Source of the DNA: Alphaproteobacteria bacterium
GTDB taxonomy: Bacteria; Pseudomonadota; Alphaproteobacteria; JAJTHO01; CANGYM01
Assembly (NCBI GenBank): GCA_044375675.1
Contig: JBILMD010000001.1
Location: 126,396-190,395, forward strand
Direction: 5' to 3'
Length of the DNA stretch: 64,000 bases
Part shown: one piece after another, positions 1 to 64,000 of the stretch
How positions within the stretch are numbered: position 1 is the stretch's first letter
Layout: the number at the start of each line of letters is the position of its first letter
Position numbers and translations under genes: made by a program
The notes under the pieces: generated by a model
Databases searched by the model: none
Told to the model about the DNA's origin: nothing
Seen by the model: only the letters and a program-made list of their open reading frames with translations

Positions 1-331
1 CGTAGTTAAATTCACAAAAGGTGGCAATCTCTTCGGCGCTGCCTGGCTCTTGCTGGCCAAAATCATTGCTGGGCACCCCGATGATCACAAAACCGCGATC
101 TTTATAGCGCTGATAAAGGTCCTCCAGACCTTTGTACTGGGGGGTAAATCCACATTTGGATGCTGTATTCACAATCAAAATCACCTTGCCTTGATAGGCG
201 GACAGCGGCATGGGATCTTCCCCCATCAGGGCTTTGAATGAAAAATCATATGCGGTTTTATCCGGACCCGCTTGGGCTGAGCCCCATCCAAACAATGCCA
301 TAAAGACAACACCCCAAAAGAATTTAACCAT
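1..331 (-). CDS. Glutathione peroxidase family protein. Partial: 3' end runs off the window start.
   Basis: Reverse-strand translation from ATG at 331 gives a signal-peptide-like N-terminus, then ...YQGKVILIVNTASKCGFTPQYKGLEDLYQRYKDRGFVIIGVPSNDFGQQEP, the Gpx/BtuE active-site Cys region. It is absent from the ORF track because no stop falls inside the window. Confidence 0.7.
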   Translation of the reverse strand, partial: MVKFFWGVVFMALFGWGSAQAGPDKTAYDFSFKALMGEDPMPLSAYQGKVILIVNTASKCGFTPQYKGLEDLYQRYKDRGFVIIGVPSNDFGQQEPGSAEEIATFCEFNY

Positions 332-350
332 AACAGAACTTAACCTTAAC

Positions 351-1049
351 CTAGGCTTTCATTTTTGGCCGCACGCGGGACAACCCCCCATCCACGGCCA
401 GCACCTGTCCGGTAATCCAATTATTGGTGGGATCCAGCAGAAATACAATGGCGCGGGCGATATCTTCGGGTTTTCCCAGCCGACCCAGCGCATGCATGGC
501 CTCAGAGACCCTCCGCGAGGTTTCATTGCCCGTCAGCGCGGCGGTAAGGGGTGTTTCAGTAAGGCCAGGGGCCACGGCATTCACACGGAGATTCTGCCCC
601 GCATAGGTGGCGGCTGCTGACAACGTCAGGCCAAGGATGCCGGCTTTGGCCGCGGCAATCGCTTCATGATTGGCCAACCCTTCCATGGCTGCGGCGGAGG
701 AGATCAGCACCACCGCCCCCCCCTTGTTCATGAATTTTCCCGCCGCACGCACGGTGGCAAATGCGGTTGTCAAAGAAGCATCAATAACCGCCTGATACTG
801 CTCTTTGCTGGTGATGTGCGCCGATTTCAAAAACAGGGAACCGCTGCAATTCACAACACCATCTATGTCCCCCGCTTGCTTGAACACGGCCTCCACAGCC
901 TGAAAATCCGTGGCATCCAAGATGGCATCGGGTGTGATTTTGGATGTATCCCGCGCCGTGGTCCATACAGTATGCCCCGCCTGTTTCAGCAGGCAAACCG
1001 TTGCTTGCCCTATGCCGCTGCTGGCGGCAATCACTAAAAAATGTGCCAT
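351..1049 (-). CDS. Short-chain dehydrogenase/reductase (SDR) family oxidoreductase
   Basis: N-terminal Rossmann motif ASSGIGQA, SDR-like length and composition. Confidence 0.8.
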   Translation of the reverse strand: MAHFLVIAASSGIGQATVCLLKQAGHTVWTTARDTSKITPDAILDATDFQAVEAVFKQAGDIDGVVNCSGSLFLKSAHITSKEQYQAVIDASLTTAFATVRAAGKFMNKGGAVVLISSAAAMEGLANHEAIAAAKAGILGLTLSAAATYAGQNLRVNAVAPGLTETPLTAALTGNETSRRVSEAMHALGRLGKPEDIARAIVFLLDPTNNWITGQVLAVDGGLSRVRPKMKA

Positions 1050-1115
1050 GGTTATATCCTTGCATTTTCTGAAAAATCATAGTAGAGATTAAGCTCTTCG
1101 TAAAGGGCCTTCCTC

Positions 1116-1631
1116 ATGAAAATAAAAGATCGCGTCGAGTTCAAAAGCAAGCCCCCTGTCCTGTCTTTTGCTGAAACGGACAAAGTGATTGATGCCGTTA
1201 GGGCGATGTCAGAAAAAAACTACGGCGCAAGTGTTGTTGTGGATTCTGACAACAGGCCTGTTGGGATTGTGACAGAACGGGATTTCATGCGGCGACTCTT
1301 GGCCAAAGGGTTGGATGCCAACACAACCCCCTTGAGTGACATTATGACACGCGATCTAAAACTCGCATCCACAGAGGATACCGTGGTTGACTGGTTGCGC
1401 ATCATGTCAAACGAGCGTTTTCGTCACCTGCCCGTGATTGATGAGCAAGGTAAACTGATCAACCTGATGTCACAGGGTGATTTTGTTTCCTACACTTGGC
1501 CCCAACTTCTTAACCGCGCCAAAGAAACCCTCACCAAATCCTTTATGGAGCGTTTTCATCTCCATTTGATTTTGGCAGGGGTTATGATTTACAGCATTCT
1601 GGTCCTGATGATTGTTATGAATGCACAGTAA
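1116..1631 (+). CDS. CBS-domain protein with C-terminal hydrophobic segment
   Basis: Tandem CBS-like segments (GIVTERDF..., HLPVIDEQGKLINLMSQGDF) and a hydrophobic C-terminus. Confidence 0.65.
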   Translation: MKIKDRVEFKSKPPVLSFAETDKVIDAVRAMSEKNYGASVVVDSDNRPVGIVTERDFMRRLLAKGLDANTTPLSDIMTRDLKLASTEDTVVDWLRIMSNERFRHLPVIDEQGKLINLMSQGDFVSYTWPQLLNRAKETLTKSFMERFHLHLILAGVMIYSILVLMIVMNAQ

Positions 1632-1731
1632 CAAGGGTTCTTTAAAAATAAAATTTTCCAGCGTGATGGCTCCCACGCATGGACAAAAGAAGCTTGCTAA
1701 GACCTCTCAATGACCTCTCCACAATCCTCTG

Positions 1732-2202
1732 CTATACAAACACCACCTTAACCACCTCATACCCCTTAACCCCACCAGGGGCGGGGACTTCGATGTAATC
1801 GCCCACGGCTTTGCCCATCAGGGCGCGGGCGAGGGGGGCGGTGCTGGACAGGCGGCCTTGGGAAAGGTCTGCCTCTTCCATGCCCACAATGTGATAGGTG
1901 GTTTCTTTGCCGTCATCATCCGCCACCGTCACTGTGGCACCAAAGGTTACGGTATCGCCCGAAAGTTTTTTGGGATCCACGATTTCCGCGCGGCTGATTT
2001 TGCCCTCTAGGTCCTTAATCCGCGCCTCAATAAACCCCTGACGTTCGCGGGCGGCGTGGTATTCGGCGTTTTCTTTCAAATCGCCGTGCTCTTTGGCCTC
2101 GGCAATGGCGGCGATGACGGCGGGGCGCTCTTCGGTTTTCAGGGTGCGCAGCTCCACCTGCAATTTTTCATAACCCGGCAGGGTCATGGGGTATTTTTCC
2201 AT
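1732..2202 (-). CDS. greA: Transcription elongation factor GreA
   Basis: [13 protein letters not shown]...[24 protein letters not shown]...[10 protein letters not shown] matches the GreA N-terminal coiled coil and C-terminal FKBP-like domain from memory. Confidence 0.95.
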
Positions 2203-2219
2203 AACAAAGATTCCTTGTG

Positions 2220-3608
2220 TTAAAAATGAATAACACGACCCATGGCGTCCAGCGTGGCCTCGTGCATCATTTCCGATAACGTGGGGTGGGGGAATACGGT
2301 ATGCGCCAAATCCAGCTCTGTCAACTCCCCATTCATGGCAATGACAAAGCCCTGAATCAGCTCGGTGACTTCTGCCCCGATCAGGTGGGCCCCCAGCAAT
2401 TCACCCGTTTTGGCATCATAGATGGTTTTGATCAACCCTTCCGGCTCGCCCAGCGCAATGGCTTTGCCGTTGCCCATAAAGGGAAAACGGCCCACTTTCA
2501 ACGTATGGCCCGCCTCTTTGGCCTTGGCCTCGGACAGGCCCACACTGGCGACCTGCGGCATGGTATAGGTACATCCGGGAATTTTGGCGCGGTCCATGGG
2601 GTGAACATCGGGCTGGCCTGCCAGATTTTCCACACAAACCATGGCCTCGTGCGAAGCCTTGTGCGCCAACCACGGGCCCGCGGTGACATCCCCGATGGCG
2701 TAAACGCCGGCCTCGTCCGTTTTCAAATACCCGTCGGTGACGATGTGGCCCCGATCCAGACGAATTTTGGTTTTGTCCAAACCGATGGTTTCCGTGTTCG
2801 GCACAATGCCCACCGCCATAATGACGCGATCCACGGTCAGGGATTCTGTTTTTCCCGCTTTTTCAAAGGTCAGCGTGACATTATCCTTACCCTTATCCAA
2901 TTTGGTCAGCTTGGCGCCCACGTGGATGGTCATGCCCTGTTTTTCAAAGGTTTTTTTGGCCAGACCGGAAATCTCTGCATCCTCAGCCGGCAGGATACGG
3001 TCCATAGCCTCAATCACTGTAACCTTGGATCCCAAGGTGTTGTAAAAACTGGCAAACTCCATCCCAATGGCGCCGGATCCCACAATGGCGAGGGTTTTGG
3101 GCAGGGTGTCCTGAACCATGGCCTCGCGGTAGGTCAAAACCAATCGTCCATCCGGTTCAAACCCCGTCAACACGCGGGCCCGGGCGCCGGTGGCCAGAAT
3201 GATATGCTTCGCCGTGAGGGTTTGTTCTTTATCACCCTTCACCAAAACTTTTCCCCCGCCCAGCAGGGACCCATGGCCCGTGATGACCTCAACCTTATTT
3301 TTTTTCAGCAAATGGGCGATGCCGCCCGATAATTGTTTTGCCACGCCGCGGGATCGGGCCACGATGGCGGGCATATCAACCTTCACGTCGGCAACGCTCA
3401 GGCCGTAATCCTTGGCATGTTTGATGTGATGATACATTTCCGCGGAACGCAACAAAGCCTTCGTCGGGATGCACCCCCAGTTCAAACAAATGCCCCCCAG
3501 ATGGGTGGATTCCACCACCGCGGTTTTCAAACCCAGCTGATTGGCCCGAATGGCCGCCACATAGCCCCCCGGGCCACCCCCGATAACAATCACATCATAG
3601 TTACTCAT
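2220..3608 (-). CDS. lpdA: Dihydrolipoyl dehydrogenase (E3). True start taken at the internal Met that begins [16 protein letters not shown].
   Basis: FAD-binding GGGPGGY motif, redox-active [10 protein letters not shown] disulfide and HAHPT interface motif. ATG verified at 3608. Confidence 0.95.
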
Positions 3609-3682
3609 ACCATGCCTTTTCTTTTTGCGTGTTCGTGCCCCGTACCTTGCCACGGTTTTTCAGGGGAGGGAAGGGGGAACAA

Positions 3683-4036
3683 TCACTCTGATTTTCCTTG
3701 CAGCAAAACCTGTAGCTGTTCCAACAAAGCGGGGATGTGCAACAGAGCAACACTTAAAACAACCTCGTGGGCGATATCATCATAACCATGGGCCAGATGA
3801 TTCCTCATGCTGATGATTTTTTGCCAAGGAATTTGGGGATTTTGCTCTCTCAAGGGGGCACTGACGCGGGTGGCGGCTTCACCAAAAACATGAATTAAAC
3901 GTTGTAAAATCAATGCCGCATCAGAATCATCTTCAATACCATCCTTTCGGTAACGTTCCAATGTTTCCCCTATACGACGGCCAAAGCGGATCATATCATA
4001 CAGGGCGACGCGATCATCCCGCTGGCTTTCCCTCAT
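3683..4036 (-). CDS. hepT: HepT-like HEPN toxin (DUF86), pair 1
   Basis: R-x4-HxY HEPN motif (RNHLAHGY). Overlaps the upstream NTase gene by 4 nt. Confidence 0.8.
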   Translation of the reverse strand: MRESQRDDRVALYDMIRFGRRIGETLERYRKDGIEDDSDAALILQRLIHVFGEAATRVSAPLREQNPQIPWQKIISMRNHLAHGYDDIAHEVVLSVALLHIPALLEQLQVLLQGKSE

Positions 4037-4332
4037 AAAAACCGCACATCCTTCATAACATTTTCCTCTAAATAGGGGTTTTTGGCGATTTTTTGACGAA
4101 AAGAAAACCGCACAGGCAGGCCCGTCCGCAGGCTGAGGTCCTGCTCGGCATCCAAAAGATCAAAAAACGTAAACGGGGCGGTATAATCTATCAGGATATC
4201 CAAATCACTCCGCTCATCCGCATCGCCGCGGGCATAGCTGCCAAAGACGCCCATTTCTGTGATGGGGTATTTGGCCATCAAATCGCGTTTGGCGTCCTGC
4301 AAAATGGGCAAAAGGTCGTTGAGTGTTTTCAT
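4033..4332 (-). CDS. mntA: MntA-like minimal nucleotidyltransferase antitoxin, pair 1
   Basis: GS-x9-RG...D-x-D NTase fold motif (GVFGSYARGDADERSDLDIL). Confidence 0.8.
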   Translation of the reverse strand: MKTLNDLLPILQDAKRDLMAKYPITEMGVFGSYARGDADERSDLDILIDYTAPFTFFDLLDAEQDLSLRTGLPVRFSFRQKIAKNPYLEENVMKDVRFL

Positions 4333-4345
4333 GGGTATGCTGTTG

Positions 4346-4702
4346 TTACCAATTCAGGCCTTTGTCTTTCAAAAACATTTCTAATGCTGCAATCATGGGC
4401 GGCAGATGATCGATGACAATACGCCATACCAAAGGATTTTCAATTTCATCATAATCATGGGCAATCACGTTGCGGCATCCAATGATTTGAACCCACGGAA
4501 TATCCGGCAAGAGGGTTTTGGTTGGACCATCAACCTTTTTCGCCGCTTCACCAATAATTTGTACCGCGTGAAGCAAGGCAAATCGCCGAAGCTGATCTTC
4601 GAAATACGTGTCTTGTGTATACGGGGCAGCAAAACCCACCGCAGCGCGGGCATGATCCAACATATCCACCAGATATTGCGTGCTATCGTTCTGCCCCCTC
4701 AT
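4346..4702 (-). CDS. hepT: HepT-like HEPN toxin (DUF86), pair 2. Divergent from pair 1.
   Basis: RNVIAHDY HEPN motif. 4-nt overlap with the upstream NTase gene. Confidence 0.8.
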   Translation of the reverse strand: MRGQNDSTQYLVDMLDHARAAVGFAAPYTQDTYFEDQLRRFALLHAVQIIGEAAKKVDGPTKTLLPDIPWVQIIGCRNVIAHDYDEIENPLVWRIVIDHLPPMIAALEMFLKDKGLNW

Positions 4703-4998
4703 AAATAAACAGCCTCCTGCAAAATGCGGGGGGCCAGAAAGCGTTTTAGGCGGTTTTTGTTGACCAAATCCACGGTGGGAATGCCTGTTTTGTTCTGTAA
4801 ATACAGCTGAATATCCACGATATCAAACAGGGAAAAACCATGGGTATCCATCACATACAGAATATCCAAATCACTCCGCTCATCCGCATCACCGCGGGCG
4901 TAGCTGCCAAAGACGCCCATTTCTGTGATGGGGTATTTGGCCATCAAATCGCGTTTGGCGTCCTGCAAAATGGGCAAAAGGTCGTTGAGTGTTTTCAT
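4699..4998 (-). CDS. mntA: MntA-like nucleotidyltransferase antitoxin, pair 2. Start taken at the internal Met MKTLNDLL. The annotated N-terminal extension merely translates a repeat element.
   Basis: First 47 residues identical to pair-1 MntA, then divergent. NTase motif present. ATG verified at 4998. Confidence 0.75.
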   Translation of the reverse strand: MKTLNDLLPILQDAKRDLMAKYPITEMGVFGSYARGDADERSDLDILYVMDTHGFSLFDIVDIQLYLQNKTGIPTVDLVNKNRLKRFLAPRILQEAVYL

Positions 4999-5555
4999 GG
5001 GTATGCTGCTGACCAACCGTCCCCCAACTTTGCCACGGTTTGGGGGGGCAGGGAAGGGGATTTTTTCAACACAACCCTTTTTCGCCTCCACCCCAAAAAA
5101 ATTTCATAAAATTCTTGACGCATATATATATATATATTAAATTAAATGTTCACCCATAGCATTGCCACAATCCCGTGGATAAGATGCTTGGGCCTCACAA
5201 AGGTGAACCATGACCAACCGTCAACCGACGATGCCTGCCATAATCGCTCAGGCGATTTCCGGACAATTCGTTCGACTTCCCATCAAAATCAGAATTTTTC
5301 TGATTCTTGGCGGATCTGCAGCTTTGCTGCTTCCCCCAGCTTTGTATTTTAACAAAGCTATAATCCAATGGATGGCACCTATCGCCGAATCTCGACGTAT
5401 CTGCACCCAGAATGGGGGAAGAAACGCTATGGGACCAGATGAATTTCTCCATCCCCTATGGCTAAAATCTAGCGGATGGTGCAACTTCTCCAGCATCACT
5501 GGCCGCAATGCTGCGTGGGAATGGGATGTGAAAAACTGGAAGCCCTGAGACCACA

Positions 5556-5571
5556 CCCCCCCTCGGGGGGG
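5556..5571 (-). terminator. C7-TC-G7 perfect hairpin just downstream of the rpoB stop
   Basis: CCCCCCCTCGGGGGGG palindrome 30 nt past the rpoB stop. There is no clear U-run, so an intrinsic-terminator call is tentative. Confidence 0.3.
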
Positions 5572-5601
5572 TTACCCAGACCCCTACTCCTCGAGAGAAG
5601 A

Positions 5602-8600
5602 TTACTCTTCAAACGAGGGTAGGGGCTTTCTGGTTTCTTGGGCCTGCAGGTAATCGCTTTGTTTCAGCTCGATGTTCAATCCCAAGGCGCGGATTTCTTT
5701 GATCAATACGTTAAAGGACTCAGGGATACCGGTTTGGAACGTGGCATCGCCCTTGACGATGGATTCGTAAACCTTGGTCCGGCCGGCCACGTCGTCGGAT
5801 TTGATGGTCAGCATTTCCTGCAGAGTATAGGCGGCGCCGTAGGCTTGCAGGGCCCAGACCTCCATCTCCCCAAAACGCTGGCCCCCGAATTGGGCCTTTC
5901 CACCCAGCGGCTGCTGCGTCACCAAACTGTACGGCCCAATGGACCGCGCGTGAATTTTATCATCCACCAAATGGTGCAGTTTCAGCATGTACATATAGCC
6001 CACGGTTACGGGACGATCGAACCTTTCCCCCGTGCGGCCATCGTACAGCATCACCTGACCGGATCCATTCAGGCCCGCTTTTTCCAGCATCTCAACAATC
6101 TCGGCTTCTTTCGCGCCATCGAAAACCGGCGTGGCCATGGGCACACCCTTTTTCAGGTTGTGGCAGAGTTCCTTCAGGTCATCCCCATTCATGGCGTCGA
6201 TTTCGCCCTGCGTTTCGGTATCGGGGTACAGGGTTTTTAGGTGCGCTTTGACCTCTTTCTGCCCCTTGTCCTTATCCAGAGACGCAATCATCTGCGCCAC
6301 CTGACGGCCCAAACCGCCTGAGGCCCAGCTGAGGTGGGTTTCCAAAATCTGGCCCACGTTCATACGCGAGGGAACCCCCAGCGGGTTTAACACGATATCC
6401 ACCTGCGTGCCGTCCTCAAGAAACGGCATGTCCTCCAGCGGCATGATGCGGGACACAACCCCTTTGTTCCCGTGACGACCGGCCATTTTGTCCCCAGGTT
6501 GGATTTTGCGCTTCACGGCGACAAAGACCTTAATCATCTTCATCACGCCCGGTTGCAAATCATCCCCGCGCTGCAGTTTGTCGACCTTATCGTTAAATCT
6601 GGCGTTGATTTCGCGCAGGCTGGCTTCAAATTCCTGATTCAGGGTGGCGATGCGGTCCATGACCACGGCATCCTGAATCACAATTTTGGACCATTGGTTT
6701 TTGGGCATGGCATCCAGCGCGGCAGCATCCAAAGCCTGTCCGCGTTTGGCGCCTGTGGCTTTTTCCACAACCTGCCCCGCCAACCAAGAGGCCAGACGGT
6801 CATAATAGCTGGTTTCAATGATCCGGCGCTGCGTATCCCGCTCCCGCGCCAGGGCATCAATGCCGGCTTGCTCCAGCGCCACGGCCCGCTCGTCCTTGTC
6901 AATGCCGGTGCGGGAGAAAATCCGCACCTCAACCACCGTCCCCGTCACCCCGGGCGGCAGGCGCAGGGATGTGTCGCGCACATCGCTGGCTTTTTCCCCG
7001 AAAATGGATCGCAGCAGTTTTTCTTCGGGTGTGGATGGGGTTTCCGCCTTGGGCGTCACTTTTCCAACCAAGATATCCCCGGGCTTCACTTCCGCCCCGA
7101 CATACACAATACCGGCTTCATCCAGATTGCGCAGGGCCTCTTCGCCCACATCCGGAACATCGCGGGTGATGTCTTCCTGACCCAGCTTGGTATCGCGGGC
7201 CATGACCTCGAACTCTTCGATGTGAATGGATGTGAAAACATCATCGCGCACAATGCGCTCGGATAGCAGAATGGAATCCTCGAAGTTATACCCATTCCAC
7301 GGCATGAACGCACACAACACGTTGCGTCCCAAGGCCAATTCGCCCAAATCAGTGGACGGTCCATCGGCGATGATGTCACCTTTTTTGATGCCATCGCCCA
7401 CCTTCACCACCGGTTTCTGGTTGATGCAGGTGTCTTGGTTGGATCGCTGGAATTTCCGCAGGTTGTAGATGTCTACCCCAACGCCCGTGGCGCCGTCGTC
7501 TGTTTTCAAAACAATACGCTCTGCATCCACACGGTCCACGATCCCATCGCGGCGGGCCACAACAACCACACCGGAATCACGGGCCACAACGGCCTCCATG
7601 CCTGTCCCCACCAAGGGGGCCTCGGACCGCAGCAACGGCACGGCCTGACGCTGCATGTTGGATCCCATCAGGGCGCGGTTGGCATCGTCATTTTCCAAAA
7701 ACGGAATCAGCGACGCCGCCACAGACACCAGCTGCTTTGGTGAAACGTCAATGTAATCAATGTCTTCACGGCGGGCCAAAATGAACTCACCGGCTTTGCG
7801 GCAGGTGATCAGCTCGTCGGCAAAACCGCCCTGATCATTCAGGGCCGCGTTGGACTGGGCAATGGTGTAACGGCTTTCTTCCAGCGCCGACAGGTAATCC
7901 ACAACAAGGGATACCTTGCCGTCAATGACTTTGCGGTAAGGGCTTTCGATGAACCCATAGCGATTGATGCGCGAAAAGGTCGCCAAAGAGTTAATCAGAC
8001 CGATGTTCGGCCCCTCTGGCGTTTCAATGGGACAAATCCGGCCGTAATGGGTGGGGTGAACGTCCCGAACCTCGAACCACGCCCGCTCCCGCGTTAATCC
8101 ACCAGGGCCCAAGGCCGAAAGACGGCGTTTATGGGTAATTTCCGACAAAGGATTGGTCTGGTCCATAAACTGGGACAACTGCGAGGATCCAAAAAACTCC
8201 TTCACCGCCGCCACAACAGGCTTGGCATTCACCAGATCATGGGGCATGGCTGTTTCCAGCTCCACCGCGCCCATGCGCTCTTTAATGGCCCGCTCCATCC
8301 GCAGCAAACCCAAACGGTACTGATTTTCAATCAGCTCGCCCACCGAACGCACACGACGGTTGCCCAAATGGTCAATATCATCCACTTCGCCGCGGCCATC
8401 TTTCAGATTGATGATGGTGCGAACAATTTCAACAATATCCTCTTTCTCCAAAACCCGAACGGTGTCCGGCGCATTCAGACCCAAACGGGCATTCAGCTTC
8501 ACACGACCCACGGCGGAGAGATCATAGCGCTCTTCATCGAAAAACAGGCTGTTGAACAGGGCTTCTGCGGCCTCATATGTGGGGGGCTCGCCTGGGCGCA

Positions 8601-9792
8601 TGACGCGGTAAATGTCTGCCAACGCCTCTTCGCGGCAATAGTTTTTATCGGCCATCACCGTGTTCAAAATGTGGGGGCCATATTTAATATAGTCGATGTC
8701 CAGCAGGAAAAGGTCCTTGAGTCCTTTTTCGGCCACCAATTCCAACACAGAGGCATCCACCTCCTGACCCGCATCGGCCAGAACAATCCCCGTGTTTTCA
8801 TCAATGATATCCAGCGCCAGAAACCCACCGATCAATCCTTCTGGGCTGACGAAGATGGCGGAAAAGTTTTCCTTCTCCAGCTCTTTCATCAGGCGCGGCG
8901 TCATTTTGGTGCCGGCGGGCAGGCGAACTTCACCCGTTTTGGCGTCCACCAGATCATGAATCAACTTCACCCCGCGCCATTTTTCAGGCACGAAGGACGT
9001 CTGCCATCCGCCCTTGCAAACGGTGTAGTGCGTGTGGGTATAAAAGGTGTTAAGGATATCCAGCGCCGACAGTCCCTGCGCCTCGTAAGGCGCCAAAGGA
9101 CCCTGAGCCCGCTTTTTCGCCGTAGCTTCATTATCCAAACACATCAAAAACGTTGTCACCGGCAATTTACGGCGGCGATCAATACGCACATACAAAATGT
9201 CTTTGGCATCAAATTCAAAATCCAGCCACGACCCGCGGTAGGGGATCACACGGGCATTGTAAAGATATTTTCCCGACGCATGGGATTTCCCATTGTCATG
9301 ATCAAAAAACACACCAGGGGATCGGTGCATCTGCGACACAATCACCCGCTCGGTCCCGTTCACCACAAACGTCCCGTTTTCCGTCATCAGGGGAATGTCC
9401 CCGACGTAAACCTCTTGTTCCTTAATGTCGCGGATGGAGCGGACCCCTGTGTCCTCATCCAAATCCCACACCACCAGACGCAGAGTCAAACGCAGGGGGC
9501 ACGCAAAGGTAATCCCGCGCTGCTGACATTCCTCAACATCATATTTGGGCGCGTCAAAGTCATACGACACATATTCCAGCTGCGCCCGATTGGCATAATC
9601 CGCGATGGGAAAAATGGACTGAAACACCTCGTGCAGGCCGACCCGCAAACGCTCGGCGTGGGGAATATCCATCTGCAGAAAATGGGCACACGAATTCCGC
9701 TGCACCTCAATCAAGTTCGGCATGTCCACAACTTGGGGGATCTTTCCAAAACTCTTACGAAGACGTTTGCGCGAAGTGAACGAAGCAGCCAT
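5602..9792 (-). CDS. rpoB: DNA-directed RNA polymerase beta subunit
   Basis: 1396-aa product with N-terminus [19 protein letters not shown] and conserved RpoB blocks throughout. ATG at 9792 preferred over the GTG at 9804. Confidence 0.97.
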
Positions 9793-9962
9793 ACGGGTAA
9801 ACACTCTCTAAAAATCACAACAAAGAGGGAAGGGGGGACAGGCCCAAACAGATCCAAAAAAAGAAAAACGCATAGAACCCAAAGGGCACGCCTGTCAAAA
9901 CGATGATACGACACACGTTATGACACAGTCGCGCCCTTTGGGCAACACGTTTTAATGGCCGT

Positions 9963-10343
9963 CTACTTAATGTCGACTTTGGCGCCAGCGGCTTCGACTT
10001 TTTTCTTAATGTCTTCCGCTTCTTCTTTTTTCACGGCTTCCTTGATGGGCTTGGGGGCTGCTTCAACCAAGTCTTTGGCTTCTTTCAGACCCAGACCCGT
10101 GATGGCGCGAACTTCCTTGATCACGTTGATTTTGTTGTCACCGGCAGCGACCAAAATCACATCAAACTCTGTTTTTTCCTCAACGGCAGCAGCCTCGCCG
10201 CCACCAGCAGGGGCAGCCGCCACAGCCACAGGCGCGGCCGCAGACACACCCCATTCGTCTTCCAGTCTTTTGGCCAGCTCAGCAGCCTCCAGAACCGTCA
10301 AAGCGGAAAGATCTTTAATCAAAGCGTTCAATTTATCAGACAT
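9963..10343 (-). CDS. rplL: 50S ribosomal protein L7/L12
   Basis: [33 protein letters not shown]..., Ala-rich hinge, and a C-terminal domain ending [18 protein letters not shown]. Confidence 0.97.
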
Positions 10344-10376
10344 AAAAAACTCCTATAGATGGTCTGAGAGGGAAGG

Positions 10377-10886
10377 TTACTTTTTGCTGTAGGCTGACAA
10401 AAGCCGCGCCAGCTGCGCAGCCGGTGCCTGAACAACACCTGCAATTTTTGTGGCGGGGGCCTGAATCAGGCCGATCAACATACTCCGCAGAACATCCATG
10501 GACGGCAGCTTGGACAGGGTGCGCACATCCTCGGCGGACAACAAACGGCCATCCATAACAGCGCTGAGAACCTGAAGCTGGTCCGGAAATTTCTTTTCTT
10601 CATCCACCAGAACCTTGCACAGGCCAACGGGATCCTGACCCGTCACAACGGCGGTGCGGCCCACGAACGATGACGTTAAAACCTCGCACGCTGTTCCCTG
10701 AACGGCCAGACGATACAGGGTGTTTTTGGACACCTGCAGCGACCCACCAGCATCCCGCACGGCGCGACGCAGAGCCAAAGAATTGGCCACTTTATAATCG
10801 GTTTTTTTCACCACAATCACCATGGGGGCAGAAGACACAGCCTCTTTCACGGCGGCAATATAGGCAGGCTTTTCTGAACGTAACAT
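10377..10886 (-). CDS. rplJ: 50S ribosomal protein L10
   Basis: L10-like sequence beginning at the internal Met MLRSEKPAYIAAVKE (ATG verified at 10886). The upstream extension in the ORF track is probably untranslated leader. Confidence 0.9.
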   Translation of the reverse strand: MLRSEKPAYIAAVKEAVSSAPMVIVVKKTDYKVANSLALRRAVRDAGGSLQVSKNTLYRLAVQGTACEVLTSSFVGRTAVVTGQDPVGLCKVLVDEEKKFPDQLQVLSAVMDGRLLSAEDVRTLSKLPSMDVLRSMLIGLIQAPATKIAGVVQAPAAQLARLLSAYSKK

Positions 10887-11173
10887 AACTTTCCCCAAAC
10901 AAAACACGCACTTAAAAAAAGAAGCAGGGGAGGGGACAAAACCACAGCAAAGGCACCCAACAACGGGGCGCTTTTTAGGGGCTTTGATCAACATCTCGTG
11001 CGGGCTTTACGCTTTTAAACTTTTAAAAACACCAGCAGTCTGCAACGTTTTTTCAAAAACAGGAACGCTACATAGCACAGCGGGGCAGGGGAGCGCAAGG
11101 GGGTTTTTTACAATATTGAGAAAAAATGAGCGCTATCGTCCAGCAATGAAAAGGATGGGAAGTGTGATCATTT
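10887..11173 (-). promoter_or_regulatory. Candidate L10 autoregulatory leader / promoter region
   Basis: About 290 nt of untranslated sequence upstream of rplJ. A structured L10(L12)4-binding leader is expected here in bacteria generally. The structure itself was not verified. Confidence 0.3.
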
Positions 11174-12055
11174 TTAATTCAGGTTTGGGCTGCCTTTTTG
11201 GTCGCGAATATATTTGATGAATCCATATAAGTTTTCCGCATCTAGCCCATGCAACATTAAGCGAAACCCTGCTTCGAGCGTTGAAAATGGAACCATGGGG
11301 TGCTTGTTGTTCACGAGACCCATGATGAATTGCTTGTCCAACATCTTGGCGATATAGACAGCCATGGTTTCGTCCAACTGCAGAGAGTTGCTGGCACGTT
11401 CAAAGGCTTCGTTCGAAAGAAACACACCAAACAAGGGCGTATAAATTTCGATTGCGCTCTGTAGATCAAGAAAATTGTGCCATGTATCAGACAACGAGTC
11501 TATTTCCGAATCGAAATCATAAATCGCTGAAAAATCAATTTTATCAAGGGGAATAGGCTGGATAGATTTATTGTTCTTTTGCAAATAAGCACTGAGTTCT
11601 ATGATAAAATTATAAATGTTCAAATCGTGCTGAACAAACATGTTGTTTTTAAAGTCATCTATAATTCTCGGTTTTAAGGGATGGGATGTTAGCTGTCCCT
11701 CTGCAAGGTTATCATTCAAGAATCTAAGAATTTGGCTGCCTATATGAAAGTGGCGCATGATAAGATAATTTGCATCCTTGTTCACGAAATTTTTCATGCC
11801 CCATGCGATCAGGCAGTGTAATGTTTTGGGCGATGTTAATGCGTTGGGAATTAAAATACGCACTAGCCTGACTAAGGCGATAGACAAGCGTGCAAGTGGC
11901 CGAATGATCGGCAGAAGAAACGTGCGCGATCTTGTGCCGTTATTACGGAGCAGGGCTTCTTTTGCCGGTTGATCGAAAAAGGTGCTCTGATCCAAGGCCA
12001 AAGCCAACCAAGGATCGGGGTTGTTCAGGTCGTGAAGCTTGGCATCAAAAGACAT
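11174..12055 (-). CDS. Hypothetical protein of 293 aa, third gene of the KAS-III/HO-fold operon
   Basis: Long ORF, AT-richer than flanks. Its start overlaps the stop of the upstream gene (ATGA). No recognisable motif. Confidence 0.5.
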   Translation of the reverse strand: MSFDAKLHDLNNPDPWLALALDQSTFFDQPAKEALLRNNGTRSRTFLLPIIRPLARLSIALVRLVRILIPNALTSPKTLHCLIAWGMKNFVNKDANYLIMRHFHIGSQILRFLNDNLAEGQLTSHPLKPRIIDDFKNNMFVQHDLNIYNFIIELSAYLQKNNKSIQPIPLDKIDFSAIYDFDSEIDSLSDTWHNFLDLQSAIEIYTPLFGVFLSNEAFERASNSLQLDETMAVYIAKMLDKQFIMGLVNNKHPMVPFSTLEAGFRLMLHGLDAENLYGFIKYIRDQKGSPNLN

Positions 12056-12720
12056 TACGTGTTTCCCAACTCTTCCATTTGCAGCCTATACAGTCGAGCC
12101 GTGACTTTGGCGGTCTTGATAATATTTTTCCCCATATTCGGTATATCAAGAATACCTGATTGCAGCGTTTTGCTGAACTCTTCCATGTGCTCATCATCAT
12201 GCGCGGAATGATACGTAAGAAAAGCCACCTGTTTATCTTCAAGATTCAATTGCTCCTGAATACTTTTTCCCCACTGACCGGCTTTCTTCTGGCCCAGCCC
12301 TTCAATAATGAACATAGCACCTAACAGGCGAAAAGGATTTGGCTGGCTTGCATGCTGGTACATATAGGCATGTAGCGCCTCCGAACCTATGTTTTTTTCT
12401 GCGCCGCGAATTTCTTCAAGCGTGCCACCTAAAGAAATATAACTTTCTTCAAGCATGCGGTAATCTTTGTGTTCTGTAATCGCATGCTTTAAAAAAACCG
12501 AGCGTTGTTCGAGATATTCTTCATCAATACTGGAAGCGGCGCGAGCAATCCACCGCGAACCTTCTACAACCTGCTGACGGTGGTTGACCAGAAGCATTTT
12601 ATAATCCTCAAGCTGGAATTTCTTGCGGTTAATTTTATCAATCAAAGGGACCGTATCAAGGATTGTATCAAAATCAGTCCAGACCTTGAGCAGCCCGCGC
12701 ATTACTTCTTCACTTTTCAT
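12055..12720 (-). CDS. Heme-oxygenase-fold (TenA/PqqC/CADD-like) putative iron-containing redox enzyme
   Basis: About 220 aa with spaced E/H-rich helices (FLKHAITEHKDY, IIEGLGQKK, FLTYHSAHDDEHMEE), reminiscent of HO-like diiron enzymes and TenA. Family assignment is tentative. Confidence 0.5.
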   Translation of the reverse strand: MKSEEVMRGLLKVWTDFDTILDTVPLIDKINRKKFQLEDYKMLLVNHRQQVVEGSRWIARAASSIDEEYLEQRSVFLKHAITEHKDYRMLEESYISLGGTLEEIRGAEKNIGSEALHAYMYQHASQPNPFRLLGAMFIIEGLGQKKAGQWGKSIQEQLNLEDKQVAFLTYHSAHDDEHMEEFSKTLQSGILDIPNMGKNIIKTAKVTARLYRLQMEELGNT

Positions 12721-12734
12721 TACCTCACCTTTCG

Positions 12735-13859
12735 TTATACGACCTCTAGTAACATCAATCCGTTCAATCCTCGCCCGCTTTCTGGTACATGACAGAGAAT
12801 TTTCTCGCCTGATTTCAGCTTCCCGCTATAAAATAGCTCCTCAAGCATTATTAAGATAGAGGCCGTTCCTGTATTGCCCTTACTGTACAGGTTGCTGAAC
12901 CATTTTTCTTCATCTATCATTGCGCCGGCCTTTTTAAGCAACGCAATTGTTTCTTCACGCAGCGAGTGCGAGGAATAATGGCAGCATAAATGATCAATTT
13001 GGTCGAGCACAATTTTCTTTTGATCTATCAGATCTAAGTAATGAGAAATCCAGACAGGGATCATTCTTTTTAACAAATGAAAATCCTGCGCTAGGACAAA
13101 GGCACCTTCGGAAAAAGCCGCTGCGGGGCTGAGAAAACTGCTCCAAGGTTCAATCCTATCGTCAGTGCGGACACCGCCTGCTAGCATGCAGGTATCAAAT
13201 CTGTCGGCGTAAGAGCGTATGTCAATCCAGCATATTTTTAGAGATATATGGCGCGTGTTTGCCTTGCTGCCAAGCATCGCGGCCCCTGCACCATCAGACA
13301 AGGTAAACCGAAGAAAGTCTACTTCGTAAGGTAAATATCCAAGCTCTTTCACTTGTGCGGTATCTTCATAGAACCCCGGTCTGAAGTAGCGACTGGCGAA
13401 TTCGCTACCTGATACGGCGGCACAATCATGCTCGTTCGCTTTAATCTGTGTGTATACTGATTTTACAGCCATGAGAACACTGGCGCATACGCTTTGGAAG
13501 CTGGCGATTTCAATTGGGGGAAGCTTCAGATTCGCATGAACATGGGATGCCAAACCCGGCACCAGAACATCACCCAATGTTGCCGATGTGGCCAGATAAG
13601 TAATGTCATTTAGGTTAGCCTCTGATTTCCTCAGGGCTTCCTGTATGGCGATAGCAGCCATATCCGCGCTGCCGTATTGCTGAACTCCATTATCATCCAG
13701 CGCATAATAACGTGTTTTTATTTTATTTTGGCGCAAGGCGGTGCTACGGAAACGCGATGGCTTGCCGTGAATGCATCCCAGATAATTTTCCATTTGGCTA
13801 TTTGGTATGGGCTGGCCGGGCAGAAAAATGCCAAGACTGTTAATGAATACATCCCTCAT
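12735..13859 (-). CDS. 3-oxoacyl-ACP synthase III (FabH/KAS III)-like condensing enzyme
   Basis: FabH-like N-terminus, active-site Cys in SVCASVLMAV, His in HYSSHS, and Asn in GNTGTASI. Confidence 0.75.
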   Translation of the reverse strand: MRDVFINSLGIFLPGQPIPNSQMENYLGCIHGKPSRFRSTALRQNKIKTRYYALDDNGVQQYGSADMAAIAIQEALRKSEANLNDITYLATSATLGDVLVPGLASHVHANLKLPPIEIASFQSVCASVLMAVKSVYTQIKANEHDCAAVSGSEFASRYFRPGFYEDTAQVKELGYLPYEVDFLRFTLSDGAGAAMLGSKANTRHISLKICWIDIRSYADRFDTCMLAGGVRTDDRIEPWSSFLSPAAAFSEGAFVLAQDFHLLKRMIPVWISHYLDLIDQKKIVLDQIDHLCCHYSSHSLREETIALLKKAGAMIDEEKWFSNLYSKGNTGTASILIMLEELFYSGKLKSGEKILCHVPESGRGLNGLMLLEVV

Positions 13860-14010
13860 GAAAGCTCTTTTCGATTTTTTCGATTTTCAGAGAATCCGGC
13901 GATCAAATGTTACAAGCCTACTCAATTCTCAACTCTTTTTGAAGTGATTCCGTAAAGGTTAGAAACGTGGTTCCATAGAGGGGCTTGAAACTCTGTCGAA
14001 GGAGGCCTCT

Positions 14011-14637
14011 ATGGAACTGGAAAATCGTATCATCGCCATTTATCTGCGCATAGAAGAAATTTACAAAGACCTCACGGCCTTGCGCCCCAAACGCAAACGC
14101 GTCTTTAAAAAACACGCCAAACCCTGGCTGTACGGCATGAAACCCGCCGCCCCAGGCCACCTGATCCAAATCGACCATATGACTGTCAGAAAAAATGTCA
14201 TAACAATCAAACACTTCCAAATGTACGACCACGTCACCAAAACCATCCTCGCCGAGGTGTATAGCAACGCCACCAGCCGATCCGCAAAAAAATTTCTGCG
14301 TAAAATCAAAGAGGAACTCCCGTTTGCCATCGTGTCCATCCAGGTCGACGGCGGGTCCGAATTCATGGCCGAGTTCGAAGAAGACTGCCATGCCCTCGGC
14401 ATCGCTCTGTTCGTCCTGCCCCCCAAAAAACCCTAGTATAACGGGGGTGTCGAGCGCGGAAATCGCATCTTTAAAGAAGAATTCTACGCCAAAGCCGCCT
14501 ATGATTCCCTCGGACACTGCCGCGCCCTCCTCAAAACCGCCGTCCACAAATACAACACTTACCGCCCACATTATGCCTTGAAAGGATCCACACCCTCCGC
14601 GTATACAAAAACCATCCTCCTCAAGGACGCCGCTTGA
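14011..14637 (+). pseudogene. DDE (rve-type) transposase remnant: N-terminally truncated, with an in-frame amber stop at 14434-14436
   Basis: ...GHLIQIDHMTV...IQVDGGSEFMAEFEE...PKKP*YNGGVERGNRIFKEEFY...YRPHYAL. DDE integrase-core motifs split by TAG in the same frame. A GGAGG RBS lies upstream of the ATG at 14011. Confidence 0.7.
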
Positions 14638-14702
14638 TCACCATATCTGTCTCAAATGGGGTGAACTCATACACAAAAAAATCCTAGCATCCCCCCCAAA
14701 AT

Positions 14703-14751
14703 CTGTTACCTGTTACCTGTAATCTGTTACCTGTTACCTGTTACCTGTATG
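14703..14751 (+). repeat. Heptanucleotide tandem array (CTGTTAC)x7, two units degenerate. The last unit contains the argB ATG.
   Basis: ctgttac ctgttac ctgtaat ctgttac ctgttac ctgttac ctgtATG read directly from the sequence. Confidence 0.9.
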
Positions 14752-15666
14752 AAAGAAACCCACCCCCTGCGCGATGTGAACCCTGTGGCGGCCGCCAAGG
14801 CCAGCACGCTGTCCGATGCTTTGCCCTATATGCGCCAGTATGCGGGGCGCACCGTGGTCATTAAATTTGGCGGCCATGCCATGGGGGAGGAAAGCCTGAC
14901 CGAGGCCTTTGCCCGTGACATTGTCCTGATGAAACAGGTGGGCATGAACCCCGTGGTGGTCCACGGCGGCGGTCCCCAGATTGGCGCTATGTTAGAGCGT
15001 TTGAAAATCAAAAGTGAATACATTGACGGCCTGCGTGTCACCGATGCCGCCACGGTGGAGATCGTGGAAATGGTGCTGTGCGGATCCATCAACAAAAGCA
15101 TCGTCAGCGCCATCAACAGGGCAGGGGGCCACGCCGTGGGCCTGTCCGGCAAGGACGGCCAGTTGATTGAGGCCCGCAAGCTGCGCCATCGCCCCACACA
15201 AAAAACGGATTCCAACATTGAACGCCTGCTGGACTTGGGCTTTGTGGGGGAACCGACCTTTGTCAACCCCCACGTTCTGGACGTTCTGGCTGAATCCGAC
15301 ATCATTCCCGTCATTGCGCCCATTGGGATGGACCCAAACGGCCAGACCTATAACATCAACGCCGACACCGCCGCCGGTGCCATTGCTGAGGCCATGGAGG
15401 CCACGCGCCTGCTGCTGCTGACCGATGTGGTGGGGGTTTTGGACAAAGACAAAACCTTGCTGCCCAAAATCACCCTGAGCCAAGCCCAAAAAATGATCGA
15501 AAACGGCACCATCACCGGCGGCATGATTCCCAAAATCCAAACCTGCCTGCACACCATATCCCGCGGTGTCGGCGCGGCCGTCATCCTAGATGGCCGCATT
15601 CCCCACGCCCTGCTGCTGGAAACCTTCACCTCAGAAGGGGCTGGGACGATTATTATGGAGGGGTAG
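14749..15666 (+). CDS. argB: Acetylglutamate kinase
   Basis: [25 protein letters not shown]...[10 protein letters not shown]... matches the ArgB amino-acid-kinase fold from memory. Confidence 0.95.
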
Positions 15667-15702
15667 GGGAGAGTTGTTCTCGCCCCCCCCTTCACAAACT
15701 CC

Positions 15703-16137
15703 TCACGACCCCTTTTTGGCCATCAGATCCCGAATTTCCGTGAGCAAGACCTCTGTTGGGGTGGGGACGGCTGCGGCGGCCTCTTCCTCTTTTATCACTT
15801 TGCTTTTCAGTTTATTGACCTGTTTGATCAAAACAAAAACGGCAAAGGACACAATCAAAAACTGAATCACCGCATTCAAAAACTTACCATAGGCGATGGG
15901 ACTGGCCCCTGCATCTTGGGCGGCCTTCAGGGTGGTGTAGACTTGATCCCCTGACAGGGCCACAAAAAAGTTTGAAAAATCAATGCCACCAATCAAAACC
16001 CCCAGCGGCGGCATCAAAATATCATTCACGAGTCCATTGACCACAGCCGTAAAGGCAGTCCCAATAATAATCCCCGTCGCCAGATCAATCATATTGCCAC
16101 GGGCGATGAAGGTTTTGAATTCTTTAAAGAAAGACAT
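15703..16137 (-). CDS. mscL: Large-conductance mechanosensitive channel
   Basis: MSFFKEFKTFIARGNMIDLATGIIIGTAFTAVVNGLVNDILMPP. ATG verified at 16137. Confidence 0.9.
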   Translation of the reverse strand: MSFFKEFKTFIARGNMIDLATGIIIGTAFTAVVNGLVNDILMPPLGVLIGGIDFSNFFVALSGDQVYTTLKAAQDAGASPIAYGKFLNAVIQFLIVSFAVFVLIKQVNKLKSKVIKEEEAAAAVPTPTEVLLTEIRDLMAKKGS

Positions 16138-16531
16138 AGACACAAACCCCATAATGAAAAAAAACCATCTTAGGGGATTTTGACAGGGTGGCAAGGCAAA
16201 ACGTTGGGGCAAAAAGTAAAACCACAAAGACAACACTATAATATAGTCACAAGCTATTGTTTTTAAATAGTTTTTTTGAAAAAGTGTGCCATAAAAAGAA
16301 AGCGCTAACCTTAACAGGGTGGAACGCAGGTTTATATCGCGGGCATCCCCCCCACAGAGCCCCCAACCTCTTTTTCCCCAGTGTTCTCCACGCAAGCGAT
16401 TTGCCTTTCACTGTTGATACAGCACCCCACCAACCAACCCACGCCCCCCCCATTGGTTCATCGCACCGTACGTAGGCACGCCCCCCCCTGCTGCAGATTT
16501 CTTATTTGTCATAATATAGCTTATAGGACTT

Positions 16532-16927
16532 TTAGATGGGCTTGTTTTCGTGGGATTCCCAGTCCGTCACCAGCATATCCAAGTCCACATTCAATACTGT
16601 GGCCGCGCGGCACAAAACGGTAACCGAACCCCTTTTTTTTCCCGATTCGATTTCAGCCAAATAAGAACGAGAAATCCCCATACCCGCCGCCAGAACCCGC
16701 TGCGTCAGGCCCCGATGGGTCCGATACACCTTAACAGGCGATGCGCCGTCCACGATGCTTTTGATCAATGCGGCGGGGAAAAACTCTTCGTCTCGTTTTT
16801 TGGCATCATCATAAAGGGAAATGTCATCTACGTACTGCGCTTTTTCCAGTAATCTTTGGTAAAAATCCAATGGAATCAAAGCGTAAGGGCGTCCATTTTT
16901 TTGAATAATTTCATCGGTGATCATCAT
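16532..16927 (-). CDS. XRE-family HTH antitoxin (HigA-like)
   Basis: HTH_XRE segment LTQRVLAAGMGISRSYLAEIESGKKRGS. Its start overlaps the stop of the upstream RelE-like gene by 4 nt. Confidence 0.75.
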   Translation of the reverse strand: MMITDEIIQKNGRPYALIPLDFYQRLLEKAQYVDDISLYDDAKKRDEEFFPAALIKSIVDGASPVKVYRTHRGLTQRVLAAGMGISRSYLAEIESGKKRGSVTVLCRAATVLNVDLDMLVTDWESHENKPI

Positions 16928-17190
16928 TTATAAACGTCTCCTCTGGTATCCAGCTCCATAACCAAAATCAGGAGCTGTCCATCGTTAATCTCAAAAATCA
17001 CACGCCAATCCCCTACGCGCAAATGATACCCCTCTCGACCCACAAGTTTTTTTACACCACTGTGGGCGTAAGGATCCACCGCCATAGCCTCCAACTTTGA
17101 TACAATGCGATGCGCCAAAGACTTTGGTAAACGCATCAGACGCTTTTGAACGGTTTTGGAATAGGATAATTGATACATATAGCGTAGCAA
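16924..17190 (-). CDS. RelE/ParE-family toxin encoded upstream of its antitoxin (HigB-like arrangement)
   Basis: 88 aa. C-terminus YHLRVGDWRVIFEINDGQLLILVMELDTRGDVYK is typical of RelE/ParE. Confidence 0.8.
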   Translation of the reverse strand: MLRYMYQLSYSKTVQKRLMRLPKSLAHRIVSKLEAMAVDPYAHSGVKKLVGREGYHLRVGDWRVIFEINDGQLLILVMELDTRGDVYK

Positions 17191-17205
17191 ATAGCGACCA
17201 AAATG

Positions 17206-18297
17206 TCAAACATTAAACAAAAAATGCATCACATCCCCGTCTTGAACCCCGTATTCTTTGCCTTCGGTGCGGAGTTTTCCGGCGTCGCGGGCGGCGGCTT
17301 CTCCCTTACATAGTATATAGTCGTTATAGGCGATGGTTTCAGCGCGGATGAACCCTTTTTCAAAATCAGTGTGGATTTCACCGGCGGCCTGTGGGGCTTT
17401 GGCCCCGCGGCGCAGCGTCCATGCGCGGGCTTCCTTGGGCCCCACCGTAAAAAACGTCATTAACCCCAACAGGTCATAACTGGCGCGAATCAGACGGCTC
17501 AGGCCCGATTCTGACAGGCCCAACTCGGTTAGGAAAACGTCCTTTTCATCCTCGGGCAGCTGGGCGATTTCCGATTCAATGGCGGCGGCAATCATCACCA
17601 CCCCACTGCCCTGCCCTGTTGCAAAGTGTTGTACTTTTGTCACAAATGCGTTGCCGGTGGTGGCCTCGGCCTCCCCCACGTTGGCCACGTACAACACGGG
17701 TTTTCCTGTAATCATCTGTAAATCATGGAAAAAATTATGGGCTTTCAGGTCGTCTGGGATGGTGCGGGCGGGTTTGCCCTGCCCCAAAGCCACCAAAACG
17801 GCCGAGAGAACCGCCTCCGCCTCTTTGGCGTCCTTGTCCCCTGATTTGGCCAGTTTGGCGATTTTCACCTGATGTTTTTCGGCGCGTTCCAGATCGGACA
17901 GCATCAATTCCGTTTCGATGGTGTCGATATCCCGCAGGGGGTCCACCGATCCGTCAACGTGCGTCACATCGCCGTTTTCAAAACAGCGCACGACGTGGAT
18001 GATGGCGTCAACCTCCCGGATGTGGCTCAGGAATTGGTTGCCCAGCCCCTCCCCTTTGCTGGCGCCCTTCACCAGACCGGCGATGTCCACAAAGGTGATT
18101 TGCGTGGGAATCATTTTCTGGGACCCCGCCAGCTGGGCCAACGTCGCCAGCCGGCTGTCCGGCACACCCACTTTGCCCTGATTGGGCTCGATGGTGCAAA
18201 AGGGATAATTGGCCGCCTCCGCCGCCTGCGTTTGCGTTAAGGCATTAAAAAGCGTGGATTTTCCCACATTGGGCAGACCGACAATGCCGAGTTTCAT
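17206..18297 (-). CDS. ychF: Ribosome-binding ATPase YchF
   Basis: [22 protein letters not shown]-loop, and a C-terminal TGS-like domain ([16 protein letters not shown]). Confidence 0.95.
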
Positions 18298-18404
18298 ACA
18301 TAAAACCACTTTTTCCTAAAAAAATGCAACCTACCATACCCCATGATTTATTATATAAAAAATTTCTGTTACACTGGCGCAAACATCACAGGCCAAGCCA
18401 CCCC

Positions 18405-18851
18405 ATGGATCAAAAACCCCGCTGGATCTATCGTTTTGACAATTACAAACGCGCTTTTGGCTTGCTGAGAGAGGCCATTGAAACCATGGACACACGGGAT
18501 TTGACCCAACTGGAAAAAGAGGGGGTCATCCAACGCTTTGAATACACATGGGAATTGGCGTGGAAAGTCCTGAAAGATTATCTGGAATACGAAGGGGTTT
18601 CCCTGGATAAAATCACCCCCGCATCCGTCATTCGCGCTGCCTTTGAGGCAAAAATCATCGCGCATGGGGAACACTGGATGCAGGCACTGGATGCCCGAAA
18701 CAAAATGTCCCATGTTTATGATATGAAAACATTTGACGATACGATTCGTGATATTCAAAAAACCTATTTAGCCCTGCTTGATGATTTGCATGTATCGATG
18801 TTGGACAATGCCCTCAAAAACCACCATGGTTTTGGGTCTGGCGATGCGTGA
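18405..18851 (+). CDS. HI0074-like nucleotidyltransferase substrate-binding HEPN protein
   Basis: Family signature RFEYTWELAWKVLKDYLEYEGV. ATG at 18405 preferred over 18324. Confidence 0.7.
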   Translation: MDQKPRWIYRFDNYKRAFGLLREAIETMDTRDLTQLEKEGVIQRFEYTWELAWKVLKDYLEYEGVSLDKITPASVIRAAFEAKIIAHGEHWMQALDARNKMSHVYDMKTFDDTIRDIQKTYLALLDDLHVSMLDNALKNHHGFGSGDA

Positions 18852-19164
18852 TCATGGCTTAACCCATCAGCAGTTGCACATTATCGGGGAAACGCTGCGT
18901 CCTTTTGCCGATAAAATCACCACTGTGGGTTTGTTTGGGTCTCGGGCCACGGGAACGTACCGCGACAATTCCGACATTGATTTGGTTTTATACGGCCCCC
19001 TAAGCGCAGCCGATATTGATCGCATTTACACACGTTTTGAAGACAGCGCGTTGCCCATCAAGGTGGACGTCGCTGCTTTTGATCTGATCGACCACCCGCC
19101 GTTAAAACAACACATCGCCGCGGTGATGCGGCCGTTGGAGGTTGGGGGGGGACAAATCCCTTGA
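18844..19164 (+). CDS. HI0073-like minimal nucleotidyltransferase
   Basis: GLFGSRATGTYRDNSDIDLVL NTase motif. 8-nt overlap (ATGCGTGA) with the HEPN gene. A G8 tract lies near the 3' end. Confidence 0.7.
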   Translation: MRDHGLTHQQLHIIGETLRPFADKITTVGLFGSRATGTYRDNSDIDLVLYGPLSAADIDRIYTRFEDSALPIKVDVAAFDLIDHPPLKQHIAAVMRPLEVGGGQIP

Positions 19165-19188
19165 CTGTGTGTAAAAATTGTATTATTT

Positions 19189-19782
19189 ATGGGTTTTTAT
19201 TTAGATGTGGTATCGAGGATTTCTATTATGGTTAAAAGACCTGACCTTGCTAAAAGCCTATTTGAAAATGGGGCCTTTCCCGAAAATCTTTACCCAGATT
19301 TGTACGTTACTACCTCTGAAGCGGAACTACTAAAAAAGATATACGATTTACAAGATGCTGCTTTTTTAGAACAAATTCGAATTCACACAAATACCCCCAA
19401 CACTGTCATAGATATCACCCTTCAAAAGTGTGGAGAATATGACGGAGCTGTGTATAAACTTGATTATCTATTATCTCAGGATAAAAACTTTGCAAACTCC
19501 ATAAAAACTATCGATCCTTTTCAAGCTAAAAGACTTATCGATGGTATCCAAAGCAGTAGTGACAAAGCAACAGATCTGTTACCGATTGGCGACTTAATCC
19601 ATTATGTTGTCACTATCCTAAGAACCCAAAGCACCGACCCAACCATACAAAGTCTTTTTGTACAAACAGCACATGACTGCGGAATGACCACTCAAAGTTT
19701 TGATGAATTTTTCAGAGCTAATCTCAACACCTACGTTACTAATGTCCAACAATCGCAAACCAACCCAGAACAAGGTGGGTAA
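19189..19782 (+). CDS. Hypothetical protein (AT-rich orphan)
   Basis: Long ORF with distinctly lower GC than its neighbours. No recognisable motif. Confidence 0.35.
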   Translation: MGFYLDVVSRISIMVKRPDLAKSLFENGAFPENLYPDLYVTTSEAELLKKIYDLQDAAFLEQIRIHTNTPNTVIDITLQKCGEYDGAVYKLDYLLSQDKNFANSIKTIDPFQAKRLIDGIQSSSDKATDLLPIGDLIHYVVTILRTQSTDPTIQSLFVQTAHDCGMTTQSFDEFFRANLNTYVTNVQQSQTNPEQGG

Positions 19783-19794
19783 CCACACACACCC

Positions 19795-20556
19795 TCACCC
19801 CCTCACCCCCACCCCTGCATCCCTTAAAAACCGTTTGGCCTCGGCCAGACCTGTGGTGCGGTCGTGAAAGATTGAGGCGGCCAGAACGGCGGCGGCGTGA
19901 CCGCTTAGGATACCATCCGCCAGATGCTGCAATGTGCCCACCCCGCCAGAGGCAATGACGGGAATCCCGATGCTATCGGCCACGGCGCGGGTGAGCGTGA
20001 TATCATACCCCGACAATGTCCCATCGCGGTCCATACTGGTGAGGAGGATTTCTCCGGCCCCCAGACGCTCCACCTGCTGCGCCCACGCCACAACGTCCAG
20101 CCCCGTGGGGGTACGGCCGCCGTGGGTGTAAACCTCGTGCCCCCCCTGCCCTGCCCGTTTTCGGGCGTCAATGGCCACCACGATGCACTGATTGCCGAAA
20201 CGGCGGGCGGCCTCTGAAATAAGCTCAGGATTCTGCACCGCCGATGTGTTGATGGACACCTTGTCCGCGCCGGCGTTCAGCAGGGCCCGCACATCCGCCG
20301 CCGTGCGCACACCGCCCCCCACAGTCAGGGGGATAAAGCACGTTTCCGCCGTGCGGGCCACAATGTCCAGCAGCGTCCCCCGATTTTCCACCGAGGCTGT
20401 GATGTCCAAAAAACACAGCTCGTCCGCGCCCTGATCGTTGTAATACCGCGCCAATTCCACGGGATCGCCCGCATCGCGCAGGCCCACAAAGTTCACGCCC
20501 TTCACCACACGGCCGTCTTTGACATCCAAACAGGGAATGATCCGGCTGGCCAGCAT
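19795..20556 (-). CDS. hisF: Imidazole glycerol phosphate synthase cyclase subunit
   Basis: [47 protein letters not shown]. Confidence 0.95.
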
Positions 20557-21284
20557 CAGATCTGGCCCGTGATTGTCAGACAGCGGGCCACGTCCACGTG
20601 CCCCTCATAAATCGCCCGTCCACAAATCACGCCGTCGATGTTGGGATGGTTCAAATCCACCAGGGCCTGCAGGTCGGCCTCGCTGGACAAACCGCCAGAG
20701 GCAATGATGGGAATCTTCACCGCATCCGCCAACTCTGCCGTGGCCTGACGGTTCACCCCCATGCCCATGCCATCGCGGCGAATGTCCGTGAAAATAATGC
20801 CGGCCAGCGGCAGCATCTCAAACCCTTTGGCCACGTCCAGTGTTAAGGCCGTGGATTGCTTTTTCCACCCGTGCGTGGCCACGCGGCCATCGCGGCTGTC
20901 CAACGCCACCACAATTTTCCCGGGCCATCGCCGCACCACACTGTCCAAAACATCAGGATTCGTCAGGGCCATGGTGCCCACCACCACACGGGCGGCGCCG
21001 GCATCAAACCATTCCTGAACATCGCGCAGGGTGCGAATGCCGCCCCCCACCTGTACCGACAATTTTGTGCGGCGCACAATTTCCCGCATCAGGCGGGCTT
21101 GATGGGGGATGCCCTCCACCGCGCCCTCCAAATCCACCACGTGCAGCCACGTGGCCCCTTGCTCCTCAAAAAATGCGGCTTGATCGGGGGGATAGCGGTG
21201 ATACACGTCGGCCTGCTCCAAATCGCCTTGGCGCACACGGACGCAGTGACCATCTTTGATATCAATAGCGGGGTAAAAAATCAT
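20556..21284 (-). CDS. hisA: ProFAR isomerase
   Basis: [28 protein letters not shown]... (ATG verified at 21284). The ORF-track N-terminal extension is rejected. Confidence 0.9.
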
Positions 21285-21910
21285 GGTTCCCATTGTATGA
21301 AGTTTTGCAAAAGACGCAATCCCACCGGCCCACTTTTTTCGGGGTGGAACTGAACGCCCAAAATGTTCCCCTGCCCCACCGCCGCCGCCAAGGGGCCGCC
21401 GTGATCCACCGTGGCCAAAACCGTTTGGGGATCTGTGGGGGTGATGTGGTAACTGTGGACAAAATACACAAAGGCCCCCGCAAAGGACGCATCCAACACA
21501 GGATGATCCCGCGCCACCGTCAGGGTGTTCCATCCCATGTGGGGGATTTTCAAACCTTCGGCTTTGGGGATCGCCGCGACCTCGCCGGCAATCCATCCCA
21601 AACCGTGGTGCAGGCCATGTTCATACCCCACACGGGCCAGCAACTGCATCCCGACACAAATCCCCAGAAAGGGAACCTTGTTTTTCCTAACGGCCTCTGA
21701 CAGCGCCCCCAACACCCCGGGCCTGTCCAACAATCCCTGCATACACGCCCCAAAAGCCCCCACCCCTGGCAAAACAATGCGGCGGGCCGCCAGAATTTCC
21801 TCTGGGTCCGAGGTCACCACCACCCGATCCTGTGGATGGGACACGGCCAACACAGCCTTGTGCACAGAGTGCAGGTTGCCAGATTCGTAATCAATTATGG
21901 CGCAGGACAT
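21281..21910 (-). CDS. hisH: Imidazole glycerol phosphate synthase glutamine amidotransferase subunit
   Basis: MSCAIIDYESGNLHSV... with the GAT triad context (GICVGMQ, HPE). Overlaps hisA by 4 nt. Confidence 0.95.
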   Translation of the reverse strand: MSCAIIDYESGNLHSVHKAVLAVSHPQDRVVVTSDPEEILAARRIVLPGVGAFGACMQGLLDRPGVLGALSEAVRKNKVPFLGICVGMQLLARVGYEHGLHHGLGWIAGEVAAIPKAEGLKIPHMGWNTLTVARDHPVLDASFAGAFVYFVHSYHITPTDPQTVLATVDHGGPLAAAVGQGNILGVQFHPEKSGPVGLRLLQNFIQWEP

Positions 21911-21944
21911 GGTGGTGCGTGGTGCGTGGTGCGTGGTGAGTCAT
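21891..21944 (-). promoter_or_regulatory. 17-codon His-codon-rich uORF (MTHHAPRTTHHHVLRHN) overlapping the hisH start out of frame, built partly from a (CACCACG)3 heptamer array
   Basis: Minus-sense read: ATG ACT CAC CAC GCA CCA CGC ACC ACG CAC CAC CAT GTC CTG CGC CAT AAT TGA. The hisH ATG lies inside it in the +1 frame. Confidence 0.4.
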
Positions 21945-22045
21945 CACTGGTAACAGGTCTGGGGGGGGAAATAAAGGGGGGTGGGAACATCTTTACGGGT
22001 TATCAGGGTTTATGGTATAAATTATAAACATATCAGGGTGATTGT

Positions 22046-22300
22046 ATGCACGTTCGTTTTGCCGAGGTTGATGAAAACTTTATTGCAGAGGCTGTGCGTT
22101 CGGGATTTTATGCCAACGCCACGGAGCTTGTGCGTGATGCTGTCAGGCGTCTTCGGGAAAACAATGCCCTGCATCATCCCTTTTATCAGGCCATTATGGA
22201 CGGACTTCAGGATATCGAAAACGGCCACACACAACCCCTGACCCCCGCATTGATGAACACCCTGAAAACGCAGGGGTACCAAGACGCCAATGAAGATTGA
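22046..22300 (+). CDS. parD: ParD-family antitoxin
   Basis: VRFAEVDENFIAEAVRSGFYANATELVRDAVRRL is ParD/RHH-like. Confidence 0.8.
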   Translation: MHVRFAEVDENFIAEAVRSGFYANATELVRDAVRRLRENNALHHPFYQAIMDGLQDIENGHTQPLTPALMNTLKTQGYQDANED

Positions 22301-22580
22301 ACTTTCTGCCCGTGCCCAAGGGGATATCCGGAGCATTGCGGCATACACCCGCAAAACTTACAGCCTGAACCAAGCGGATCGCTATATTGATGCCCTGTAC
22401 CAGATGATAAAAAAAATCGCGGACCAGCCAGGGCTGGGGCATGTTCGTCCCGATATGCCCATGACCTGCAAGGCCATCTCCTGCAACAGGCATGTCATTG
22501 TTTACACTATCAGAAACAATACACTCTATGTGGTGCGTGTTCTGCATGATCAATTTGATTTCAAAAAACACGACCTCTAA
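22290..22580 (+). CDS. parE: ParE/RelE-family toxin
   Basis: 96 aa, ParE-like (AQGDIRSIAAYTRKTYSLNQADRYIDAL...LYVVRVLHDQ). Overlaps parD by 11 nt. Confidence 0.8.
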   Translation: MKIELSARAQGDIRSIAAYTRKTYSLNQADRYIDALYQMIKKIADQPGLGHVRPDMPMTCKAISCNRHVIVYTIRNNTLYVVRVLHDQFDFKKHDL

Positions 22581-22675
22581 CCCCCCCCAACTTTTTTATG
22601 CCCCTCCCCCCACCCTCCCCTTGTTTTTCTTAACAACTCTCTTTATATTGATTTTGGATTAGGGGCGCATCGATC

Positions 22676-23620
22676 ATGGGACAACATCGTCCACTTTGTA
22701 TTTTGGGTTCAGGGGCAGCGGGCTATACGGCGGCGATTTATGCCGCGCGGGCCAATTTGCCGCCTTTGCTGTTTTCGGGATCTCTGCCTGGGGGGCAGCT
22801 GACCATCACCAACGATGTGGAAAATTATCCTGGCTTTGCGGATGTGATTCAGGGCCCTTGGTTGATGGAGCAAATGAAGCAACAGGCGAGGCACGTGGGC
22901 ACCACCATTATTCCTGAAACCATCGTTCAGGTGGATTTGCAGGCCAACCCCAAAACCTTGGTGGGGGATTCCGGCGAAACCTATACCGCCGATGCCATTA
23001 TTATTGCCACGGGGGCCCAGGCCAAATGGCTGGGGATCCCGGGGGAAGAGGCCTTTATGGGCCAAGGCGTATCCGCCTGCGCCACGTGTGATGGATCGTT
23101 TTTCAAAGATGTCCCCGTGGCCGTCATCGGGGGGGGCAACACCGCCGTTGAGGAAGCCCTGTACCTAACCAACCACGCCAGCCATATCACCCTGATTCAC
23201 CGCCGCGACCAGCTGCGGGCTGAGAAAATTCTTCAGGATCGCCTGCTTGCGCACCCGAAAATCTCAGTCCTGTGGAACCACGGCACCGAAGAAATCTTGG
23301 GCAGCCAAGTGGGCGTCACGGGATTAAAACTGCGCGATCTGAAAACAAACAAAGAAAAAATCCTAGAGGTTGAGGGGGTTTTTGTGGCCATCGGGCACAA
23401 ACCCGCCACCGATATGTTTCAGGGGCAGCTGCCTAAGGATGATTACGGCTATTTATTGCATCACCCCAACAGCAGCAAAACCGATGTTATGGGCGTTTTT
23501 GTCGCGGGTGATGTGTGTGATCCCGTGTATCGCCAAGCCATCACCGCCGCCGGCATGGGATGTATGGCGGCTTTGGACGCTGTGCATTATTGTCAGTCTT
23601 TGCCACAAAAAAAACCCTAA
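22676..23620 (+). CDS. trxB: Thioredoxin reductase
   Basis: ILGSGAAGYTAAIYAARANL and the redox-active CATCDG motif. Confidence 0.95.
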   Translation: MGQHRPLCILGSGAAGYTAAIYAARANLPPLLFSGSLPGGQLTITNDVENYPGFADVIQGPWLMEQMKQQARHVGTTIIPETIVQVDLQANPKTLVGDSGETYTADAIIIATGAQAKWLGIPGEEAFMGQGVSACATCDGSFFKDVPVAVIGGGNTAVEEALYLTNHASHITLIHRRDQLRAEKILQDRLLAHPKISVLWNHGTEEILGSQVGVTGLKLRDLKTNKEKILEVEGVFVAIGHKPATDMFQGQLPKDDYGYLLHHPNSSKTDVMGVFVAGDVCDPVYRQAITAAGMGCMAALDAVHYCQSLPQKKP

Positions 23621-23625
23621 GCTCT

Positions 23626-23862
23626 ATGAAACGCTTTGATACGATTTTGTTGTTTTTGCTGGTGTCGGGCCTGTGGGCTTGGGCCATCAATTATTTTTCC
23701 TATTCCCAGCGGGCGGAATCGCAGGATTTTTATTACGAAGTCAAAGAGGCCATCAACAACTGTTCCGTGTTTGGGCGGGTGATTGAGGATTTTTACGGCG
23801 CCCACCGGCTGGAGGCCAAAATCGACTGCGGCCCCACCTGGATTGACTCGGGGGAGCAATAA
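23626..23862 (+). CDS. Small membrane-anchored protein, paralog A
   Basis: N-terminal TM helix, then EAINNCSVFGRVIEDFYGA. Confidence 0.4.
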   Translation: MKRFDTILLFLLVSGLWAWAINYFSYSQRAESQDFYYEVKEAINNCSVFGRVIEDFYGAHRLEAKIDCGPTWIDSGEQ

Positions 23863-23864
23863 TC

Positions 23865-24116
23865 ATGACGCTACTGAAACGCATCACGTTGGTTTTGTTT
23901 GTGGCTTTGTTGTGGGGGTCCTTTTTCTGGCACGTGGGTCAGGTGCAAAAGGCCGCATCCAACACGCCCCTGATCAACAACATCCGCCGCGCCCTGAATG
24001 AATGCGTGGTGCGGGGCCGGTTGACCAACGAATTTGATGGCAATGCCCAGTTCATTAACCTGAATTCCCGCATTGTCTGCAACCTGCAGGGGGGCAGGGT
24101 TGCCCCCAGCCGCTAA
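23865..24116 (+). CDS. Small membrane-anchored protein, paralog B
   Basis: N-terminal TM helix, then RALNECVVRGRLTNEFDGNAQ. Same Cys-containing core as paralog A. Confidence 0.4.
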   Translation: MTLLKRITLVLFVALLWGSFFWHVGQVQKAASNTPLINNIRRALNECVVRGRLTNEFDGNAQFINLNSRIVCNLQGGRVAPSR

Positions 24117-24151
24117 AGGCTGGCTGGTCCCCATCCCACCCTGAAACCCAG

Positions 24152-25096
24152 ATGACCACCATTGCCTTTTATCATAACGCCCGCATTCCCTATACGCCCG
24201 ATGATTTGGGGCGCCCGACCATCAAGGGCATGGAATCCTCGGTCCTGCAATGGGCGGCGGCCCTGAGAAAGGCCGGCCATACCGTGCGCCTGCACCTGCC
24301 CCAGAGTGTCGCCCCCCTGCCCTATCCTGATGTGACGCTGTATCCCTTAACCGACACCACCCCCGCCGATGTGGCCGTGGCCCTGAATGAACCTGATGTG
24401 CTATGGCGCGTCCCCGCAAAGCGCAAATTTTTGTGGCTGCACAATGTTTTGCCGCTGGAAAAGGCCCTGCGCAAAGGCCGCCTGTGGCCCCTGATCCGCA
24501 TGCAGATGCCCGTGATTGTCAGCAGCCACTGGCACGCCCGAACCCTGTCCCCGCTGCTGCGCTGGCACGGGGTCCATGTGATGCCGCTGGGGATTGCCGA
24601 TGCCTTTACGCACCATCCCCGCACCGCAGCCCCCGCCCCGCACGTGGGGTATATCACCCATCCGTACCGCGGGTTGGATCCTTTTTTTGCCCTGTGGACC
24701 CAGCGGATTTTGCCCCACTGTCCAGCGGCGCAGCTGCACCTGTACGGCCCTAAAACCCTGAATCACCCCAGCGTGGTGCATCATGATGCGGTGGGGTGGG
24801 ATCAACTGCCCGATATTTTGGGCCGCCTGCGCTGTGTGGTGTTTCCGTGGGATAAACCGGAAACCTTTTGTCTGGCCGCCGGCGAAGCCCTGACCACCGG
24901 AACCCCCGTCATCAGCTATGCCGTGGGGGCCATCCCCGAGCATGCGGGCGTCACCGCCGTGACCACGCCGCAGGCCTTTGCCGACACCACCTTGGCCTAT
25001 CTGACAAACGATGCCCTGTGGATGACCACCCACACCGCCCTATCCCCCCTGCCCCGCCCCCGCTGGACCCATCATGATTTTTTTCATGGTGTGTGA
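24152..25096 (+). CDS. Glycosyltransferase, GT-B fold (group 1 / GT4-like)
   Basis: C-terminal E-x7-E-like nucleotide-sugar motif (LAAGEALTTGTPVISYAVGAIPE). Confidence 0.65.
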   Translation: MTTIAFYHNARIPYTPDDLGRPTIKGMESSVLQWAAALRKAGHTVRLHLPQSVAPLPYPDVTLYPLTDTTPADVAVALNEPDVLWRVPAKRKFLWLHNVLPLEKALRKGRLWPLIRMQMPVIVSSHWHARTLSPLLRWHGVHVMPLGIADAFTHHPRTAAPAPHVGYITHPYRGLDPFFALWTQRILPHCPAAQLHLYGPKTLNHPSVVHHDAVGWDQLPDILGRLRCVVFPWDKPETFCLAAGEALTTGTPVISYAVGAIPEHAGVTAVTTPQAFADTTLAYLTNDALWMTTHTALSPLPRPRWTHHDFFHGV

Positions 25097-25174
25097 AAAC
25101 TATCACATTTTTAAAGAAAAAAGGGGTATATTATACAATGATACAATCAACCGTAATGGACAACGGGTGGGGAT

Positions 25175-25819
25175 ATGGGTGGTGAAACACAGTTGGAAAC
25201 ATCTTACTGGCAGCTCACCGAGAAGATGAACAAAACACTCAATCGGTTTTTAAAACAACATCAGGATACTGACGACATAGATGATTGTACTTCGTCTATT
25301 TTGCATGCCTTTATTGCTAAAATATTATGTTCCAAAACTTTACTAAAAACCTACCCCCGCCAACCCATTGCACCGGATGAAATAGGCACATTAAGCTCAG
25401 AAGAACAAGCTGACCTACATGATACAGCAACGCACATCGCAACCCGCATAAAAGAACTTATTCTACAACAAGATATATGTCTTAAAAGTTTTCAATACAT
25501 AAGAGAGTCGGACGATACAAAATGCATAATAGAATATGATGAACCAGAACCTGAAACCAAAGACAAAATACAAAATCTTTTAGATAATAACGAGTTACGC
25601 GACCTCTGGACTCTTTTAACAAATTTACAACCTTATGTATTACACGCCCCTCCTAACCCCCATTTCCAAATAAATGAATCCTCTTTAATCTTATCTATTT
25701 TGATGTCATTAGATATTTTTGAAGGCATGACAAAAGATCAACCTCAAGAAACACAAACAACACATCCTGTACCGGAATTGGCAAAATTTTTAAAAACCTA
25801 CCACCAACGAACCGCCTAA
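25175..25819 (+). CDS. Hypothetical protein (AT-rich orphan, acidic)
   Basis: Long ORF, low GC. No recognisable motif. Confidence 0.35.
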   Translation: MGGETQLETSYWQLTEKMNKTLNRFLKQHQDTDDIDDCTSSILHAFIAKILCSKTLLKTYPRQPIAPDEIGTLSSEEQADLHDTATHIATRIKELILQQDICLKSFQYIRESDDTKCIIEYDEPEPETKDKIQNLLDNNELRDLWTLLTNLQPYVLHAPPNPHFQINESSLILSILMSLDIFEGMTKDQPQETQTTHPVPELAKFLKTYHQRTA

Positions 25820-25892
25820 AAAAAATCCCCCGTGACCACCCACCCACCCGTGTGGTAGAGTCTGTTTTTTTCAATGGTAGAGAACGTTCATC

Positions 25893-26753
25893 ATGTCGGT
25901 CATTTTGGATGGAAAGGCCTTGGCGGCGCTGCGCAAGGATGCGCTGAGGGTGCAGGTCCTGCAATCGGGGCTAAAGGTTGGTTTGGCTGTGATTCAGGTG
26001 GGGGATAACCCTGCCAGCCGTGTGTATGTCAATCACAAAATACGGGCCTGCGCCGATGTGGGCATGCAATCGTTTAAACATCATTTGCCCGAAACCACCC
26101 CCCAAGCGGATCTGGTGGCCCTGATCCAATCCCTGAACCATGATCCTGATGTGCATGGGATTTTGGTGCAGCTGCCGCTGCCTTCTGCCTTGGACACCGA
26201 TGCGGTGTTGGCGGCCATTGATCCGGCCAAGGACGTGGACGGCCTGCATGTTCAAAACGCCGGCCGCGTGTTTTTGGGGGATACGGGGGGGCTGGTGCCC
26301 TGCACCCCGCTGGGCTGTATGATGCTGCTGGATCATTATCTGGCGGATGTGCCGCTGCGGGGCAAACACGCGGTGGTGTTGGGGCGGTCCCGTTTGGTGG
26401 GGCGGCCGGTGGCGTCGCTGTTGTTGCAACGGGATTGCACCGTGACCATCGCCCATTCAGCCACGCAAGACCTGCCCGCGTTGGTAGGGACTGCGGATAT
26501 TCTGGTGGCGGCCATTGGTAAACCCTGCTTCGTCCCCCTGTCGTGGGTGAAAGAGGGGGCCATTGTGCTGGACGTGGGCATTAACCGCACCGATCAGGGG
26601 ACGTTGGTGGGGGATGTGGATCTTGATGGGGATACCGCGAAACTCTGCGCCTATACCCCCGTGCCTGGGGGCGTGGGGCCCATGACGGTGACGTGTCTGC
26701 TGCTGAACACCTTTAAGGCCGCCGTGGCCCTGCATGGCCGCACATTCGATTGA
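25893..26753 (+). CDS. folD: Bifunctional methylene-THF dehydrogenase / methenyl-THF cyclohydrolase
   Basis: ILDGKALA...NPASRVYVNHKIRAC...GILVQLPLP...VVLGRSRLVGRPV. Confidence 0.95.
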   Translation: MSVILDGKALAALRKDALRVQVLQSGLKVGLAVIQVGDNPASRVYVNHKIRACADVGMQSFKHHLPETTPQADLVALIQSLNHDPDVHGILVQLPLPSALDTDAVLAAIDPAKDVDGLHVQNAGRVFLGDTGGLVPCTPLGCMMLLDHYLADVPLRGKHAVVLGRSRLVGRPVASLLLQRDCTVTIAHSATQDLPALVGTADILVAAIGKPCFVPLSWVKEGAIVLDVGINRTDQGTLVGDVDLDGDTAKLCAYTPVPGGVGPMTVTCLLLNTFKAAVALHGRTFD

Positions 26754-27646
26754 TGGTTATGTCCCTATCGTACCGTTTGACCCTGATCAACACCGTGGAT
26801 GGCGTTTCCCCAAAGGACGCCCAGCGCGCGGCGACCTTTCTGAACACCGCCCCCCCCCACCCCTTTGGCGAAGGCCGCGCGGTGGATGTGCTTTACACCC
26901 CCGATGCCCCCACCGATGCCATGGCCTTGGCCACTGCTGTTCGGGATCTCTGGGGGGATCATCCCACGCCGTTTGATCTGTGTGTTCAAGATGCGGCGGC
27001 GCCCCGCCAAAAACGCCTGTTGCTGTCGGATATGGATGCCACCATTGTGGCCGAAGAATCGCTGGACGTTCTGGCCGATTATGCCGGCTGCGGCGAGGCC
27101 GTGGCCACCATCACCGCGCGGGCCATGCGGGGGGATCTGGATTTTCACGCCGCTCTGCGGGAACGTGTGGCTCTGCTGCGGGGGCAACCTGCCACGCTGA
27201 TTGATCGGGCTCTATCGGATATGACCCTGTCCGCGGGGGCCAGCGATTTGGTGACAACCATGCGGGGCTGGGGGGCCAAAACCATCCTGATTTCCGGCGG
27301 ATTCACCCCCTTTACCCAGCACGTGGCCGCTGTGGTGGGCTTTGATGACGCGGTGGGCAACACCTTGGGCCTTCATGATGGGCACTTCACGGGCGACGTT
27401 CTGGGCCCCATCGTGGATAAACACGTCAAACAGCAAACCCTGCTTGAGCAGGCGAGTGCCCTTAACCTCTCCCCCGCCGATACCTTGGCCGTGGGGGATG
27501 GGGCCAACGATCTGCTGATGCTGCAGGCCGCCGGCCTCGGCGTCGCCTATCGCGGCAAGCCCCTGCTGAAACAATCCATGCCCACGTGGGTGGACATCAG
27601 CGATCTAACCGCACTGCTGTATATGCAGGGCTGGGGCAACAAATAA
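26750..27646 (+). CDS. serB: Phosphoserine phosphatase (HAD family)
   Basis: HAD motifs LLLSDMDATIV, ILISGGFTP and AVGDGANDLLM. Confidence 0.85.
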   Translation: MMVMSLSYRLTLINTVDGVSPKDAQRAATFLNTAPPHPFGEGRAVDVLYTPDAPTDAMALATAVRDLWGDHPTPFDLCVQDAAAPRQKRLLLSDMDATIVAEESLDVLADYAGCGEAVATITARAMRGDLDFHAALRERVALLRGQPATLIDRALSDMTLSAGASDLVTTMRGWGAKTILISGGFTPFTQHVAAVVGFDDAVGNTLGLHDGHFTGDVLGPIVDKHVKQQTLLEQASALNLSPADTLAVGDGANDLLMLQAAGLGVAYRGKPLLKQSMPTWVDISDLTALLYMQGWGNK

Positions 27647-27657
27647 ACCCCGCATCA

Positions 27658-27727
27658 TTTTTTTTCCCAAAACACAAAAAAATGTGACAAATGGCACGGC
27701 ACGGCACGGCACGGCATAATGGGAGGG
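27658..27727 (+). promoter_or_regulatory. Repeat cassette copy 1: T-run + CCCAAAACACAAAAAAATGTGACAAATG + (GGCAC)4 + GGCATAATGGG
   Basis: Read directly. Contains a TGTGAC -35-like or CRP-half-site-like element and a CATAAT -10-like element separated by the pentamer microsatellite. Confidence 0.5.
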
Positions 27728-27781
27728 TAAACTCAACAAAAAAGTAAACCTTTTTGTTGTCCACACCTGAGGCCCAAACAA

Positions 27782-28096
27782 ATGGCTGTCTACATCGTAA
27801 CGGGAGAAATCCCTTCAAACGAACCAACGATCACCCCAGAAAGGATAATTTGTGATAGTAATGTCACTCCTCTCTTAATGCTTATAAAAGAAGAGTTTTG
27901 TAAGATTCCCCCATCCGCAGAACAAAGGCTTCTGTGTCTTTGTTTGCCATATAAATCAACCCTACCAAAGTACACACATTGGTACACAACCATTAATGTG
28001 TGCCAAAAAAGTGAGATGAGGATAGTTTGTCCAAGTCCCACCTTTGGCCTTCAGAGCAGGACTTCAAAATCCTGTCCAGAAATCTGTTTAATATAG
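27782..28096 (+). CDS. Small Cys-rich hypothetical protein (104 aa) downstream of cassette copy 1
   Basis: ORF follows the cassette and a 5'-UTR hairpin (27733-27758). AT-rich. No recognisable motif. Confidence 0.3.
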   Translation: MAVYIVTGEIPSNEPTITPERIICDSNVTPLLMLIKEEFCKIPPSAEQRLLCLCLPYKSTLPKYTHWYTTINVCQKSEMRIVCPSPTFGLQSRTSKSCPEICLI

Positions 28097-28199
28097 CAAA
28101 AACGCTTCACGATAATGATGATGGTAGCGATCCATACAGGATGGATCGCCATAAGAAGTTGATAAAGCTTCCTATTATTTTCGGTGAGTGATGAGTAGA

Positions 28200-28223
28200 G
28201 AGAGGCCCCCCACGGGGCCTCTC
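28200..28223. terminator. Bidirectional hairpin GAGAGGCCCC-CCAC-GGGGCCTCTC between convergent genes
   Basis: 10-bp perfect stem. The same CACGGGRCCTCTCC module recurs at 31384 and 32522. Confidence 0.4.
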
Positions 28224-28239
28224 CCCAACCCCTCCCCCC

Positions 28240-28683
28240 CTACGCCGCCGTAGACTTCTTCCCCAAAACCGCTCTGTCGATAATCTCCTCCAGCGCTATT
28301 GAGGAATCGCATTTGCGCAAAATCCCCCCAAAGGATAACACGCCGGAAACCTTGCCCCCCCGCATCACCACCAAACGGCTGACATCGTGGCGATGCATGA
28401 CATCGGCGGCCTTTTGCAGGGACTCTGTCTCTTCAACGCTGCAAACCTTGGGGGTCATGCATTCCTTAACAGTCACATCGGATGGTTTTCGATTGTCCAC
28501 AACACCCCGCAAAACAATATCGCGGTCTGTTAAAATGCCCAGAAGATGGTCTGTGGTACCCACGGGCAACATCCCACAATCGATTCTTTTCATGACCTTG
28601 GCGGCCTCGGCCAAGCTGGCCTCTGGACTGATAAAAACAGGTTGATCCACCATCACGGATTTTATGGTTGTTTTGTGCATCAT
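28240..28683 (-). CDS. CBS-pair domain protein
   Basis: Two CBS motifs (GILTDRDIVLRGV, VSGVLSFGGILRK). Confidence 0.7.
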   Translation of the reverse strand: MMHKTTIKSVMVDQPVFISPEASLAEAAKVMKRIDCGMLPVGTTDHLLGILTDRDIVLRGVVDNRKPSDVTVKECMTPKVCSVEETESLQKAADVMHRHDVSRLVVMRGGKVSGVLSFGGILRKCDSSIALEEIIDRAVLGKKSTAA

Positions 28684-28904
28684 GCTGATCTCCTTTGAAT
28701 GAGAATAAAGTTATATTTTACAACACACCCCAACCGTGCTACGTTTTCTGTATAAAAAATTTGATTTTCATCAAATCCATAAAAATATTTTTTGATAGAA
28801 TGATGGATATACTATAGTTATGTTTTGACTATGGTTTTTGGCACCCAACCAAAATGACCTGACACGCGCTTTCTATGAATCCTAAAAAAACCTAGAGTAT
28901 CGCC

Positions 28905-29642
28905 ATGTCCATTCCCCATGATTTCCTGAAAACCCTTCCGTTGTTTGCTGATTTTACAGGGCAAGAGGTCGCGCTGTTAGAGACAAAATGTCGCTTGCGA
29001 ACCTATGAAGAAAAACAAATCCTTTTTACCCAAGGGGATTCTATCACGTCCCTTTATGTCATGTGTCAGGGGACCCTGCAAATTTTTCGCGATACCCAAA
29101 CGGGGCACGAGGTCACCACAGACATCCTGATTGCGGGGGATCTTTTGGGGGCGGACGATATGCTAAATGCCGTGGAATCCCATACATCCAGCGCCAAAGC
29201 CGTGGATAAAACCATTCTGATTGACATTCCGGCACCGTGGGTCAGGCAGAGTTTAAAAAATTTCAATGGCTTGGGCGAACACCTTTTGGAATATGTCTCC
29301 AAACGCCTGCACCAGGCCCAAACGGAAATGGAACAACGCATCACCATGACTGCCCCCCAATTGATTGCCTGTTATTTGCAGCGGCTTTGCTTTTTGTATG
29401 GCTTTGATCCTGGGGGGTTTGATTTGCCCTATAAAAAAACCCTCATTGCCTCGCGATTGGGGATGGCCCTAGAAACCTTTTCCAGGGCCCTGGAAAAACT
29501 TTCTGAACATGGCATCATCGTTTCAGGCCATCATGTTTCCATCCATTCCCATGAAAAGGCTGAAAAATTTTCATGCTCAGAGTGTTCTGCAAACGACATT
29601 TGTGAAAACCATCACGCGCTGAGAAAAAAAAGCAGCCTTTGA
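28905..29642 (+). CDS. Crp/Fnr-family transcriptional regulator with a C-terminal Cys cluster
   Basis: N-terminal cNMP-binding-like domain, HTH TLIASRLGMALETFSRALEKL, and a C-terminal CSECSANDIC. Confidence 0.8.
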   Translation: MSIPHDFLKTLPLFADFTGQEVALLETKCRLRTYEEKQILFTQGDSITSLYVMCQGTLQIFRDTQTGHEVTTDILIAGDLLGADDMLNAVESHTSSAKAVDKTILIDIPAPWVRQSLKNFNGLGEHLLEYVSKRLHQAQTEMEQRITMTAPQLIACYLQRLCFLYGFDPGGFDLPYKKTLIASRLGMALETFSRALEKLSEHGIIVSGHHVSIHSHEKAEKFSCSECSANDICENHHALRKKSSL

Positions 29643-29768
29643 TGCACGTCAAATCTTTTCCAAAGCAGCCATGATTTAAACAAGCCATGCGGCTCTACCC
29701 AAGCAGACCAAAAACCGCTTGGGTCGGGTTGTGTTTGTTTCCCTGCAAAAAAGAAAGGACCTTTTGTT

Positions 29769-30443
29769 ATGACATCCGTTTTTTTTCCTCACTTGCGTGC
29801 CAGTGCCCCTTGGTGGGATTCCTATGTAACCATGCAACAGACGTGGAACGATTTAACACGCCAGGCTTTTTCTATGGTCCCCTCCCCTTTGGGATGGACA
29901 GATGAGGCCGATGTTTTTCGTGCCACACAACGGGCGGCAGAGCGCTTGCTCAGCGATGCCTTTAACACTACACAATCGTCCTTGCCTTGGATCCAAAAGG
30001 GACAGCTGATGCCCTCGCTTGACATCACAGAAACAGACAAAGCCTTTGCTTTGCGTGTAGAGCTGCCTGGCATTGCCACAGATGATGTGGATGTGTCCAC
30101 AAAGAATGGATCCCTGATTGTGCGGGGGGAAAAGAAAGCCGAGCAAACACAGGACAACGCATCCTGTCTGCGCCGCGAATGCACCTATGGGTCTTTTGAG
30201 CGCGTTGTGGCCCTGCCCAAAGAGGCAGACCTGAACAAAGCCGAAGCCACCTTCAAAAACAACGTTCTCACCATCCAAATTCCCAAAACGACCAAGGCCG
30301 CAGAAACCGCTGTGAAAATCCCTGTACAGCAAGAAAAGGGGTCCCCTTCGACACCTGTGGGCATCAAAACCGAAGGCACACACAGCTTGGGCCAACACAC
30401 ACAGGGCGCGGGTCAGTCGGCCCCCGCCAAAAAGATCGCGTAA
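29769..30443 (+). CDS. Hsp20/alpha-crystallin small heat-shock protein. Start uncertain: 29769, 29832 and an internal Met are all possible.
   Basis: Alpha-crystallin domain PSLDITETDKAFALRVELPGI...GSLIVRGEKK...GSFERVVALP...ATFKNNVLTIQIPK. Confidence 0.8.
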   Translation: MTSVFFPHLRASAPWWDSYVTMQQTWNDLTRQAFSMVPSPLGWTDEADVFRATQRAAERLLSDAFNTTQSSLPWIQKGQLMPSLDITETDKAFALRVELPGIATDDVDVSTKNGSLIVRGEKKAEQTQDNASCLRRECTYGSFERVVALPKEADLNKAEATFKNNVLTIQIPKTTKAAETAVKIPVQQEKGSPSTPVGIKTEGTHSLGQHTQGAGQSAPAKKIA

Positions 30444-30474
30444 CGGTTAAGGCGTAACTGTTAAGGAGAGTACG

Positions 30475-30987
30475 ATGAATAAGCTCCACCAGGAAACGCG
30501 CGTTGTGGTCGCGGACGCTGTCCGCGCCCGCTTTTTCCGCGTATCCCCCCCCGAATTTCGTTTCGAAGAGTTCCATTCCGACATGGCCCAGCATGTTCCG
30601 CAGTCGGCGCACAGCACCCTGACCGAAGATTCTGAAGATCTGGTGTCGCTTCAGGGGCGGACAACATCGGCCTCGCGTGGGGATATGGGGCGCAGCCATG
30701 AATCGGCGTCCCCAACGCGGCATGTCATCGAATCGCGCAGCACGGACCAGGACTTGGACCGCACAGCCTTTGCCCAGCGGATCGTGAATCATTTGGAACA
30801 ACAGTTTCGCAATCATCGCTTTGATCGTCTGGTGCTGGTCATGCCCAGCCGCATGTTGGGGGAGGTCCGCCGGTATCTCCCAAAACCCCTGCAATCTATC
30901 CTGACCCACGAACTGGATCACGAATGGACCCCCCTGCCCACCAGCGATATCCAAGATCGCCTCAGGGACACCTTGGGCCACCTTTAA
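30475..30987 (+). CDS. Host-attachment-protein family (PF10116-like) protein
   Basis: N-terminal VVVADAVRARFF and C-terminal FDRLVLVMPSRMLGEVRRYLPKPLQ match my memory of this alphaproteobacterial family. A 250-aa ORF on the opposite strand is rejected. Confidence 0.6.
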   Translation: MNKLHQETRVVVADAVRARFFRVSPPEFRFEEFHSDMAQHVPQSAHSTLTEDSEDLVSLQGRTTSASRGDMGRSHESASPTRHVIESRSTDQDLDRTAFAQRIVNHLEQQFRNHRFDRLVLVMPSRMLGEVRRYLPKPLQSILTHELDHEWTPLPTSDIQDRLRDTLGHL

Positions 30988-30995
30988 AAAAACAG

Positions 30996-31073
30996 TTTTT
31001 TTTCCAAAAACACAAAAAAATGTGACAAATGGCACGGCACGGCACGGCACGGCACGGCACGGCATAATGGGGG
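30996..31073 (+). promoter_or_regulatory. Repeat cassette copy 2 with (GGCAC)6
   Basis: Same cassette as copy 1. The pentamer occupies 31031-31060. Confidence 0.5.
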
Positions 31074-31107
31074 CTCTTTCACAAAGTCCAACAAGGACTT
31101 TTTTCAC

Positions 31108-31362
31108 ATGGATCAAGAAGCAATTCTTGCCTTACTGCGAGAAAAAATCACCTCAACCCTAGAAAACATTCACAGGGATGGACGGGTGATTATTTTTTAC
31201 AGGACCCCAAAAATGGAGTGGTCAGCAAACACTGTATTTACCCAACGGTTTTTACAAAACCAAGCTCAGCTTATGGCCTCCCATATACGGGAAGGTCAGA
31301 CGCTGACCGTGGAATACTCTCACGAGGGTTTTTTTCCTGAGATCACACTTACGGTTTCCTGA
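31108..31362 (+). CDS. Small hypothetical protein (84 aa) downstream of cassette copy 2
   Basis: ORF starts 7 nt after the 5'-UTR hairpin AAAGTCC-aacaa-GGACTTT (31083-31101). Followed by a hairpin at 31371-31394. Confidence 0.35.
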   Translation: MDQEAILALLREKITSTLENIHRDGRVIIFYRTPKMEWSANTVFTQRFLQNQAQLMASHIREGQTLTVEYSHEGFFPEITLTVS

Positions 31363-31414
31363 ACAGCAAGGAGAGGTCTCCCACGGGACCTCTCCCCCGC
31401 CCATGCCTGTTTCC

Positions 31415-31693
31415 CTATGATTTCACAACAGGTGTAAAATCGGACCATTGTTCAATGCGAAAGGCCCGAATGTCCCGCACGGATTTTTGAAACCATTCCC
31501 GCGAGCGCAGCCCCTGAATAGCCATAAACAAAATCGCCATGTTTTCATTTTCTGTGACGTACAGACTGCCTTGAACACGGTGAAAGCCATGCTCGCCCAA
31601 AACGGCCCCAATTTCTGTATAGGCCTGCGATACCCCTTTGGGATGATATTTTTCCGCATCCGCAACAACCAAATCAAAGGCAACGGCGTACAT
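31415..31693 (-). CDS. vapD: VapD-family (Cas2-like) endoribonuclease
   Basis: MYAVAFDL...QGSLYV...WFQKSVRDIRAFRIEQWSDFT closely matches my memory of H. influenzae VapD (MYAIAFDL...QGSVYV...WFKKSVRDIRAFKV). Confidence 0.8.
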   Translation of the reverse strand: MYAVAFDLVVADAEKYHPKGVSQAYTEIGAVLGEHGFHRVQGSLYVTENENMAILFMAIQGLRSREWFQKSVRDIRAFRIEQWSDFTPVVKS

Positions 31694-31695
31694 GA

Positions 31696-31986
31696 CTAAG
31701 GTGCCTCTGGATCGTCATTCAAATGGGTCCAGCGGTATTCTGTTTTTTCCCCCGTTTCCACCACCGTGATTTCCACCATCCAATCATCATCCCCCCATGG
31801 GCGCACAACAGGACCCACCTGATACTTGGGACCAAACGGCCCAAAGCTTTTGATTTTACCCGTGGGCACAACAGGGACAGCATGGATCATGGGGGATAAA
31901 AACCTCTTGAAAACAGCATCATCATCCCACAACAGATGGGTTTTTGTCAAGGAATCCATCAACAGGGAACCCCCACCCCGCCCCAT
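31696..31986 (-). CDS. Hypothetical VapD partner (about 96 aa). Possible antitoxin or VapX analogue.
   Basis: Its stop lies 2 nt before the vapD start. Start taken at ATG 31986. The ORF-track N-terminal extension is just translation of the GGCAC repeat. Confidence 0.45.
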   Translation of the reverse strand: MGRGGGSLLMDSLTKTHLLWDDDAVFKRFLSPMIHAVPVVPTGKIKSFGPFGPKYQVGPVVRPWGDDDWMVEITVVETGEKTEYRWTHLNDDPEAP

Positions 31987-31996
31987 GACACAAAAA

Positions 31997-32078
31997 TTTT
32001 TTTCCCAAAACACAAAAAAATGTGACAAATGGCACGGCACGGCACGGCACGGCACGGCACGGCACGGCATAATGGGGG
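31997..32078 (+). promoter_or_regulatory. Repeat cassette copy 3 with (GGCAC)7
   Basis: Same cassette. The pentamer occupies 32031-32065. Lies in the divergent region between the vapD-partner gene and a small plus-strand ORF. Confidence 0.5.
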
Positions 32079-32112
32079 CTGTTTCATAAAGTCCCAAGGA
32101 CTTTTTCAGCCA

Positions 32113-32358
32113 ATGGCTACCTCAAAAGAGTACATCCTCGGTCAGCTTCAGACACTTTGTCCTGATGCCGGTCGGGGTCAGGAGTTCTCCCTTTATACAA
32201 CCATAGGACTAGGATCTTCCGGACCTCGAAGGGTTTCTTCCTGTCTGAGCTACCTGGCCTCTTGCGCCTATAATGACCAGAATCAAGCGGCGAGCTCAGA
32301 AGCCAAAGTTCGGGATATTAGACGTGAAGGAGATAACATACTCATAACAATTCTCTGA
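32113..32358 (+). CDS. Small hypothetical protein (81 aa) downstream of cassette copy 3
   Basis: ATG at 32113, preceded by the 5'-UTR hairpin AAAGTCC-caa-GGACTTT (32088-32104). Three hairpins follow the stop. Confidence 0.35.
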   Translation: MATSKEYILGQLQTLCPDAGRGQEFSLYTTIGLGSSGPRRVSSCLSYLASCAYNDQNQAASSEAKVRDIRREGDNILITIL

Positions 32359-32460
32359 TGATCGATGATCAAGAAGCAGGGCCCCAAAAAAGCCCTGCTT
32401 TCCGTATAGACCGACTCAGACCCAATCGGGAATCTGAGTCGGCAGGGGGATCATGTGACA

Positions 32461-32486
32461 GGGGGCCGTTGGCCCCCCTTTTTTTT
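32461..32486 (+). terminator. Intrinsic terminator GGGGGCC-GTT-GGCCCCC + T8
   Basis: Perfect 7-bp GC stem, 3-nt loop and a T8 run. Third of three consecutive hairpins after ORF 32113-32358. Confidence 0.55.
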
Positions 32487-32527
32487 CCCAAAACACAAAA
32501 AAATGTGACAAATGGCACGGCACGGGG
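32479..32527 (+). repeat. Repeat cassette copy 4: truncated, (GGCAC)2, no CATAAT. Fused to the GGGGCCTCTCC module.
   Basis: T8 + CCCAAAACACAAAAAAATGTGACAAATGGCACGGCACGGGGCCTCTCC. Confidence 0.6.
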
Positions 32528-32537
32528 CCTCTCCTTC

Positions 32538-32572
32538 CCTGTCACCTGTCACCCGTCACCTGTCACCTGTCC
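32538..32572 (+). repeat. Heptanucleotide array (CCTGTCA/CTGTCAC)x5, imperfect, abutting the rplY stop
   Basis: cctgtca cctgtca cccgtca cctgtca cctgtcc. One base different from the argB array unit CTGTTAC. Confidence 0.85.
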
Positions 32573-32576
32573 CCCC

Positions 32577-33176
32577 TCACTCCCCCGCTTCTTCCGCAGT
32601 GCCGCTCTTCGGTGCGACGATGGTGGCCAAGGTAAAGTCACGGTCAGTGATGGTCAACGTCACGCCCTCTGGCAGGGTCAGGATGCTGGATTTGATGGCA
32701 TCCCCGATTTTGGCATTCAGCAGATCAATTTCAAAGTGCGATGGGATTTTGCTGGCGTAACACAGAACCTCCACCGTGTGGCGCACGACGTTCAGGACAC
32801 CGCCGGCCTTTAGCCCGCGGCATTTGTCGGTGTTGGTTAAATGCAGGGGCACGGAAACCTTGATTTTGGTTTTGTCCGTCACGCGCATGAAATCCACGTG
32901 GATGGGTTGGTCTGTGACGCGGTTAAACTGAACGGCCTTGGGCAGGGCGCGGATGGGGCGGCCCTGATCGGGGGTCAATTCATACACAGTGGCGTAAAAG
33001 GATTCGTTGTGCAATCCGGCCATCAAATCCCGAATATCCAAAGAAAAGGTGACATTGTCATCCCCACCCCCATAAACAACACCCGGAACGCGGCCGGTGG
33101 TGCGCAAACGGTACATGGCATTTTTGCCCGTTTCGGTGCGGGTGGTGACGGGAATGGTGCGGGCGGTGGAACTCAT
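32577..33176 (-). CDS. rplY: 50S ribosomal protein L25 / general stress protein Ctc
   Basis: L25/Ctc N-domain ([11 protein letters not shown]...LHLTN) with a long C-terminal Ctc-type extension. Confidence 0.9.
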
Positions 33177-34117
33177 GATTTAACTCCTTCAAATAAACTC
33201 GATACGGAACGGTCTTCTGCAATACGAACCATGGCCTCCGCCAGCAGCGGGGCCATGGTCAATTGACGAATTTTTTCAGCATGACGCACATCATCTGTGG
33301 CCACGATACTATCGGTTATCACCAAATTTTCAAGAGGAGATTCCATCACCCGTGCCACGGCACCCCCCGACAAAACCCCATGGGTGACATAGGCGGAAAC
33401 ACTCCGCGCCCCCTGATTCATAATGGCCACCGCCGCGTTGCACAGCGTGCCCGCCGAATCCACAATATCATCCACCATAATGCAATGGCGATCCCGAATA
33501 TCCCCGATGATGTTCATCACCTCAGACATACCGGCTTTTTCCCGCCGTTTGTCAATAATGGCCAAATCGCCGCCCAGACGCTTGGCAATGGCCCGCGCCC
33601 GCATCACACCGCCCACATCGGGGGAAACAATCACGGGGGACCGGTTTGCAAAGGTGCGCTGAATGTCCTCAACAAACACCGGTGCGCTGTACAAATTATC
33701 GGTGGGAATATCGAAAAACCCCTGAATCTGACCGGCATGCAAATCCAGCGTCAACACACGGCTGGCGCCCGCCACGGTGATCAGGTTGGCCACCAGCTTG
33801 GCGGAAATGGGGGTACGGGGGCCGGATTTGCGATCCTGACGGGCATAGCCAAAATACGGAATCACGGCCGTAATGCGCTGTGCCGATCCGCGGCGCAGCG
33901 CATCGATCATCACCAGCAATTCCATCAAATGATCATTGGCCGGATAGGATGTGGGCTGGATGACAAAAACGTCCTGACCGCGCACATTTTCATGAACCTC
34001 AACAAAAATTTCCATATCGGAAAAACGCTTCACCGAGGCCTGTGTCAAAGACACGCCCAGAATCGCGGAGATATTGTCCGCCAGCGGTCGATTCGCGTTG
34101 CAGGTTAAAATTTTCAT
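33173..34117 (-). CDS. prs: Ribose-phosphate pyrophosphokinase
   Basis: [21 protein letters not shown]...[14 protein letters not shown]...[12 protein letters not shown] verified at 34117. Confidence 0.95.
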
Positions 34118-34194
34118 GAAGGAAACGTTAAGGCTTGCCAAAGGGCATCGTTTATACCAAATTATGCAGCAATGTAAATCCCTGATTTTAAACC

Positions 34195-34773
34195 ATGCGC
34201 TGTGTTTTTGTTGGTCTTGGCAATCCCACTGCCGCATATGCCCTGCACCGTCACAATGCGGGGATGATGGTGGTTGATGCCCTGCATGCCCTTTTGCGGG
34301 CCCCCGCGTGGCAGACCAAGCACCATAGCCTGATCAGCCGCACCGCCGACGGCCTGATGCTGGTCAAGCCCCAAACCTATATGAACCGGTCCGGTCTGGC
34401 CGCTTATGACGTGTTAACGTTTTACAAAAAAACCCCCGATCAACTGGTTGTCTTTCACGACGATTTGGATCTGCCGCTTGGGAAAATAAAAATCAAGGTG
34501 GGGGGCGGCCATGGGGGGCATAATGGCCTTAGAGATCTGGACCGCCTCCTTGGCCCCGATTATCTGCGGGTGCGCTTGGGCATCGGGCGCCCCGTGCATA
34601 AAACCCAGGTTCACGACTATGTGCTCAGTCCCTTTGCGCCGGATGAAATCCCCGCGCTTAAAACCATGATCCAAACGCTGGAAACCCACGTGGGGGATCT
34701 GCAACATCTGGCCCTCAGCCAGATTCAGGCGCGGCTGGGGGAAAAAAACGCACAGGTTATCCACACCCCCTAA
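34195..34773 (+). CDS. pth: Peptidyl-tRNA hydrolase
   Basis: VFVGLGNP...HNAGMMVVD...GGHNGLRDL. Confidence 0.9.
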
Positions 34774-34921
34774 AAAAAGCCAAAATCCCCAGAAACACCG
34801 CATAATCGCCAAGGCGTATATTTGTTTTTCTATAAAAAACAATGACTTAAAGATAGAAGAAAAAAATCCCACAAAAGCAAGGGTCGCTTTTCAAAGTCCT
34901 TTTTTCTCAAGACTCTTTTAA

Positions 34922-34942
34922 TTATCCACAGACTTATCCACA
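34922..34942 (+). promoter_or_regulatory. Two perfect tandem DnaA boxes (TTATCCACA) 12 nt apart, in an AT-rich convergent intergenic region
   Basis: TTATCCACAgacTTATCCACA read directly. Matches the DnaA-box consensus TTATNCACA. Confidence 0.45.
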
Positions 34943-34945
34943 GGC

Positions 34946-35725
34946 CTAAACGGGAACGACGGCGTTTAAACCAGAAGCGGGATAGCCCCAATAATAGCCC
35001 TGCTGCAAAAACAGACCTTTGGCACAAAAGGCCTGACACTGTGGCTTTGTTTCCACACCCTCGATGATCGGCATCGCGCCGTAATCATGGGCCAAATCCA
35101 GCAAATCTGAAAATTTACCCCTGTGATGGGGGCTTTTGTGCAGATCCATGGTCAGATGACGGCTGATTTTTAAATAATCCACAGAAAAATCAAAGCCTTT
35201 AAGACGGTCCTGCAAACAGGAAAACGGCACCTGATCCACATCATCCAAAGCCAGACGCACCCCCATGGACCGGATGTGCCGCAAACGATCACAGGCCTCT
35301 GGCGAGAGTGAAAAATTGCGCGTTTCCGTCACTTCGAGAATCAGGCGGGATAACCCATCGGGGCATGCTTTGGCCCCCTCATAAAACCGCAGAACCCAAC
35401 GGGGATCATCCAAGGAAAGGCACGAAACATTAAAACTGAGGTTTAAACAAGGATGTTCAGCCAGCGCCTTAAACACCATGGATAAACTCTCCGCATCCAT
35501 GGCGGCAATCGAGCCATCGGCTTCGGCCTTGTTGACAAAGGGGGTTGGGGGAAAAACCTCTCCATCATCCCCCACAAAACGCAGCAAAGACTCATAAAAC
35601 AAAATATGTGATGCCGAGGCATCCACAACTGGCTGATAATAAATATTTTTTTTGAACGTTAAAGCCATTTCTTCACAAACACCCTGATCCCATAATTCCC
35701 CGTTTTCCTGCAAATCCCAATTCAT
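34946..35725 (-). CDS. Stand-alone EAL-domain protein. Several motifs degenerate: ESL for EAL, DDVD for DDFG.
   Basis: YYQPVVD, ESLLRF, EVTE, DDVDQVP, IIEGVE, QGYYWG. Confidence 0.7.
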   Translation of the reverse strand: MNWDLQENGELWDQGVCEEMALTFKKNIYYQPVVDASASHILFYESLLRFVGDDGEVFPPTPFVNKAEADGSIAAMDAESLSMVFKALAEHPCLNLSFNVSCLSLDDPRWVLRFYEGAKACPDGLSRLILEVTETRNFSLSPEACDRLRHIRSMGVRLALDDVDQVPFSCLQDRLKGFDFSVDYLKISRHLTMDLHKSPHHRGKFSDLLDLAHDYGAMPIIEGVETKPQCQAFCAKGLFLQQGYYWGYPASGLNAVVPV

Positions 35726-35956
35726 TAAGCCCCCTTAAAAAAAATCCGGACCAGACAAAACCAACATATATTACAATAAAAAACAAAAAAATGCTAAAAT
35801 TTTTTTGTTTTGGGAAAATCAAACCAAAAGCGTATCTTAAATGCAACAGCATGACGCACTTTCACAAAAAATCGTAAAAAAGAGTGGCGTTAACCTTTTA
35901 TCAACCTTGATATAGTTAACATCACATCAACAAAAACGATAACCCAAGAGGACATT

Positions 35957-36703
35957 ATGCGTATTCTGCTAATCGAAGATGATGCCGACACCGCCCGCGC
36001 CATTAAAGAAATTCTGCGTCAAAACAACTATGTGGTTGACACCACGGGCTCTGGTGAAGAGGCCCTGGAAATCATTAAAATCTATCTGGACATGTATGAT
36101 CTGGTGATTTTGGATTTGATGCTGCCCGACATTCGGGGCTCAGAGGTCATTCGTCGCCTGCGTGCCGCCAAAATCAACGTTCCCGTTTTGGTGCTTTCTG
36201 GACTTAATGAAACAAGTGAGAAAGTGAATCTTTTGGGTTTTGGTGCCGATGATTACCTAACCAAACCTTACGAAAAAAATGAACTTTTGGCCCGTGTCGG
36301 CGCCATCATTCGTCGCGCCCATGGACATGCTCAGGAACTGATTCGTGTGGGCAAACGTCTTGTCATTGATCTTAAAAACAAAGTGGCTATGGTGGATGAA
36401 CAGCCCCTGCCTATCTCCAACAAAGAATACGCCATCTTGGAGCTTCTGGCCGTTCGTCAAGGCACAACGATCACCAAAGAAATGTTTTTGAACCACCTTT
36501 ACGGGGGCCTTGACGAGCCTGAACTGAAAATCGTGGACGTTTTTGTGTGCAAGCTGCGCAAAAAACTTACCCAAGCCACCAACGGAGAAAAATACATCGA
36601 AACCGTATGGGGACGTGGCTACGTCCTGCGCAATCCTGAAGCTTCACAAAAAGAAACAAAGGGAACAAAACAAGTTTTCAATGCACAACTGGAAACTGTT
36701 TAA
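35957..36703 (+). CDS. ctrA: Cell-cycle master response regulator CtrA (OmpR family)
   Basis: Near-colinear with my memory of Caulobacter CtrA (MRILLIEDD...LDLMLPD...TKEMFLNHLYGG(L/M)DEPELKI(V/I)DVF(V/I)CKLRKKL...YIETVWGRGYVLR). Confidence 0.93.
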   Translation: MRILLIEDDADTARAIKEILRQNNYVVDTTGSGEEALEIIKIYLDMYDLVILDLMLPDIRGSEVIRRLRAAKINVPVLVLSGLNETSEKVNLLGFGADDYLTKPYEKNELLARVGAIIRRAHGHAQELIRVGKRLVIDLKNKVAMVDEQPLPISNKEYAILELLAVRQGTTITKEMFLNHLYGGLDEPELKIVDVFVCKLRKKLTQATNGEKYIETVWGRGYVLRNPEASQKETKGTKQVFNAQLETV

Positions 36704-36924
36704 CCTTTTTCTTAACCGTTTCTGGGCCAGCGCTCCCCCTTCCTGTACATCCTCAAGGGGCACAAAAATAACAAAAAACGTCCCCATCATCCATGGGGGT
36801 GTACGGGACATGCTGGCCCAGTTTTTTAATTTTTTCTTTTCCAGGGGCCCCTTAACCTTTTTTTCAACTTTGGCCTTTACCATGAAACTTATATTTCACC
36901 CTATTTTTCTTTCTAGGAGGCTCC

Positions 36925-37257
36925 ATGACGATAGGCCAAAACGCCTACGAGGCACCCGAACTTGTTCCCGACAAATTTTCTCACAAAGACGCCTTTTTAT
37001 ACAAAGAGCTTTGCTATAAAACCAAAGCCTTTGCCGAACAACTCGCCGGATCCATGAATTTAATGGATGAAAAACGTGCGGATTATGTTTTATCCATTTT
37101 AGAAACCATGGTTTTTTACCCCAATGATGATGCTTTGGTGGATCGCGCCCTTTGCGATTTGTACCATTCCGGGGTGATGGAAGGCCGCGAACCCATCAAA
37201 CATATGCTCAGCACAGCCAAACACGAGGCCCGCGCCCGTCTGGCCGCTGGTTTTTAA
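36925..37257 (+). CDS. Hypothetical small protein (110 aa)
   Basis: Strong AGGAGG RBS 8 nt upstream. No recognisable motif. Confidence 0.4.
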   Translation: MTIGQNAYEAPELVPDKFSHKDAFLYKELCYKTKAFAEQLAGSMNLMDEKRADYVLSILETMVFYPNDDALVDRALCDLYHSGVMEGREPIKHMLSTAKHEARARLAAGF

Positions 37258-37292
37258 CGGGATTGCCCCAAGGCGTCACTCTGATAAAGACG

Positions 37293-37772
37293 TCACTGAT
37301 AGGAAATGCCGCCCAAATAATCCCCGCTCATGATCCGGCCCAACACCTTCATGACGGGGATGTTTTGACGCGCAGACTCCGGCGGTGTTCCCGATGTCCG
37401 ATTGCCCGACACCAGACGACCCACCATGACATTGTTTAACCCAATGGGCTGATTCACGGGCCCTGTAAACATTATGGTTTCTGGGGCCCGAATGACTTGA
37501 TAACAGGACCAGCCCCCCCGTCCCCAGCGCGAACAGAACAAATGATCCTCACTGACTGTCCACACACCCGATTCGGGCTTTTTCCCGACACGTTCATAAA
37601 ACGTGATGCCTCTGGGATCAAAATACTGGGTGCTCACCTCTTGATCGGCCCGCCATATCATGGAATACCCCGACAAAGCGGTGATAATGTCATCGCGGTT
37701 TAATCGGGTATCGGCCAGCGCCGCCGTCGATGCCCATAAAGATACTCCACAAAAAATAATCATCCGTTTCAT
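37293..37772 (-). CDS. Hypothetical secreted protein
   Basis: Signal peptide MKRMIIFCGVSLWASTAALA (ATG verified at 37772). Confidence 0.4.
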   Translation of the reverse strand: MKRMIIFCGVSLWASTAALADTRLNRDDIITALSGYSMIWRADQEVSTQYFDPRGITFYERVGKKPESGVWTVSEDHLFCSRWGRGGWSCYQVIRAPETIMFTGPVNQPIGLNNVMVGRLVSGNRTSGTPPESARQNIPVMKVLGRIMSGDYLGGISYQ

Positions 37773-37846
37773 AAAACCTTCACGTTTATGCCTTAGGCGT
37801 GATAACACTGTGTTACCACAAAAACCCTCAAAAAGAAATAACGCCT

Positions 37847-38332
37847 ATGCGCACAGGGATTTACGCGGGATCTTTTGATCCGGTCACCATGGGGCACGTT
37901 GATATTATGCGCCGCGCCAGCACCCTGGTGGATCGTTTAATTATCGGCGTTGCAGAACACAACAGCAAAGAGCGGTTTCTTTTTACATCCCAGCAGCGAT
38001 GCGATTTTATCAAAGACCACATTCATTTCCCCGCCGATGTTCAGGTGATTTCTGGACTGTTGGTTGATTTTGCCAAAGAAAACAAGGCCAATGTCCTGTT
38101 TCGCGGCCTGCGCGTGGTGGCCGATTTTGATTATGAACTGCAAATGGCCATGATGAATACGCGCTTGGCACCGGATATTGAGACGGTTTTTCTCATGGCC
38201 TCAGAAAAACATCAATTCATCGCCTCGCGTCTGGTTAAGGAAGTGGCCCGTCTGGGCGGAAATATTGACAGCTTTGTGCCCCCTGGGGTTGCCGAGGCCC
38301 TGAGAAAAGCCTACGCCAATCGCCCTGCGTAA
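37847..38332 (+). CDS. coaD: Phosphopantetheine adenylyltransferase
   Basis: GIYAGSFDPVTMGHVDIMRRA. H/TxGH nucleotidyltransferase motif. Confidence 0.9.
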   Translation: MRTGIYAGSFDPVTMGHVDIMRRASTLVDRLIIGVAEHNSKERFLFTSQQRCDFIKDHIHFPADVQVISGLLVDFAKENKANVLFRGLRVVADFDYELQMAMMNTRLAPDIETVFLMASEKHQFIASRLVKEVARLGGNIDSFVPPGVAEALRKAYANRPA

Positions 38333-38390
38333 GGATCTTGCCCCCCTTAAAAAACTCTGCTACATAATCTTTCCTTTTGTTCCTACAGCT

Positions 38391-38984
38391 ATGGCGGAGA
38401 ATGACGTTATGGATATCCGAGTTTCCGGTCACCAAATCGATATTGGCGAGGCCCTGAAAACCCACGTGGAAACCACCATTGCCAAAATTAACCAGACCTA
38501 TCTGGACCGTGCCATCAGCTGTCACGTTGTTTTTTCCCGCCGCAACCACTTGTTTACAACGGATGCGACCTTGCTTTCGGGGACAGGCAGCGGGATTGTC
38601 ATTAAGGGCACTGGGGAAGACGTCGATGTTTACCGCGCCTTTGATCAGGCCGCAGAACGCCTGAAAAAACAGCTGCGCCGCTACAAACGCCGCCTGACCG
38701 ATTATCACAAATCCCAAGGGGATGCCGCCCCTGCCCTGCTGGGAAAATCCTATATCATGCAGGCAGAGGAAGAGGTGGATGAGCTGGTGGATGCCAACGA
38801 AGGCCACCCTGTCATCATCGCAGAAACCCCCCACCACATTGAAACCATGGACGTAAAGGACGCCGTTATGCGTCTGGATCTGGCAGGGGAAACGGTGTTT
38901 TTCTTTAAAAACATCAAAAACAACCGCATCAATGCCGTGTTTTCCCGAAAAGACGGCCATATTGGTTGGCTGGACGTCGCCTAA
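38391..38984 (+). CDS. hpf: Ribosome hibernation promoting factor, long form. Start could instead be 38409.
   Basis: Sigma-54-modulation-protein fold (IRVSGHQIDIGEALKTHVE...) plus the long-HPF C-terminal dimerisation domain. Confidence 0.85.
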   Translation: MAENDVMDIRVSGHQIDIGEALKTHVETTIAKINQTYLDRAISCHVVFSRRNHLFTTDATLLSGTGSGIVIKGTGEDVDVYRAFDQAAERLKKQLRRYKRRLTDYHKSQGDAAPALLGKSYIMQAEEEVDELVDANEGHPVIIAETPHHIETMDVKDAVMRLDLAGETVFFFKNIKNNRINAVFSRKDGHIGWLDVA

Positions 38985-39418
38985 AGGAATCCAGCGTTAT
39001 GGACCATACCCCCCTCTCCGCTTTCCCCACCACCCCCTATTCGGTGCATGTGTGTTTGGATGAGGGTAAAAATCTCTCTGAATCCTTGGCCCATCATCTG
39101 AAAGGGCAAAGCCACTCTTTGGCAGACGCTTTCCAAGAGTGGATTGATTTTGCTCTGGAAACAGATCATGCCTCTGTCATGCAGCTGCCTTTGTTGTGCC
39201 TGAGCTATGATCACGTTTGCGTCATGCGCCGCGGGGGACGTGTGTTTGTGATTTATGCCCACCCCTATCATGACCGCGCCCATGTCGCGGGGGTCATTTG
39301 CCATCTGAATCACCGCATTCATCACGGACCCCATGCTCTGGTTTTAAAAAACAGCACCTGCGAAAACCGCATCCGCACCGTTTTTGACCCCGCCACGTCT
39401 TTGGCAGAGGCAGCCTGA
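38966..39418 (+). CDS. Hypothetical His/Cys-rich protein, sited where ptsN usually follows hpf
   Basis: HPYHDRAHVAGVICHLNHRIHHGPH, and no PtsN H-motif. Confidence 0.35.
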   Translation: MAGRRLKESSVMDHTPLSAFPTTPYSVHVCLDEGKNLSESLAHHLKGQSHSLADAFQEWIDFALETDHASVMQLPLLCLSYDHVCVMRRGGRVFVIYAHPYHDRAHVAGVICHLNHRIHHGPHALVLKNSTCENRIRTVFDPATSLAEAA

Positions 39419-40149
39419 TGCCCACAAAAACCGCCATGGTTTTGCTGATTGGGGACGAATTGCTGTCTGGCCGCACAACAGACAAAAACCTTTCCGTCAT
39501 CGCGCAAAAGCTGGGTGAAAAGGGGATTGCCGTGATCGAGGCCCGCGTTCTGGCCGATAACGCCGATGTGATTGTGGACACGCTGCGGGAATGGTCCCCC
39601 CGCGTTCATTACGTTTTAACCACCGGCGGCATCGGCCCCACCCATGATGACATCACGGCATCCTGCGTGGCGCAGGCTGTGGATCGTCCCTTTGTCCGTC
39701 ACCCTGGTGCGGAGGCCGCCCTGCGTGCCTATTACAAACCCGAAGATTTAAACGAAGCCCGCCTGTCCATGGCCGATATGCCGCAGGGGGCGGATTTGAT
39801 CCCCAACCCCGTCACGGGGGCCCCTGGCTTTTTTATCAACAACATTTTTGTCATGGCGGGCGTGCCCAGCATCATGGGGGCCATGCTGGATTTTGTGTTG
39901 GATCATCTGACCCCAGGGGCGGTTATCCACAGCCAAACCCTGACCACAACCCTGATGGAGGGGGAAATGGCCCATGCGCTCTCCGCTGTTCAGGATCACT
40001 ATCCCGACGTTAAAATCGGCAGCTATCCCCATTTTCAGGCCAACAAACGCGGCGTCAGTTTGGTGTTAAGGGCCACCGATGCCCATCGCCTGAATCAGGC
40101 CGCCGCCGCGCTTGAGGCCACCTTAAACGCCCTACGGCCCCCCCAATGA
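39418..40149 (+). CDS. CinA-N-like molybdopterin-binding (MoCF-biosynthesis domain) protein
   Basis: MVLLIGDELLSGRTTDKNLSVIAQKL...TTGGIGPTHDDIT. Confidence 0.75.
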   Translation: MPTKTAMVLLIGDELLSGRTTDKNLSVIAQKLGEKGIAVIEARVLADNADVIVDTLREWSPRVHYVLTTGGIGPTHDDITASCVAQAVDRPFVRHPGAEAALRAYYKPEDLNEARLSMADMPQGADLIPNPVTGAPGFFINNIFVMAGVPSIMGAMLDFVLDHLTPGAVIHSQTLTTTLMEGEMAHALSAVQDHYPDVKIGSYPHFQANKRGVSLVLRATDAHRLNQAAAALEATLNALRPPQ

Positions 40150-40493
40150 AAACCACGATCTTGGTGCGGGGCCTCGATCTATCCTGCCTAATCGGGATCT
40201 TGGACCACGAACACACAACCCCCCAGCGCATCCGTGTTTCTGTGGAACTGACCCTGAAAACCAACGATCCCGTTTCTGTTTTGGGGGATTCGTTATGTTA
40301 TATGGATGTTCAAAATGTTATCCGCAGCCTTACCCAAACCCACGTAGCCTTGGTGGAACATCTGGCCAATGCCGTGGTGGATCATTATAGAGGCGATCCC
40401 CGCGTTGCGTCTGTGGTGGTTGAGATTTTAAAGCTGGATGTAGCCCCCCATGCTCAGGGGGTTGGCGTGCGCGTGTCCTCTGGGTCATCATGA
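40146..40493 (+). CDS. folB: Dihydroneopterin aldolase
   Basis: ILVRGLDLSCLIGILDHEHTTPQRIRVSVEL. Confidence 0.85.
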   Translation: MKTTILVRGLDLSCLIGILDHEHTTPQRIRVSVELTLKTNDPVSVLGDSLCYMDVQNVIRSLTQTHVALVEHLANAVVDHYRGDPRVASVVVEILKLDVAPHAQGVGVRVSSGSS

Positions 40494-41350
40494 ACCGCCG
40501 CCCATTGATTATGGGGATTGTCAACATCACGCCGGATTCTTTTTCGGGGGATGGTCGCGTGGATCCACGCGCCGCCGTGGCCCACGCGGAATCTTTGCTT
40601 CGGGACGGTGCGGATTGTCTGGATATCGGGGCCTACAGCTCCCGCCCGGGCGCCCCTTTTGTGGATCAGGGCACGGAATTATCGCGGCTTTTGCCCGCGC
40701 TTTCGTTGATTCGCCGCACGGTGTCATGCCCCCTGTTTGTGGATACGGCCCGCCCTGCCGTGGCCAGAGCCGCCCTTGATCTGGGCATTCAGGGCATCAA
40801 CACCATCGAGGGGCTTTCTATTCCTGCAGCGTTGTGGGATGTCCTTGCCGATTATCCCACAGCCAGCGTGATTATCATGCACAATCCCCTGCCCTTATTA
40901 TCCCCTGACCAAAAAAACGAGGGCCCCTGCCCCCCATCCCATCCCCCACATGTTTATCCCAAAGGGGTCATGACGCATGTTCGGGATGATCTGAAAACCG
41001 TCGTTGAAAACAGCCCCCTGCACCCTGCACGCATTCTGCTGGATCCTGGGGTGGGCTTTGGCAAGTCGGCGGCGGATAATTTTGCCCTGATTCAGGGCAT
41101 CGGGGCCCTCAGCACCCTTGGGCATCCCGTTGTTTTGGGGGTTTCGCGCAAATCGTTTTTGGGCTCTGTGGTCAAAAAAGAAGCCCCAGAGCGGATTTAC
41201 GCCGGTCTGGCGGCCATGCTGTTTGCGGCCCCCCATGTGGCCATGATCCGCACCCACGATGTGGGAGCTCTGGCCGATGGGCTAAAAGTCAGGGAAGCCT
41301 TGGAACAATCAAAAATTGAACCATCCGACTTCCCCAACATCACACCCTAA
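40490..41350 (+). CDS. folP: Dihydropteroate synthase
   Basis: IMGIVNITPDSFSGDG...DIGAYSSRPGA...DPGVGFGKS. Confidence 0.9.
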   Translation: MNRRPLIMGIVNITPDSFSGDGRVDPRAAVAHAESLLRDGADCLDIGAYSSRPGAPFVDQGTELSRLLPALSLIRRTVSCPLFVDTARPAVARAALDLGIQGINTIEGLSIPAALWDVLADYPTASVIIMHNPLPLLSPDQKNEGPCPPSHPPHVYPKGVMTHVRDDLKTVVENSPLHPARILLDPGVGFGKSAADNFALIQGIGALSTLGHPVVLGVSRKSFLGSVVKKEAPERIYAGLAAMLFAAPHVAMIRTHDVGALADGLKVREALEQSKIEPSDFPNITP

Positions 41351-41880
41351 AATTTCAGATCAATGCTTGTTAGTTTTTCATCCAACGCGCTCAGCACATC
41401 TTGGGTAATGTCCATGTTGCTGTCTGTCATCACCAGAACGCTGCTTCTGGGCAAAACCAACGTGTAGTTTTTTTCCTTAGCAATGCCAGAAATCACAGTC
41501 ATGGTCTGGGTTTGCAGGGTTTCCATGGCGGTTGAAAACGCCTTGTCTAGGCTATTTTTCTTGCCGCGCATGTTGGTTTGCAGCTTGCCCAAATCATTCT
41601 CAAACGCCTTGCGTTTTTCAGCATAGGCATCGGGGGACAAAACCGAACGATCCCGCGCCAAAGCATCTTTCGCATCGGAAAGTTTCTTTTGCTGGGATTC
41701 CAGATCCTTTTTGTACTCATCCTGCTTTTTGTTCATTTGCTGCTTGATCGAGGCCCCTGCTTTGGACGACTGCAAGATCACCTTCAAATCCACAACGGCT
41801 ACGGATTTCAGCTCTTGGGCCGACGCCACCGACGTCAGGGATACCAACAGCAATAACGAGAAAAACAATACGCGCATCAT
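41347..41880 (-). CDS. OmpH/Skp-family periplasmic chaperone
   Basis: Signal peptide, then a Lys/Gln-rich coiled-coil. Confidence 0.75.
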   Translation of the reverse strand: MMRVLFFSLLLLVSLTSVASAQELKSVAVVDLKVILQSSKAGASIKQQMNKKQDEYKKDLESQQKKLSDAKDALARDRSVLSPDAYAEKRKAFENDLGKLQTNMRGKKNSLDKAFSTAMETLQTQTMTVISGIAKEKNYTLVLPRSSVLVMTDSNMDITQDVLSALDEKLTSIDLKF

Positions 41881-41990
41881 TCATCCTTTATGGTCAAATC
41901 TTGTTTAAAAAAGACAGCGGACACTTTGGCCCCGCCACCCCTACCAAGGGTCTTACGGAAAACCCTGCGATTTGGCAAGAGAAATCCGCA

Positions 41991-42728
41991 TCACCCATCA
42001 TACCTAACCCCCACCAATGTCAGCCCTTGGGGGGGGCGCGTGGTCCCCGCCAGACGGCGGTCTCCTGTGATCAGGGCCTGATTCAACCCCTCCAGCGTTT
42101 TGTGCCCCCGCCCGATATCCAGCAGCGTGCCCACCATAATCCGCACCTGATTGTGCAGGAACGATTTTGCAGCAAAATGGATATGCATCTCATCCTCCAG
42201 CGTCTCAATACGGACCTCATCCAAGGTTTTCACGGCGCTGGGGGCCTGACATGCGGCGCAGCGAAAGGCGGAAAAATCATGCTGCCCCACCAACGCCTGC
42301 GCGGCGGCCTGCATCGTGGCCATATCCAGCGGGCCGGCATAATGATCCACCTGATGGGCCCGCAGGGGGCTGGGGGCCGTGCGACGCAAAATCCGGTAAC
42401 GATACCGCCGCTGGGTGGCGGAAAAACGGGCGTGAAAAGTCTCCGGCACACCCTCCGCCGACAGCACCGCTACGGGCCATGGCCGCAGATGGGCATTGAC
42501 CCCATGCACAAACGCCCGCAGCGGCAATCCATCATGATCCAGATGAATGACCTGACCACTGGCATGAACCCCCGCATCGGTGCGGCCGGCGGCATGAATG
42601 ATTTTATCCTGTCCCGTGAGTTTTTTCAGCGCATCCTGCAAAACCCCCTGAACCGTCACGGCGTTGGGTTGATCCTGCCAACCGGCAAAGGGCGTGCCGT
42701 CGTATTCCAAAACCAACTTAATGCGCAA
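41991..42728 (-). CDS. truA: tRNA pseudouridine(38-40) synthase
   Basis: MRIKLVLEYDGTPFAGWQ...AAGRTDAGVHASGQV. Confidence 0.9.
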   Translation of the reverse strand: MRIKLVLEYDGTPFAGWQDQPNAVTVQGVLQDALKKLTGQDKIIHAAGRTDAGVHASGQVIHLDHDGLPLRAFVHGVNAHLRPWPVAVLSAEGVPETFHARFSATQRRYRYRILRRTAPSPLRAHQVDHYAGPLDMATMQAAAQALVGQHDFSAFRCAACQAPSAVKTLDEVRIETLEDEMHIHFAAKSFLHNQVRIMVGTLLDIGRGHKTLEGLNQALITGDRRLAGTTRPPQGLTLVGVRYDG

Positions 42729-43620
42729 GGAGTTGCCCCTTGGTCAGCGGAAACCCTTTCAGAAAATCTGCCGTTTTCATTACCGTTTTTCCACTGCGCT
42801 GAACCAATGTGGGACGCAGCGCTTGCTCGCCGCAGGCCACCAAAAACTGATTGTCCAAAATCATCCCGCAGCGGCCAAAGGTATTGACCACCTCAGCATC
42901 CAAAACTTTGATCCGCTCGCCTTTGTATTCTGTCCACGCCCCGGGTGCGGGGGCAAAGGCCCGAATCACGCGCAGCAACTCACTGGCCGGACGGGCCCAA
43001 TCCAAACGCATGGTGTCCTTATCCACCTTGGCGGCATATGTGGCGGCGGCATCCTCTTGGGCAGCGGGCGTCACCGTTTTGAAATGATCCAGCGCATACA
43101 CAATGGCCTTCGCCCCTGCTTTGGACAGCTGATCCAGCAGCTGGCCCCCCGTGGTTTTGTCGGTGATGGGCACGGTGACGGTATGAATGACGGGCCCTGT
43201 ATCCAAACCGGCCTCCATCATCATAATGGATACACCTGTTTCTTTATCCCCCGCCATGATGGCCCGCTCAACAGGGGCGGCCCCACGCCAACGGGGCAAC
43301 AGGGACGCATGGATGTTCAAACACGGGGCCACATCCAAAACCTTTTGGGGCAAAATCAATCCGTACGCCGCCACCACAATGGCCTCAGGTTTATAGGCTT
43401 TCAGGGCCTTAACCGTGTCCGCATCCCGAAAAGATACCGGCGTTTCCACAGGAATGTGATGATACTGCCCCCAAAGAGACACGGGCGAGGGCTGCACGGC
43501 CTTTCCCCGACCGGCGGGACGGGGGGGCTGCGTGTACACGGCCACAACGGTGTGTTGTTTGTGCAACGCTTCCAGCGCGGGCAACGCAAAGGACGGGGTT
43601 CCCATAAACACAACGCGCAT
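42718..43620 (-). CDS. fmt: Methionyl-tRNA formyltransferase
   Basis: MRVVFMGTPSFALPALEAL...HASLLPRWRGAAP (ATG verified at 43620). Confidence 0.9.
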   Translation of the reverse strand: MRVVFMGTPSFALPALEALHKQHTVVAVYTQPPRPAGRGKAVQPSPVSLWGQYHHIPVETPVSFRDADTVKALKAYKPEAIVVAAYGLILPQKVLDVAPCLNIHASLLPRWRGAAPVERAIMAGDKETGVSIMMMEAGLDTGPVIHTVTVPITDKTTGGQLLDQLSKAGAKAIVYALDHFKTVTPAAQEDAAATYAAKVDKDTMRLDWARPASELLRVIRAFAPAPGAWTEYKGERIKVLDAEVVNTFGRCGMILDNQFLVACGEQALRPTLVQRSGKTVMKTADFLKGFPLTKGQLLAH

Positions 43621-43705
43621 ACCGTGAACCTTTTTTCTTTCGGGATTGATCTGTGGCAAAGAGTCTTTTATACACGAAAGACATGGGGCCAAAAATAGAA
43701 AAAAT

Positions 43706-44686
43706 ATGTCACGCACCACCTGGGCAACTGTCCTTCTTACGGCCCTTGTGGGATTGTCATCATTCGGCCTGATGGCGCGGTGGATGTACGAACACCGCAT
43801 TGGCACATTAAAAGAATCCGTCGTCGTCATCCCCAAAGGGGCCTCTTTTCAAAACGTTGTGGACCTGTTATCCCACCACAATGCCTTGGCTTACCCCTTC
43901 TTTTTTTATGTTTCAGAGGGGCTTTTGGAACACCACCGGTTTTACCCCTCAGGGGAATTTCTGATTCCGGCGGGGTTAACGTATCAGGAGCTCAGCGTTT
44001 TTTTGCGCCGCGCCAAACCCCTGCAACATCCCATTCGGGTTCTTGAGGGCACCACCGTCGCCGGCGTTTTGCAACATTTAAATGATCATCCTTTGTTGGT
44101 GGGCCAGATTGACGGAGCGCCCGCCGAAGGCACTCTGTTTCCCGAAACCTATTACGTTTCCCGCGGGGAAAACCGGCAGCAGCTGTTAAACCGGATGCAG
44201 GCCATGATGACAAAACAACTCTCCACCCTTTGGGACAAACGCACCCCCGATTTGCCCCTGAAAACCGCTGAGGAAGCCATGATTCTGGCTTCTATTGTTG
44301 AAAAAGAATCGGGGGGAAAAGACGATCAAACCTACGTGGCCAGCGTGTTTTTGAATCGGTTAAACGCCGGCATGCCCCTGCAGGCCGATCCCACCATCAT
44401 TTATGCCCTCAGCGGGGGCAGCGGCCGCCTAAACCGCCCCCTGAACCGCCAAGATTGGACGCTCCAAAGCCCCTATAACACCTACCTTCAAACAGGCCTG
44501 CCCCCCTCCCCCATTGCCATCCCCAGCTTGGATGCCTTGCGGGCCGTCCTGAATCCCATCACCACCCCCTATTATTATTTTGTGGCCGATGGAAAGGGGG
44601 GGCACATCTTTTCCACCTCTCTAAGCGATCACAACCGCCACGTTCGGGCGTTTTACCGCACGAAAAAAGAAGCCTCTGCCCCATGA
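43706..44686 (+). CDS. mltG: Endolytic murein transglycosylase MltG (YceG-like)
   Basis: N-terminal TM helix, then the YceG-like domain (...ASIVEKES...DPTIIYAL...). Confidence 0.85.
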   Translation: MSRTTWATVLLTALVGLSSFGLMARWMYEHRIGTLKESVVVIPKGASFQNVVDLLSHHNALAYPFFFYVSEGLLEHHRFYPSGEFLIPAGLTYQELSVFLRRAKPLQHPIRVLEGTTVAGVLQHLNDHPLLVGQIDGAPAEGTLFPETYYVSRGENRQQLLNRMQAMMTKQLSTLWDKRTPDLPLKTAEEAMILASIVEKESGGKDDQTYVASVFLNRLNAGMPLQADPTIIYALSGGSGRLNRPLNRQDWTLQSPYNTYLQTGLPPSPIAIPSLDALRAVLNPITTPYYYFVADGKGGHIFSTSLSDHNRHVRAFYRTKKEASAP

Positions 44687-44751
44687 TCCATCCTGCGATA
44701 GCTTGATCTTAACCGTCTTTGGGGTATAGATTATAAAAAAAGGATGATCTC

Positions 44752-45486
44752 ATGACCGCCCCCTACAAACGGATTCTTCTGAAACTCTCCGGCGAAGCCC
44801 TGATGGGCCCTGGGCAGTACGGGATTGACACCGACACGCTGGCCCGCATTGCCCGTGACGTGGCCGAGGTCCGCCAGACCGGCACCGAGGTGTGCATGGT
44901 CGTGGGGGCCGGTAACATTTTTCGGGGCATGTCCGGCGCCGCCGCGGGGATGGACCGCGCCACCGCCGATTATATGGGTATGCTGGGCACGGTGATGAAT
45001 GCGCTGGGATTGCAAAGTGTTTTAGAGGCCCACGGAATGCAAACCCGCGTTCAGTCCGCCATTCCCATGGCCTCAGTCTGTGAACCCTATATCCGCCGCC
45101 GCGCCATACGCCACATGGAAAAAGGACGGATTGTCATTTTTGCCGCCGGCACTGGCAACCCCTTTTTTACCACCGACACGGCGGCCGCCCTTCGCGCCGT
45201 GGAAATGTCCTGTGATGCAGTGGTTAAGGCCACCAAAGTCGATGGCATTTATTCCGCCGATCCCAAAAAGGACAAAAATGCCCAGCACCACCGCCATTTG
45301 ACCTATTTGGATGTTCTGGCCCGTGACCTGCGGGTGATGGATGCCTCCGCCATTTCTCTTGCGCGGGAAAACAATATCCCTATTATTGTGCTTTCAATTG
45401 AAAAAGGGGGGAACTTGGCCGGCGTTCTGCGCGGCGAAGGGCTCTTTACCATTGTCCAAGAAGAAAAGGAAAACGTAACATCATGA
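44752..45486 (+). CDS. pyrH: UMP kinase
   Basis: [14 protein letters not shown]...[10 protein letters not shown]. Confidence 0.95.
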
Positions 45487-46028
45487 GCGGCGATATTGAA
45501 AAACGCATGCAGGGGTCAGTGGAATCCCTGAAAAAAGAATTTTCAGGTCTTCGCACCGGACGGGCCTCGGCGTCTCTGCTTGAGCCCGTAACGGTAGAAA
45601 TCTACGGCAGCCGCATGACCCTGTCTCAGGTGGCCAGCGTGTCCGTCCCAGAATCCCGTTTGCTGGTGGTTCAGGTGTGGGATCATGGCAGTGCCCCCGC
45701 TGTGGAAAAAGCCATCCGTGATGCCGGACTCGGCCTGAATCCTGGGCGCGAAGGGGCCACCATTCGCGTGCCAGTGCCAGAACTGAATGAAGAGCGCCGC
45801 AAAGAACTGATCAAAGTGGCCGGAAAATACGCCGAAAGCGCCCGCATCGCCATTCGCAACATCCGCCGCGACGCCATGGACGATGTGAAAAAACGCGAAA
45901 AAGACGGCCATATTTCTGAGGACGATGTCACCAAACAAAACAAAGACATCCAAACCACCACCGACAAACACATCAAACAGGTGGACGATATGCTAACCCA
46001 GAAAGAACACGACATAAAAACCGTTTAA
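45483..46028 (+). CDS. frr: Ribosome recycling factor
   Basis: RRF-like sequence throughout. 4-nt overlap with pyrH. Confidence 0.95.
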
Positions 46029-46055
46029 CTTATTGTTCTTGAGAGAACTTTCTGT

Positions 46056-47465
46056 TCAAACGGCAACAGCCTTTTCAACATCCGCATAGCCCACCACCGT
46101 GCGGTTACGGCCTGCATGTTTGGCTTGGTACAGGGCCACATCGGCGGCCTTGATCATTTGGTCACGGGTAAAGGTTTCTTTGTCCGTTCCAGAAACCGTC
46201 ACACCAATGCTGATGCTGATGGTCATGGTGCCCCCCTGAATCAGGGAAAAAACTTTGTTTTCCACCGCGCGGCGCAACCGCTCGGCGATTCTAAGGCCCG
46301 TCCCCAAAGTGGCATTGTCAACAACCACAACGAATTCTTCCCCCCCCAAACGCGCCACCAGATCACTGTCGCGGGTGCTCATCTGCAGCAATCGGGCCAT
46401 TTCCACCAAAACCTTGTCCCCCTGATCATGCCCAAAGGTATCGTTGATGGATTTAAAATGATCAATATCAATGATCATCAAACACGAAGACCGCCTCTGT
46501 CCTGATTCCATCTGCAGCAAAGCATCAAGGTGGGCGTTAAAATAACGGCGGTTATAAAGTTTGGTCAACTCGTCCGTCAAAGACAAATCCATGGATTTTT
46601 CATGCGAAAGCCGCAGCAGTTTCTGATAAAGAAGGCGCTTGGCTTGTGTGCGAATACGCAGGCGGATCTCGTTGGGCTCGATGGGCTCTAAAATATAATC
46701 ATTCACGCCAATATCCAGCGCCTTGGCCAGTAAATTTTCCCTAAGATCCTGAGAAATCATAACAATAGGCAAATGACGCGTGGCTGGACTGCTGCGGATC
46801 TGCGAACATAAACGCAAAGTCTCTTCCCCATGAAATATCAGCGGCACCAAAGCCATATCATACTTGCGCGTATCCAAGGCCTTCGAAAAAGAGTCCATAC
46901 TGGTGAAAAAAGAGAGGTTGTGTTTATCCACACTCAAAAAACTCTCTATTTTTTCACGCAACACATCATCCTCCATCAGGCATGCCATGCGCACGCCGTG
47001 GATCTGATCATCGGTGGGAAAGGCCACCAGCTGTTCCTCAGGGATCCCCAATCCCGAAGAGGCCATGCGCTGAATTTTGAGGCTGTCCATCAAAACCTTT
47101 AGGCGAATCAACGACCGCACACGGGAAAGCAGCTGCAAATCCTGCACGGGTTTGGTTAAAAACTCATCTGCGCCTGCTTGAAGGCCGCGAATTCTATCCT
47201 TAAGCTCACCAAGGGCCGTCACCATAATCACGGGAATATGCGCGGTTTTTGGGTTTTTTTTCAAAATTTCACAAACCTGATACCCATCCATGTCCGGCAT
47301 CATCACATCCAGAAGAATGATGTCCGGCGGCTGTTGATTCACCAGATCCAGGGCTTTCTGACCGGATGTGGCGGTGCTGACATCAAAATATTCCGAAGCC
47401 AGCTTGGCCTCCAAAACCCCCAGATTGGCCACCCGATCATCCACAATAAGAATACGGCCCGTCAT
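46056..47465 (-). CDS. pleD: PleD-like REC-REC-GGDEF diguanylate cyclase response regulator
   Basis: Two receiver domains and a C-terminal GGEEF motif (RLGGEEFVVV). Confidence 0.9.
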   Translation of the reverse strand: MTGRILIVDDRVANLGVLEAKLASEYFDVSTATSGQKALDLVNQQPPDIILLDVMMPDMDGYQVCEILKKNPKTAHIPVIMVTALGELKDRIRGLQAGADEFLTKPVQDLQLLSRVRSLIRLKVLMDSLKIQRMASSGLGIPEEQLVAFPTDDQIHGVRMACLMEDDVLREKIESFLSVDKHNLSFFTSMDSFSKALDTRKYDMALVPLIFHGEETLRLCSQIRSSPATRHLPIVMISQDLRENLLAKALDIGVNDYILEPIEPNEIRLRIRTQAKRLLYQKLLRLSHEKSMDLSLTDELTKLYNRRYFNAHLDALLQMESGQRRSSCLMIIDIDHFKSINDTFGHDQGDKVLVEMARLLQMSTRDSDLVARLGGEEFVVVVDNATLGTGLRIAERLRRAVENKVFSLIQGGTMTISISIGVTVSGTDKETFTRDQMIKAADVALYQAKHAGRNRTVVGYADVEKAVAV

Positions 47466-47866
47466 AGCTTGATCCCGTGATGGTTGGAAACATCTTGGCC
47501 TGCACCTGCAAAAGAATTAACAATACTCAACATGGCGTTCATATCCACAGGTTTTGTCATATATCCATGAAAACCCTTGTCTTTGGCAAGATGCTGTTCC
47601 TCAGCATGGGCGCACGCCGTCACTGCAATCACGGGAATGGTGGCAGAAAAGGGATCTTGTTTCAAAAGCTCCATAACATCAAAACCCGAGATATCCGGCA
47701 ACTGAATGTCCAGCAAAATCAAAAAAGGCCGCCATTCCTGCACCCAGGATACCACATTTAAACCACTGTGAAGATTTTTTGTGGTATAACCATGAACTGT
47801 CAGGAAATCAGCCAAAAGCTTATAATTTAAGCGATTGTCCTCAATGATAAGAATCATTTTGTTCAT
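47462..47866 (-). CDS. divK: DivK-like single-domain response regulator
   Basis: ILIIEDNRLNYKLL...LLDIQLPDISG...MTKP. 4-nt overlap with pleD. Confidence 0.9.
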   Translation of the reverse strand: MNKMILIIEDNRLNYKLLADFLTVHGYTTKNLHSGLNVVSWVQEWRPFLILLDIQLPDISGFDVMELLKQDPFSATIPVIAVTACAHAEEQHLAKDKGFHGYMTKPVDMNAMLSIVNSFAGAGQDVSNHHGIKL

Positions 47867-48051
47867 AAAGCGTTCATTTCAAAGCAATTTTGTCTACATC
47901 TAAAGCCTTTCCCTAAACTCTACACCAAAGACCGTTACTTTTTCATTGCGAACACAACGCCGGAACAATGTTTTTTTCAGGGGCGTGCATTTTTTCAAGA
48001 TTTTTTTAGGATCTTGCGCCTGCGCGGATCCTCGCCTATGAATCAAAGGGA

Positions 48052-49602
48052 TTGTTTAAGCACGAGATCCACCCCATGGTCCCAGCCAACCCCGCGCACC
48101 AAGACGAATCCATCGCCATGGGCGATTGGCGGCGTTTGTTTTTGGCCTTCAGCCCCACGGGCGAACCCTATACCACCAAAGGGGATATTCTCAGCATCCT
48201 GTCCAAAAACGGCATTCATAAAAAAGATAACCGTATTCAGGATTTGATTGAGGCCCTAGAGGCCTACACCACAAAAGAGCCCATAGATTTTGAAACCTTC
48301 CGATCCTTGGCCGGACGTCATGTCTATTTGCTGCAACGCGCGGCGCAGGGCGGCTTTATTATCCCTGATTTTTCAGGATTTACGGATCATATTGCCCAGA
48401 TTTATCAGGATCTTTTGTCCATCAACACTGGCGATGTGGCCCGTTATATCCCCCAACTGGCCAGAGTGGACCCCAAATATCTGGGCATCAGCGTTTGCAC
48501 AGTGGATGGACAAACGTTTGATATTGGGGATACGGATGTGGGTTTTTGTGTGCAATCCACCTGCAAACCCGTGACCTATTGCATTGCGCTGGAGGACGTT
48601 GGCGAAGACACAGTCCACGCCCACGTGGGCCGCGAACCCAGCGGGCAAAATTTTAACGCCATTACACTCAACAGCAAAAACCTGCCCCATAACCCCATGA
48701 TCAACGCGGGATCCATGGTGTGTGCATCCCTGATTCGCCCCCAACAACCGCTGGCGGATCGTTTTGATGCCATTTTATCCGTCTGGCAAAGGTTGTGCGG
48801 CGGCGTGCGCCCGGGATTCAACAGCTCGGTGTATCATTCTGAAAAGGAAACAGCCGACCGCAACTTTGCACTGGCGTATTTTTTAAAGGAAGTGGGGGCC
48901 TTCCCCAGCGGCACAGATATTCATCAAACCTTGGATCTGTATTTTCAGTGTTGCTCTATTGAGGTCACAACCAAAGCCATGGCCACCCTGGCCGCAACCT
49001 TTGCCGGCGCAGGTGTGTGCCCCATGACGGGGGAGCGCGTGCTGTCCCCAGCATCCGTAAAACATGGCTTATCCCTGATGTTATCCTGCGGCATGTATAA
49101 TTTTTCGGGGGAATTTGCCTTTACTGTGGGCTTGCCAGCAAAATCGGGGATTTCCGGCGTGATTATGCTGGTGGTGCCGGGGGTAATGGGCATCACCATT
49201 TGGTCCCCCCGTCTGGACCCTTTGGGCAACAGCGTGCGGGGGGTGGCATTTTGCGAAAAGCTGGTGTCGCTTTACAATTTCCATAATTTTGACGGGGTGG
49301 GGCCCGCGTCCGAAAAAACGGATCCCCGTCTGCACGCCCATCAGGAAAAACAATACTTGGCCCTTTCCCTGATTCTGGCCAGCAGCCAAGGGGATCTGGA
49401 CGAGGTCAAACGCCTGATGGCCCGCGGGGCATCCCCCAATGTTCCCGATTATGATGGACGCACGGCCCTGCATTTGGCCGCGGCAGAGGGACGGCAAGAG
49501 GTCGCCCGTTATCTGTGCCGTCTGGGGGCCAGTTTGGATGTGCGGGATCGTTTTGGGCGCACCCCGCGCGAAGAAGCCGCTGCTTCGGGAATCACCCTGT
49601 GA
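48052..49602 (+). CDS. glsA: Eukaryote-type (kidney-type) glutaminase: EF-hand-like N-domain, glutaminase domain, C-terminal ankyrin repeats
   Basis: [13 protein letters not shown]...[25 protein letters not shown]...[15 protein letters not shown] parallels my memory of human GLS (FVIPDFMSFTSHI...[25 protein letters not shown]). C-terminal ANK repeats ([13 protein letters not shown]...). Confidence 0.85.
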   Translation: [516 protein letters not shown]

Positions 49603-50306
49603 AGCCCCGCCACGTGGCCATCATCATGGACGGCAATGGCCGATGGGCTCAGGCCCGTGACCTGCCCCGCAGCCATGGCCATCGGGCGGGCCAAGACGCC
49701 GTCAAAAAAGCCGTCACCTACGCCGCCGAAGTGGGTATCCCCTATCTTACGCTTTATTCCTTTTCCGAAGAAAACTGGCACCGCCCGCCCGAGGAAATCG
49801 AGGCCCTGATGACCCTGCTGGTGCAGGCCCTGAGCACCGAAACAAACTGGATGGTCCGCAACGGGATTCGCCTGAACATCATCGGCGCCACGCACAAATT
49901 TTCCCAAACCGTGCAGCAATCCTTGAACCATGCCATGGCAGAAACGGCAACCGGAACACGCCTGACCCTCACCCTTGCCCTCAGCTATGGGGGTCGGCAG
50001 GACATTTTGCAGGCTGTGGAAACCATCGTTAACGAAAACAAAAATGCTGCACTGACGCAGGATTTTTTTGCGCAGCATTTATACACCAAAACCCTGCCCG
50101 ATCCCGATATCATCCTGCGCACGGGCGGGGAATACCGGCTGAGTAATTTTTTGCTGTGGCAATCGGCTTATAGCGAGCTGATCTTTATGGATGTGCTGTG
50201 GCCGGATTTTTCTGAGGATCAGTTTGCAGAGGCCCTGACCCTTTTTGCCGGTCGCCAGCGACGCTATGGCCGCGCGGATGCATCACCGCCGGAGGCCACC
50301 CCATGA
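49599..50306 (+). CDS. uppS: Undecaprenyl-diphosphate synthase (GTG start overlapping the glsA stop)
   Basis: PRHVAIIMDGNGRWA...LTLYSFSEENWHRP...LWQSAYSEL. Confidence 0.9.
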   Translation: MKPRHVAIIMDGNGRWAQARDLPRSHGHRAGQDAVKKAVTYAAEVGIPYLTLYSFSEENWHRPPEEIEALMTLLVQALSTETNWMVRNGIRLNIIGATHKFSQTVQQSLNHAMAETATGTRLTLTLALSYGGRQDILQAVETIVNENKNAALTQDFFAQHLYTKTLPDPDIILRTGGEYRLSNFLLWQSAYSELIFMDVLWPDFSEDQFAEALTLFAGRQRRYGRADASPPEATP

Positions 50307-50911
50307 AGGATCGTCTGCTGGTGGCGCTGGTGTTAATGGGGATTGTGGTGGGGGCGTTTGCTTTGCACGTGTTTTTTCTGTTGCCGCTCTTGGTGTGCGC
50401 CTTGGGGTTTTGGGAATGGTTGCCGTTATCCAAAAACCCGTCTTGTGCCCCGTGGCTGCGTACTGCGGTTCCGGTGGTGTTTTTTGTGATTCCCGCTGTG
50501 AGTTTTTTGGGGCTGGGGGATGCGCAGGCATTGGTGTTGGTGATTGTGGTGGCCCTGACCGATACTTTGGCATATCTCGTGGGTCGTCGGTATGGCCGCC
50601 GTAAATTGGCCCCCAGCATCAGCCCAGGCAAAACGTGGGAGGGGTTTTTGGGGGCGATTGTCTTGGCCCCCACAGTCGTGGCGCTGGGCCTAACCCTTTT
50701 TCAGGGGCCGCCGCTTTTTGCCTTTTCCAGTCTGGTGATTCTGGCCCTTTTATCCCAAATGGGCGATTTGATGGAATCAAAACTCAAACGTCATCTGAAC
50801 ATTAAGGACACAGGGACCTTGCTGCGGGGGCACGGCGGCATTATGGACCGCGTGGATGGATTCATTCTGGCCGCGCCGATGGCGTGGCTGTTGTCGGGTG
50901 TTTTATCATGA
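50303..50911 (+). CDS. cdsA: Phosphatidate cytidylyltransferase (short form)
   Basis: C-terminal CdsA signature SPGKTWEGFLG...DTGTLLRGHGGIMDRVDG. Confidence 0.8.
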   Translation: MKDRLLVALVLMGIVVGAFALHVFFLLPLLVCALGFWEWLPLSKNPSCAPWLRTAVPVVFFVIPAVSFLGLGDAQALVLVIVVALTDTLAYLVGRRYGRRKLAPSISPGKTWEGFLGAIVLAPTVVALGLTLFQGPPLFAFSSLVILALLSQMGDLMESKLKRHLNIKDTGTLLRGHGGIMDRVDGFILAAPMAWLLSGVLS

Positions 50912-52053
50912 CGATAAAAAAACGTGTCACCATACTCGGATCCACAGGATCCGTGGGACAAACCGCGCTGCGGTTGATGGCGGATCACCCTGATGATTTC
51001 GACATCTTCGCCCTGGTGGCGGACAGCAACGTTGACCTTTTGGCCCAAGACGCCCGCCGCTTTGGGGCGACATTTGCCGTTTTGGCCGATCCCCTGCGGT
51101 ATAATGATTTGAAAAACGCCTTGGCCGGATCCCCCGTTCAAGGGGTTTGCGGGGATGCCGCCATTGCCCAAATCTGCGCGGAACCCGTTGATATTGTCAT
51201 TGCGGCCATTTCGGGATCTGCGGGCTTGGTGCCCACGTACACGGCCTGTCAGAATGCCCGCGTGGTGGGGATTGCCAACAAAGAATCCCTGGTTTGCGCC
51301 GGATCATGGATTATGGAATCCGCGGCGCGTCGGGGCGCGCGCATTGCGCCGCTGGATTCGGAACATCACGCCCTGTCCTGTTTGCTGCGGGGGGTGCCCG
51401 CGGATCAAGTGAAAACCCTTGTGTTGACGGCCTCGGGCGGCCCCTTTCGCACCCGCCAAGACCTGCGCCATGTCACCCCTGCAGAGGCCCTGCGCCACCC
51501 CACGTGGTCCATGGGGAAAAAAATTTCTGTGGATTCCGCAACCTTGATGAACAAGGGGCTGGAGCTGATCGAGGCCTGCATTCTGTTTGGTGTTGAGGAA
51601 TCCCGCATAGAAACCCTGATTCATCCCGAATCCATCGTTCATGGTCTGGTGACGTGCAAAAACGGCGGGACGCTGGCCCATCTGGCCCCTGCCGATATGC
51701 GCTATCCTTTGCGGGATGCGTTGTTTGATGAACAGCGGGACCTTTTGGCGCCCTTATCCTTTCAACAGGGACTCAGCCTGACTTTTGAACCGGTGGATCA
51801 CAAACGCTTTCCCGCCATCACGCTGGCGCGGGCCGCTTACCGCGAAGGTCAGGCCGCCTGTATCGTTTTGAATGCCGCCAACGAATGCGCGGTGCAGGCG
51901 TTTTTAGAGGGAAACCTGAGTTTTCTGGGCATTTCCAGCGCAGTGGAAGAGGCCCTGACCCGCCACCACACGCAAACCATCACAACGCTTCAGGATGTTC
52001 TTGCATTGGATCAGGAAGTCAGGCAGACTGCAAAAAAAACCCCGTTTAGGTGA
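50908..52053 (+). CDS. dxr: 1-deoxy-D-xylulose 5-phosphate reductoisomerase
   Basis: VTILGSTGSVGQTAL...PLDSEHHAL. Confidence 0.95.
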   Translation: MTIKKRVTILGSTGSVGQTALRLMADHPDDFDIFALVADSNVDLLAQDARRFGATFAVLADPLRYNDLKNALAGSPVQGVCGDAAIAQICAEPVDIVIAAISGSAGLVPTYTACQNARVVGIANKESLVCAGSWIMESAARRGARIAPLDSEHHALSCLLRGVPADQVKTLVLTASGGPFRTRQDLRHVTPAEALRHPTWSMGKKISVDSATLMNKGLELIEACILFGVEESRIETLIHPESIVHGLVTCKNGGTLAHLAPADMRYPLRDALFDEQRDLLAPLSFQQGLSLTFEPVDHKRFPAITLARAAYREGQAACIVLNAANECAVQAFLEGNLSFLGISSAVEEALTRHHTQTITTLQDVLALDQEVRQTAKKTPFR

Positions 52054-52060
52054 TCGGACT

Positions 52061-53167
52061 ATGGACTTTTTGCTGCAATACGATGCGATTGCGTTTATTT
52101 TGGTTCTAACCTCCCTGATTTATGTGCACGAGCTGGGACATTATGTCGTGGCCCGTATGAACGGCGTTCGGGTCGAGGTCTTTTCCATAGGCTTTGGCCC
52201 CGAAATTTACGGATGGCGCAACAAACATGGCACCCACTGGAAAATTTCCCTGATACCCTTTGGCGGGTATGTCAAAATGTTCGGGGATACCAACATTGCC
52301 AGTGCCCCCATGGGTACGGACGATGGCATGACGGCCGAGGAAAAAAAGGTCGCCTTTCCCTATAAAAAACTTCACCAACGGGCCGCTGTGGTGGCCGCCG
52401 GACCCATTGCCAATTTTTTGTTTGCCATTGTTGTGTTTGTGGGCGTTTACGCCACGCTGGGTCAGGTATATGCCCCCCCCGTGGTGGGTGATTTTACCGA
52501 TGATTCCGCCGCCAAGGGCCATCTTCAGGTGGGAGACCGCATTGTGTCCATCAATGGTAAGGCCATTGAAAGCTTCTCTGACATCCAGAACATGACCCGT
52601 CTTTATGATCGGCCAGAGCCCATGATCATTACCTATGAACGTCAGGGCGTTCAAAACACCGTGTCCATCCAACCGCGACGCGAAAAAATCACCGACAATC
52701 TGGGCCAAACTAGCCAGATTGCCCTTTTGGGCATCACCACCAACGAAAGCGACCTCAGGGATTTACCCTTGCATCGGGCCGTTCCTGCCGCCTTCGAGGA
52801 TACATGGGCCATCGTCACAGGCACCATGACGGGGTTATGGCAAACCATCACCGGCGTGCGTTCGGTCAAGGAACTGGGTGGCCCCGTTCAAATTTATCGC
52901 ATTTCTGAAAAGGTGGGCGAGCAAGGCATCATCGCTTTGGTTATTTTTGCGGCACACCTATCCATCAGCCTTGGCCTGATCAATTTGCTTCCGGTACCCG
53001 CCTTGGACGGCGGCCATTTGGTGTTTTATTTTTTTGAGGCCCTTTTGGGAAAACCCCTGCCCCAAAAAGCCCAAGAAATCGGGGCCTTCGCCGGCGTCGC
53101 CATGATTTTGATGCTGGTGGTTGTGGTCACTTGGCATGATGTCCAGAGGATTCTGCAAGCCGGATAA
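52061..53167 (+). CDS. rseP: RIP zinc metalloprotease RseP (site-2 protease)
   Basis: HELGHYVVAR HExxH motif, a PDZ-like middle domain, C-terminal TM helices. Confidence 0.9.
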   Translation: MDFLLQYDAIAFILVLTSLIYVHELGHYVVARMNGVRVEVFSIGFGPEIYGWRNKHGTHWKISLIPFGGYVKMFGDTNIASAPMGTDDGMTAEEKKVAFPYKKLHQRAAVVAAGPIANFLFAIVVFVGVYATLGQVYAPPVVGDFTDDSAAKGHLQVGDRIVSINGKAIESFSDIQNMTRLYDRPEPMIITYERQGVQNTVSIQPRREKITDNLGQTSQIALLGITTNESDLRDLPLHRAVPAAFEDTWAIVTGTMTGLWQTITGVRSVKELGGPVQIYRISEKVGEQGIIALVIFAAHLSISLGLINLLPVPALDGGHLVFYFFEALLGKPLPQKAQEIGAFAGVAMILMLVVVVTWHDVQRILQAG

Positions 53168-53304
53168 AGGTTTGCCCATCCAGTGTGGCCCAAGGGCAAC
53201 AGGGGGCGCCTTCTCTCCCACCCATGATGTTTTCGGGGTAGACCGGTTTCCTTGGGGATGGTAAACCCATAGCCGTGGATTGTGTTTTGAAACGGAGTTA
53301 TGGG

Positions 53305-55581
53305 ATGCCTGTGCGATTTGTTTTTTGCTTTCTGGTGTTGGTTGCTTTTTGGGCGACATCAGCCACAGCCGCAACGGTCAAATCCATCACTGTTAAGGGC
53401 AACGAACGCATTCAGGAATCCACCATTCGCGCCTATATCCCCCTGCAAACGGGGCAGCCTTTCAACCAGTCCGATATGGATCGCGCCCTGAAAGAACTCT
53501 ATGAAACCGGCCTGTTTTCGGATGTGAACATCACGGATGACCAGGGCAACCTTCGTGTCGTTGTTTCCGAAAACCCCATTTTGAACGAGGTTGTTTTCGA
53601 AGGGAATGACGCCCTGTCCGATGATGTCATCAAACAAGAGCTCACCCTGAAATCCCGTGATGTGATCACCGCAGGGAAGGTGAAGCAAGATGTGGACCGG
53701 CTGCAAAAACTGTATCAGCGCAAAGGTTTTTATGGCGCCCAGATCGAGGCCGAGTATATCAAAAAAGACCAAAATCGCGTGGACTTGGTGTTAACCTTTA
53801 ACGAGGGGACAAAAACCACAATTTCCCGCATTACCTTTGTGGGCAATCGTTTTTTTAGCCAAGACACCTTGCGCTCTGTGATCACATCACGGGAATCGGC
53901 GTGGTATCAGTTTCTTTCCAGCACGGACATTTATGATCCGGACTTGGTGACCTATGACGAACAACAATTGACCCAGCATTACCGCAACAACGGGTTTATG
54001 GATTTCCGCGTCACATCCGTGGATGCCACGTTATCCAAAGACCGAAAGCAATTTTCGCTGACCTTTTTTATTGAGGAAGGCACACGCTACACCATTGGCA
54101 ACGTTGATTTTAAAAGCGTGTTTAAGGATATCACCCCCGATGACCTGAAACCCCTTCTGGTTTTTGAATCCGGCGATGTTTTTCGCCAGAAAGATATTGA
54201 TGCCTCTGAATCCGCTTTGGTGGATTTTTTGGGGTCCCGCGGCTATGCCTTTGTGGATATTGATCCTATGTTTGCCCCCCGAGACGTTAATAAAGAGACC
54301 GGTGAAGGGGTGGTGGATGTGACCTTCTCCCTGAAAGAGGGGCGCCGTGTCTATATCGAACAGATCAACATCATTGGAAACGTGCGCACATTGGACAAAG
54401 TCGTGCGCAGAGAATTAACCTTTGCCGAAGGGGACCCCTACAACGCCATCAAAATTCGTGAATCGGAAAAAAACATCCGTAACTTGGGGTACTTTAAAAC
54501 CGTTAAGTTTGATATTAAAGAGGGCTCCACCCCCGATCAAAGCATCATTAACATTGAAATTATGGAACAACCCACAGGGGAGCTGTCTCTGGGTGCCGGT
54601 TTTTCATCCACAGAATCCGTATTGGCGGATATTCGGTTAAGAGAGCGGAATTTTTTGGGGCGGGGACAGGATGTTCGGGCCTCAGCCTCTTTGTCCGGCA
54701 AGCGGCAACAGGTGGATTTGGGGATTGCCGACCCGTATTTTCTGGATCGTAAACTTTACGGCGGACTGGATTTCCAAAACTTGGTTCGTGACTTTCAGGA
54801 CGAAAGCTCCTACGACGAAGAACGCTTGGGCGGCCGTGCCACCTTGGGGTTTGATCTGGGGCCGGATTTAAACCAGCGCGTATTTTATTTTGCCAACAAT
54901 GTCAAAATCAGCGATGTCGATGAGGATGCCTCTCGGTTCATCAAGGATCAAGAAGGGGAATTTCTAACCTCAGGCGTGGGAACCCGCTTTACCTATGACA
55001 AACGGGACAACCGCATTGAACCCAGCGAAGGGTATATGACCTATTATGAAGCCAACTTTGCCGGTGTTGGCGGCGATGTGGATTATTTGCGCAATGAAAT
55101 TGGGGCGGTGAAATACTGGCCCCTTTATGAAAAAGACTGGGTGCTCAGCACCGAGGCCGACACAGGGTATGTGTTTGATTATTCCGGCGGTGATGTGCGC
55201 ATCAATGACCGATTTTTTCTGGGTGGCGGCCGTTTGCGGGGGTTTGAATTGGCGGGTATTGGTCCCAGAGACAGCACCACAGAGGATGCCCTGGGGGGAC
55301 AATATTACGCACGGACATCTGCAGAATTGCGCTTTCCCTTGGGATTGCCTGAGGAACTGGGCCTGAGCGGGGTTTCCTTTATCGATGCAGGGGTTTTAAG
55401 TGACGCCGTGGATCAGGGGCCCGAGGTTCAGGACGATAACAGCATCCGCGCGTCAGGTGGCGTGGGATTGGCGTGGCGCTCTCCTTTTGGTCCCGTCAGC
55501 ATTGATTATGCCATTCCCTTTGCCAAAGAAGATTACGACCAGGAAGACCGTTTCCGCTTTAATTTTGGCACCCAGTTTTAG
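53305..55581 (+). CDS. bamA: Outer-membrane protein assembly factor BamA
   Basis: Signal peptide, POTRA repeats (SITVKGNERIQESTIRAYIP...), and a C-terminal beta-barrel ending ...RFRFNFGTQF. Confidence 0.95.
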   Translation: MPVRFVFCFLVLVAFWATSATAATVKSITVKGNERIQESTIRAYIPLQTGQPFNQSDMDRALKELYETGLFSDVNITDDQGNLRVVVSENPILNEVVFEGNDALSDDVIKQELTLKSRDVITAGKVKQDVDRLQKLYQRKGFYGAQIEAEYIKKDQNRVDLVLTFNEGTKTTISRITFVGNRFFSQDTLRSVITSRESAWYQFLSSTDIYDPDLVTYDEQQLTQHYRNNGFMDFRVTSVDATLSKDRKQFSLTFFIEEGTRYTIGNVDFKSVFKDITPDDLKPLLVFESGDVFRQKDIDASESALVDFLGSRGYAFVDIDPMFAPRDVNKETGEGVVDVTFSLKEGRRVYIEQINIIGNVRTLDKVVRRELTFAEGDPYNAIKIRESEKNIRNLGYFKTVKFDIKEGSTPDQSIINIEIMEQPTGELSLGAGFSSTESVLADIRLRERNFLGRGQDVRASASLSGKRQQVDLGIADPYFLDRKLYGGLDFQNLVRDFQDESSYDEERLGGRATLGFDLGPDLNQRVFYFANNVKISDVDEDASRFIKDQEGEFLTSGVGTRFTYDKRDNRIEPSEGYMTYYEANFAGVGGDVDYLRNEIGAVKYWPLYEKDWVLSTEADTGYVFDYSGGDVRINDRFFLGGGRLRGFELAGIGPRDSTTEDALGGQYYARTSAELRFPLGLPEELGLSGVSFIDAGVLSDAVDQGPEVQDDNSIRASGGVGLAWRSPFGPVSIDYAIPFAKEDYDQEDRFRFNFGTQF

Positions 55582-55838
55582 GGCATCCTGCTTAATTTTC
55601 GAATGGCCTCCTCTAACGGCCCCCTTGGGCTGGCTTTCTGTTCACAAAACAGGAAACAGATCCTCCTGCTCCTCACTTTTGAATACCCTTTTTTTGTGGC
55701 CCCACCCCCGCTACACCCCCTAAGAGTGTTGATGTCTTTTTTTAAGAATCACCCAACCCTTAACGGTTTTTTAAGGAAACTTCGTTCATGATACGAGCAA
55801 GAAACAAAAAAGATCCAAAAAAAAAGATGTGACGCGCC

Positions 55839-57299
55839 ATGAAAAAAAGTGTTGTACTTTTGGGGTTCTATCTGTGGGGGGCGCATAGTGCCAACGCGGA
55901 ATCCTTGGATGGTTTTTTTCAGGATCAGGCACCTGCCCAGCAACCTGCTTCCCAAGACACCCCCAGCGACGATACCCCGAAAACTGTGGCCAATAACGGC
56001 CCCACGGTGATCAAGCCGCAAGTTTTGTATTTGGAGGATTTAAATCCCCCTGAAAAACCCAAAGTCAACCCGCCCGCAGCCACATCTACCCCCGCGGCCA
56101 GCCTAGAGGCAAAAGCGAAAACGCCCTCCGCGGCTGAGCCCTCAGCCACCCCCGTGGCCTTGCCACCCCCCCCCCTTACCCCCGCCAAACCAACGGCAGG
56201 GGCGGCCTCTGGTGCAGGAAAAATCAAAAAAGAGCCTTTGCCCAAATCCACTGCGCAGACCCCAAAAGCCGCCCCTGTGGCCCCTGCTGCCGCTGCGGCC
56301 GCCGCCCCAACGCAGGCCCCCGTTGTACAAAAATCATTCATTCAGAGCCGATCCACACGGGCAGAAGAGACACAAAACAATCTTCCCGAATCTTCCCAAA
56401 CCCTGTCGTCTTTTCAGGAACAGCATCAGGGACAATACGCCCCGTTTGCCACGCAAACCTCTCGTCAGCAGGCCGCCCACAGTCTGGTGACACAGGCCAA
56501 AAACGAAGGCCGCACGTATCCCGCCGGTCTTGATCCCTTTGTTATTGAATTTGACCAGACTTTCGCTGTTTTATCCCCCAACCGCGCCATTCGGGATCTG
56601 TACAAAACCGCCACCATCACGCTACCCACTGTGGAAGATCCGTCCCCATTGTCCTTTAACGCCACCCCCACGATGCCCGCCGCCCCTGTGGTGACCCTTG
56701 CGACGCCTGCGCCAATTCAGGCCGTCACAGCCCCCGAAACTGAAACAGAAAAAACCCCTGATATCCAGATGTCTCCCCAGCCCGTGGTTGACGCAGTGCC
56801 CGAAACACCCCAAAAACCCATGGAATCAACCAAAGAGGTTGCCGCCCTGGCCCCCGAAACCCCAAACACCCTTGTCTTAGAGGACACCGCCCCGACCAGA
56901 ACCGAAACGCCCCGTCTGGCGGACCGCGAAGGCCCCACGACCTTGGCCACGGTTATGGTGCCAGAAACGGCGGAAATGCTGGATAATAAAACAAAAGCCC
57001 TGCTGGATCAGGTGGCCGCCGCGTATCATGACGGCAGCCTCAGGGTCATTCAGATTACCGGATACGTCAACACCCGCTCTGGCCAAAATGAAGATGTTCG
57101 GGGCTATACCCACATTCAATCCTTGGGTCGCCGCGGTGCTGCCTTGGTGGTGGATTATTTAAAGGGGAAAAACGTCCCTGAATCCGCCATGGCCTACCGC
57201 ATTATCCCCACCAGCACCATTGCACTTCAGAATCCGTTTTATGCCTCTCTTTCCACCGAAAACACCCTGCGGCTGGATATTGTGGGCGGGCGGTCGTAA
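55839..57299 (+). CDS. Secreted Pro/Ala-rich protein with a C-terminal OmpA-like domain
   Basis: Signal peptide, roughly 350 aa of low-complexity P/A/T-rich sequence, then an OmpA-C-like tail (SLGRRGAALVVDYLKGKNVPESAM). Contains a C9 tract. Confidence 0.6.
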   Translation: MKKSVVLLGFYLWGAHSANAESLDGFFQDQAPAQQPASQDTPSDDTPKTVANNGPTVIKPQVLYLEDLNPPEKPKVNPPAATSTPAASLEAKAKTPSAAEPSATPVALPPPPLTPAKPTAGAASGAGKIKKEPLPKSTAQTPKAAPVAPAAAAAAAPTQAPVVQKSFIQSRSTRAEETQNNLPESSQTLSSFQEQHQGQYAPFATQTSRQQAAHSLVTQAKNEGRTYPAGLDPFVIEFDQTFAVLSPNRAIRDLYKTATITLPTVEDPSPLSFNATPTMPAAPVVTLATPAPIQAVTAPETETEKTPDIQMSPQPVVDAVPETPQKPMESTKEVAALAPETPNTLVLEDTAPTRTETPRLADREGPTTLATVMVPETAEMLDNKTKALLDQVAAAYHDGSLRVIQITGYVNTRSGQNEDVRGYTHIQSLGRRGAALVVDYLKGKNVPESAMAYRIIPTSTIALQNPFYASLSTENTLRLDIVGGRS

Positions 57300-57304
57300 A
57301 AACT

Positions 57305-57727
57305 TTACCCCCTCGGATCCCACCAATCCGGTGCGATTTCCCTTAAGGGGCCGGTGACAAAGGGACGCTCGTGCAGCAGCGGGTGGGGAATCGTTAAATC
57401 AGGGTCCGATACCATCAACTGTCCGTAATACAAAATATCAATGTCCAGCGTGCGGGGGCCATTGGGGGATGTGCGGCGGCGGCCGGCCTGATGTTCCAGC
57501 TGTTGACACGCCCAAAGCAGGGCACGCGGGCCCAACGTAGTTTCCCCCCGCACAACGGCGTTGAGAAATCGGGGCTGGTTCACATCATACATGGGATCCG
57601 TGTCCCAGAAAGAGGACACCTGAACGTTGGTGCAAAAATGCCGGATGCTACGCACAGCACCGTTCAAATAGGCCTCGCGGTCCCCCTGATTGCTGCCCAG
57701 ACCCAAAAAAACCGTAACGGGCGTCAT
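57305..57727 (-). CDS. folK: 6-hydroxymethyl-7,8-dihydropterin pyrophosphokinase
   Basis: VFLGLGSNQGDRE...GPRTLDIDILYYG. Confidence 0.9.
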   Translation of the reverse strand: MTPVTVFLGLGSNQGDREAYLNGAVRSIRHFCTNVQVSSFWDTDPMYDVNQPRFLNAVVRGETTLGPRALLWACQQLEHQAGRRRTSPNGPRTLDIDILYYGQLMVSDPDLTIPHPLLHERPFVTGPLREIAPDWWDPRG

Positions 57728-58473
57728 ACCGTAAAAATTTCATGCCCGCTGGCGGTCACGCCCAAAGTGTGTTCAAACTGCGCCGATAACTTACGATCCT
57801 GCGTAATGGCTGTCCAGCCATCGGATAACACTTTCACCCGCCACGTGCCGACGTTGATCATGGGCTCGATGGTGAAAAACATGCCTTCTTCCAGACGAAC
57901 GCCCTCGCCTTTGCGGCCATAATGCAAAACACTGGGGGCATCGTGAAACACCTTTCCGATCCCGTGCCCGCAAAAATCCCGCACCACAGAAAAGCCAAAG
58001 GACTCTGCGTAGGACTGAATGGCATACCCAATATCCCCCAAATGCGCCCCGGGTTTGACCTGATCGATGCCGCGCATCAGGCATTCGTACGTGACCTCCA
58101 CCAATTTTCGCGCCTGCCCCTTGGGCTTTCCCACCATGTACATCCGCGAGGTATCCCCATACCACCCATCCACAATCACCGTCACATCAATGTTGATAAT
58201 ATCGCCATTGTTCAAAACTTTATCGGCTGATGGGATCCCATGGCACACGACATGATTGACCGATGTACAAATGGATTTGGGAAACCCTTTGTAATTTAGG
58301 GGGGCGGGGATGGCCCCGCGCTGAACAATATAATCATGACACAGCCCATTCAGGCGTTCCGTGGACACCCCCTCATCCACAAAATCCCCAATATAATCCA
58401 ACACCCGCGCCGCCAGATGGCCCGCGCGGCGCATGCCCTCAAAATCCTCAGGGCTGTGATAGTTTATCACCAT
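57724..58473 (-). CDS. map: Methionine aminopeptidase type I
   Basis: Conserved metal-ligand context (DIINIDVTV...DGWYGDTS...HGIGK...FTIEPMI). Confidence 0.95.
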   Translation of the reverse strand: MVINYHSPEDFEGMRRAGHLAARVLDYIGDFVDEGVSTERLNGLCHDYIVQRGAIPAPLNYKGFPKSICTSVNHVVCHGIPSADKVLNNGDIINIDVTVIVDGWYGDTSRMYMVGKPKGQARKLVEVTYECLMRGIDQVKPGAHLGDIGYAIQSYAESFGFSVVRDFCGHGIGKVFHDAPSVLHYGRKGEGVRLEEGMFFTIEPMINVGTWRVKVLSDGWTAITQDRKLSAQFEHTLGVTASGHEIFTV

Positions 58474-58615
58474 AACCGTCCTAACATTAAACCGATACCC
58501 TAAGGCTACACGATCCCTCTTGATTTTGCAAAGGCGCGTGTTTTAATGGGCCTTGGGTATGGGAACATTCATGCCTATCACAAACAACCCTGATTTTTTT
58601 GGGAGCTTTCCTTTT

Positions 58616-58834
58616 ATGACCATCAAAACCCTTTTCCTCTCCACAACTTTGGCCGCGCTGATCATCGTGGCTGCGGCGTCCTCAACGTTGGCCAGCGACC
58701 ACGAACACGATCACGCGGCGCCTGCCTCCACAGCAACAGCCCCTGCAACCCCCGCTGAAGACGCCAAAAAAGCCCACGATCACAAAGATCACGACAAAGA
58801 TGACCACGACGAAGACAGCAAGAAAAAAGACTAA
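58616..58834 (+). CDS. Small secreted His/Asp-rich protein
   Basis: Signal peptide, then HEHDH...HDHKDHDKDDHDED. Confidence 0.45.
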   Translation: MTIKTLFLSTTLAALIIVAAASSTLASDHEHDHAAPASTATAPATPAEDAKKAHDHKDHDKDDHDEDSKKKD

Positions 58835-58865
58835 ACACCCTTTGCCTTTCGCATTGTTGTTCAGG

Positions 58866-58892
58866 GGGCCGGCGCTGCGTCGGCCCTTTTTT
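58866..58892 (+). terminator. Intrinsic terminator GGGCCG-gcgctgcgt-CGGCCC + T6
   Basis: GC stem followed by a T-run, downstream of the His-rich ORF. Confidence 0.5.
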
Positions 58893-58993
58893 ATTTATTT
58901 TTGTTGCTTTTTAAGGCTTTCAGCGTTAGGGCTTAAGGCTTAGGGAAAAACTTAACCCTTTTTTCGTGATTTTGTTTTTAGTTTACAGGTATT

Positions 58994-59212
58994 ATGGCCA
59001 AAGAAGATCTGATTGAATTCAATGGAACGGTGGAAGAAGTTCTGCCCAACGCCATGTTTCGCGTTAAACTGGATAACGACCACAAAGTTTTGGCCCACAC
59101 ATCGGGCAAAATGCGCAAAAACCGTATCCGCATCATGGCGGGGGACCAAGTCACTGTGGAAATGACCCCCTATGACCTTTCCAAGGGGCGCATTACCTTC
59201 CGATTTAAATAA
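58994..59212 (+). CDS. infA: Translation initiation factor IF-1
   Basis: [47 protein letters not shown]... is the canonical IF-1. Confidence 0.97.
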
Positions 59213-59218
59213 AGGTCT

Positions 59219-60037
59219 ATGGATCAGATGCCTTTGTCTATGTCCCACCTTTTTTGTCTGACTCTTTTGATGGTGACCTTCGGTGGCCTCGCCTCCGCGC
59301 AGGAGCCCATTTCTTTAGGCACCGTCACCCCCCCTCGCGCGGCGGCTTCCGCTTCCCCCGCCTCCCTTATGGACCTGCAAGACAAACTCACCACCCTTGA
59401 AAGCAGCCTGCAGGCCCAAACCCAGCAGATCGAAGACTTGCAAAAAACCGTTCAAACCCTCGAGCAAAAATTAGCCCAACCCCCCGAATCTGCCGCCCCA
59501 ACAGAAAACGAAACAGCCACCGCCCCAGACACTACACCAGACAATACACTAGATGTATCTCCAGAAAACGATGCGGCGGAATCCTCAGATGAAATTTCCC
59601 CTGCCTTTGGGCAGGCAAAGCCCTCCCAACCTTTGGAATCAACTGCGGATGCCACCCCTGCGCAGGCCGACCCCTACCAAACCGGCATCGACGCCCTGAA
59701 ACAGGGGCAGTATGCTAAGGCACGGGACCATTTCACCACCTTTATCGCAAACAATCCTGAGGATAAACTGGTCCCCAACGCCTATTACTGGATGGGCGAG
59801 GCGTATTATGCCGAGGGCAATTACCGTAAATCCGGCGAAACGTTTTTAAAAAGCTTTCAGGATTATCCGGACAGCCCCAAAGCCCCTGACAGCCTTCTGA
59901 AACTTGGTCTTTCTTTGCAATCCGCCAAACAAAACAAGCAAGCCTGCCAGAGCTTTGATGAACTTTTACGCCGCTACCCAAAGGCCAACCCGACCATCAT
60001 CCAACGGGCTAAGCGTGCCAAAGCCTCCTGCGCCTAA
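59219..60037 (+). CDS. YbgF/CpoB-like Tol-Pal associated TPR protein
   Basis: Signal peptide, a coiled-coil (LQDKLTTLESSLQAQTQQIEDLQKTVQTLEQKL), and C-terminal TPR repeats. Confidence 0.65.
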   Translation: MDQMPLSMSHLFCLTLLMVTFGGLASAQEPISLGTVTPPRAAASASPASLMDLQDKLTTLESSLQAQTQQIEDLQKTVQTLEQKLAQPPESAAPTENETATAPDTTPDNTLDVSPENDAAESSDEISPAFGQAKPSQPLESTADATPAQADPYQTGIDALKQGQYAKARDHFTTFIANNPEDKLVPNAYYWMGEAYYAEGNYRKSGETFLKSFQDYPDSPKAPDSLLKLGLSLQSAKQNKQACQSFDELLRRYPKANPTIIQRAKRAKASCA

Positions 60038-60055
60038 GAGGTATCATTAAGGGCT

Positions 60056-61252
60056 ATGCTTCCGCCCCTTACCTTTCTGCCCTCTGCCCGCCAAATGGCG
60101 GTGGCCCTGTCGGGGGGTGTGGACAGCTTTGTGACGCTCCATCATATGCGGCGCTCTGTGCCGCAGGGGACGGTGATTACCGCCCTTTACACCAACCACC
60201 ACCAACGGGCCGCGTCTGATCTGGAATCCCGTGTGATTCAGGGGTGGTGCCAAAACTTGGGGGTTCCGTTTTACAGTCTGGATTTGGACACCCCGCCCCA
60301 TAGCGATGCCGCAACGCTGCGGCGGGCACGTTATCGCGCCATGATCACATGGTGCCATGCCCATCACCATCCGGTTTTGATCACAGGACACCACAGCGAT
60401 GACCAAAACGAAACCTTCCTGATTGCGGCGCAGCGCGGCAGCGGCGTGGATGGCTTGGCTGGTATGCGCCCCATCCACGTATGGTGGGGCATTCAGGTGG
60501 TGCGCCCCTTGCTGATGGTGCCCAAGGACCAGATTGTGGCCGAAGCCCGAACCCTAGGCCTGCGCTGGATCGAGGACCCCAGCAATGCCAAAATGGACTT
60601 TTTGCGGAATCGGTTGCGGGCGGCTTTGCTGGACACGCCCCATCATTTGGAAACCACCTTGGGGGCTTTGACGGCTGCCCGTGATTACTTTGACCGCAAT
60701 GTTGACACGTTTTTTCGCCAGCATGTTCAGATTTTCCCCGAAGGCTACCTGACTCTGCCCTACCCCGCCTTGGTTTCTCAAGACGGCGAAATTGCCCGTC
60801 GTATTTTGAAACAGGCGCTGCGCCTGATCAGTGGAAAAGCCGTTGATCCCCGCTTTGCCCGCCTGAGCCGCGCCACATGGGCCCTGTATCAGGCCCCCAA
60901 ACAAACCCTCAGCCTGCATGGCTGCATCATCACCAGCACACCCGAAAAAATCCTGATTTACAGAGAAGCCAAAGCCATAGACCCCACCCCCCTGCCCGCA
61001 GATCAACCCCATTTGTGGGATCAACGGTTTTTCTGTCAGGCCCATGAACCCGATGCCTATTGGTCTGCCTTGGGCACCGAGGGGTATGAACGCATCCGCC
61101 CCCACCTCAAGGCCACCCAGCGCCCCCTGCGCTACGCCGTGGCCCTGACACAACCCGCCCTGTGGTCCAAGCAAGATCATCGCGTTCTGGCCGCCCCCAC
61201 GTTACACTATGAACCGGACGAGCGGTCCTTGCGGGTGTTTTTTTTAACTTAG
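60056..61252 (+). CDS. tilS: tRNA(Ile)-lysidine synthetase
   Basis: PP-loop MAVALSGGVDSFV. Confidence 0.85.
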   Translation: MLPPLTFLPSARQMAVALSGGVDSFVTLHHMRRSVPQGTVITALYTNHHQRAASDLESRVIQGWCQNLGVPFYSLDLDTPPHSDAATLRRARYRAMITWCHAHHHPVLITGHHSDDQNETFLIAAQRGSGVDGLAGMRPIHVWWGIQVVRPLLMVPKDQIVAEARTLGLRWIEDPSNAKMDFLRNRLRAALLDTPHHLETTLGALTAARDYFDRNVDTFFRQHVQIFPEGYLTLPYPALVSQDGEIARRILKQALRLISGKAVDPRFARLSRATWALYQAPKQTLSLHGCIITSTPEKILIYREAKAIDPTPLPADQPHLWDQRFFCQAHEPDAYWSALGTEGYERIRPHLKATQRPLRYAVALTQPALWSKQDHRVLAAPTLHYEPDERSLRVFFLT

Positions 61253-61260
61253 ACAGGGCC

Positions 61261-61716
61261 TTAGGGGGACATTTCTCCAAAGCAACCCTCCCGCGCCCGT
61301 GCCAGCACAATCCCCACACTCACCGCCAGATTCAGGGACCGCATCCCTGCCTGCATGGGAATGACAATGCGTTCATGGGCCGCTTGGTGCACATGATCCG
61401 GCACGCCCGCGGATTCTGATCCAAACAGCAACACATCATCCGCTTTGTAATCCAGGGCATAATAGGGCACCGCCCCCCGCGTGGTGGCCAGCACCAACCG
61501 CCGATTGCCCAAATTTTGGCAAAACACATCCCACGTTTGCCGCTGATAATCCAGATGATCCGCATAATCCATCAGACTGCGGCGGAGTTTTCGATCGTCC
61601 AGCACAAACCCCAAAGGTTCAATCAACACCAGCGGCACCCCAAAACAAACACACGTCCGCATAATGGACCCCGTATTTTGGGGGATGTCTGGTTGGTATA
61701 GGGCGAGGGTGGGCAT
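61261..61716 (-). CDS. trmL: tRNA (cytidine/uridine-2'-O)-methyltransferase, SpoU family
   Basis: LALYQPDIPQNTGSIMRTC...LLFGSESAG...RSLNLAVSV. Confidence 0.85.
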   Translation of the reverse strand: MPTLALYQPDIPQNTGSIMRTCVCFGVPLVLIEPLGFVLDDRKLRRSLMDYADHLDYQRQTWDVFCQNLGNRRLVLATTRGAVPYYALDYKADDVLLFGSESAGVPDHVHQAAHERIVIPMQAGMRSLNLAVSVGIVLARAREGCFGEMSP

Positions 61717-61722
61717 GAAGGA

Positions 61723-62499
61723 TCACGTCATAAACTGCTCATTCAAAATCCGCTCTTCCAGATTGTGTTCGGGGTCAAAGAGCAGGTGCAGACGGCGGTT
61801 GCGTTCCTCATGAATAAAAACACGCACGATGTCGCGGACCTCCACCGAATCCGCCACGGCACTGACAGGGCGTTTGTGGGGGTGGATAGGTTCCACAACA
61901 ATGCAGGCCGTATGGGGCAAAATGGCCCCCCGCCAGCGCCGCGGCCGAAAGGGACTGATTGGCGTCATGGCCAGCAAATCAGCCCCCAAGGGCAAAATGG
62001 GCCCCGACGCCGACAGGTTATAGGCCGTACTGCCCGCCGGCGTCGTCACAATCAATCCATCACACACCAATTCCGGCAAACGCACCACGTCATCAATGCT
62101 GATGCGCAGTTTGGCGGCTTGGCGCGTTTCCCGCAGAAAGGAAACTTCGTTGATGGCCAGAGCCTCAAAAATTTCCCCATCCACCGTTTCGGCCTGCATA
62201 TTCAAGGGATGCAGGATCACGTCCTGCGCGCGCTTTAGCCGTTCAAACAATCCATCGCGGGCATAGGTATTCATCAGAAACCCCACGGTGCCCCGATTCA
62301 TGCCGTAAATTTTTTTGTTTTTTTTCATGGTTTTATGCAGCGTTTCCAGCATAAAACCATCGCCGCCCAAAACAACAATCACATCGGCCTCGGCGGGGCT
62401 GACAAAGGTGTAATGGGCCATCATGTCCCGCGCCGCCTGCTGTGCATCGGGCGTGCGTGATGCCAAAAGGGCCAAAGCGGGGCAATCAGGCAGCATCAC
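61723..62499 (-). CDS. nadK: NAD kinase
   Basis: GGDG motif (VLGGDGFML), NE/D motif, TPAGSTAY. Confidence 0.9.
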
Positions 62500-64000
62500 G
62501 TCACCACCCGCATCACATCATGAATGGTGGATTGGGACCGCAAGGCTGCCAAAATCGATTGCAAATGATCCTGATTCCGCACATCCAGATCCAGCATGAT
62601 GGAATAAAAATCATTCTGACGCTCGGTGATTTTTAAATTGTTAATGTTGGACTGATTTTGTCCGATGATATTACACAAACTGCCCAAAATGCCAGGTTTG
62701 TTTTCCAAAATCACCCGAATACGGGCCACGTACTGCCCCTGATCCCCAGACGATTCGGGATCCCACGACAGCGGCAACAGGCGGTCCATGCTGCCGTCCA
62801 TAAAGGGCTTGAGGTTGGGACAATCGGATGTGTGAATGCTGACCCCCTTGCCCGTTGTCACCAAACCGATGATGCGATCCCCGGGCACCGGATGGCAACA
62901 TTTGGCATAATGAATGGCCATGCCTGGGATCAATCCCACAACCGGCAATTTATGCCCACTTTTTTTCGGGGCCACTGTTGTTTTGGGCAGGCTGAGGCGG
63001 GCCTCTTTTTCCGTTTTTTCCTGATGCACGATTTCGGGGTGCAGGGTCAACAAAACCTCGCGGCAGGTCATATCGCCACTGCCGATGGTGGAAAACAGAT
63101 CCTCTGTGTTTTTCAATTTGTGATGTCCACTCAGTTTGGGCAGGGCCTCGGTGAGTTGATAGAGGGAAACGGATTTCCCGTAATCTTTCAGCGTGCGCTC
63201 CCACATGGCCTCGCCCAATTTTTTGTATTCGCCTTGGCGTTTTAAACGAACATAGCGGCGAATGCGGGATTTGGCTTTGGCACTGACAACGAACTGTTCC
63301 CATGCGGGGCTGGGTTCCCTCTCCTTTTGGGTGATGATTTCGATTTGATCCCCGTTTTTCAAAACGGTATTCAGGGGGACCAACCGGCCATTGACACGGG
63401 CCCCGCTGCAATGATCCCCGACTTTGGTATGCACAGCGTAGGCATAATCCACCGGCGTGGCCCCGCGGGGCAGCACCATCAAATCGCCGGCGGGGCTGAA
63501 ACAAAACACCTGATCCTGAAACATCGCAATTTTGGTGTGTTCCAGAAACTCCTCGGGGGAGGACGCATTTTCCATGACCTCCAGCAATTCCCGCAACCAG
63601 CGGTAATTGTGCTGTTCTTTTGTCTGCTGCTTGTAAACCCAGTGCGCGGCAATCCCCAGCTCGGCCACTTCGTGCATGGCTGTGCTGCGGATTTGAATTT
63701 CAACCCGCATGTTTTTGGGGCCAATGACCGAGGTATGCAGCGAACGATACCCGTTTAATTTGGGCACGCTGATGTAATCTTTAAATCGACCCGGAATAAT
63801 CTGGTATTTGCTGTGAATCACCCCCAGCGCGGCGTAACAGTTGGGCGTGCTGTCCACAATCAACCGAAACGCCACCAGATCCGTCAATTGATCAAAGGAC
63901 AAATCCTTTTTTTGCATCTTCATCCAGATGGAATAGGGCTTTTTTTCCCGCCCCTGAATGCGGACGTTCAGGCCCGCTTCTGCCATATCCTGTTTCAGCT
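62496..64000 (-). CDS. spoT: Bifunctional (p)ppGpp synthetase/hydrolase, RelA/SpoT (Rsh) family. Partial: N-terminal part lies beyond the window end.
   Basis: Synthetase-domain block (RxKxxxSIxxKM-type [12 protein letters not shown]), TGS and ACT-like C-terminal regions. Overlaps the nadK start by 4 nt. Confidence 0.9.

Follow-up and report, generated by a model that had tools for sequence, protein, structure and literature searches.

The locus examined here lies in a 64-kb window (the whole stretch of DNA that was analysed) and raises the question of how two neighbouring antitoxin genes can share almost the same 5′ half while the rest of each gene, and the toxin gene beside it, is different. 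The preferred answer, given a rough probability of 0.78, is that these are two type VII toxin–antitoxin (TA) modules in which the shared segment, designated repeat R, would be a gene-conversion tract and a crossover site, with the partner-specific halves staying distinct. The features concerned are as follows.

5089–5150: AT-rich stretch between the array and a divergent variable gene, a candidate site for divergent promoters
5021–5059, minus strand: motif copy upstream of mntA2, CCCCTTCCCTGCCCCCCCAAACCGTGGCAAAGTTGGGGG; promoter-like, with TTCCCT, 16–17 nt, then CAAAGT
4858–5011, minus strand: upstream copy of R, made up of a 13-nt leader and codons 1–47 of mntA2
4699–4998, minus strand: mntA2, 99-aa minimal nucleotidyltransferase antitoxin with a 'type 2' C-terminal half
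4346–4702, minus strand: hepT2, HepT-like RNase toxin of 118 aa; its gene shares 4 nt with mntA2
4192–4345, minus strand: downstream copy of R, made up of a 13-nt leader and codons 1–47 of mntA1
4033–4332, minus strand: mntA1, 99-aa minimal nucleotidyltransferase antitoxin with a 'type 1' C-terminal half
3683–4036, minus strand: hepT1, HepT-like RNase toxin of 117 aa; its gene shares 4 nt with mntA1
about 3638–3678, minus strand: motif copy between hepT1 and lpdA, CCCCCTTCCCTCCCCTGAAAAACCGTGGCAAGGTACGGGG
2220–3611, minus strand: lpdA (dihydrolipoyl dehydrogenase; from the ORF and the Pfam matches of orthologues), the downstream neighbour, outside the TA array

All four TA genes are on the minus strand and match the expected Pfam families, bearing out the initial annotation of two MntA/HepT modules in tandem. 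The ORF coordinates likewise agree with the 4-nt overlaps it gave for both mntA/hepT pairs and with the 13-nt gap between the hepT2 stop and the mntA1 start. The true start of mntA2 is placed at the ATG at 4998, because homologues begin MKTL; the ORF list has the GTG at 5091 instead. The short gap and the overlaps fit a single operon, making it plausible that the four genes are co-transcribed from the region upstream of mntA2. In a consensus scan, promoter-like and terminator-like sites were no commoner than in shuffled sequence; one promoter-like site was called on the plus strand at 5115–5143, inside the AT-rich stretch. An Rfam match to pntA in the same spacer was sub-threshold and was dismissed. 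Independent assemblies from JGI, ENA and Logan show the four-gene order too, so it is no assembly artefact of the window.

Class I HEPN/MNT pairs are recognised by adjacent PF01909 and PF01934 genes that carry the motifs GSX10DXD and RX4HXY (PMC7641770). Both pairs consist of such adjacent genes, with all matches above the gathering score (PF01909: MntA1, E 7.4e-14, and MntA2, E 8.6e-12; PF01934: HepT1, E 9.6e-17, and HepT2, E 4.1e-19). The GSX10DXD motif reads GSYARGDADERSDLD at residues 31–45 of both MntA proteins and lies wholly within R, and RX4HXY is present as RNHLAHGY in HepT1 (residues 78–85) and as RNVIAHDY in HepT2 (residues 77–84). The RX4HXY motif of a HEPN protein provides both the RNase site and the acceptor tyrosine. 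An AlphaFold2 model of MntA1 (pLDDT 94.3) has the minimal nucleotidyltransferase fold, and Foldseek matched it with probability 1.00 to 1WOT (TM 0.79), to Shewanella oneidensis MntA (7BXO_E, TM 0.71), to chains A and B of Legionella pneumophila MNT (8XEO, TM 0.67–0.68) and to 8XEH (within TM 0.67–0.79). The closest solved sequence to MntA2 is also 1WOT (E 5.5e-9), and a phmmer search with HepT2 matched no PDB chain. Against NCBIfam NF047751/NF047752 the four proteins scored 27–44 bits, below the equivalog cut-offs of 60, so they are family members and not close equivalents of the tested proteins. The HepT paired with a type-1 MntA (P0006) in L100 shares 74% identity with HepT1, and in a Holosporales MAG (L104) the HepT paired with a type-2 MntA shares 75% with HepT2. 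From domains, motifs and predicted fold, the locus is best described as two neighbouring class I HEPN/MNT (HepT/MntA, type VII) TA modules that diverged long ago. As in other members of the family, the GSX10DXD centre of each MntA would AMPylate the RX4HXY tyrosine of its own HepT RNase, and the AMPylated toxin would be held inactive.

The two copies of R are 154 nt long, are spaced 666 nt apart and differ by four mismatches, and the downstream copy begins directly after the hepT2 stop codon. Two of the mismatches (4225/4891 and 4234/4900) are the only ones between 4197–4340 and 4863–5006, exactly the count that the initial annotation had reported for this shorter block; the others are at 4195/4861 and, in the 13-nt leader, at 4343/5009. 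The longest perfect run implied by these positions is 108 nt (4235–4342). The three coding mismatches are all synonymous, and both copies encode the same 47 residues, including the nucleotidyltransferase core, as had been noted. According to the secondary structure of the MntA1 model, codons 1–47 specify alpha1, beta1, the GS loop and the DxD part of beta2, and R ends inside beta2, two residues past the DxD. At codon 47/48 the identity between the modules falls from about 98% to about 54%, which speaks against a plain recent duplication, as the initial annotation had argued. Past R, the MntA C-terminal halves have 12 of 52 aligned residues identical (about 23%). The further statement of the annotation that the proteins diverge completely is a little strong, since HepT1 and HepT2 are 32% identical and recognisably homologous. 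Microhomology (TTGGT, TTTATGAGGG) was considered as the way in which the hepT2/R and mntA1/hepT junctions arose, and is suggestive only.

The R paralogues in the window are identical at 138 of 141 positions (97.9%), and those of a sister species (L110 and L107) at 141 of 142 (99.3%), the latter two copies being drawn from two different assemblies and not from one genome. Between the two species, R orthologues are only 85–87% identical, similar to the unique parts that flank them (X1 orthologues 88%, X2 orthologues 86%; X1 and X2 are 54% identical to each other). Paralogues of R are thus more alike than orthologues, the mark of concerted evolution. A population set of 34 R copies from 21 independent metagenome contigs has 12 polymorphic sites; five of these are polymorphic at both R positions, and no fixed difference separates the two positions among these copies. 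Paralogues on the same contig differ at 1–6 of 141 sites. All the population sequences are short-read metagenome assemblies, in which repeats of 154 nt may be phased wrongly; assembly chimeras could therefore account for some of the shared polymorphisms and for the L011 arrangement described below.

Structural variants of the array point to the same segment. In L001 and L006 the upstream flank is followed by R and then X1, and module 2 is gone; a single R-to-R unit is exactly what distinguishes L016 from L022; and L011 has the order R-X2-R-X2, with the last part truncated. The junctions of these natural variants fall inside R. Members of the same population often lack hepT1 but keep mntA1, and in some strains a REP-like element, CCCCTCTCCCGCGTGCGGGGGAGGGTTAGGGAGGGGG, which is absent from the 64-kb window, takes the place of module 1. 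R is a crossover site where natural strains gain or lose a module. The separate homogenisation of R in two species and the variant junctions within it agree with the recombination or gene conversion at a direct repeat that had been proposed initially, and the data support recurrent gene conversion and crossover confined to the catalytic N-terminal half. This pattern fits true non-reciprocal conversion, repeated unequal crossover or strain-to-strain replacement alike.

A bolder reading, which is doubtful, makes R a recombination handle that moves the partner-specific half of the antitoxin together with its toxin as one cassette, i.e., a type VII counterpart of the CDI and Rhs systems. If so, a pair could be added, swapped or dropped as a single cassette between strains, and the locus would serve as an experiment of nature that maps the partner specificity of MntA to residues 48–99. 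Only two C-terminal types were found attached to the N-terminal segment of R, where such a reading calls for many, and both units here are complete genes and not orphans. The segment itself has a narrow distribution: the indexed protein search with the 47-aa query gave one match and the metagenome pattern scan two contigs only, and since an exhaustive search found no other cluster with more than 70% identity, it appears confined to a small MntA clade.

The module shuffling of the initial annotation, taken as a one-off event, is unlikely. A single graft could have placed a foreign MntA C-terminal half and its HepT onto the 5′ end of a resident mntA, or an X-R unit could have been inserted by one crossover in R, with the similarity of the copies reflecting recency and no ongoing exchange. 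The sharpness of the identity break would suit such an event, as would the observation that the N-terminal halves of type-1 and type-2 homologues in other organisms do not cluster by type. Type-2 outgroups show proportionate N- and C-terminal divergence (P0023, 69%/57%; P0027, 60%/52%), and no proportionate outgroup was found for the type-1 C-terminal half, which hints at an older chimeric origin of type 1. A single old event would, however, leave the paralogues at least as diverged as the orthologues, whereas R in this two-species array is about 14% apart between species and 0.7–2% apart within them. The copies fall together by species, not by their place in the array, those of the sister species have in common a 1-nt insertion as well as the changes K21R and R41Q, and the polymorphisms common to both positions also speak against it. 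Conversion at a later time is compatible with an old chimeric origin.

Selection in place of recombination is highly improbable. It would require that the nucleotides themselves are functional (in translation initiation, as an embedded RNA or as a regulatory target) or that the catalytic peptide is extremely constrained, and there are observations in its favour: the untranslated 13-nt leader lies within the repeat, 31 of the 34 population copies encode an identical peptide, and no part of the protein is better conserved in this MntA clade than the N-terminal half. Single-copy homologues with nearly the same peptide (L100, L104 and L106), however, have only 72–79% nucleotide identity in this segment and differ from R at 10–20 synonymous codons among the 39 compared (8–9 for the sister-species copy in L107), while the two R copies have three synonymous differences, so that the near-identity of R goes beyond protein constraint. 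The 14% distance between the R orthologues of the sister species, the 12 polymorphic sites in the population, the ordinary predicted RNA folding of R (z = −0.95) and the lack of any matching Rfam family all weigh against functional nucleotides. Least probable of all is an assembly artefact, in which short-read assemblers collapsed or mixed reads of two more different sequences or of different strains: R is about one read length, contigs frequently end at it and L011 could be a chimeric path through it, but the two-copy, 666-nt-spaced structure and its copy-specific differences recur in JGI, ENA, Logan and NCBI assemblies, an assembler would not merge copies 14% apart, and in L110 a single contig spans unique flank, R and unique flank.

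The initial annotation had also proposed that a motif shared by the upstream regions of mntA2 and lpdA was a promoter or operator carried along with the duplicated block. The motif is real and promoter-like: its two copies, at 3638–3676 and 5021–5059, are 79% identical over 39 nt, and a 31-nt degenerate pattern (26 fixed positions) matched only these two sites in 64 kb and none in 100 shuffles. Its transport with the block is not upheld: mntA1 has no copy, and one copy stands at either end of the array. L021, L023, L024 and L025 all preserve the copy upstream of lpdA, including relatives in which lpdA follows another gene and no TA module is present. At the edge of this copy (3678/3676/3675) the window again becomes homologous to every structural variant and to related species. 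Elements resembling the motif precede mntA homologues in L100 and L106. The motif is further found upstream of a membrane-protein gene (L025) and, facing a convergent gene, after the hepT1 of L014. By its sequence the motif looks like a putative promoter. A sigma-70-type site was taken as hexamers near TTGACA and TATAAT, 16–18 nt apart, upstream of a gene; the consensus scan called neither copy in the window as such, and at the motif position relatives have TTCCCT, 16 nt, then TAAAGT, TATTAT or TATAGT. Sigma-54 and EcfG readings were rejected because the spacing did not fit on inspection by eye, and a genome-wide repeat or general promoter consensus because there are only two copies in 64 kb. 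Structured RNA in the motif leaders was set aside (folding z +0.51 and +0.11), and so was a hairpin in the mntA2 copy, which is broken in L005 and L021.

Under the preferred reading of R as a conversion tract and crossover site, homologous recombination between the mntA 5′ ends would repeatedly homogenise the leader and the first 47 codons. Alpha1, beta1, the GS loop and the DxD strand would form a partner-independent catalytic half; homogenisation would halt where the sequences grow too different, leaving alpha2, beta3, the C-terminal helices and the cognate HepT to escape it. The same repeat would also serve in crossovers by which modules are deleted or rearranged among strains. In solved complexes HEPN contacts are made by MNT alpha2, the alpha2-beta3 loop or the C-terminal alpha4 (PMC11586414), and the L. 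pneumophila 'alpha2' was mapped here to helix 56–70 by fold order, not by residue-level superposition. By this analogy we infer that cognate specificity sits in MntA residues 48–99, and the half past R is probably the partner-binding half. HEPN/MNT has been described as probably the most abundant TA family (PMC7641770), and how neighbouring paralogous TA pairs remain insulated from each other is a practical question. The locus is a natural chimera in this respect, with identical antitoxin catalytic halves joined to different second halves beside different toxins, and it yields the testable prediction that partner recognition resides in residues 48–99. The lake metagenome population data further illustrate how a short homogenised intragenic repeat drives the gain and loss of TA modules.

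Each module resembles known HepT/MntA type VII systems in its domains (PF01909 and PF01934), its two motifs and the superposition of the MntA1 model on solved MntA/MNT chains (TM 0.67–0.71), and, as in S. oneidensis SO_3166/SO_3165 (PMC7641770) and the L. pneumophila HEPN-MNT pair (PMC11586414), hepT follows mntA, the start of the former overlapping the stop of the latter. MntA1, at 99 aa, matches the short L. pneumophila MNT in size. The relation in sequence to the tested systems is distant, below the NCBIfam equivalog cut-offs. The literature searched held no description of head-to-tail HepT/MntA modules with a common homogenised antitoxin 5′ half. Gene-conversion hotspots have been described for Mycobacterium tuberculosis (PMC13061034). 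Like other tandem bacterial paralogues under concerted evolution, the copies of R are more similar within a genome than between species and have sharp tract edges, and, as in partial gene conversion, they have polymorphisms in common and crossover products that change copy number. The tract here differs from general paralogue conversion in covering only about one-fifth of each otherwise saturated module and in ending where the catalytic half gives way to the probable partner-binding half. A conserved 5′ stretch, a variable C-terminus and a matching partner gene are also found in CDI cdiA-CT/cdiI, Rhs and the meningococcal tpsA 3′ cassettes, in which recombination in the conserved stretch alters the cassette present (PMC3848433). 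Unlike in those systems, what varies here is half an antitoxin together with a toxin and not a toxin tip with an immunity gene, the units have their own start codons and are not promoterless orphans, and two cassette types make up all those found on this N-terminal segment. The locus is a clean example of a known process, and not a new kind of system.

Transcribed from the minus strand, the locus comprises rpoB, a spacer of ~590 nt, mntA2, hepT2, mntA1, hepT1, lpdA and greA.

Genes of the tandem MntA/HepT toxin-antitoxin (TA) array and its neighbours
5602–9804, minus strand, rpoB, upstream of the array
4699–4998, minus strand, mntA2, Pfam NTP_transf_2 (PF01909)
4346–4702, minus strand, hepT2, Pfam HepT-like (PF01934)
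4033–4332, minus strand, mntA1, Pfam NTP_transf_2 (PF01909)
3683–4036, minus strand, hepT1, Pfam HepT-like (PF01934)
2220–3611, minus strand, lpdA, downstream neighbour of hepT1

The Pfam matches of all four TA proteins exceed curated thresholds. A 4 nt overlap (ATGA) lies within each mntA/hepT pair and 13 nt separate hepT2 from mntA1, as described in the initial annotation. Class I HEPN/MNT systems are defined by neighbouring PF01934 and PF01909 genes, an RX4HXY toxin and a GSX10DXD antitoxin (Yao et al., PMC7641770), and both modules show all three: the MntA motif is GSYARGDADERSDLD (residues 31–45), and the HepT motifs are RNHLAHGY (HepT1, residues 78–85) and RNVIAHDY (HepT2, residues 77–84). 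The tyrosine of the HepT motif is polyadenylylated by MntA, as shown by Yao et al. (PMC7641770). The AlphaFold2 model of MntA1 is confident (pLDDT 94.3) and resembles solved structures, with TM scores of 0.79 to 1WOT, 0.71 to MntA of S. oneidensis (7BXO_E) and 0.67–0.68 to the short MNT of L. pneumophila (8XEO/8XEH).

The 5′ ends of the mntA genes carry a 154 nt repeat, R (4192–4345 and 4858–5011), with four mismatches, consisting of a 13 nt leader and mntA codons 1–47. The differences in the coding part, three in all, are synonymous, and the two MntA proteins are therefore identical over residues 1–47 (47/47). Directly past codon 47 nucleotide identity falls to ~54%, near the level of globally aligned unrelated sequence; 12 of 52 residues agree between the C-terminal halves of the MntA proteins, and HepT1 and HepT2 are 32% identical. 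These values bear out the shared residues and subsequent divergence reported earlier, and within the two 5′ ranges compared at that time there are exactly two differences. The R copies are perfectly identical over a run of up to 108 nt, which is ample for RecA-dependent recombination. In an exhaustive protein search, no other cluster exceeded 70% identity to R in its N-terminal segment.

Recurrent homologous exchange between the R copies is indicated on three grounds. Firstly, single-copy homologues elsewhere (type 1, with the MntA C-terminal half of module 1, in L100 and L106; type 2, with that of module 2, in L104) encode nearly the same N-terminal peptide, but are only 72–79% identical in nucleotides, with 10–20 synonymous codon differences, and their N-terminal segments do not group by type. 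Judged from these sequences, protein constraint is insufficient to explain the near-identity of R. Secondly, a sister species has the same architecture, seen in two loci: L110 (hepT2 3′ end, R, the type-1 unique sequence X1, the flanking motif described below, and lpdA) and L107 (motif, R, the type-2 unique sequence X2, and partial hepT2). Its R copies match each other at 141 of 142 positions, but are only 85–87% identical to either window copy, and have in common a 1 nt insertion and two amino acid changes. The X1 and X2 orthologues are 88% and 86% identical between the species, which is ordinary orthologous identity. Thirdly, 12 sites are polymorphic among 34 complete R copies (21 independent contigs), five of them segregating in X2-attached and X1-attached copies alike; no fixed difference between the two positions was found in this sample, and paralogues on one contig differ at 1–6 of 141 sites. 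A single old chimeric event behind the two R copies cannot give this pattern of likeness within each species, divergence between them and shared polymorphism; each lineage must have undergone homogenisation at least once since the two species split. There is a hint of an older mosaic origin; the type-2 C-terminal half has outgroups (P0023, P0027) with proportionate N- and C-terminal divergence, and the type-1 half has no outgroup of proportionate divergence.

Look-ups of the exact proteins, together with a scan across species-representative genomes, assigned the locus to an uncultured freshwater alphaproteobacterium, with matching MAGs from Lake Mendota and other lakes. The four-gene array was found again in independent JGI, ENA and Logan assemblies (L002, L004, L112, L113, L117, L119). 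The rpoB-to-lpdA interval, for which the initial annotation proposed comparing copy number and partner combination in related genomes, occurs in several structural variants.

Structural variants of the interval
mntA2-hepT2-mntA1, 61 nt in place of hepT1: L003, L005, L007, L008, L009, L010
mntA1 alone: L001, L006
mntA2-hepT2, first 72 nt of R, REP-like element: L016, L018
only first 72 nt of R: L022
mntA2 and truncated hepT2: L020
R-X2-R-X2 (truncated): L011

Several of these match the products expected of crossover within R: in L001 and L006 the upstream flank and R are joined to X1, and a single R-to-R unit separates L016 from L022. The supported reading is recurrent gene conversion, limited to this segment, together with crossover at R, which sharpens the earlier proposal of recombination at a direct repeat rather than simple duplication. 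The numbers of collection blocks indexing each exact protein (HepT1, 26; MntA1, 48; HepT2, 40) fit frequent loss of the hepT1 toxin gene while mntA1 stays.

In strains that lack hepT1 (L003, 6300–6364), the sequence after mntA1 is ATGAGGGGGCAGTAA, which corresponds to the opening 12 nt of hepT2 rather than of hepT1 and then a stop codon; this hints that the deletion arose via recombination at the TTTATGAGGG junction common to both modules. REP-like palindromic elements (CCCCTCTCCCGCGTGCGGGGGAGGGTTAGGGAGGGGG and relatives) lie exactly at truncation points of mntA1, hepT1 or hepT2 in other strains and species (L016, 2170–2260; L022, 3440–3530; L020, 7812–7850; L107, 545–590; L106, 2130–2253); a search of the window found none.

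In the MntA1 model, R ends inside strand β2, two residues past DxD, and so covers α1, β1, the GS loop and the aspartates that bind metal. The variable part encodes a helix (56–70), a strand (74–78) and the helices of the C-terminus. For S. oneidensis and A. flos-aquae, α4 at the MNT C-terminus is reported to be necessary to bind and modify the cognate HEPN, and the short MNT of L. pneumophila makes its contacts through α2 and the α2–β3 loop (PMC11586414). By fold order, not superposition, these elements would map to the variable half. Type-1 C-terminal halves are paired with a HepT 74% identical to HepT1, and type-2 halves with one 75% identical to HepT2, against 29–34% across types, consistent with co-inheritance of the C-terminal half and its HepT. 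On the simplest reading, exchange would be possible only where the genes are already similar, that is, in the conserved catalytic half, and tolerated only where recognition of the cognate toxin stays undisturbed.

A motif of 39 nt (3638–3676 and 5021–5059, 79% identity) occurs upstream of lpdA and mntA2, with only these two matches in the 64 kb window and none in shuffled sequence. The copies bracket the whole array and mntA1 has none; the shared motif noted initially is real, but is not part of the duplicated block, with which it was thought to have been carried. Homology in all structural variants picks up again at the edge that the lpdA copy marks. Related species in which lpdA has other upstream neighbours and no TA module (L021, L023, L024, L025) conserve this copy, and it was not seen in more distant relatives. 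Similar elements precede type-1 mntA in unrelated contexts (L100, L106) and a membrane-protein gene (L025), and in L014 one lies after hepT1, ahead of a convergent gene. The layout in relatives (TTCCCT, 16 nt ending in AAAACCGTG, then TAAAGT, TATTAT or TATAGT) looks promoter-like. The second box of the window copies is GCAAGG/GCAAAG and a simple sigma-70 scan called neither, so a promoter-like element is the best reading, although unproven. Interpretations as an RNA structure were put to the test and discarded.

In its 3′ half (GGCAAGGTACGGGG), the lpdA copy of the window's species is closer to the mntA2 copy than to the lpdA copies of other species. At 3644–3658 it reads GTGGCAAGGT, the form matching the mntA2 copy, versus GTGTAAAGT in five related species (L021, L023, L024, L025, L110). 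This suggests exchange between the motif copies as well, and a weaker −10-like box ahead of lpdA in the window's species. One related species has the rpoB-TA array and lpdA in separate places (L014, 7020–7120; L021, 760–840): after the array come a motif copy of its own and a convergent 332 aa gene, and lpdA, with its motif, lies beside unrelated genes, indicating a rearrangement that broke at the motif or close to it.

Other variable features were observed. A plus-strand gene between rpoB and the array (5210–5548) is hypervariable among strains (same position in L002, L003, L007, L011, L014, L016). Its products (112–162 aa) are hydrophobic over an N-terminal stretch, loosely share the pattern C-x3-GG ... 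(G)WC and have no Pfam matches; most alleles are mutually unalignable, and 5215–5550 had no match in the other strains compared. A 312 aa Methyltransf_21 gene between greA and a CBS-domain gene (window ~1632–1731) is present in L001, L002, L016 and others, and missing from the window and others, a second presence/absence polymorphism near the array. Further away, an A/T-rich conserved 34 nt sequence (TTTTTTTCCCAAAACACAAAAAAATGTGACAAAT) occurs four times, each followed by (GGCAC)n (27659–27726, 30997–31064, 31997–32064 and 32480–32547; tracts of 4.8, 6.8, 7.8 and ~2 units), and resembles a leader or promoter in repeated copies, joined to a simple-sequence tract of the length-variable kind.

The locus is a natural chimera for mapping MntA-HepT specificity, and it records at the population level how TA modules are gained and lost through a repeat inside a gene. 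Experimentally tested HepT and MntA proteins are only distant relatives of those described here, which score 27–44 bits with NCBIfam equivalog models (cut-offs of 60), and HepT2 has no sequence-level match among PDB sequences; HepT toxicity and its AMPylation by MntA are therefore predicted for both modules from family membership. The array adds a new member to a family already known, and the process of evolution acting at R is likewise a known one.

Follow-up and report, generated by a model that had tools for sequence, protein, structure and literature searches.

In an uncultured lineage of freshwater alphaproteobacteria, rpoB is not followed by rpoC, and we could confirm that this split of a near-universal gene pair is a real rearrangement, rare and shared by a whole lineage. 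The adjacency of rpoB and rpoC is among the most conserved features of bacterial gene order; the common explanation is that the two largest subunits of RNA polymerase need to be expressed together and assembled co-translationally. In Helicobacter and Wolbachia, the two genes are fused. Considering the evidence jointly, we hold it to be likely that the arrangement is real and fixed, that rplJ-rplL-rpoB stands alone with rpoC located elsewhere, that genes were wedged between rpoB and rpoC before the two were split, and that the old junction is still a hotspot of replacement. No new molecular mechanism is demonstrated.

According to a 2025 preprint, rplKAJL-rpoBC is ‘universally conserved’, the only deviations listed there being separations of rplKA from rplJL and the cyanobacterial split of rpoC1 and rpoC2 (10.1101/2025.04.14.645983). 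The former, known from Bradyrhizobium and Actinomyces (10.1101/2025.04.14.645983), is a precedent for the break between rplA and rplJ seen here, as is one of the sister lineages described below (L091); the latter is found in cyanobacteria and plastids. The known variants of the locus all keep rpoB beside rpoC (or rpoC1), whereas here the adjacency itself is gone. Our search of the literature turned up no description of a bacterium with rpoB and rpoC unlinked, which is no proof of absence. A widespread lineage in which the two genes are unlinked provides a natural experiment on the explanation by co-expression and assembly, and its relatives offer graded intermediates with 0, 1, 3 and 6 genes between rpoB and rpoC. 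For marker-gene and synteny tools, an rpoC missing after rpoB is not to be read as mis-assembly in this clade.

Genomic setting and host lineage

The window, by which we mean the whole stretch of DNA analyzed, comprises 64,000 nt of assembly GCA_044375675.1 (contig JBILMD010000001.1, positions 126,396-190,395, forward strand), assigned to Alphaproteobacteria bacterium (JAJTHO01; CANGYM01). The remaining large open reading frames (ORFs) scanned across it encode mostly ordinary alphaproteobacterial housekeeping functions (his, folD, prs, dxr, bamA and others). No tRNA genes were found in the 64 kb, and Rfam gave no match above its gathering thresholds anywhere in the window, nor any at E≤1 within the interval 3500-11300.

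The host belongs to a long-branch lineage that is common in metagenomes. Among the matches listed for GTDB representatives, the top RpoB identity was just 63-68%. A collection of 5.8 billion protein clusters contained a species cluster (97%), a relative (88%) and further matches that were all at or below 73% identity; one member carries the NCBI label ‘Alphaproteobacteria bacterium’. The relative, L087, is a separate species (DNA ~75% identical) represented by a 405-kb scaffold. Sister lineages (L091, L092, L099, L100, L101 and the P0003 strain) have RpoB proteins about 70-75% identical to that of the host. In a neighbor-joining tree, the host lineage forms a long branch beside a small clade of L091, L092 and P0006, a placement that is loose. 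L101 is labeled Bdellovibrionales, NCBI’s order for Micavibrio, and the wider group is possibly Micavibrio-like. A C-terminal extension of RpoB, absent from typical alphaproteobacteria, is common to the host, the clade of L091, L092 and P0006, and L099, L100 and L101. This tail (window 5602-5670) runs ~15-25 residues past the usual alphaproteobacterial end (…NQRSY), and L087, L091, L092, L099, L100 and L101 all have such a tail with an LP motif.

A self-contained rplJ-rplL-rpoB unit

The window holds a single copy of rpoB, which is intact (Table 1). Its ORF spans 5602-9804 on the minus strand, with the ATG at 9792 as the likely start and a TAA stop at 5602-5604. Compared with its L087 orthologue (88% identical), rpoB has a pN of 0.08 and a saturated pS, and the gene is under strong purifying selection. 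The two ribosomal protein genes are equally well defined: rplJ is called at the identical 169 aa on L001-L006, and the exact RplL protein is present on 156 contigs. Among conspecific contigs (~98% identity), the strain-conserved core extends from 11113 to about 5550, and its boundary at 11113 recurs in every strain comparison. We conclude that rplJ-rplL-rpoB is a self-contained 5.5-kb unit with its own upstream region, located between argB and lpdA-greA. A simple sigma-70 scan called no promoter at the putative rplJ promoter (11060-11113).

In order and strand, rplJ, rplL and rpoB are arranged as in the classical beta operon rplKAJL-rpoBC of Escherichia coli and most bacteria, and the domain set of RpoB is the usual one. 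The classical operon has a known attenuator between rplL and rpoB; likewise, the spacer here contains a strong hairpin followed by a U-tract, with a minimum free energy of -58.9 kcal/mol (z = -5.4; none of 200 shuffles folded as well). In contrast to the classical operon, both rplK-rplA upstream and rpoC downstream are missing at this locus, and rpoB has a hairpin of its own at its end, with the next gene convergent to it. An earlier, sequence-only reading of this DNA had proposed that the conserved block is reduced to rplJ-rplL-rpoB; gene order and Pfam assignments bear this out.

Table 1. Coordinates of the rplJ-rplL-rpoB unit and its flanks in the window.
Feature	Position	Strand	Description
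greA	1732-2202	minus	transcript cleavage factor; Pfam GreA_GreB_N, GreA_GreB
lpdA-like dihydrolipoyl dehydrogenase	2220-3608	minus	462 aa as called on other contigs; Pfam Pyr_redox_2, Pyr_redox_dim
39-nt repeat D5, copy B	3638-3676	none	just upstream of lpdA
HepT2	3683-4036	minus	Pfam HepT-like
MNT2	4033-4332	minus	Pfam match; first 47 residues identical to those of MNT1
HepT1	4346-4702	minus	HEPN ribonuclease, predicted toxin; Pfam HepT-like, E 4e-19; R-x4-H motif RNVIAH
MNT1	4699-4998	minus	nucleotidyltransferase, predicted antitoxin; 99 aa, ATG at 4998; Pfam NTP_transf_2, Polbeta
39-nt repeat D5, copy A	5021-5059	none	79% identity to copy B
Sigma-70-like promoter TTGACG-N17-TAAATT	5115-5143	plus	predicted by promoter scan; aims into the variable ORF
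Replacement cassette	5193-5555	none	alignment gaps versus L001/L002, L003/L004, L005, L106
Strain-specific orphan ORF	5210-5548	plus	112 aa; two Cys and an N-terminal hydrophobic stretch; convergent with rpoB
rpoB 3' flank	5530-5601	minus	18-nt near-duplicate 5584-5601, hairpin 5556-5571, U5 run ~5530-5535
rpoB	5602-9792	minus	RNA polymerase beta; 1396 aa, intact, six Rpb2 Pfam domains over full length
Attenuator-like long hairpin and U-tract	9856-9953	minus	rplL-rpoB spacer; inverted repeat I8
rplL	9963-10343	minus	ribosomal protein L7/L12; Pfam Ribosomal_L12, L12_N
rplJ	10377-10886	minus	ribosomal protein L10; 169 aa from ATG at 10886; Pfam Ribosomal_L10
Core start, putative alpha-type rplJ promoter CTTGCG-N17-CTATGT	11060-11113	minus	inferred, read by eye
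Strain-specific island	11114-14672	none	GC 42-46%, reversed skew
DUF6999 gene	11174-12055	minus	
Haem_oxygenas_2-like gene	12055-12720	minus	
DarB/StlD-type ketosynthase	12735-13859	minus	
IS481-family transposase, partial match	14011-14436	plus	E 3e-15, well below family cut-off
Amino-acid kinase, argB-like	14749-15666	plus	Pfam AA_kinase

The break is reproducible and inherited

Past the rpoB stop, the window continues with a hairpin, an orphan ORF on the opposite strand, two MNT/HepT pairs, lpdA and greA. The earlier statement that rpoB ends at 5602 with no rpoC after it is correct: tblastn with RpoC proteins against the whole 64-kb window gave no match at E≤1e-5 and, at E≤1, two short chance-level matches only (inside rpoB and at 30.8 kb), and there is no ORF of rpoC size anywhere in the window. 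Nor did any of the ORFs tested throughout the window encode an L11 or L1 domain protein. In the comparator set, 80 loci at which GTDB species representatives encode RpoB relatives, rpoC directly follows rpoB in 79. The remaining locus, L078, is a Thioploca MAG (DAOUSL010000063.1) in which a membrane-protein ORF (272 aa) on the opposite strand comes after rpoB, with ORFs of 380 and 204 aa beyond it (L078 14101-17090).

The sequence-only reading had left the choice between a rearranged genome and an assembly chimera, in which the contig would be mis-joined after rpoB and/or before rplJ and the true genome would carry rplKAJL-rpoBC. Many conspecific contigs do stop 50-800 bp upstream of rplJ (L001-L004), where assemblers struggle, but at least three alternative strain-specific islands meet at the same boundary and account for these ends. 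The junction itself is spanned in six contigs from six samples and three sources, in two more JGI contigs and in the 405-kb scaffold of another species (~75% DNA identity). The six contigs all have rpoB, a small ORF, toxin-antitoxin (TA) genes, lpdA and greA, and no rpoC. Identical RpoB occurs on at least 16 contigs (ENA, JGI, Logan), and L006 is 100% identical to the window across 9 kb. A metagenome scan with a lineage-specific RpoB peptide recovered three contigs, every one of this species. The transition from rpoB to lpdA is reproduced in L001-L006 and L106 as well as in the related-species loci L087-L089. We accordingly assign a chimera practically no probability.

The order in L087 is argB, rplJ, rplL, rpoB, small ORF, lpdA and greA, so that both breaks are present. 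Because the host species and this 88% relative have both in common, the breaks are inherited and older than the species. The proposal of a rearranged genome is thus upheld by independent assemblies and by inheritance in L087, and in the comparison of synteny that the earlier reading had called for, L087 has both breaks, and the sister lineages keep rpoB and rpoC linked.

Search for rpoC

As the beta-prime subunit is essential, we infer that rpoC lies elsewhere in the genome, under a promoter of its own. The host gene was not found among the best 120 matches of each of two profile searches with sister-lineage RpoC. Five isolated or likely RpoC candidates (P0139, P0171, P0137, P0138 and P0311) were rejected, their context being that of other lineages with rpoB upstream. 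No RpoC peptide was specific enough to the host lineage for a pattern scan, and extending the window rightward yielded just short contigs.

The window might instead contain an additional, duplicated rplJ-rplL-rpoB, with a canonical rplKAJL-rpoBC and a second rpoB elsewhere in the genome; duplicate rpoB genes do exist in a few actinomycetes. Against this, the 5.8 billion protein clusters contain no second close RpoB cluster, the next matches being at most 73% identical and from other lineages, and the rpoB of the window is full-length and strongly constrained. We consider an extra copy highly improbable.

A possible trace of rpoC was found in the relative. The site in L087 that is orthologous to window 5210-5548 contains a 115-aa ORF (L087 14247-14594, minus), on the opposite strand to rpoB. 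Its product is collinear with RpoC residues 6-127 (BLASTP, 27% identity, E = 5e-6 in a single comparison) and reached the top score against 2000 shuffles with an RpoC N-terminal HMM. The hhalign p value was 0.0013, close to that of the best among 200 shuffles, and the zinc-binding cysteines of RpoC are not present. The window’s own ORF in this slot has no RpoC similarity of that kind. These alignments are suggestive only, and the L087 ORF may be an inverted remnant of the 5' end of rpoC.

The former junction is a replacement hotspot

According to the earlier reading, the 500 bp past rpoB hold only an AT run, a hairpin and a TA operon. The hairpin lies exactly where it had been placed (5556-5571), and the TA genes are confirmed as two MNT/HepT pairs; the claim that there is nothing else does not hold, given that the region also contains a strain-specific ORF and a conserved promoter. 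The AT run itself needs correction: it is (AT)8 at 5122-5137, not (AT)9 at 5121-5138.

The C7-TC-G7 hairpin sits within a longer stem; every conspecific locus keeps it, whereas L087 does not. The overall fold has a z of only -1.05 and is not statistically unusual. The 3' flank of rpoB is the probable terminator of the rplJL-rpoB unit. After its own stop, the rpoB of the window is followed by an 18-nt near-copy (5584-5601) of the alternative rpoB 3' end of other strains (…TTCGAGGAGTAG), which looks like the scar of a cassette exchange that reached the last rpoB codons.

Beyond the hairpin, ~360 bp of the window are replaced by unrelated DNA of ~420-460 bp in conspecific strains, while the flanks remain 94-99% identical. 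At least five alleles of this cassette were seen. Each of them, as well as the orthologous site in L087, contains an equally oriented ORF of 112-141 aa, and the ORFs of the alleles have in common just a hydrophobic N-terminus and two cysteines. The orphan ORF of the window has no Pfam, NCBIfam or PADLOC match and, searched against 1.84 billion representative proteins, retrieved only itself. The predicted promoter that points into the slot, the spacer of which is formed by the (AT)8 run, is retained by every conspecific locus and by L087, despite intergenic DNA around it that does not align. Its descent from the ancestral rpoC promoter was considered and rejected, as no like motif is found upstream of rpoC in the sister loci.

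Tests for an integron were negative: the neighboring genes contain no integrase domain, there is no Rfam match, and the cassette alleles have no flanking repeats in common beyond the conserved promoter and hairpin. Replacement-type flexible genomic islands of free-living bacteria consist of alternative cassettes at one locus between conserved flanks. The slot resembles them in its sharp boundaries in conserved DNA and its unrelated alleles at one locus; unlike them, it is very small, with one orphan ORF of ~110-140 aa, and is always under one conserved promoter. The old junction is a fast-changing slot, and in strains that are ~98% identical the two ends of rplJ-rplL-rpoB are hotspots of replacement.

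A variable MNT/HepT array next to lpdA

The two genes of each MNT/HepT pair overlap by 4 bp, and all four genes score above the Pfam cut-off. The MNT motif GS..RG..D.D and GSYARGDADERSDLD can be read directly in the sequence, the HepT pair carries the R-x4-H motifs RNVIAH and RNHLAH, and the MNT proteins match the PADLOC candidate family PDC-S09. Type VII systems of the MNT/HepT kind consist of adjacent, overlapping NTP_transf_2 and HepT-like pairs with GS..D.D and R-x4-H motifs, all of which are found here; in such systems the MNT partner neutralizes the toxin by AMPylation, an activity that is predicted here.

Two direct repeats mark the array. One, of 154 nt, is shared by the two MNT genes (4192-4345 and 4858-5011, 97% identical). 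The other is the 39-nt motif, the two copies of which bracket the array; L087 has a single copy directly upstream of lpdA, and we conclude that the motif is native lpdA upstream sequence. Deletions in L001 and L005 end at 3678. HepT2 is deleted in L001 and L002, L005 has lost most of the array, and all of it is absent in L087. Units of the array are gained, lost and recombined. Given this absence from the 88% relative, the array may postdate the split of rpoB and rpoC instead of being a leftover of the old spacer. The window’s MNT genes were also rejected as orthologues of the MNT gene in the L099 spacer, with which they share 28-44% identity over short stretches only. In its strain-dependent content, the array behaves like other MNT/HepT modules and defence islets; it differs from the usual islets in its position at the former rpoB-rpoC junction, beside a promoter-driven cassette and with no integrase or transposase nearby.

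The first conserved gene past rpoB is lpdA, which is the same neighbor in L001-L004 and L087. Between greA and the CBS-domain gene (window 1631-1734), L003 (9525-10463) and L004 (9572-10510) carry an extra Methyltransf_21 gene. A further TA component, with an NTase_sub_bind domain, lies beside ychF (window 18324-18851, plus) and has a counterpart in L087 (2024-2762, 74% identical); nucleotidyltransferase-type TA modules are numerous in the host lineage.

Alternative islands upstream of rplJ

As the earlier reading had noted, rplJ is preceded not by rplK-rplA but by a low-GC block, which encodes the DUF6999, Haem_oxygenas_2-like and ketosynthase proteins. The full set of island genes is present in the window and L006; L005 has an AbiJ-like gene, L001 and L002 have other AT-rich DNA, and L087 has nothing at this position. 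At least three alternative islands thus occur upstream of rplJ among ~98%-identical strains. In L087, argB lies 300 bp from rplJ, which identifies it as the ancestral upstream neighbor of the block. The low-GC trio (11174-13859, minus) resembles a small secondary-metabolite module, with a ketosynthase of the dialkylresorcinol type.

Insertion sequences are a common cause of inversions, and an IS-mediated rearrangement that moved rpoC, with the IS481-like fragment at 14.0 kb as its trace, had been suggested. The remnant exists, as a partial match to an IS481-family transposase; its causal role does not follow. The fragment is 8.4 kb from the 3' junction of rpoB, in an island that is missing from L087, L005 and L001/L002, all of which have both breaks, and no transposase, integrase or terminal inverted repeat was found at either edge of the core. 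Since there are genomes with both breaks that lack island and fragment, these are not the cause, and the island arrived after the rearrangement. We regard an IS-mediated origin of the split as improbable.

Sister lineages suggest how the pair came apart

The sister lineages retain rpoC downstream of rpoB, at various distances. In L100 the two genes are directly adjacent, and in L091 they are 61 bp apart. L101 has a 65-aa ORF between them. L092 has the full nusG-rplKAJL-rpoB, a 126-aa gene and rpoC-rpsL-rpsG-fusA-tuf. In L099, rpoB is followed by a 136-aa gene, a 158-aa ORF, an MNT gene and then rpoC, with TTGACA-N17-TAATGA ahead of rpoC. The largest spacer belongs to the P0003 strain and comprises a 142-aa ORF, two pairs of MNT and NTase_sub_bind genes and a 77-aa ORF before rpoC. 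This strain is in the same 90% cluster as L091, so that at least one spacer insertion varies among members of a single species-level cluster. The spacer between rpoB and rpoC is unusually permissive in these lineages and repeatedly accepts genes, including TA modules. The spacer genes of L092 (14237-14617) and L099 (1903-2313), which are 71% identical, encode a clan-AA aspartic protease (TIGR03698), and the 142-aa ORF of the P0003 strain is probably a clan-AA protease gene too.

The sister spacers with 1-6 extra genes probably reflect an erosion of the linkage before the split. The most likely order of events is that wedging came first and separation second, which is a reading of present-day states across lineages rather than of a reconstructed phylogeny. 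Selfish or small genes would have wedged into the spacer between rpoB and rpoC; they would have uncoupled the transcription of rpoC from that of rpoB; and a later rearrangement that moved rpoC away could then have been tolerated.

A single translocation would dispense with the wedge. In that scenario, the 5.5-kb rplJ-rplL-rpoB block was cut out of its place between rplA and rpoC and re-entered the chromosome between argB and lpdA, which left rplKA by rpoC and created both junctions in one event. The two species with the break have both junctions alike, the core has a sharp boundary at either end, and rplJ has its own upstream region; separations of rplKA from rplJL are also known, both from the literature (10.1101/2025.04.14.645983) and from L091. 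However, no repeats flank the block, and in L091 rplKA are gone from rplJ while rpoBC is intact, which argues that the two breaks need not have been simultaneous. We judge a block translocation to be a serious but on the whole unlikely alternative to the stepwise history.

The stepwise history can be extended into a broader and distinctly speculative proposal, which as a whole we think doubtful. The spacer of this clade would be an insertion sink for TA and other small genes, the ensuing stepwise uncoupling would have led to a genus-wide separation of rpoB and rpoC, and the junction would now serve as an exchange slot in which one conserved promoter expresses interchangeable orphan proteins, with the L087 ORF perhaps a relic of rpoC.

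Additional observations

Perfect or near-perfect tandem repeats with units of 5 and 7 nt occur at several sites of the window (14703-14748, 21912-21938, 27693-27716, 31031-31064, 32031-32069 and 32538-32580); they comprise (CTGTTAC)6.6, (GTGGTGC)3.9, three (GGCAC)n arrays and (CCTGTCA)4.9. L087 has a long (CTGTTTC)n array containing an assembly gap just upstream of lpdA (L087 14990-15200). On the plus strand of the window, positions 48052-49602 encode a glutaminase with C-terminal ankyrin repeats and an N-terminal EF-hand-like domain, which resembles the kidney-type glutaminases of eukaryotes.

Follow-up and report, generated by a model that had tools for sequence, protein, structure and literature searches.

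A conserved cassette of an StlD/DarB-like ketosynthase, a heme-oxygenase-like oxidase and a DUF6999 protein predicted to produce a fatty-acid-derived metabolite

The window analysed here, a 64,000-nucleotide stretch of an alphaproteobacterial contig (JBILMD010000001.1, positions 126,396 to 190,395), contains a three-gene cassette that is a real, uncharacterised variant of the dialkylresorcinol/cyclohexanedione-type pathways. The genes encode a StlD/DarB-like head-to-head β-ketosynthase (KS), a heme-oxygenase-like dimetal oxidase/oxygenase (HDO) and a DUF6999 protein, and they most likely build and oxidise a fatty-acid-derived small molecule. There are strong grounds for believing that the trio forms one biosynthetic module for a fatty-acyl-derived metabolite, with all three proteins acting in the same pathway. 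That the chemistry is specifically cyclohexanedione-to-resorcinol is rather unlikely, and for the overall explanation, which combines module and chemistry, confidence is slightly above even. In outline, a conserved, self-contained and occasionally mobile module would draw on FAS intermediates to make an oxidised lipid-like metabolite associated with the membrane. Both DarB-type ketosynthases and HO-like diiron enzymes are under active study, and no described pathway coupling the two was found.

Cassette layout and gene boundaries

ORF calling yields three minus-strand ORFs of 374, 221 and 293 aa in a module of ~2.7 kb, exactly where a preliminary description of this DNA had placed them. Gene 1 (12735..13859; assigned from the ORF, Pfam, NCBIfam and PDB) encodes the KS with its Cys125/His294/Asn329 triad, gene 2 (12055..12720; Pfam, AF2, Foldseek and invariant ligands) the HDO, and gene 3 (11174..12055; ORF and Pfam) the DUF6999 protein, which is all-helical with a conserved hydrophobic helix spanning residues ~46-68. 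In the sequence itself, the KS stop codon (TAA) and the HDO start are separated by a 14-nt spacer (12721..12734, minus strand), one nucleotide shorter than the 15 nt previously given, which carries a Shine-Dalgarno-like run, AAGGTGAGG. The HDO and DUF6999 genes do overlap by 1 nt as described, but the HDO stop and the DUF6999 start share that base in a TAATG junction (12053..12057, minus strand) rather than in ATGA. In most other loci this overlap is 1, 4 or 8 nt. Such spacing suggests that the trio may be translationally coupled. A weak terminator-like hairpin (11066..11082, minus strand) found by consensus scan ~90 nt past the DUF6999 stop is a low-confidence candidate for the operon end. 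No Rfam elements were detected in 9800-15000, and promoter matches in the cassette region did not exceed shuffled expectation.

An StlD/DarB-like ketosynthase

The KS matches Pfam ACP_syn_III_C (5.9e-10), and StlD/DarB is by far the best family tested: it scores 351.3 bits against the NCBIfam StlD/DarB family (NF005293; below the curated cutoff of 450) and 309.7 bits against the DarB model (NF053539; below the cutoff of 550), compared with only 47-63 bits against FabH models. The earlier designation as a KAS-III (FabH)-like enzyme is correct in that the protein is a condensing enzyme, but it is StlD/DarB-like (351 bits) rather than a generic FabH (63 bits). Its best PDB match is StlD (5gk0; 2.4e-69, 38% identity over 380 columns). 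The previously noted motifs CAS (Cys125), HYSSHS (His294) and GNTGTAS (Asn329) are all present and, in a full-length alignment, coincide with the StlD catalytic residues in CAAG, HYSSE and GNTGSAS. Because the KS is StlD/DarB-like and not a generic FabH, the closest known chemistry is that of cyclohexanediones and dialkylresorcinols, which displaces the analogy to olefin and alkylquinolone routes drawn before.

The substrates of DarB and BrtD are 3-oxoacyl and 2-enoyl thioesters supplied by primary metabolism, a dedicated ACP being dispensable, and the resulting carboxy-CHDs are decarboxylated and at the same time aromatised by DarA (PMC6836626; PMC10088813). By homology, the cassette KS would likewise join two acyl thioesters head to head, probably 3-oxoacyl and 2-enoyl chains, with a carboxy-cyclohexanedione-type intermediate as the expected product. 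These substrates would come straight from primary fatty-acid synthesis, since the module contains no ACP or activating enzyme; no ACP-sized ORF lies in or abuts the cassette in the window, and no small neighbour recurs in the other loci.

Like the DarABC/StlCDE systems of Pseudomonas, Chitinophaga and Photorhabdus, which draw on fatty-acid-derived thioesters, the cassette is a small operon around a ketosynthase of the StlD/DarB type. Unlike in those systems, DarA/StlC or DarC/StlE (ACP) genes occur in 0/84 cassette loci, in which the trio has no conserved fourth gene, the KS falls below the curated family cutoffs, and its HDO and DUF6999 partners are absent from dar/stl clusters. Neither partner matches any NCBIfam model, DarA included. 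Bartoloside BrtD functions without a dedicated ACP on long-chain FAS intermediates, as the cassette KS must; the brt cluster nevertheless keeps a DarA aromatase, alongside glycosyltransferases and halogenases, all of which the cassette lacks (PMC6836626; PMC10088813). The listianol BGC was rejected as a counterpart, having a different architecture (DarA + DarB + PKS).

Literature searches on DUF6999, StlD/DarB with HO-like proteins, HDO with ketosynthase and resorcinol BGCs in carrier genera returned no description of the trio, in line with the earlier view that it matches no nameable cluster; the nearest entity is the DarA-less DarB clade. The literature covers only the ketosynthase, as this orphan 'DarA-less DarB' clade (PMC6836626; PMC10088813), whose Acaryochloris representative (PMC6836626) corresponds to the cassette copy of Acaryochloris marina. 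The passages of these reviews that treat the clade make no mention of an HDO/DUF6999 partnership, of a spread across phyla or of KS-HDO fusions (PMC6836626; PMC10088813). The cassette provides a concrete genomic definition for the orphans flagged in the 2019 and 2023 cyanobacterial reviews, and shows that they reach far outside cyanobacteria.

The 2019 review regards the DarA-less clades as more distant than characterised DarB/StlD and suggests that they may not make carboxy-CHDs (PMC6836626). An unlikely alternative retains the module but changes the skeleton: like PpyS, NocG and OleA, the KS would catalyse a non-decarboxylative Claisen condensation to yield a 2-alkyl-3-ketoacid, ketone or α-pyrone, after which the HDO would decarboxylate, desaturate or hydroxylate the chain, giving for instance an olefin or a hydroxy-ketone, with subsequent tailoring by DUF6999. 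The sub-cutoff StlD/DarB score is consistent with this, as are the different reactivity suspected for the DarA-less clade (PMC6836626), the ability of the related stand-alone ketosynthases NocG and PpyS to run such condensations, and the action of UndA-type HDOs on carboxylates. Like the cassette KS, the pyrone synthases PpyS/PyrS, as well as NocG and OleA, are thiolase-fold enzymes that stand alone and link two fatty acyl chains with no elongation step. However, no other model tested comes close to the StlD/DarB match of the cassette KS (351 bits, 38% identity). Moreover, the catalytic Glu that PpyS, NocG and OleA carry 24-26 residues before the Cys (E105/C129, E100/C125 and E117/C143) is not obvious in it: judged by spacing, Val100 occupies the position 25 residues before Cys125, and the nearest acidic residue is Asp97, as in StlD. 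PpyS/PyrS, NocG and OleA also belong to other clades, with OleA accompanied by OleBCD and NocG by FAAL and ACP; the nocuolin enzyme NocG was rejected as a counterpart on account of this clade and context.

A heme-oxygenase-like oxidase coupled to the ketosynthase

Gene 2 is, on sequence and model evidence, a predicted heme-oxygenase-like dimetal oxidase with a CADD-like fold. With matches admitted to E values of 0.1, its only Pfam hit is PF14518 (Haem_oxygenas_2; 1e-9, 38.9 bits against a gathering score of 28.9), a family precomputed for nearly all of 120 listed homologues. The AF2 model (pLDDT 93.6) gives Foldseek TM scores of 0.83-0.84 to 3dde, 0.76-0.81 to CADD and ~0.7 to UndA, at sequence identities of only 13-21%. 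Fifteen HDO sequences, reaching down to 30% identity, all share seven residues (H79, E83, D86, E140, H171, D175 and H178). Those of the first helix are arranged H79-x3-E83-x2-D86, and H171-x3-D175-x2-H178, assigned by sequence position to core helix 3, has the same spacing as H311/D315/H318 of SznF. The main clade conserves a Glu/Asp at position 53, where the fused clade has Gln or Met, which leaves both an N-oxygenase-like and a desaturase-like HDO subclass as candidates. The heme-oxygenase fold proposed earlier is thus borne out by PF14518, the match to 3dde and CADD, and the HDO ligand set. The alternative of a plain TenA, which the same description had entertained, is not. TenA enzymes employ an active-site cysteine nucleophile, and the 221-aa sequence contains no cysteine; it keeps H-x3-D-x2-H, has no TENA_THI-4 Pfam match, and finds TenA structures ranked below 3dde and CADD among its fold matches.

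Gene 2 shares with UndA/BesC, CADD and 3dde an HO-like fold, a set of three His plus carboxylates and a lipid context. Unlike UndA/BesC, it is partnered, and often fused, with a ketosynthase, an arrangement found for no characterised HDO; DtpC of A. baumannii, an HDO in an operon with katE, was considered and found to be unrelated. UndA is an HDO that performs oxidative decarboxylation of a fatty acid (PMC7848743). In the second step of the proposed pathway, the cassette HDO would take the KS intermediate and oxidise it with O2, likeliest aromatising the ring through oxidative decarboxylation/desaturation in the manner of UndA/BesC and thereby standing in for the DarA/StlC aromatase that the cassette loci lack; gene fusion lends the KS-HDO coupling strong support. 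HDOs are not known to aromatise a cyclohexanedione.

The DUF6999 protein

Gene 3, called unknown in the preliminary description, yields a single assignment, Pfam DUF6999 (PF22523; 345.2 bits against a gathering score of 27, profile positions 1-271 of 275), and 27 of 27 diverse relatives match this family only. The family is strongly conserved, with 2,571 homologues; it comprises more than 2,500 sequence clusters. Seven residues are invariant family-wide (H102, P129, H143, D197, D228, H269 and E274), including three His and three carboxylates, and D144 follows the invariant H143. The composition of this set hints, speculatively, at a putative metal site. The predicted model is confident and all-helical, and in most members no other segment is as hydrophobic as the helix at 46-68.

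Searches of the PDB by single sequence, profile and fold found no match, nor was any annotation, structure or literature found for the family; the 293-aa protein did not resolve into the housekeeping enzyme that had been considered. Two other identities were rejected: a divergent HO-like or ferritin-like protein (hhalign probability against the HO family 0.1%) and an HD-domain metal-dependent hydrolase/oxygenase, suggested by the H...HD...D pattern (no HD Pfam match or fold). In the speculative third step of the pathway, DUF6999, held by a one-helix anchor, would be a second metal-dependent enzyme, tailoring or releasing the product at the membrane. That it is a membrane-anchored (di)metal enzyme of PDB-absent fold, partnering a KS-coupled HDO in the synthesis of a new class of lipid metabolite, is a possibility to which we give less than even weight. 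If true, the head-to-head fatty-acyl condensation product would pass through two distinct helical enzymes that activate O2 or depend on metal. The cassette in any case gives DUF6999 a function-linked context.

Distribution and conservation of the trio

DUF6999 occurs in at least 267 of ~185,000 species representatives from about seven phyla, a lower bound given that the scan used two peptide patterns only. The preliminary description had turned on whether the trio recurs in other genomes, and it does: KS, HDO and DUF6999 are found in the same order and strand in 84 of 86 fetched loci, spread over many phyla, and in the remaining two a contig end interrupts the cassette. Acidobacteriota, Bacteroidota and Alpha-, Beta- and Gammaproteobacteria together contribute 15 loci in which KS and HDO form a single ORF; adjacency and fusion together imply direct hand-over of an intermediate. 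Across 77 loci, the identities of the three proteins to those of the window cassette rise and fall together (r = 0.95, 0.90 and 0.81), and the trio stays intact in loci whose DUF6999 has just 28% identity (Pseudoalteromonas and one further locus).

The flanking genes are wholly different from locus to locus. In subsets of loci, same-strand genes for an alpha/beta-hydrolase, fatty-acid desaturase, cytochrome P450 or Aas-like acyltransferase/acyl-ACP synthetase lie ≤4 nt from the cassette, and the surroundings also repeatedly contain same-strand genes of the FA_hydroxylase family and for FabG-type SDRs. A regulator, transporter or resistance gene recurs next to the cassette in at most ~9 of 69 loci. 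Carriers are mostly uncultured and include Micavibrio-like predatory Alphaproteobacteria, Eremiobacterota and Acaryochloris; among the cultured ones are Acaryochloris marina MBIC11017, Microbulbifer, Luteimonas, Saccharospirillum, Sneathiella, Aquisalinus and Pseudoalteromonas sp. THAF3. Plasmid carriage was rejected as a general explanation, an 801-kb Pseudoalteromonas replicon and a decayed Nostoc fragment being the only instances, as were phage carriage (no relative in IMG/VR) and an anti-phage defence system (no PADLOC match for any of the 3 proteins).

This distribution bears on the role of the product. It is decidedly unlikely, though compatible with the main explanation, that the product serves the envelope rather than signalling or antibiosis, with the module making or remodelling a membrane lipid, such as a resorcinolic or quinol-like antioxidant, as a quasi-core function retained in lineages such as the Micavibrio-like Alphaproteobacteria. 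Identities of 60-80% across hundreds of clusters within Alphaproteobacteria would fit such a role, as would cassette GC ameliorated to the host in most genomes, the membrane-anchor-like helix of DUF6999, the operonic lipid enzymes (Aas, desaturase, FA hydroxylase) and the lack of regulator, transporter and resistance genes conserved with the trio. Conversely, the cassette is patchy across phyla by the two-pattern species count, adjoins IS elements in both the source genome and Luteimonas, and shows 63-68% identity in a MAG labelled Nitrospirales, a cross-phylum similarity indicative of an accessory, horizontally exchanged trait.

The weakest reading, in which the genes are unrelated neighbours (HDO a TenA-type thiamin-salvage enzyme or CADD-type pABA synthase, KS a spare FabH and gene 3 a chance or decaying ORF), can point to the high rank of CADD and lower rank of TenA among the HDO fold matches, the JGI annotation of the KS as FabH and the folate-pathway gene nudB two genes upstream in one locus, but it is vanishingly improbable and is refuted by the fixed-order co-occurrence, the KS-HDO fusions and the Cys-less HDO that lacks a TENA_THI-4 match, besides the low FabH scores of the KS and the strong conservation of DUF6999.

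Genomic setting in the source genome

GC contents of the KS, HDO and DUF6999 genes are 0.46, 0.44 and 0.42, whereas the window as a whole stands at 0.527, leaving the cassette 8 points low, and GC3 is 0.45-0.50 compared with 0.60-0.66 for rplJ and rpoB; both measures confirm the lower GC relative to the flanks that had been noted by eye. Gene calls on identical contigs show rplJ, rplL and rpoB flanking one end of the cassette and argB the opposite end, in agreement with the rplJ and argB flanks named before. Since rplK and rplA are missing upstream of rplJ and rpoC is missing downstream of rpoB, the ribosomal/RNAP cluster is split; the 'truncated ribosomal-protein cluster' reported earlier is indeed incomplete here, but not simply truncated.

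Between the cassette and argB lies an IS481-family transposase fragment (14011..14436, plus strand; NCBIfam IS481, 3.2e-15). It covers only profile positions 109-226 of 284, confirming the decayed transposase remnant, and is confined to contigs of the same species. With its low GC, the IS481 remnant and a lineage-specific position, the cassette looks relocated or acquired in this genome, and the earlier notion of a horizontally acquired island holds to that extent. It does not extend to the cassette itself, which is an old, widespread module with a GC that usually matches the host in other genomes. The public annotation calls a 217-aa ORF antisense to the IS481 fragment (13918..14571), which has no Pfam match, as a gene. 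Further low-GC patches are present elsewhere in the window.

Architecture and conservation of the cassette

The cassette comprises three minus-strand genes, encoding a StlD/DarB-like ketosynthase (KS; 12735..13859, 374 aa), a heme-oxygenase-like (HO-like) protein (12055..12720, 221 aa) and a member of the family DUF6999 (Pfam PF22523; 11174..12055, 293 aa). The preliminary description had placed these ORFs exactly but was slightly off at their junctions, for which it gave a 15-nt spacer and an ATGA overlap; in the window sequence, a 14-nt spacer with AAGGTGAGG lies between the KS and HO-like genes, and the HO-like and DUF6999 genes have one base in common at a TAATG junction. In most loci, the end of the HO-like gene runs into the start of DUF6999, with an overlap of 1, 4 or 8 nt.

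The trio is one selected unit. In 84 of 86 fetched loci, the KS, HO-like and DUF6999 genes occur together on one strand and in a constant order; the two exceptions are cut off at a contig end. Flanking genes are wholly different from lineage to lineage, and the percent identities of the three proteins to their window counterparts are correlated across 77 loci (r = 0.95, 0.90 and 0.81). The arrangement is kept in Pseudoalteromonas sp. THAF3, where DUF6999 is only 28% identical and PGAP names the products 'beta-ketoacyl-ACP synthase III', 'iron-containing redox enzyme family protein' and 'hypothetical protein'. The only DUF6999 member without KS and HO-like neighbours is the most distant one examined (25% identity). 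The first two proteins are also physically coupled in many lineages: in 15 loci, spread over several phyla, a single ORF encodes both, a fusion confirmed by the Pfam matches of a 595-aa JGI gene call (locus L087) and by the ORF map of the cultured Luteimonas salinisoli (715 aa). Many stand-alone HO-like proteins carry the JGI label '3-oxoacyl-[ACP] synthase-3' (homologue list and cluster look-up), probably a systematic mis-annotation explained by transfer of the name from fused KS-HO proteins of other lineages.

Relatives of the cassette are widespread. DUF6999 has 2,571 homologues in a 90%-clustered protein collection; even the 120th-ranked one exceeds 60% identity, and the named ones come mostly from Alphaproteobacteria MAGs. 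HO-like homologues follow the same pattern. When a single genome for each GTDB species was scanned with two peptide patterns, a procedure that gives lower bounds on prevalence, at least 267 species had a DUF6999 relative. Among the carriers are Alphaproteobacteria (Micavibrio-like and others), Sneathiella, Aquisalinus, Microbulbifer, Saccharospirillum, Luteimonas, Porticoccus, Betaproteobacteria and Acaryochloris marina MBIC11017, as well as, with MAG taxonomy as labelled, Eremiobacterota, Acidobacteriota and two MAGs assigned to Cyclobacteriaceae and Nitrospirales.

Identity of the encoded proteins

Gene 1 scores 351 bits against the NCBIfam StlD/DarB family model and 310 bits against the DarB model, below the curated cutoffs of both (450 and 550, respectively); it is not a generic FabH, no FabH model scoring it above 63 bits. 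Its closest solved structure is Photorhabdus StlD (5gk0; E = 2.4e-69, 38% identity, full length), and Cys125, His294 and Asn329 align with the StlD catalytic motifs.

The HO-like protein scores above the gathering threshold of Pfam PF14518. Its confident AlphaFold model (pLDDT 93.6) finds its closest structural matches in 3dde, an uncharacterised protein of the HO fold (TM 0.83), and in CADD from Chlamydia (TM 0.76-0.81); TenA and UndA structures rank lower. H79, E83, D86, E140, H171, D175 and H178 are invariant in an alignment reaching down to 30% identity, and H171-x3-D175-x2-H178 has the same spacing as the core-helix-3 ligands H311, D315 and H318 of SznF (PMC7848743). A plain TenA thiaminase, the identity that would have spoken against the preliminary description, fails because the sequence contains no cysteine and has no TenA family match in Pfam.

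Associated genes

No fourth gene is conserved in all loci. Subsets of loci carry, on the same strand and within 4 nt of the cassette, an alpha/beta-hydrolase with thioesterase/LCAT-like matches, a fatty-acid desaturase, a cytochrome P450 or an Aas-like gene (MFS-acyltransferase-acyl-ACP-synthetase), and FA_hydroxylase-family and FabG-type SDR genes are repeated same-strand near neighbours. These recurrent neighbours are all lipid-handling or lipid-oxidising enzymes. Genes for an ACP, an acyl-activating enzyme, a DarA-type aromatase, a regulator, an exporter or resistance do not accompany the trio in the loci compared. A putative OmpR-type response regulator, recognised by eye, lies downstream of DUF6999 in eight loci (L009, L011, L021, L024, L025, L028, L039 and L075), which could reflect lineage synteny or a regulatory link.

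Proposed pathway and relation to DarB systems

All functional statements about the trio draw on its sequences, predicted structures and genomic context. According to three sources (PMC6836626; PMC10088813; bioRxiv 10.1101/2022.10.20.513026), DarB, StlD and BrtD couple a 3-oxoacyl thioester to a 2-enoyl one through Michael addition and Claisen condensation, yielding a carboxy-cyclohexanedione; BrtD uses acyl-ACPs derived from FAS, with no dedicated ACP, and the ring is aromatised with loss of CO2 by the partners DarA, StlC and BrtC. Heme-oxygenase-like dimetal oxidases (HDOs) such as UndA catalyse oxidative decarboxylation and desaturation of carboxylate substrates (PMC7848743). The cassette is probably a biosynthetic module for a fatty-acyl-derived product, its three genes serving a single pathway. 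In such a module, the KS would form a head-to-head condensation product from acyl chains of primary metabolism, and the coupled HDO would use O2 to oxidise this product; the most economical reaction would be an oxidative decarboxylation in place of the missing DarA. DUF6999 may then act at the membrane, in another metal-dependent step that tailors or releases the product. For the specific conversion of a cyclohexanedione to a resorcinol, confidence is low. The main rival explanation retains the module but assigns it another skeleton, namely a Claisen product like those of PpyS, NocG or OleA; the sub-threshold family score of the KS is consistent with this alternative, as is the doubt that the literature itself expresses about the chemistry of DarA-less clades.

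DarB homologues lacking DarA were noted in a 2019 review of cyanobacterial alkylresorcinols, which describes two Acaryochloris strains forming a clade at a greater distance than the characterised DarB and StlD enzymes, with end-products that 'remain to be discovered' (PMC6836626); a 2023 review again calls the products of such homologues unclear (PMC10088813). This Acaryochloris clade corresponds to the cassette, which is found in Acaryochloris marina at locus L054. A literature search found no description of the HDO and DUF6999 partners, the KS-HDO fusions or the spread across phyla, and the cassette is therefore a variant on DarB-type condensation: a pathway of this type with an unprecedented pairing of oxidases and a DUF6999 component that is new in fold and function.

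Genomic setting

The cassette lies between rplJ, rplL and rpoB on one side and, on the other, an IS481-family transposase fragment followed by argB. The fragment (14011..14436, plus strand; NCBIfam 3.2e-15) covers only profile positions 109-226 of 284. Public gene calls place opposite it a 217-aa minus-strand ORF (13918-14571) with no family match, probably a spurious antisense ORF, with the real homology on the plus strand. GC content is 0.46 for the KS, 0.44 for the HO-like and 0.42 for the DUF6999 gene, compared with 0.527 for the window, and their GC3 is 0.45-0.50 versus 0.60-0.66 for rplJ and rpoB. The preliminary description took this setting for a horizontally acquired island, a view that holds in part. 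Across 67 loci, cassette GC follows that of the host over a range of 33-71% (mean difference -0.007), showing that the cassette is a long-resident gene set in most genomes. Relocation or acquisition in the lineage of the window is nevertheless plausible, given that its GC offset of -0.08 is among the largest of the 67 loci, that rplJ, argB and the IS481 fragment adjoin the cassette only in same-species contigs (L001-L003) and at no other locus, that the closest other species (73-80% identity) has the cassette flanked by an alpha/beta-hydrolase and an Aas-like gene at a background GC of 43%, and that the L. salinisoli copy (locus L069) lies beside an insertion sequence. This second such case involves an intact ISL3-family transposase (7025-8245) ~170 nt downstream of DUF6999.

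With no relative in IMG/VR, the cassette is not phage-borne, and it is not typically plasmid-borne either. Plasmid pNFSY08 of Nostoc flagelliforme CCNUN1 (locus L092) holds a partial DUF6999-like stretch at ~6001-6456 (36% identity over query residues 3-153), without an annotated CDS and ~2.7 kb downstream of a cytochrome P450, which may be a decayed copy on a conjugative megaplasmid. Within the window, further low-GC patches (0.42-0.46 versus 0.53) occur at 18500-19500, 25000-26000 and 28000-29500, and the cassette is thus not its sole compositionally deviant segment.

Other features of the window

rpoB is not followed by rpoC (1-5600 and 5602-9804), and the same break is present in the identical contigs L002 and L003. 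The window contains no second ORF above 800 aa, so that rpoB and rpoC are unlinked, an unusual arrangement for bacteria. Downstream of rpoB are two tandem putative nucleotidyltransferase/HEPN toxin-antitoxin pairs, recognised by eye (4699..5091 with 4346..4702, and 4033..4332 with 3683..4036), whose nucleotidyltransferase ORFs have an identical stretch of 47 residues in common, located at the N-terminus of the shorter one; lpdA-, greA-, CBS- and SDR-like genes lie beyond. The gap between ychF and mscL (16140-17206) looks like a strain-level variable spot: in the window it holds only a putative toxin of RelE/ParE type (16924..17190) with a putative HTH antitoxin (16532..16927), both recognised by eye, and in the otherwise identical contig L001 (1568-4323) it is instead filled by ~3 kb of other genes, encoding glyoxalase, HTH, GNAT, TPM phosphatase and LemA proteins.

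Follow-up and report, generated by a model that had tools for sequence, protein, structure and literature searches.

A strain-variable heptanucleotide array abuts the argB start codon of an uncultured freshwater alphaproteobacterium and lacks a Shine-Dalgarno site

The window, that is, the whole 64-kb stretch of DNA analysed here, comes from an uncultured, free-living freshwater alphaproteobacterium and carries argB, a housekeeping gene with an essential biosynthetic function, whose start codon is directly preceded by an array of heptanucleotide repeats (Table 1). Homologues with 70-74% identity to ArgB, from Azospirillum, Telmatospirillum and uncultured Rhodospirillales-like alphaproteobacteria, are named acetylglutamate kinase. 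Since the downstream mscL gene lies on the opposite strand, argB is monocistronic. Between the ATG at 14749 and the in-frame stop that precedes it there is no other start codon, and the ATG places 17 residues ahead of the AKTLSEALPYM motif, compared with 15-20 in the homologues, while the next in-frame GTG would leave 8. A preliminary description of this DNA had considered that translation might start at a codon further downstream, but the homologue N-termini and the in-frame stop favour ATG 14749, which is judged from these comparisons to be the true argB start.

Read in heptamers up to this ATG, the array consists of AATCTGT TACCTGT TACCTGT AATCTGT TACCTGT TACCTGT TACCTGT, seven units and 49 nt in total, with its last base at position -1 of argB. 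In an alternative register it is a (CTGTTAC)n repeat that begins at 14703 and comprises five perfect CTGTTAC units, one CTGTAAT variant and a final CTGT. The array is real and far beyond chance: TRF assigns it a period of 7, 6.6 copies, 89% matches and a score of 78, and the two-unit pattern CTGTYACCTGTYAC (at most one mismatch) occurs seven times in the window versus 0.03 times expected from shuffles, with all seven matches falling within this array or within another one, at 32538-32572. An assembly artefact can be dismissed, as the argB array recurs in contigs assembled independently from several samples and three data sources. It is interrupted, the longest perfect run being 3.6 units, and its composition is skewed, with 7 G in 49 nt (one per unit) and 67% pyrimidine. 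No 4-nt run from AGGAGGT occurs in the 50 nt before the ATG. Related species carry AGGAG, GGAG or AAGGA ahead of the argB start, and Shine-Dalgarno sites are plainly visible at many other genes of the window, in contrast to argB. The preliminary description was thus right that tandem heptamers run up to the argB start and that no Shine-Dalgarno sequence lies in or after them, but it was partly inaccurate in having the last unit supply the start codon, since the ATG matches the expected TAC at none of the three bases and TRF ends the array at 14748.

Table 1. Features of the window that bear on the argB and hisH arrays, with the argB array alleles
Feature	Coordinates	Strand	Evidence or occurrence
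Strain-variable insert, ~3.56 kb	11110..14672		strain comparison, Pfam
Conserved flank ACAAAAAAATCCTAGCATCCCCCCCAA	14673..14699	+	identical in window, L001-L004 and L095; one substitution in L097
Heptanucleotide array	14700..14748	+	seen also in L001-L004 and L095-L097
Allele A, 7 units, sequence as in window			window, L001, L003, L004
Allele B, 6 units, AATCTGT TACCTGT TACCTGT CATTTGT TACCTGT TACCCGT, exact 2 x 21-nt structure			L002, L095, L096
Allele C, 6 units, AATCTGC TACCTGT TACCTGT CACCTGA TTCCTGT TACCTGT			L097
argB, acetylglutamate kinase, 305 aa	14749..15666	+	Pfam AA_kinase 1e-51; named homologues
Heptamer array (CACCACG)3 CACCACC	21911..21938	-	adjoins hisH ATG (21910)
(CTGTCAC)n array, ~4.9 units	32538..32572	+	TRF; identical in L098 and L099

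The strain comparison rests on nine independent metagenome contigs that cover the argB array and were obtained through exact-protein look-ups and one metagenome scan; the scan, run on JGI metagenomes with a degenerate pattern of the ArgB N-terminus, yielded one further contig (L095). Read from the assemblies, and thus as consensus sequences, the nine contigs contain three alleles of 7, 6 and 6 units (Table 1), which all end at -1 of the ATG and all lack a Shine-Dalgarno sequence. The variation in unit number between strains that the preliminary description had anticipated is therefore found, with alleles of 7 and 6 units, but the array exists as a small number of stable haplotypes, not as a hypervariable series. 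Indeed, allele A is common to contigs that differ at 13 of 918 argB positions (1.4%), and allele B is carried by contigs with 3 (0.3%) and with 19 (2.1%) differences from the window over the same positions. Allele C belongs to a contig that has diverged from the window by 7.5% in argB, and the two 6-unit alleles differ by substitutions: compared by eye, B and C show 6 mismatches over the 42 array positions and one in the 27-nt flank. Since the array diverges faster than its flank, its exact sequence is only weakly constrained. One of the allele B contigs, the JGI contig L096 (region 3600-3921), encodes an "80% identical" ArgB (P0002), and its argB matches the species for about 600 nt and then shows about 70 differences per 100 nt. 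Judging from this pattern, L096 is probably a chimeric assembly, or else a recombinant; we rejected the notion that it represents a sister species, as the last third of its argB is foreign. Beyond the species, no heptamer array was found upstream of argB in 80 loci of other species (at most 72% ArgB identity), which were drawn from a one-genome-per-species collection and among which the species itself was absent, and on this comparison the argB array is specific to this lineage.

Further upstream, the strains differ by the presence of a large insert, whose genes are DUF6999, Haem_oxygenas_2-like and KAS-III-like according to Pfam and which also holds the remnant of an rve-type transposase (14011-14637) with a frameshift close to a CCCCCCAAAAAA run. 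A T7-ACA7 palindrome marks the site of the insert, which separates the rplJ upstream region from argB. The insert is present in most strains (the window, L001, L003 and L085-L093) and absent from L002, L004, L094, L095 and L097, such that the conserved flank and the array are the sole upstream DNA common to strains with and without it. Where the insert is present, the original upstream DNA beside argB is reduced to 76 bp (14673-14748), the array included, and the argB promoter must therefore reside either in that stretch or in the insert.

A second amino-acid gene in the window, hisH, likewise has a heptamer array abutting its ATG, which lends substance to the earlier suggestion that such repeats recur at genes of amino-acid biosynthesis. 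The hisH array has one G per unit, ends at -1 and comes without a Shine-Dalgarno sequence, and its unit is unrelated to that of argB. Among ten contigs that encode identical HisH proteins (window 21911-21945; L101-L109), the array comprises 3, 4 or about 5-6 units, some of which are G/T variants, and in two of these contigs the DNA upstream of the array is altogether different. The preliminary description had pointed to a His-rich uORF (MTHHAPRTTHHHVLRHN, ended by a stop codon) at this position. It is a by-product of the repeat, as neither its frame nor its presence is conserved among strains: three units put the uORF in frame with hisH, and the upstream ATG is missing in the two strains with a different upstream region. 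A frame that changes with unit number, and the lack of the uORF in two strains, show that no conserved leader peptide is encoded here, and a His leader-peptide reading was rejected. In sum, the window contains three heptamer arrays, and two of them (those of argB and hisH, the start-abutting arrays compared within the 64 kb) end at -1 of a start codon, a placement that is unlikely for randomly placed intergenic repeats. No heptamer doublets were found near other gene starts in the window beyond the three arrays.

The third array, with the unit CTGTCAC, exists where it had been reported, but its neighbour is not the 5' end of an amino-acid operon. The array starts 5 nt beyond the stop codon of rplY (encoding L25; 32577-33176, reverse strand), a gene that follows prs, in an intergenic region that lies between convergent genes and contains terminator-like hairpins. 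The sequences on either side of it bear no relation to those around the argB array. Read in the sense of the rplY mRNA, 32538-32576 is (ACAGGTG)n and presents four to five tandem AGGTGA-like motifs, which resemble Shine-Dalgarno sequences, immediately after the stop. Similarly, the lone CTGTTAC that had been noted upstream of hisH is present (21950-21956, reverse strand), but it carries no significance at the frequency with which such heptamers occur by chance, the window containing 15 copies of CTGTYAC, 8 of them inside the two arrays, versus 6.8 expected. Neither a shared regulator motif nor a mobile microsatellite, the two origins put forward for the CTGTYAC family, is supported. The hisH unit is CACCACG, the CTGTCAC array stands 3' of a gene amid unrelated flanks, and (CTGTYAC)3 is no commoner in viral contigs than control heptamers, with 33 occurrences in 2.9 million contigs versus 6 and 25 for two composition-matched controls. 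We therefore rejected CTGTYAC as a special or mobile repeat.

These arrays reside in a genome that is clearly rich in simple repeats, an excess that was measured in the 64-kb window. Six arrays with a period of 4-9 nt and at least 3.5 copies occur in the window, corresponding to 9.4 per 100 kb, or about 11 times the 0.86 per 100 kb of related alphaproteobacterial loci (930 kb in total), and G/C homopolymers of at least 7 nt number 28 in 64 kb versus 25 in the 930 kb of relatives, or about 16-fold more, although the comparison is rough because the G+C content differs. Examples of the homopolymers are found at 26850-26858 (C9), 56166-56175 (C10) and 52473-52480 (C8); several lie inside long ORFs, where they could be frameshift-prone sites or sequencing-error hotspots. 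Heptamer arrays also occur in two of the related-species loci, as (AGGCACG)4.4 in a genome bin of a lake alphaproteobacterium (L006, 2399-2429) and as (GCAGTAA)6.6 in a Hyphomicrobium genome bin (L069, 2959-3004). The window further contains a dispersed intergenic element, TTTTTTTCCCAAAACACAAAAAAATGTGACAAAT(GGCAC)nGGCATAATGGG, at 27660-27725, 30996-31075, 32003-32080 and 32478-32530. Three of these copies hold (GGCAC)n arrays with n of about 4.8, 6.8 and 7.8, so that copy number differs between paralogous copies, and these three copies lie upstream of small ORFs without a Pfam match. The fourth copy (32478-32530) is truncated, with n = 2, and runs into the (CTGTCAC)n array. No exact match to the element was found in viral contigs. 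Its role may be that of a promoter or leader cassette in which the pentamer tract varies.

What might such an array do in front of argB? The leader from 14674 to 14790 has a minimum free energy of -9.5 kcal/mol and folds no better than shuffled sequences (z = +0.33). The region from -30 to +30 of argB, at -2.1 kcal/mol, is the second weakest among 33 gene starts in the window, with hisH being the seventh weakest (-4.6 kcal/mol), and the corresponding regions of alleles B and C are at -1.6 and 0.0 kcal/mol. With Rfam, no match reached the gathering score in the window and none reached E <= 10 in 14300-15000. A consensus scan for a sigma-70-like promoter near argB found no -35/-10 pair, and none flanking the array. 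The operator of ArgR is an 18-bp imperfect palindrome, WNTGAATWWWWATTCANW, usually present in tandem and overlapping the promoter of an arg gene; with at most three mismatches, no such ARG box was found in 14000-15000, and the window as a whole has seven matches versus 7.2 expected by chance. A leaderless argB mRNA appears unlikely as well, since the hexamers at -13 to -6 (ACCTGT, CCTGTT and CTGTTA) are, by eye, unlike a -10 box.

With moderate confidence, we propose that the argB array is a slippage-generated repeat that now makes up the final 42-49 nt of the argB 5' leader, where it stands in for a Shine-Dalgarno site. Replication slippage would have created the array and would keep changing its unit number, as suggested by the existence of 6- and 7-unit alleles and by the density of arrays in the window. 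We infer that the array is transcribed and that it has a role in translation initiation. With one G per unit and a preponderance of pyrimidines, it is predicted to keep the argB start region nearly free of secondary structure, and because such a leader would be accessible and single-stranded, initiation at the ATG probably does not depend on a Shine-Dalgarno sequence, that is, on pairing with 16S rRNA, and is probably assisted by ribosomal protein S1. The gain or loss of a unit would alter leader length only, and hence would at most tune expression rather than switch it. The position of the array supports this proposal, as it ends at -1 in all three alleles, including that of the lineage with 7.5% divergence in argB, and so do the weak predicted folding, the hisH array, which is likewise G-poor and ends at -1, and the repeats of similar geometry known from Beggiatoaceae. 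Against it, no sigma-70-like promoter was found in the region, the sequence is under weak constraint, as would equally be expected of a neutral repeat, and the low degree of structure could follow passively from the low G content without having been selected.

It is possible, though somewhat doubtful, that the array is simply a neutral microsatellite, an irrelevant product of slippage within a leader that happens to lack a Shine-Dalgarno site, and that it is now decaying by point mutation. The roughly 11-fold and 16-fold enrichments of the window in short arrays and G/C homopolymers would fit such an origin, as would the interruptions in the arrays, the finding that alleles differ mostly by substitutions, the count of 0 out of 80 related species with an array before argB and the occurrence of triple CTGTYAC units in many unrelated viral contigs, about as often as control heptamers. 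However, an end exactly at -1 in three alleles, and again at hisH, is improbable for repeats placed at random in intergenic DNA. Moreover, the array has been kept at 42-49 nt across 7.5% argB divergence, with no Shine-Dalgarno sequence having appeared, and, however the array arose, this leader has to support the translation of an essential biosynthetic gene.

A more ambitious variant of our proposal is that the lineage uses locus-specific heptamer arrays in place of Shine-Dalgarno sequences on both argB and hisH, as leaders of tunable length whose unit-number alleles, segregating in natural populations, would act as heritable rheostats of enzyme levels. Since the unit sequence differs between the two genes, such a mechanism would need to rely on periodicity and on lack of structure rather than on a sequence-specific factor. 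We regard this generalization as unlikely at present.

The preliminary description had seen in the array the classic geometry of a contingency locus, and its interpretation is supported only in part, the contingency reading weakly so. Such a locus would be a hypermutable array whose unit number varies within populations and thereby sets argB expression. Unit polymorphism does exist at argB (7 versus 6), hisH shows more of it (3, 4 and about 5-6 units before an identical protein), and in the hmw genes a larger number of 7-bp repeats correlates with lower transcript levels (PMC2424069). However, the array lies wholly upstream of the ATG, and a change in unit number therefore cannot shift the reading frame. 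Nor would slippage alter the start context as had been argued, because a homogeneous array leaves the sequence beside the ATG unchanged when a unit is gained or lost. Hypermutability finds little support in an array that is interrupted, with at most 3.6 perfect units, and in the persistence of the same allele at 1.4-2% argB divergence: only three alleles occur in nine contigs, with A shared by contigs 1.4% apart and B by contigs 0.3% and 2.1% from the window. Finally, argB is a housekeeping gene rather than a surface or host-interaction gene. A role of the array as such a rheostat is thus quite improbable. Least probable, and indeed very unlikely, is that the heptamers act at the DNA level, as transcription-factor sites or as part of the argB promoter shared with other CTGTYAC sites: strains with the insert keep only 76 bp of original DNA, in which the promoter must lie unless it is in the insert, and three units make 21 bp, or two helical turns, with allele B having an exact 2 x 21-nt structure, but there is neither a sigma-70-like hexamer pair nor an ARG box near argB, ARG box matches in the window are at chance level, the CTGTCAC array lies 3' of rplY with unrelated flanks, single CTGTYAC heptamers occur at chance frequency, the hisH unit is different and the argB units are poorly conserved between alleles.

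Among known systems, the closest precedent for a start-abutting leader repeat is the set of TAACTGA repeats of Beggiatoaceae, with which the argB array agrees in geometry but not in sequence. These repeats, described from marine Beggiatoaceae and also from some cyanobacteria and Bacteroidetes, occur mostly as forward sets before a start codon (MacGregor, 2015; PMC4679880). Their largest class ends 1 nt upstream of the start, and there are "split" sets with a related variant unit; about 10% of the repeat-containing intergenic regions have a Shine-Dalgarno sequence, the downstream genes include those for ribosomal proteins, and a translational role has been proposed (PMC4679880). The argB array is likewise composed of tandem 7-nt units in forward orientation, with one G per unit, and ends 0-1 nt before the start; it overlaps the expected ribosome-binding site, has no Shine-Dalgarno sequence, forms a "split" set with a variant unit and precedes a gene with a housekeeping function, as do some of the TAACTGA sets. 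However, Beggiatoaceae use one heptamer, TAACTGA, genome-wide, whereas the unit is TACCTGT at argB and CACCACG at hisH; the host here is an alphaproteobacterium, and 6-7 units correspond to the long end of the Beggiatoaceae range (2-6).

More generally, long simple sequence repeats with 5-11-nt units, among which heptamers are commonest, are sporadic and lineage-specific and are attributed to slippage (Mrazek et al., 2007, as summarised in PMC4679880). The argB array resembles this class in its beyond-chance length and in its repeat-rich surroundings, an excess shown for the window; as far as that summary describes it, the class is a statistical one with no positional rule, whereas two of the three heptamer arrays here abut start codons. 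Looser is the resemblance to the 7-bp tandem repeats in the promoters of Haemophilus influenzae hmw1A and hmw2A (PMC2424069) and to the AGAT repeats in the 5' UTR of Moraxella catarrhalis uspA2 (cited in PMC4679880). In the accounts given in these sources, the hmw and uspA2 repeats also consist of short tandem units in strain-variable number; they lie between promoter and start codon, where they work like a volume control for expression and not like a frame switch. However, they are described there as pure, hypervariable arrays of 9-28 units before surface adhesins of host-adapted pathogens, whereas the argB array has 6-7 interrupted units and three alleles and precedes a housekeeping gene in a free-living freshwater host. 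On/off contingency loci, with a repeat that is in the reading frame or located between the -35 and -10 elements and that serves a surface, host-interaction or restriction-modification gene, have none of these features in common with the argB array. Heterocystous cyanobacteria reportedly carry STRR heptanucleotide repeats, with units such as CCCCAGT; these resemble the argB array in being intergenic tandem heptamers at many loci but differ in unit and phylum, and they are not known to be associated with start codons.

Heptamers that abut a start and displace the Shine-Dalgarno site are known from sequence analysis alone, and argB and hisH add an alphaproteobacterial example at housekeeping genes, in which natural alleles comprise 6 and 7 units at argB and range from 3 to about 6 at hisH. 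Should the arrays prove functional, the fact that their units differ would argue for a structural or periodic property and against a sequence-specific binding factor, and the question would become testable with simple reporter constructs. If they are neutral, the locus would simply indicate that the genome is rich in repeats and would be of use for strain typing. Another case of a heptamer in a gene leader is provided by a group of related phage contigs (L118, L123, L127, L138 and L139), which are unrelated to the window and in which (CTGTTAC)3 occurs after a conserved AAAATAAAAGAATATAGAAATGTTA flank and upstream of a Shine-Dalgarno sequence and an ATG. In L138 and L139 it lies about 10 nt from the Shine-Dalgarno sequence and about 20 nt from the ATG.
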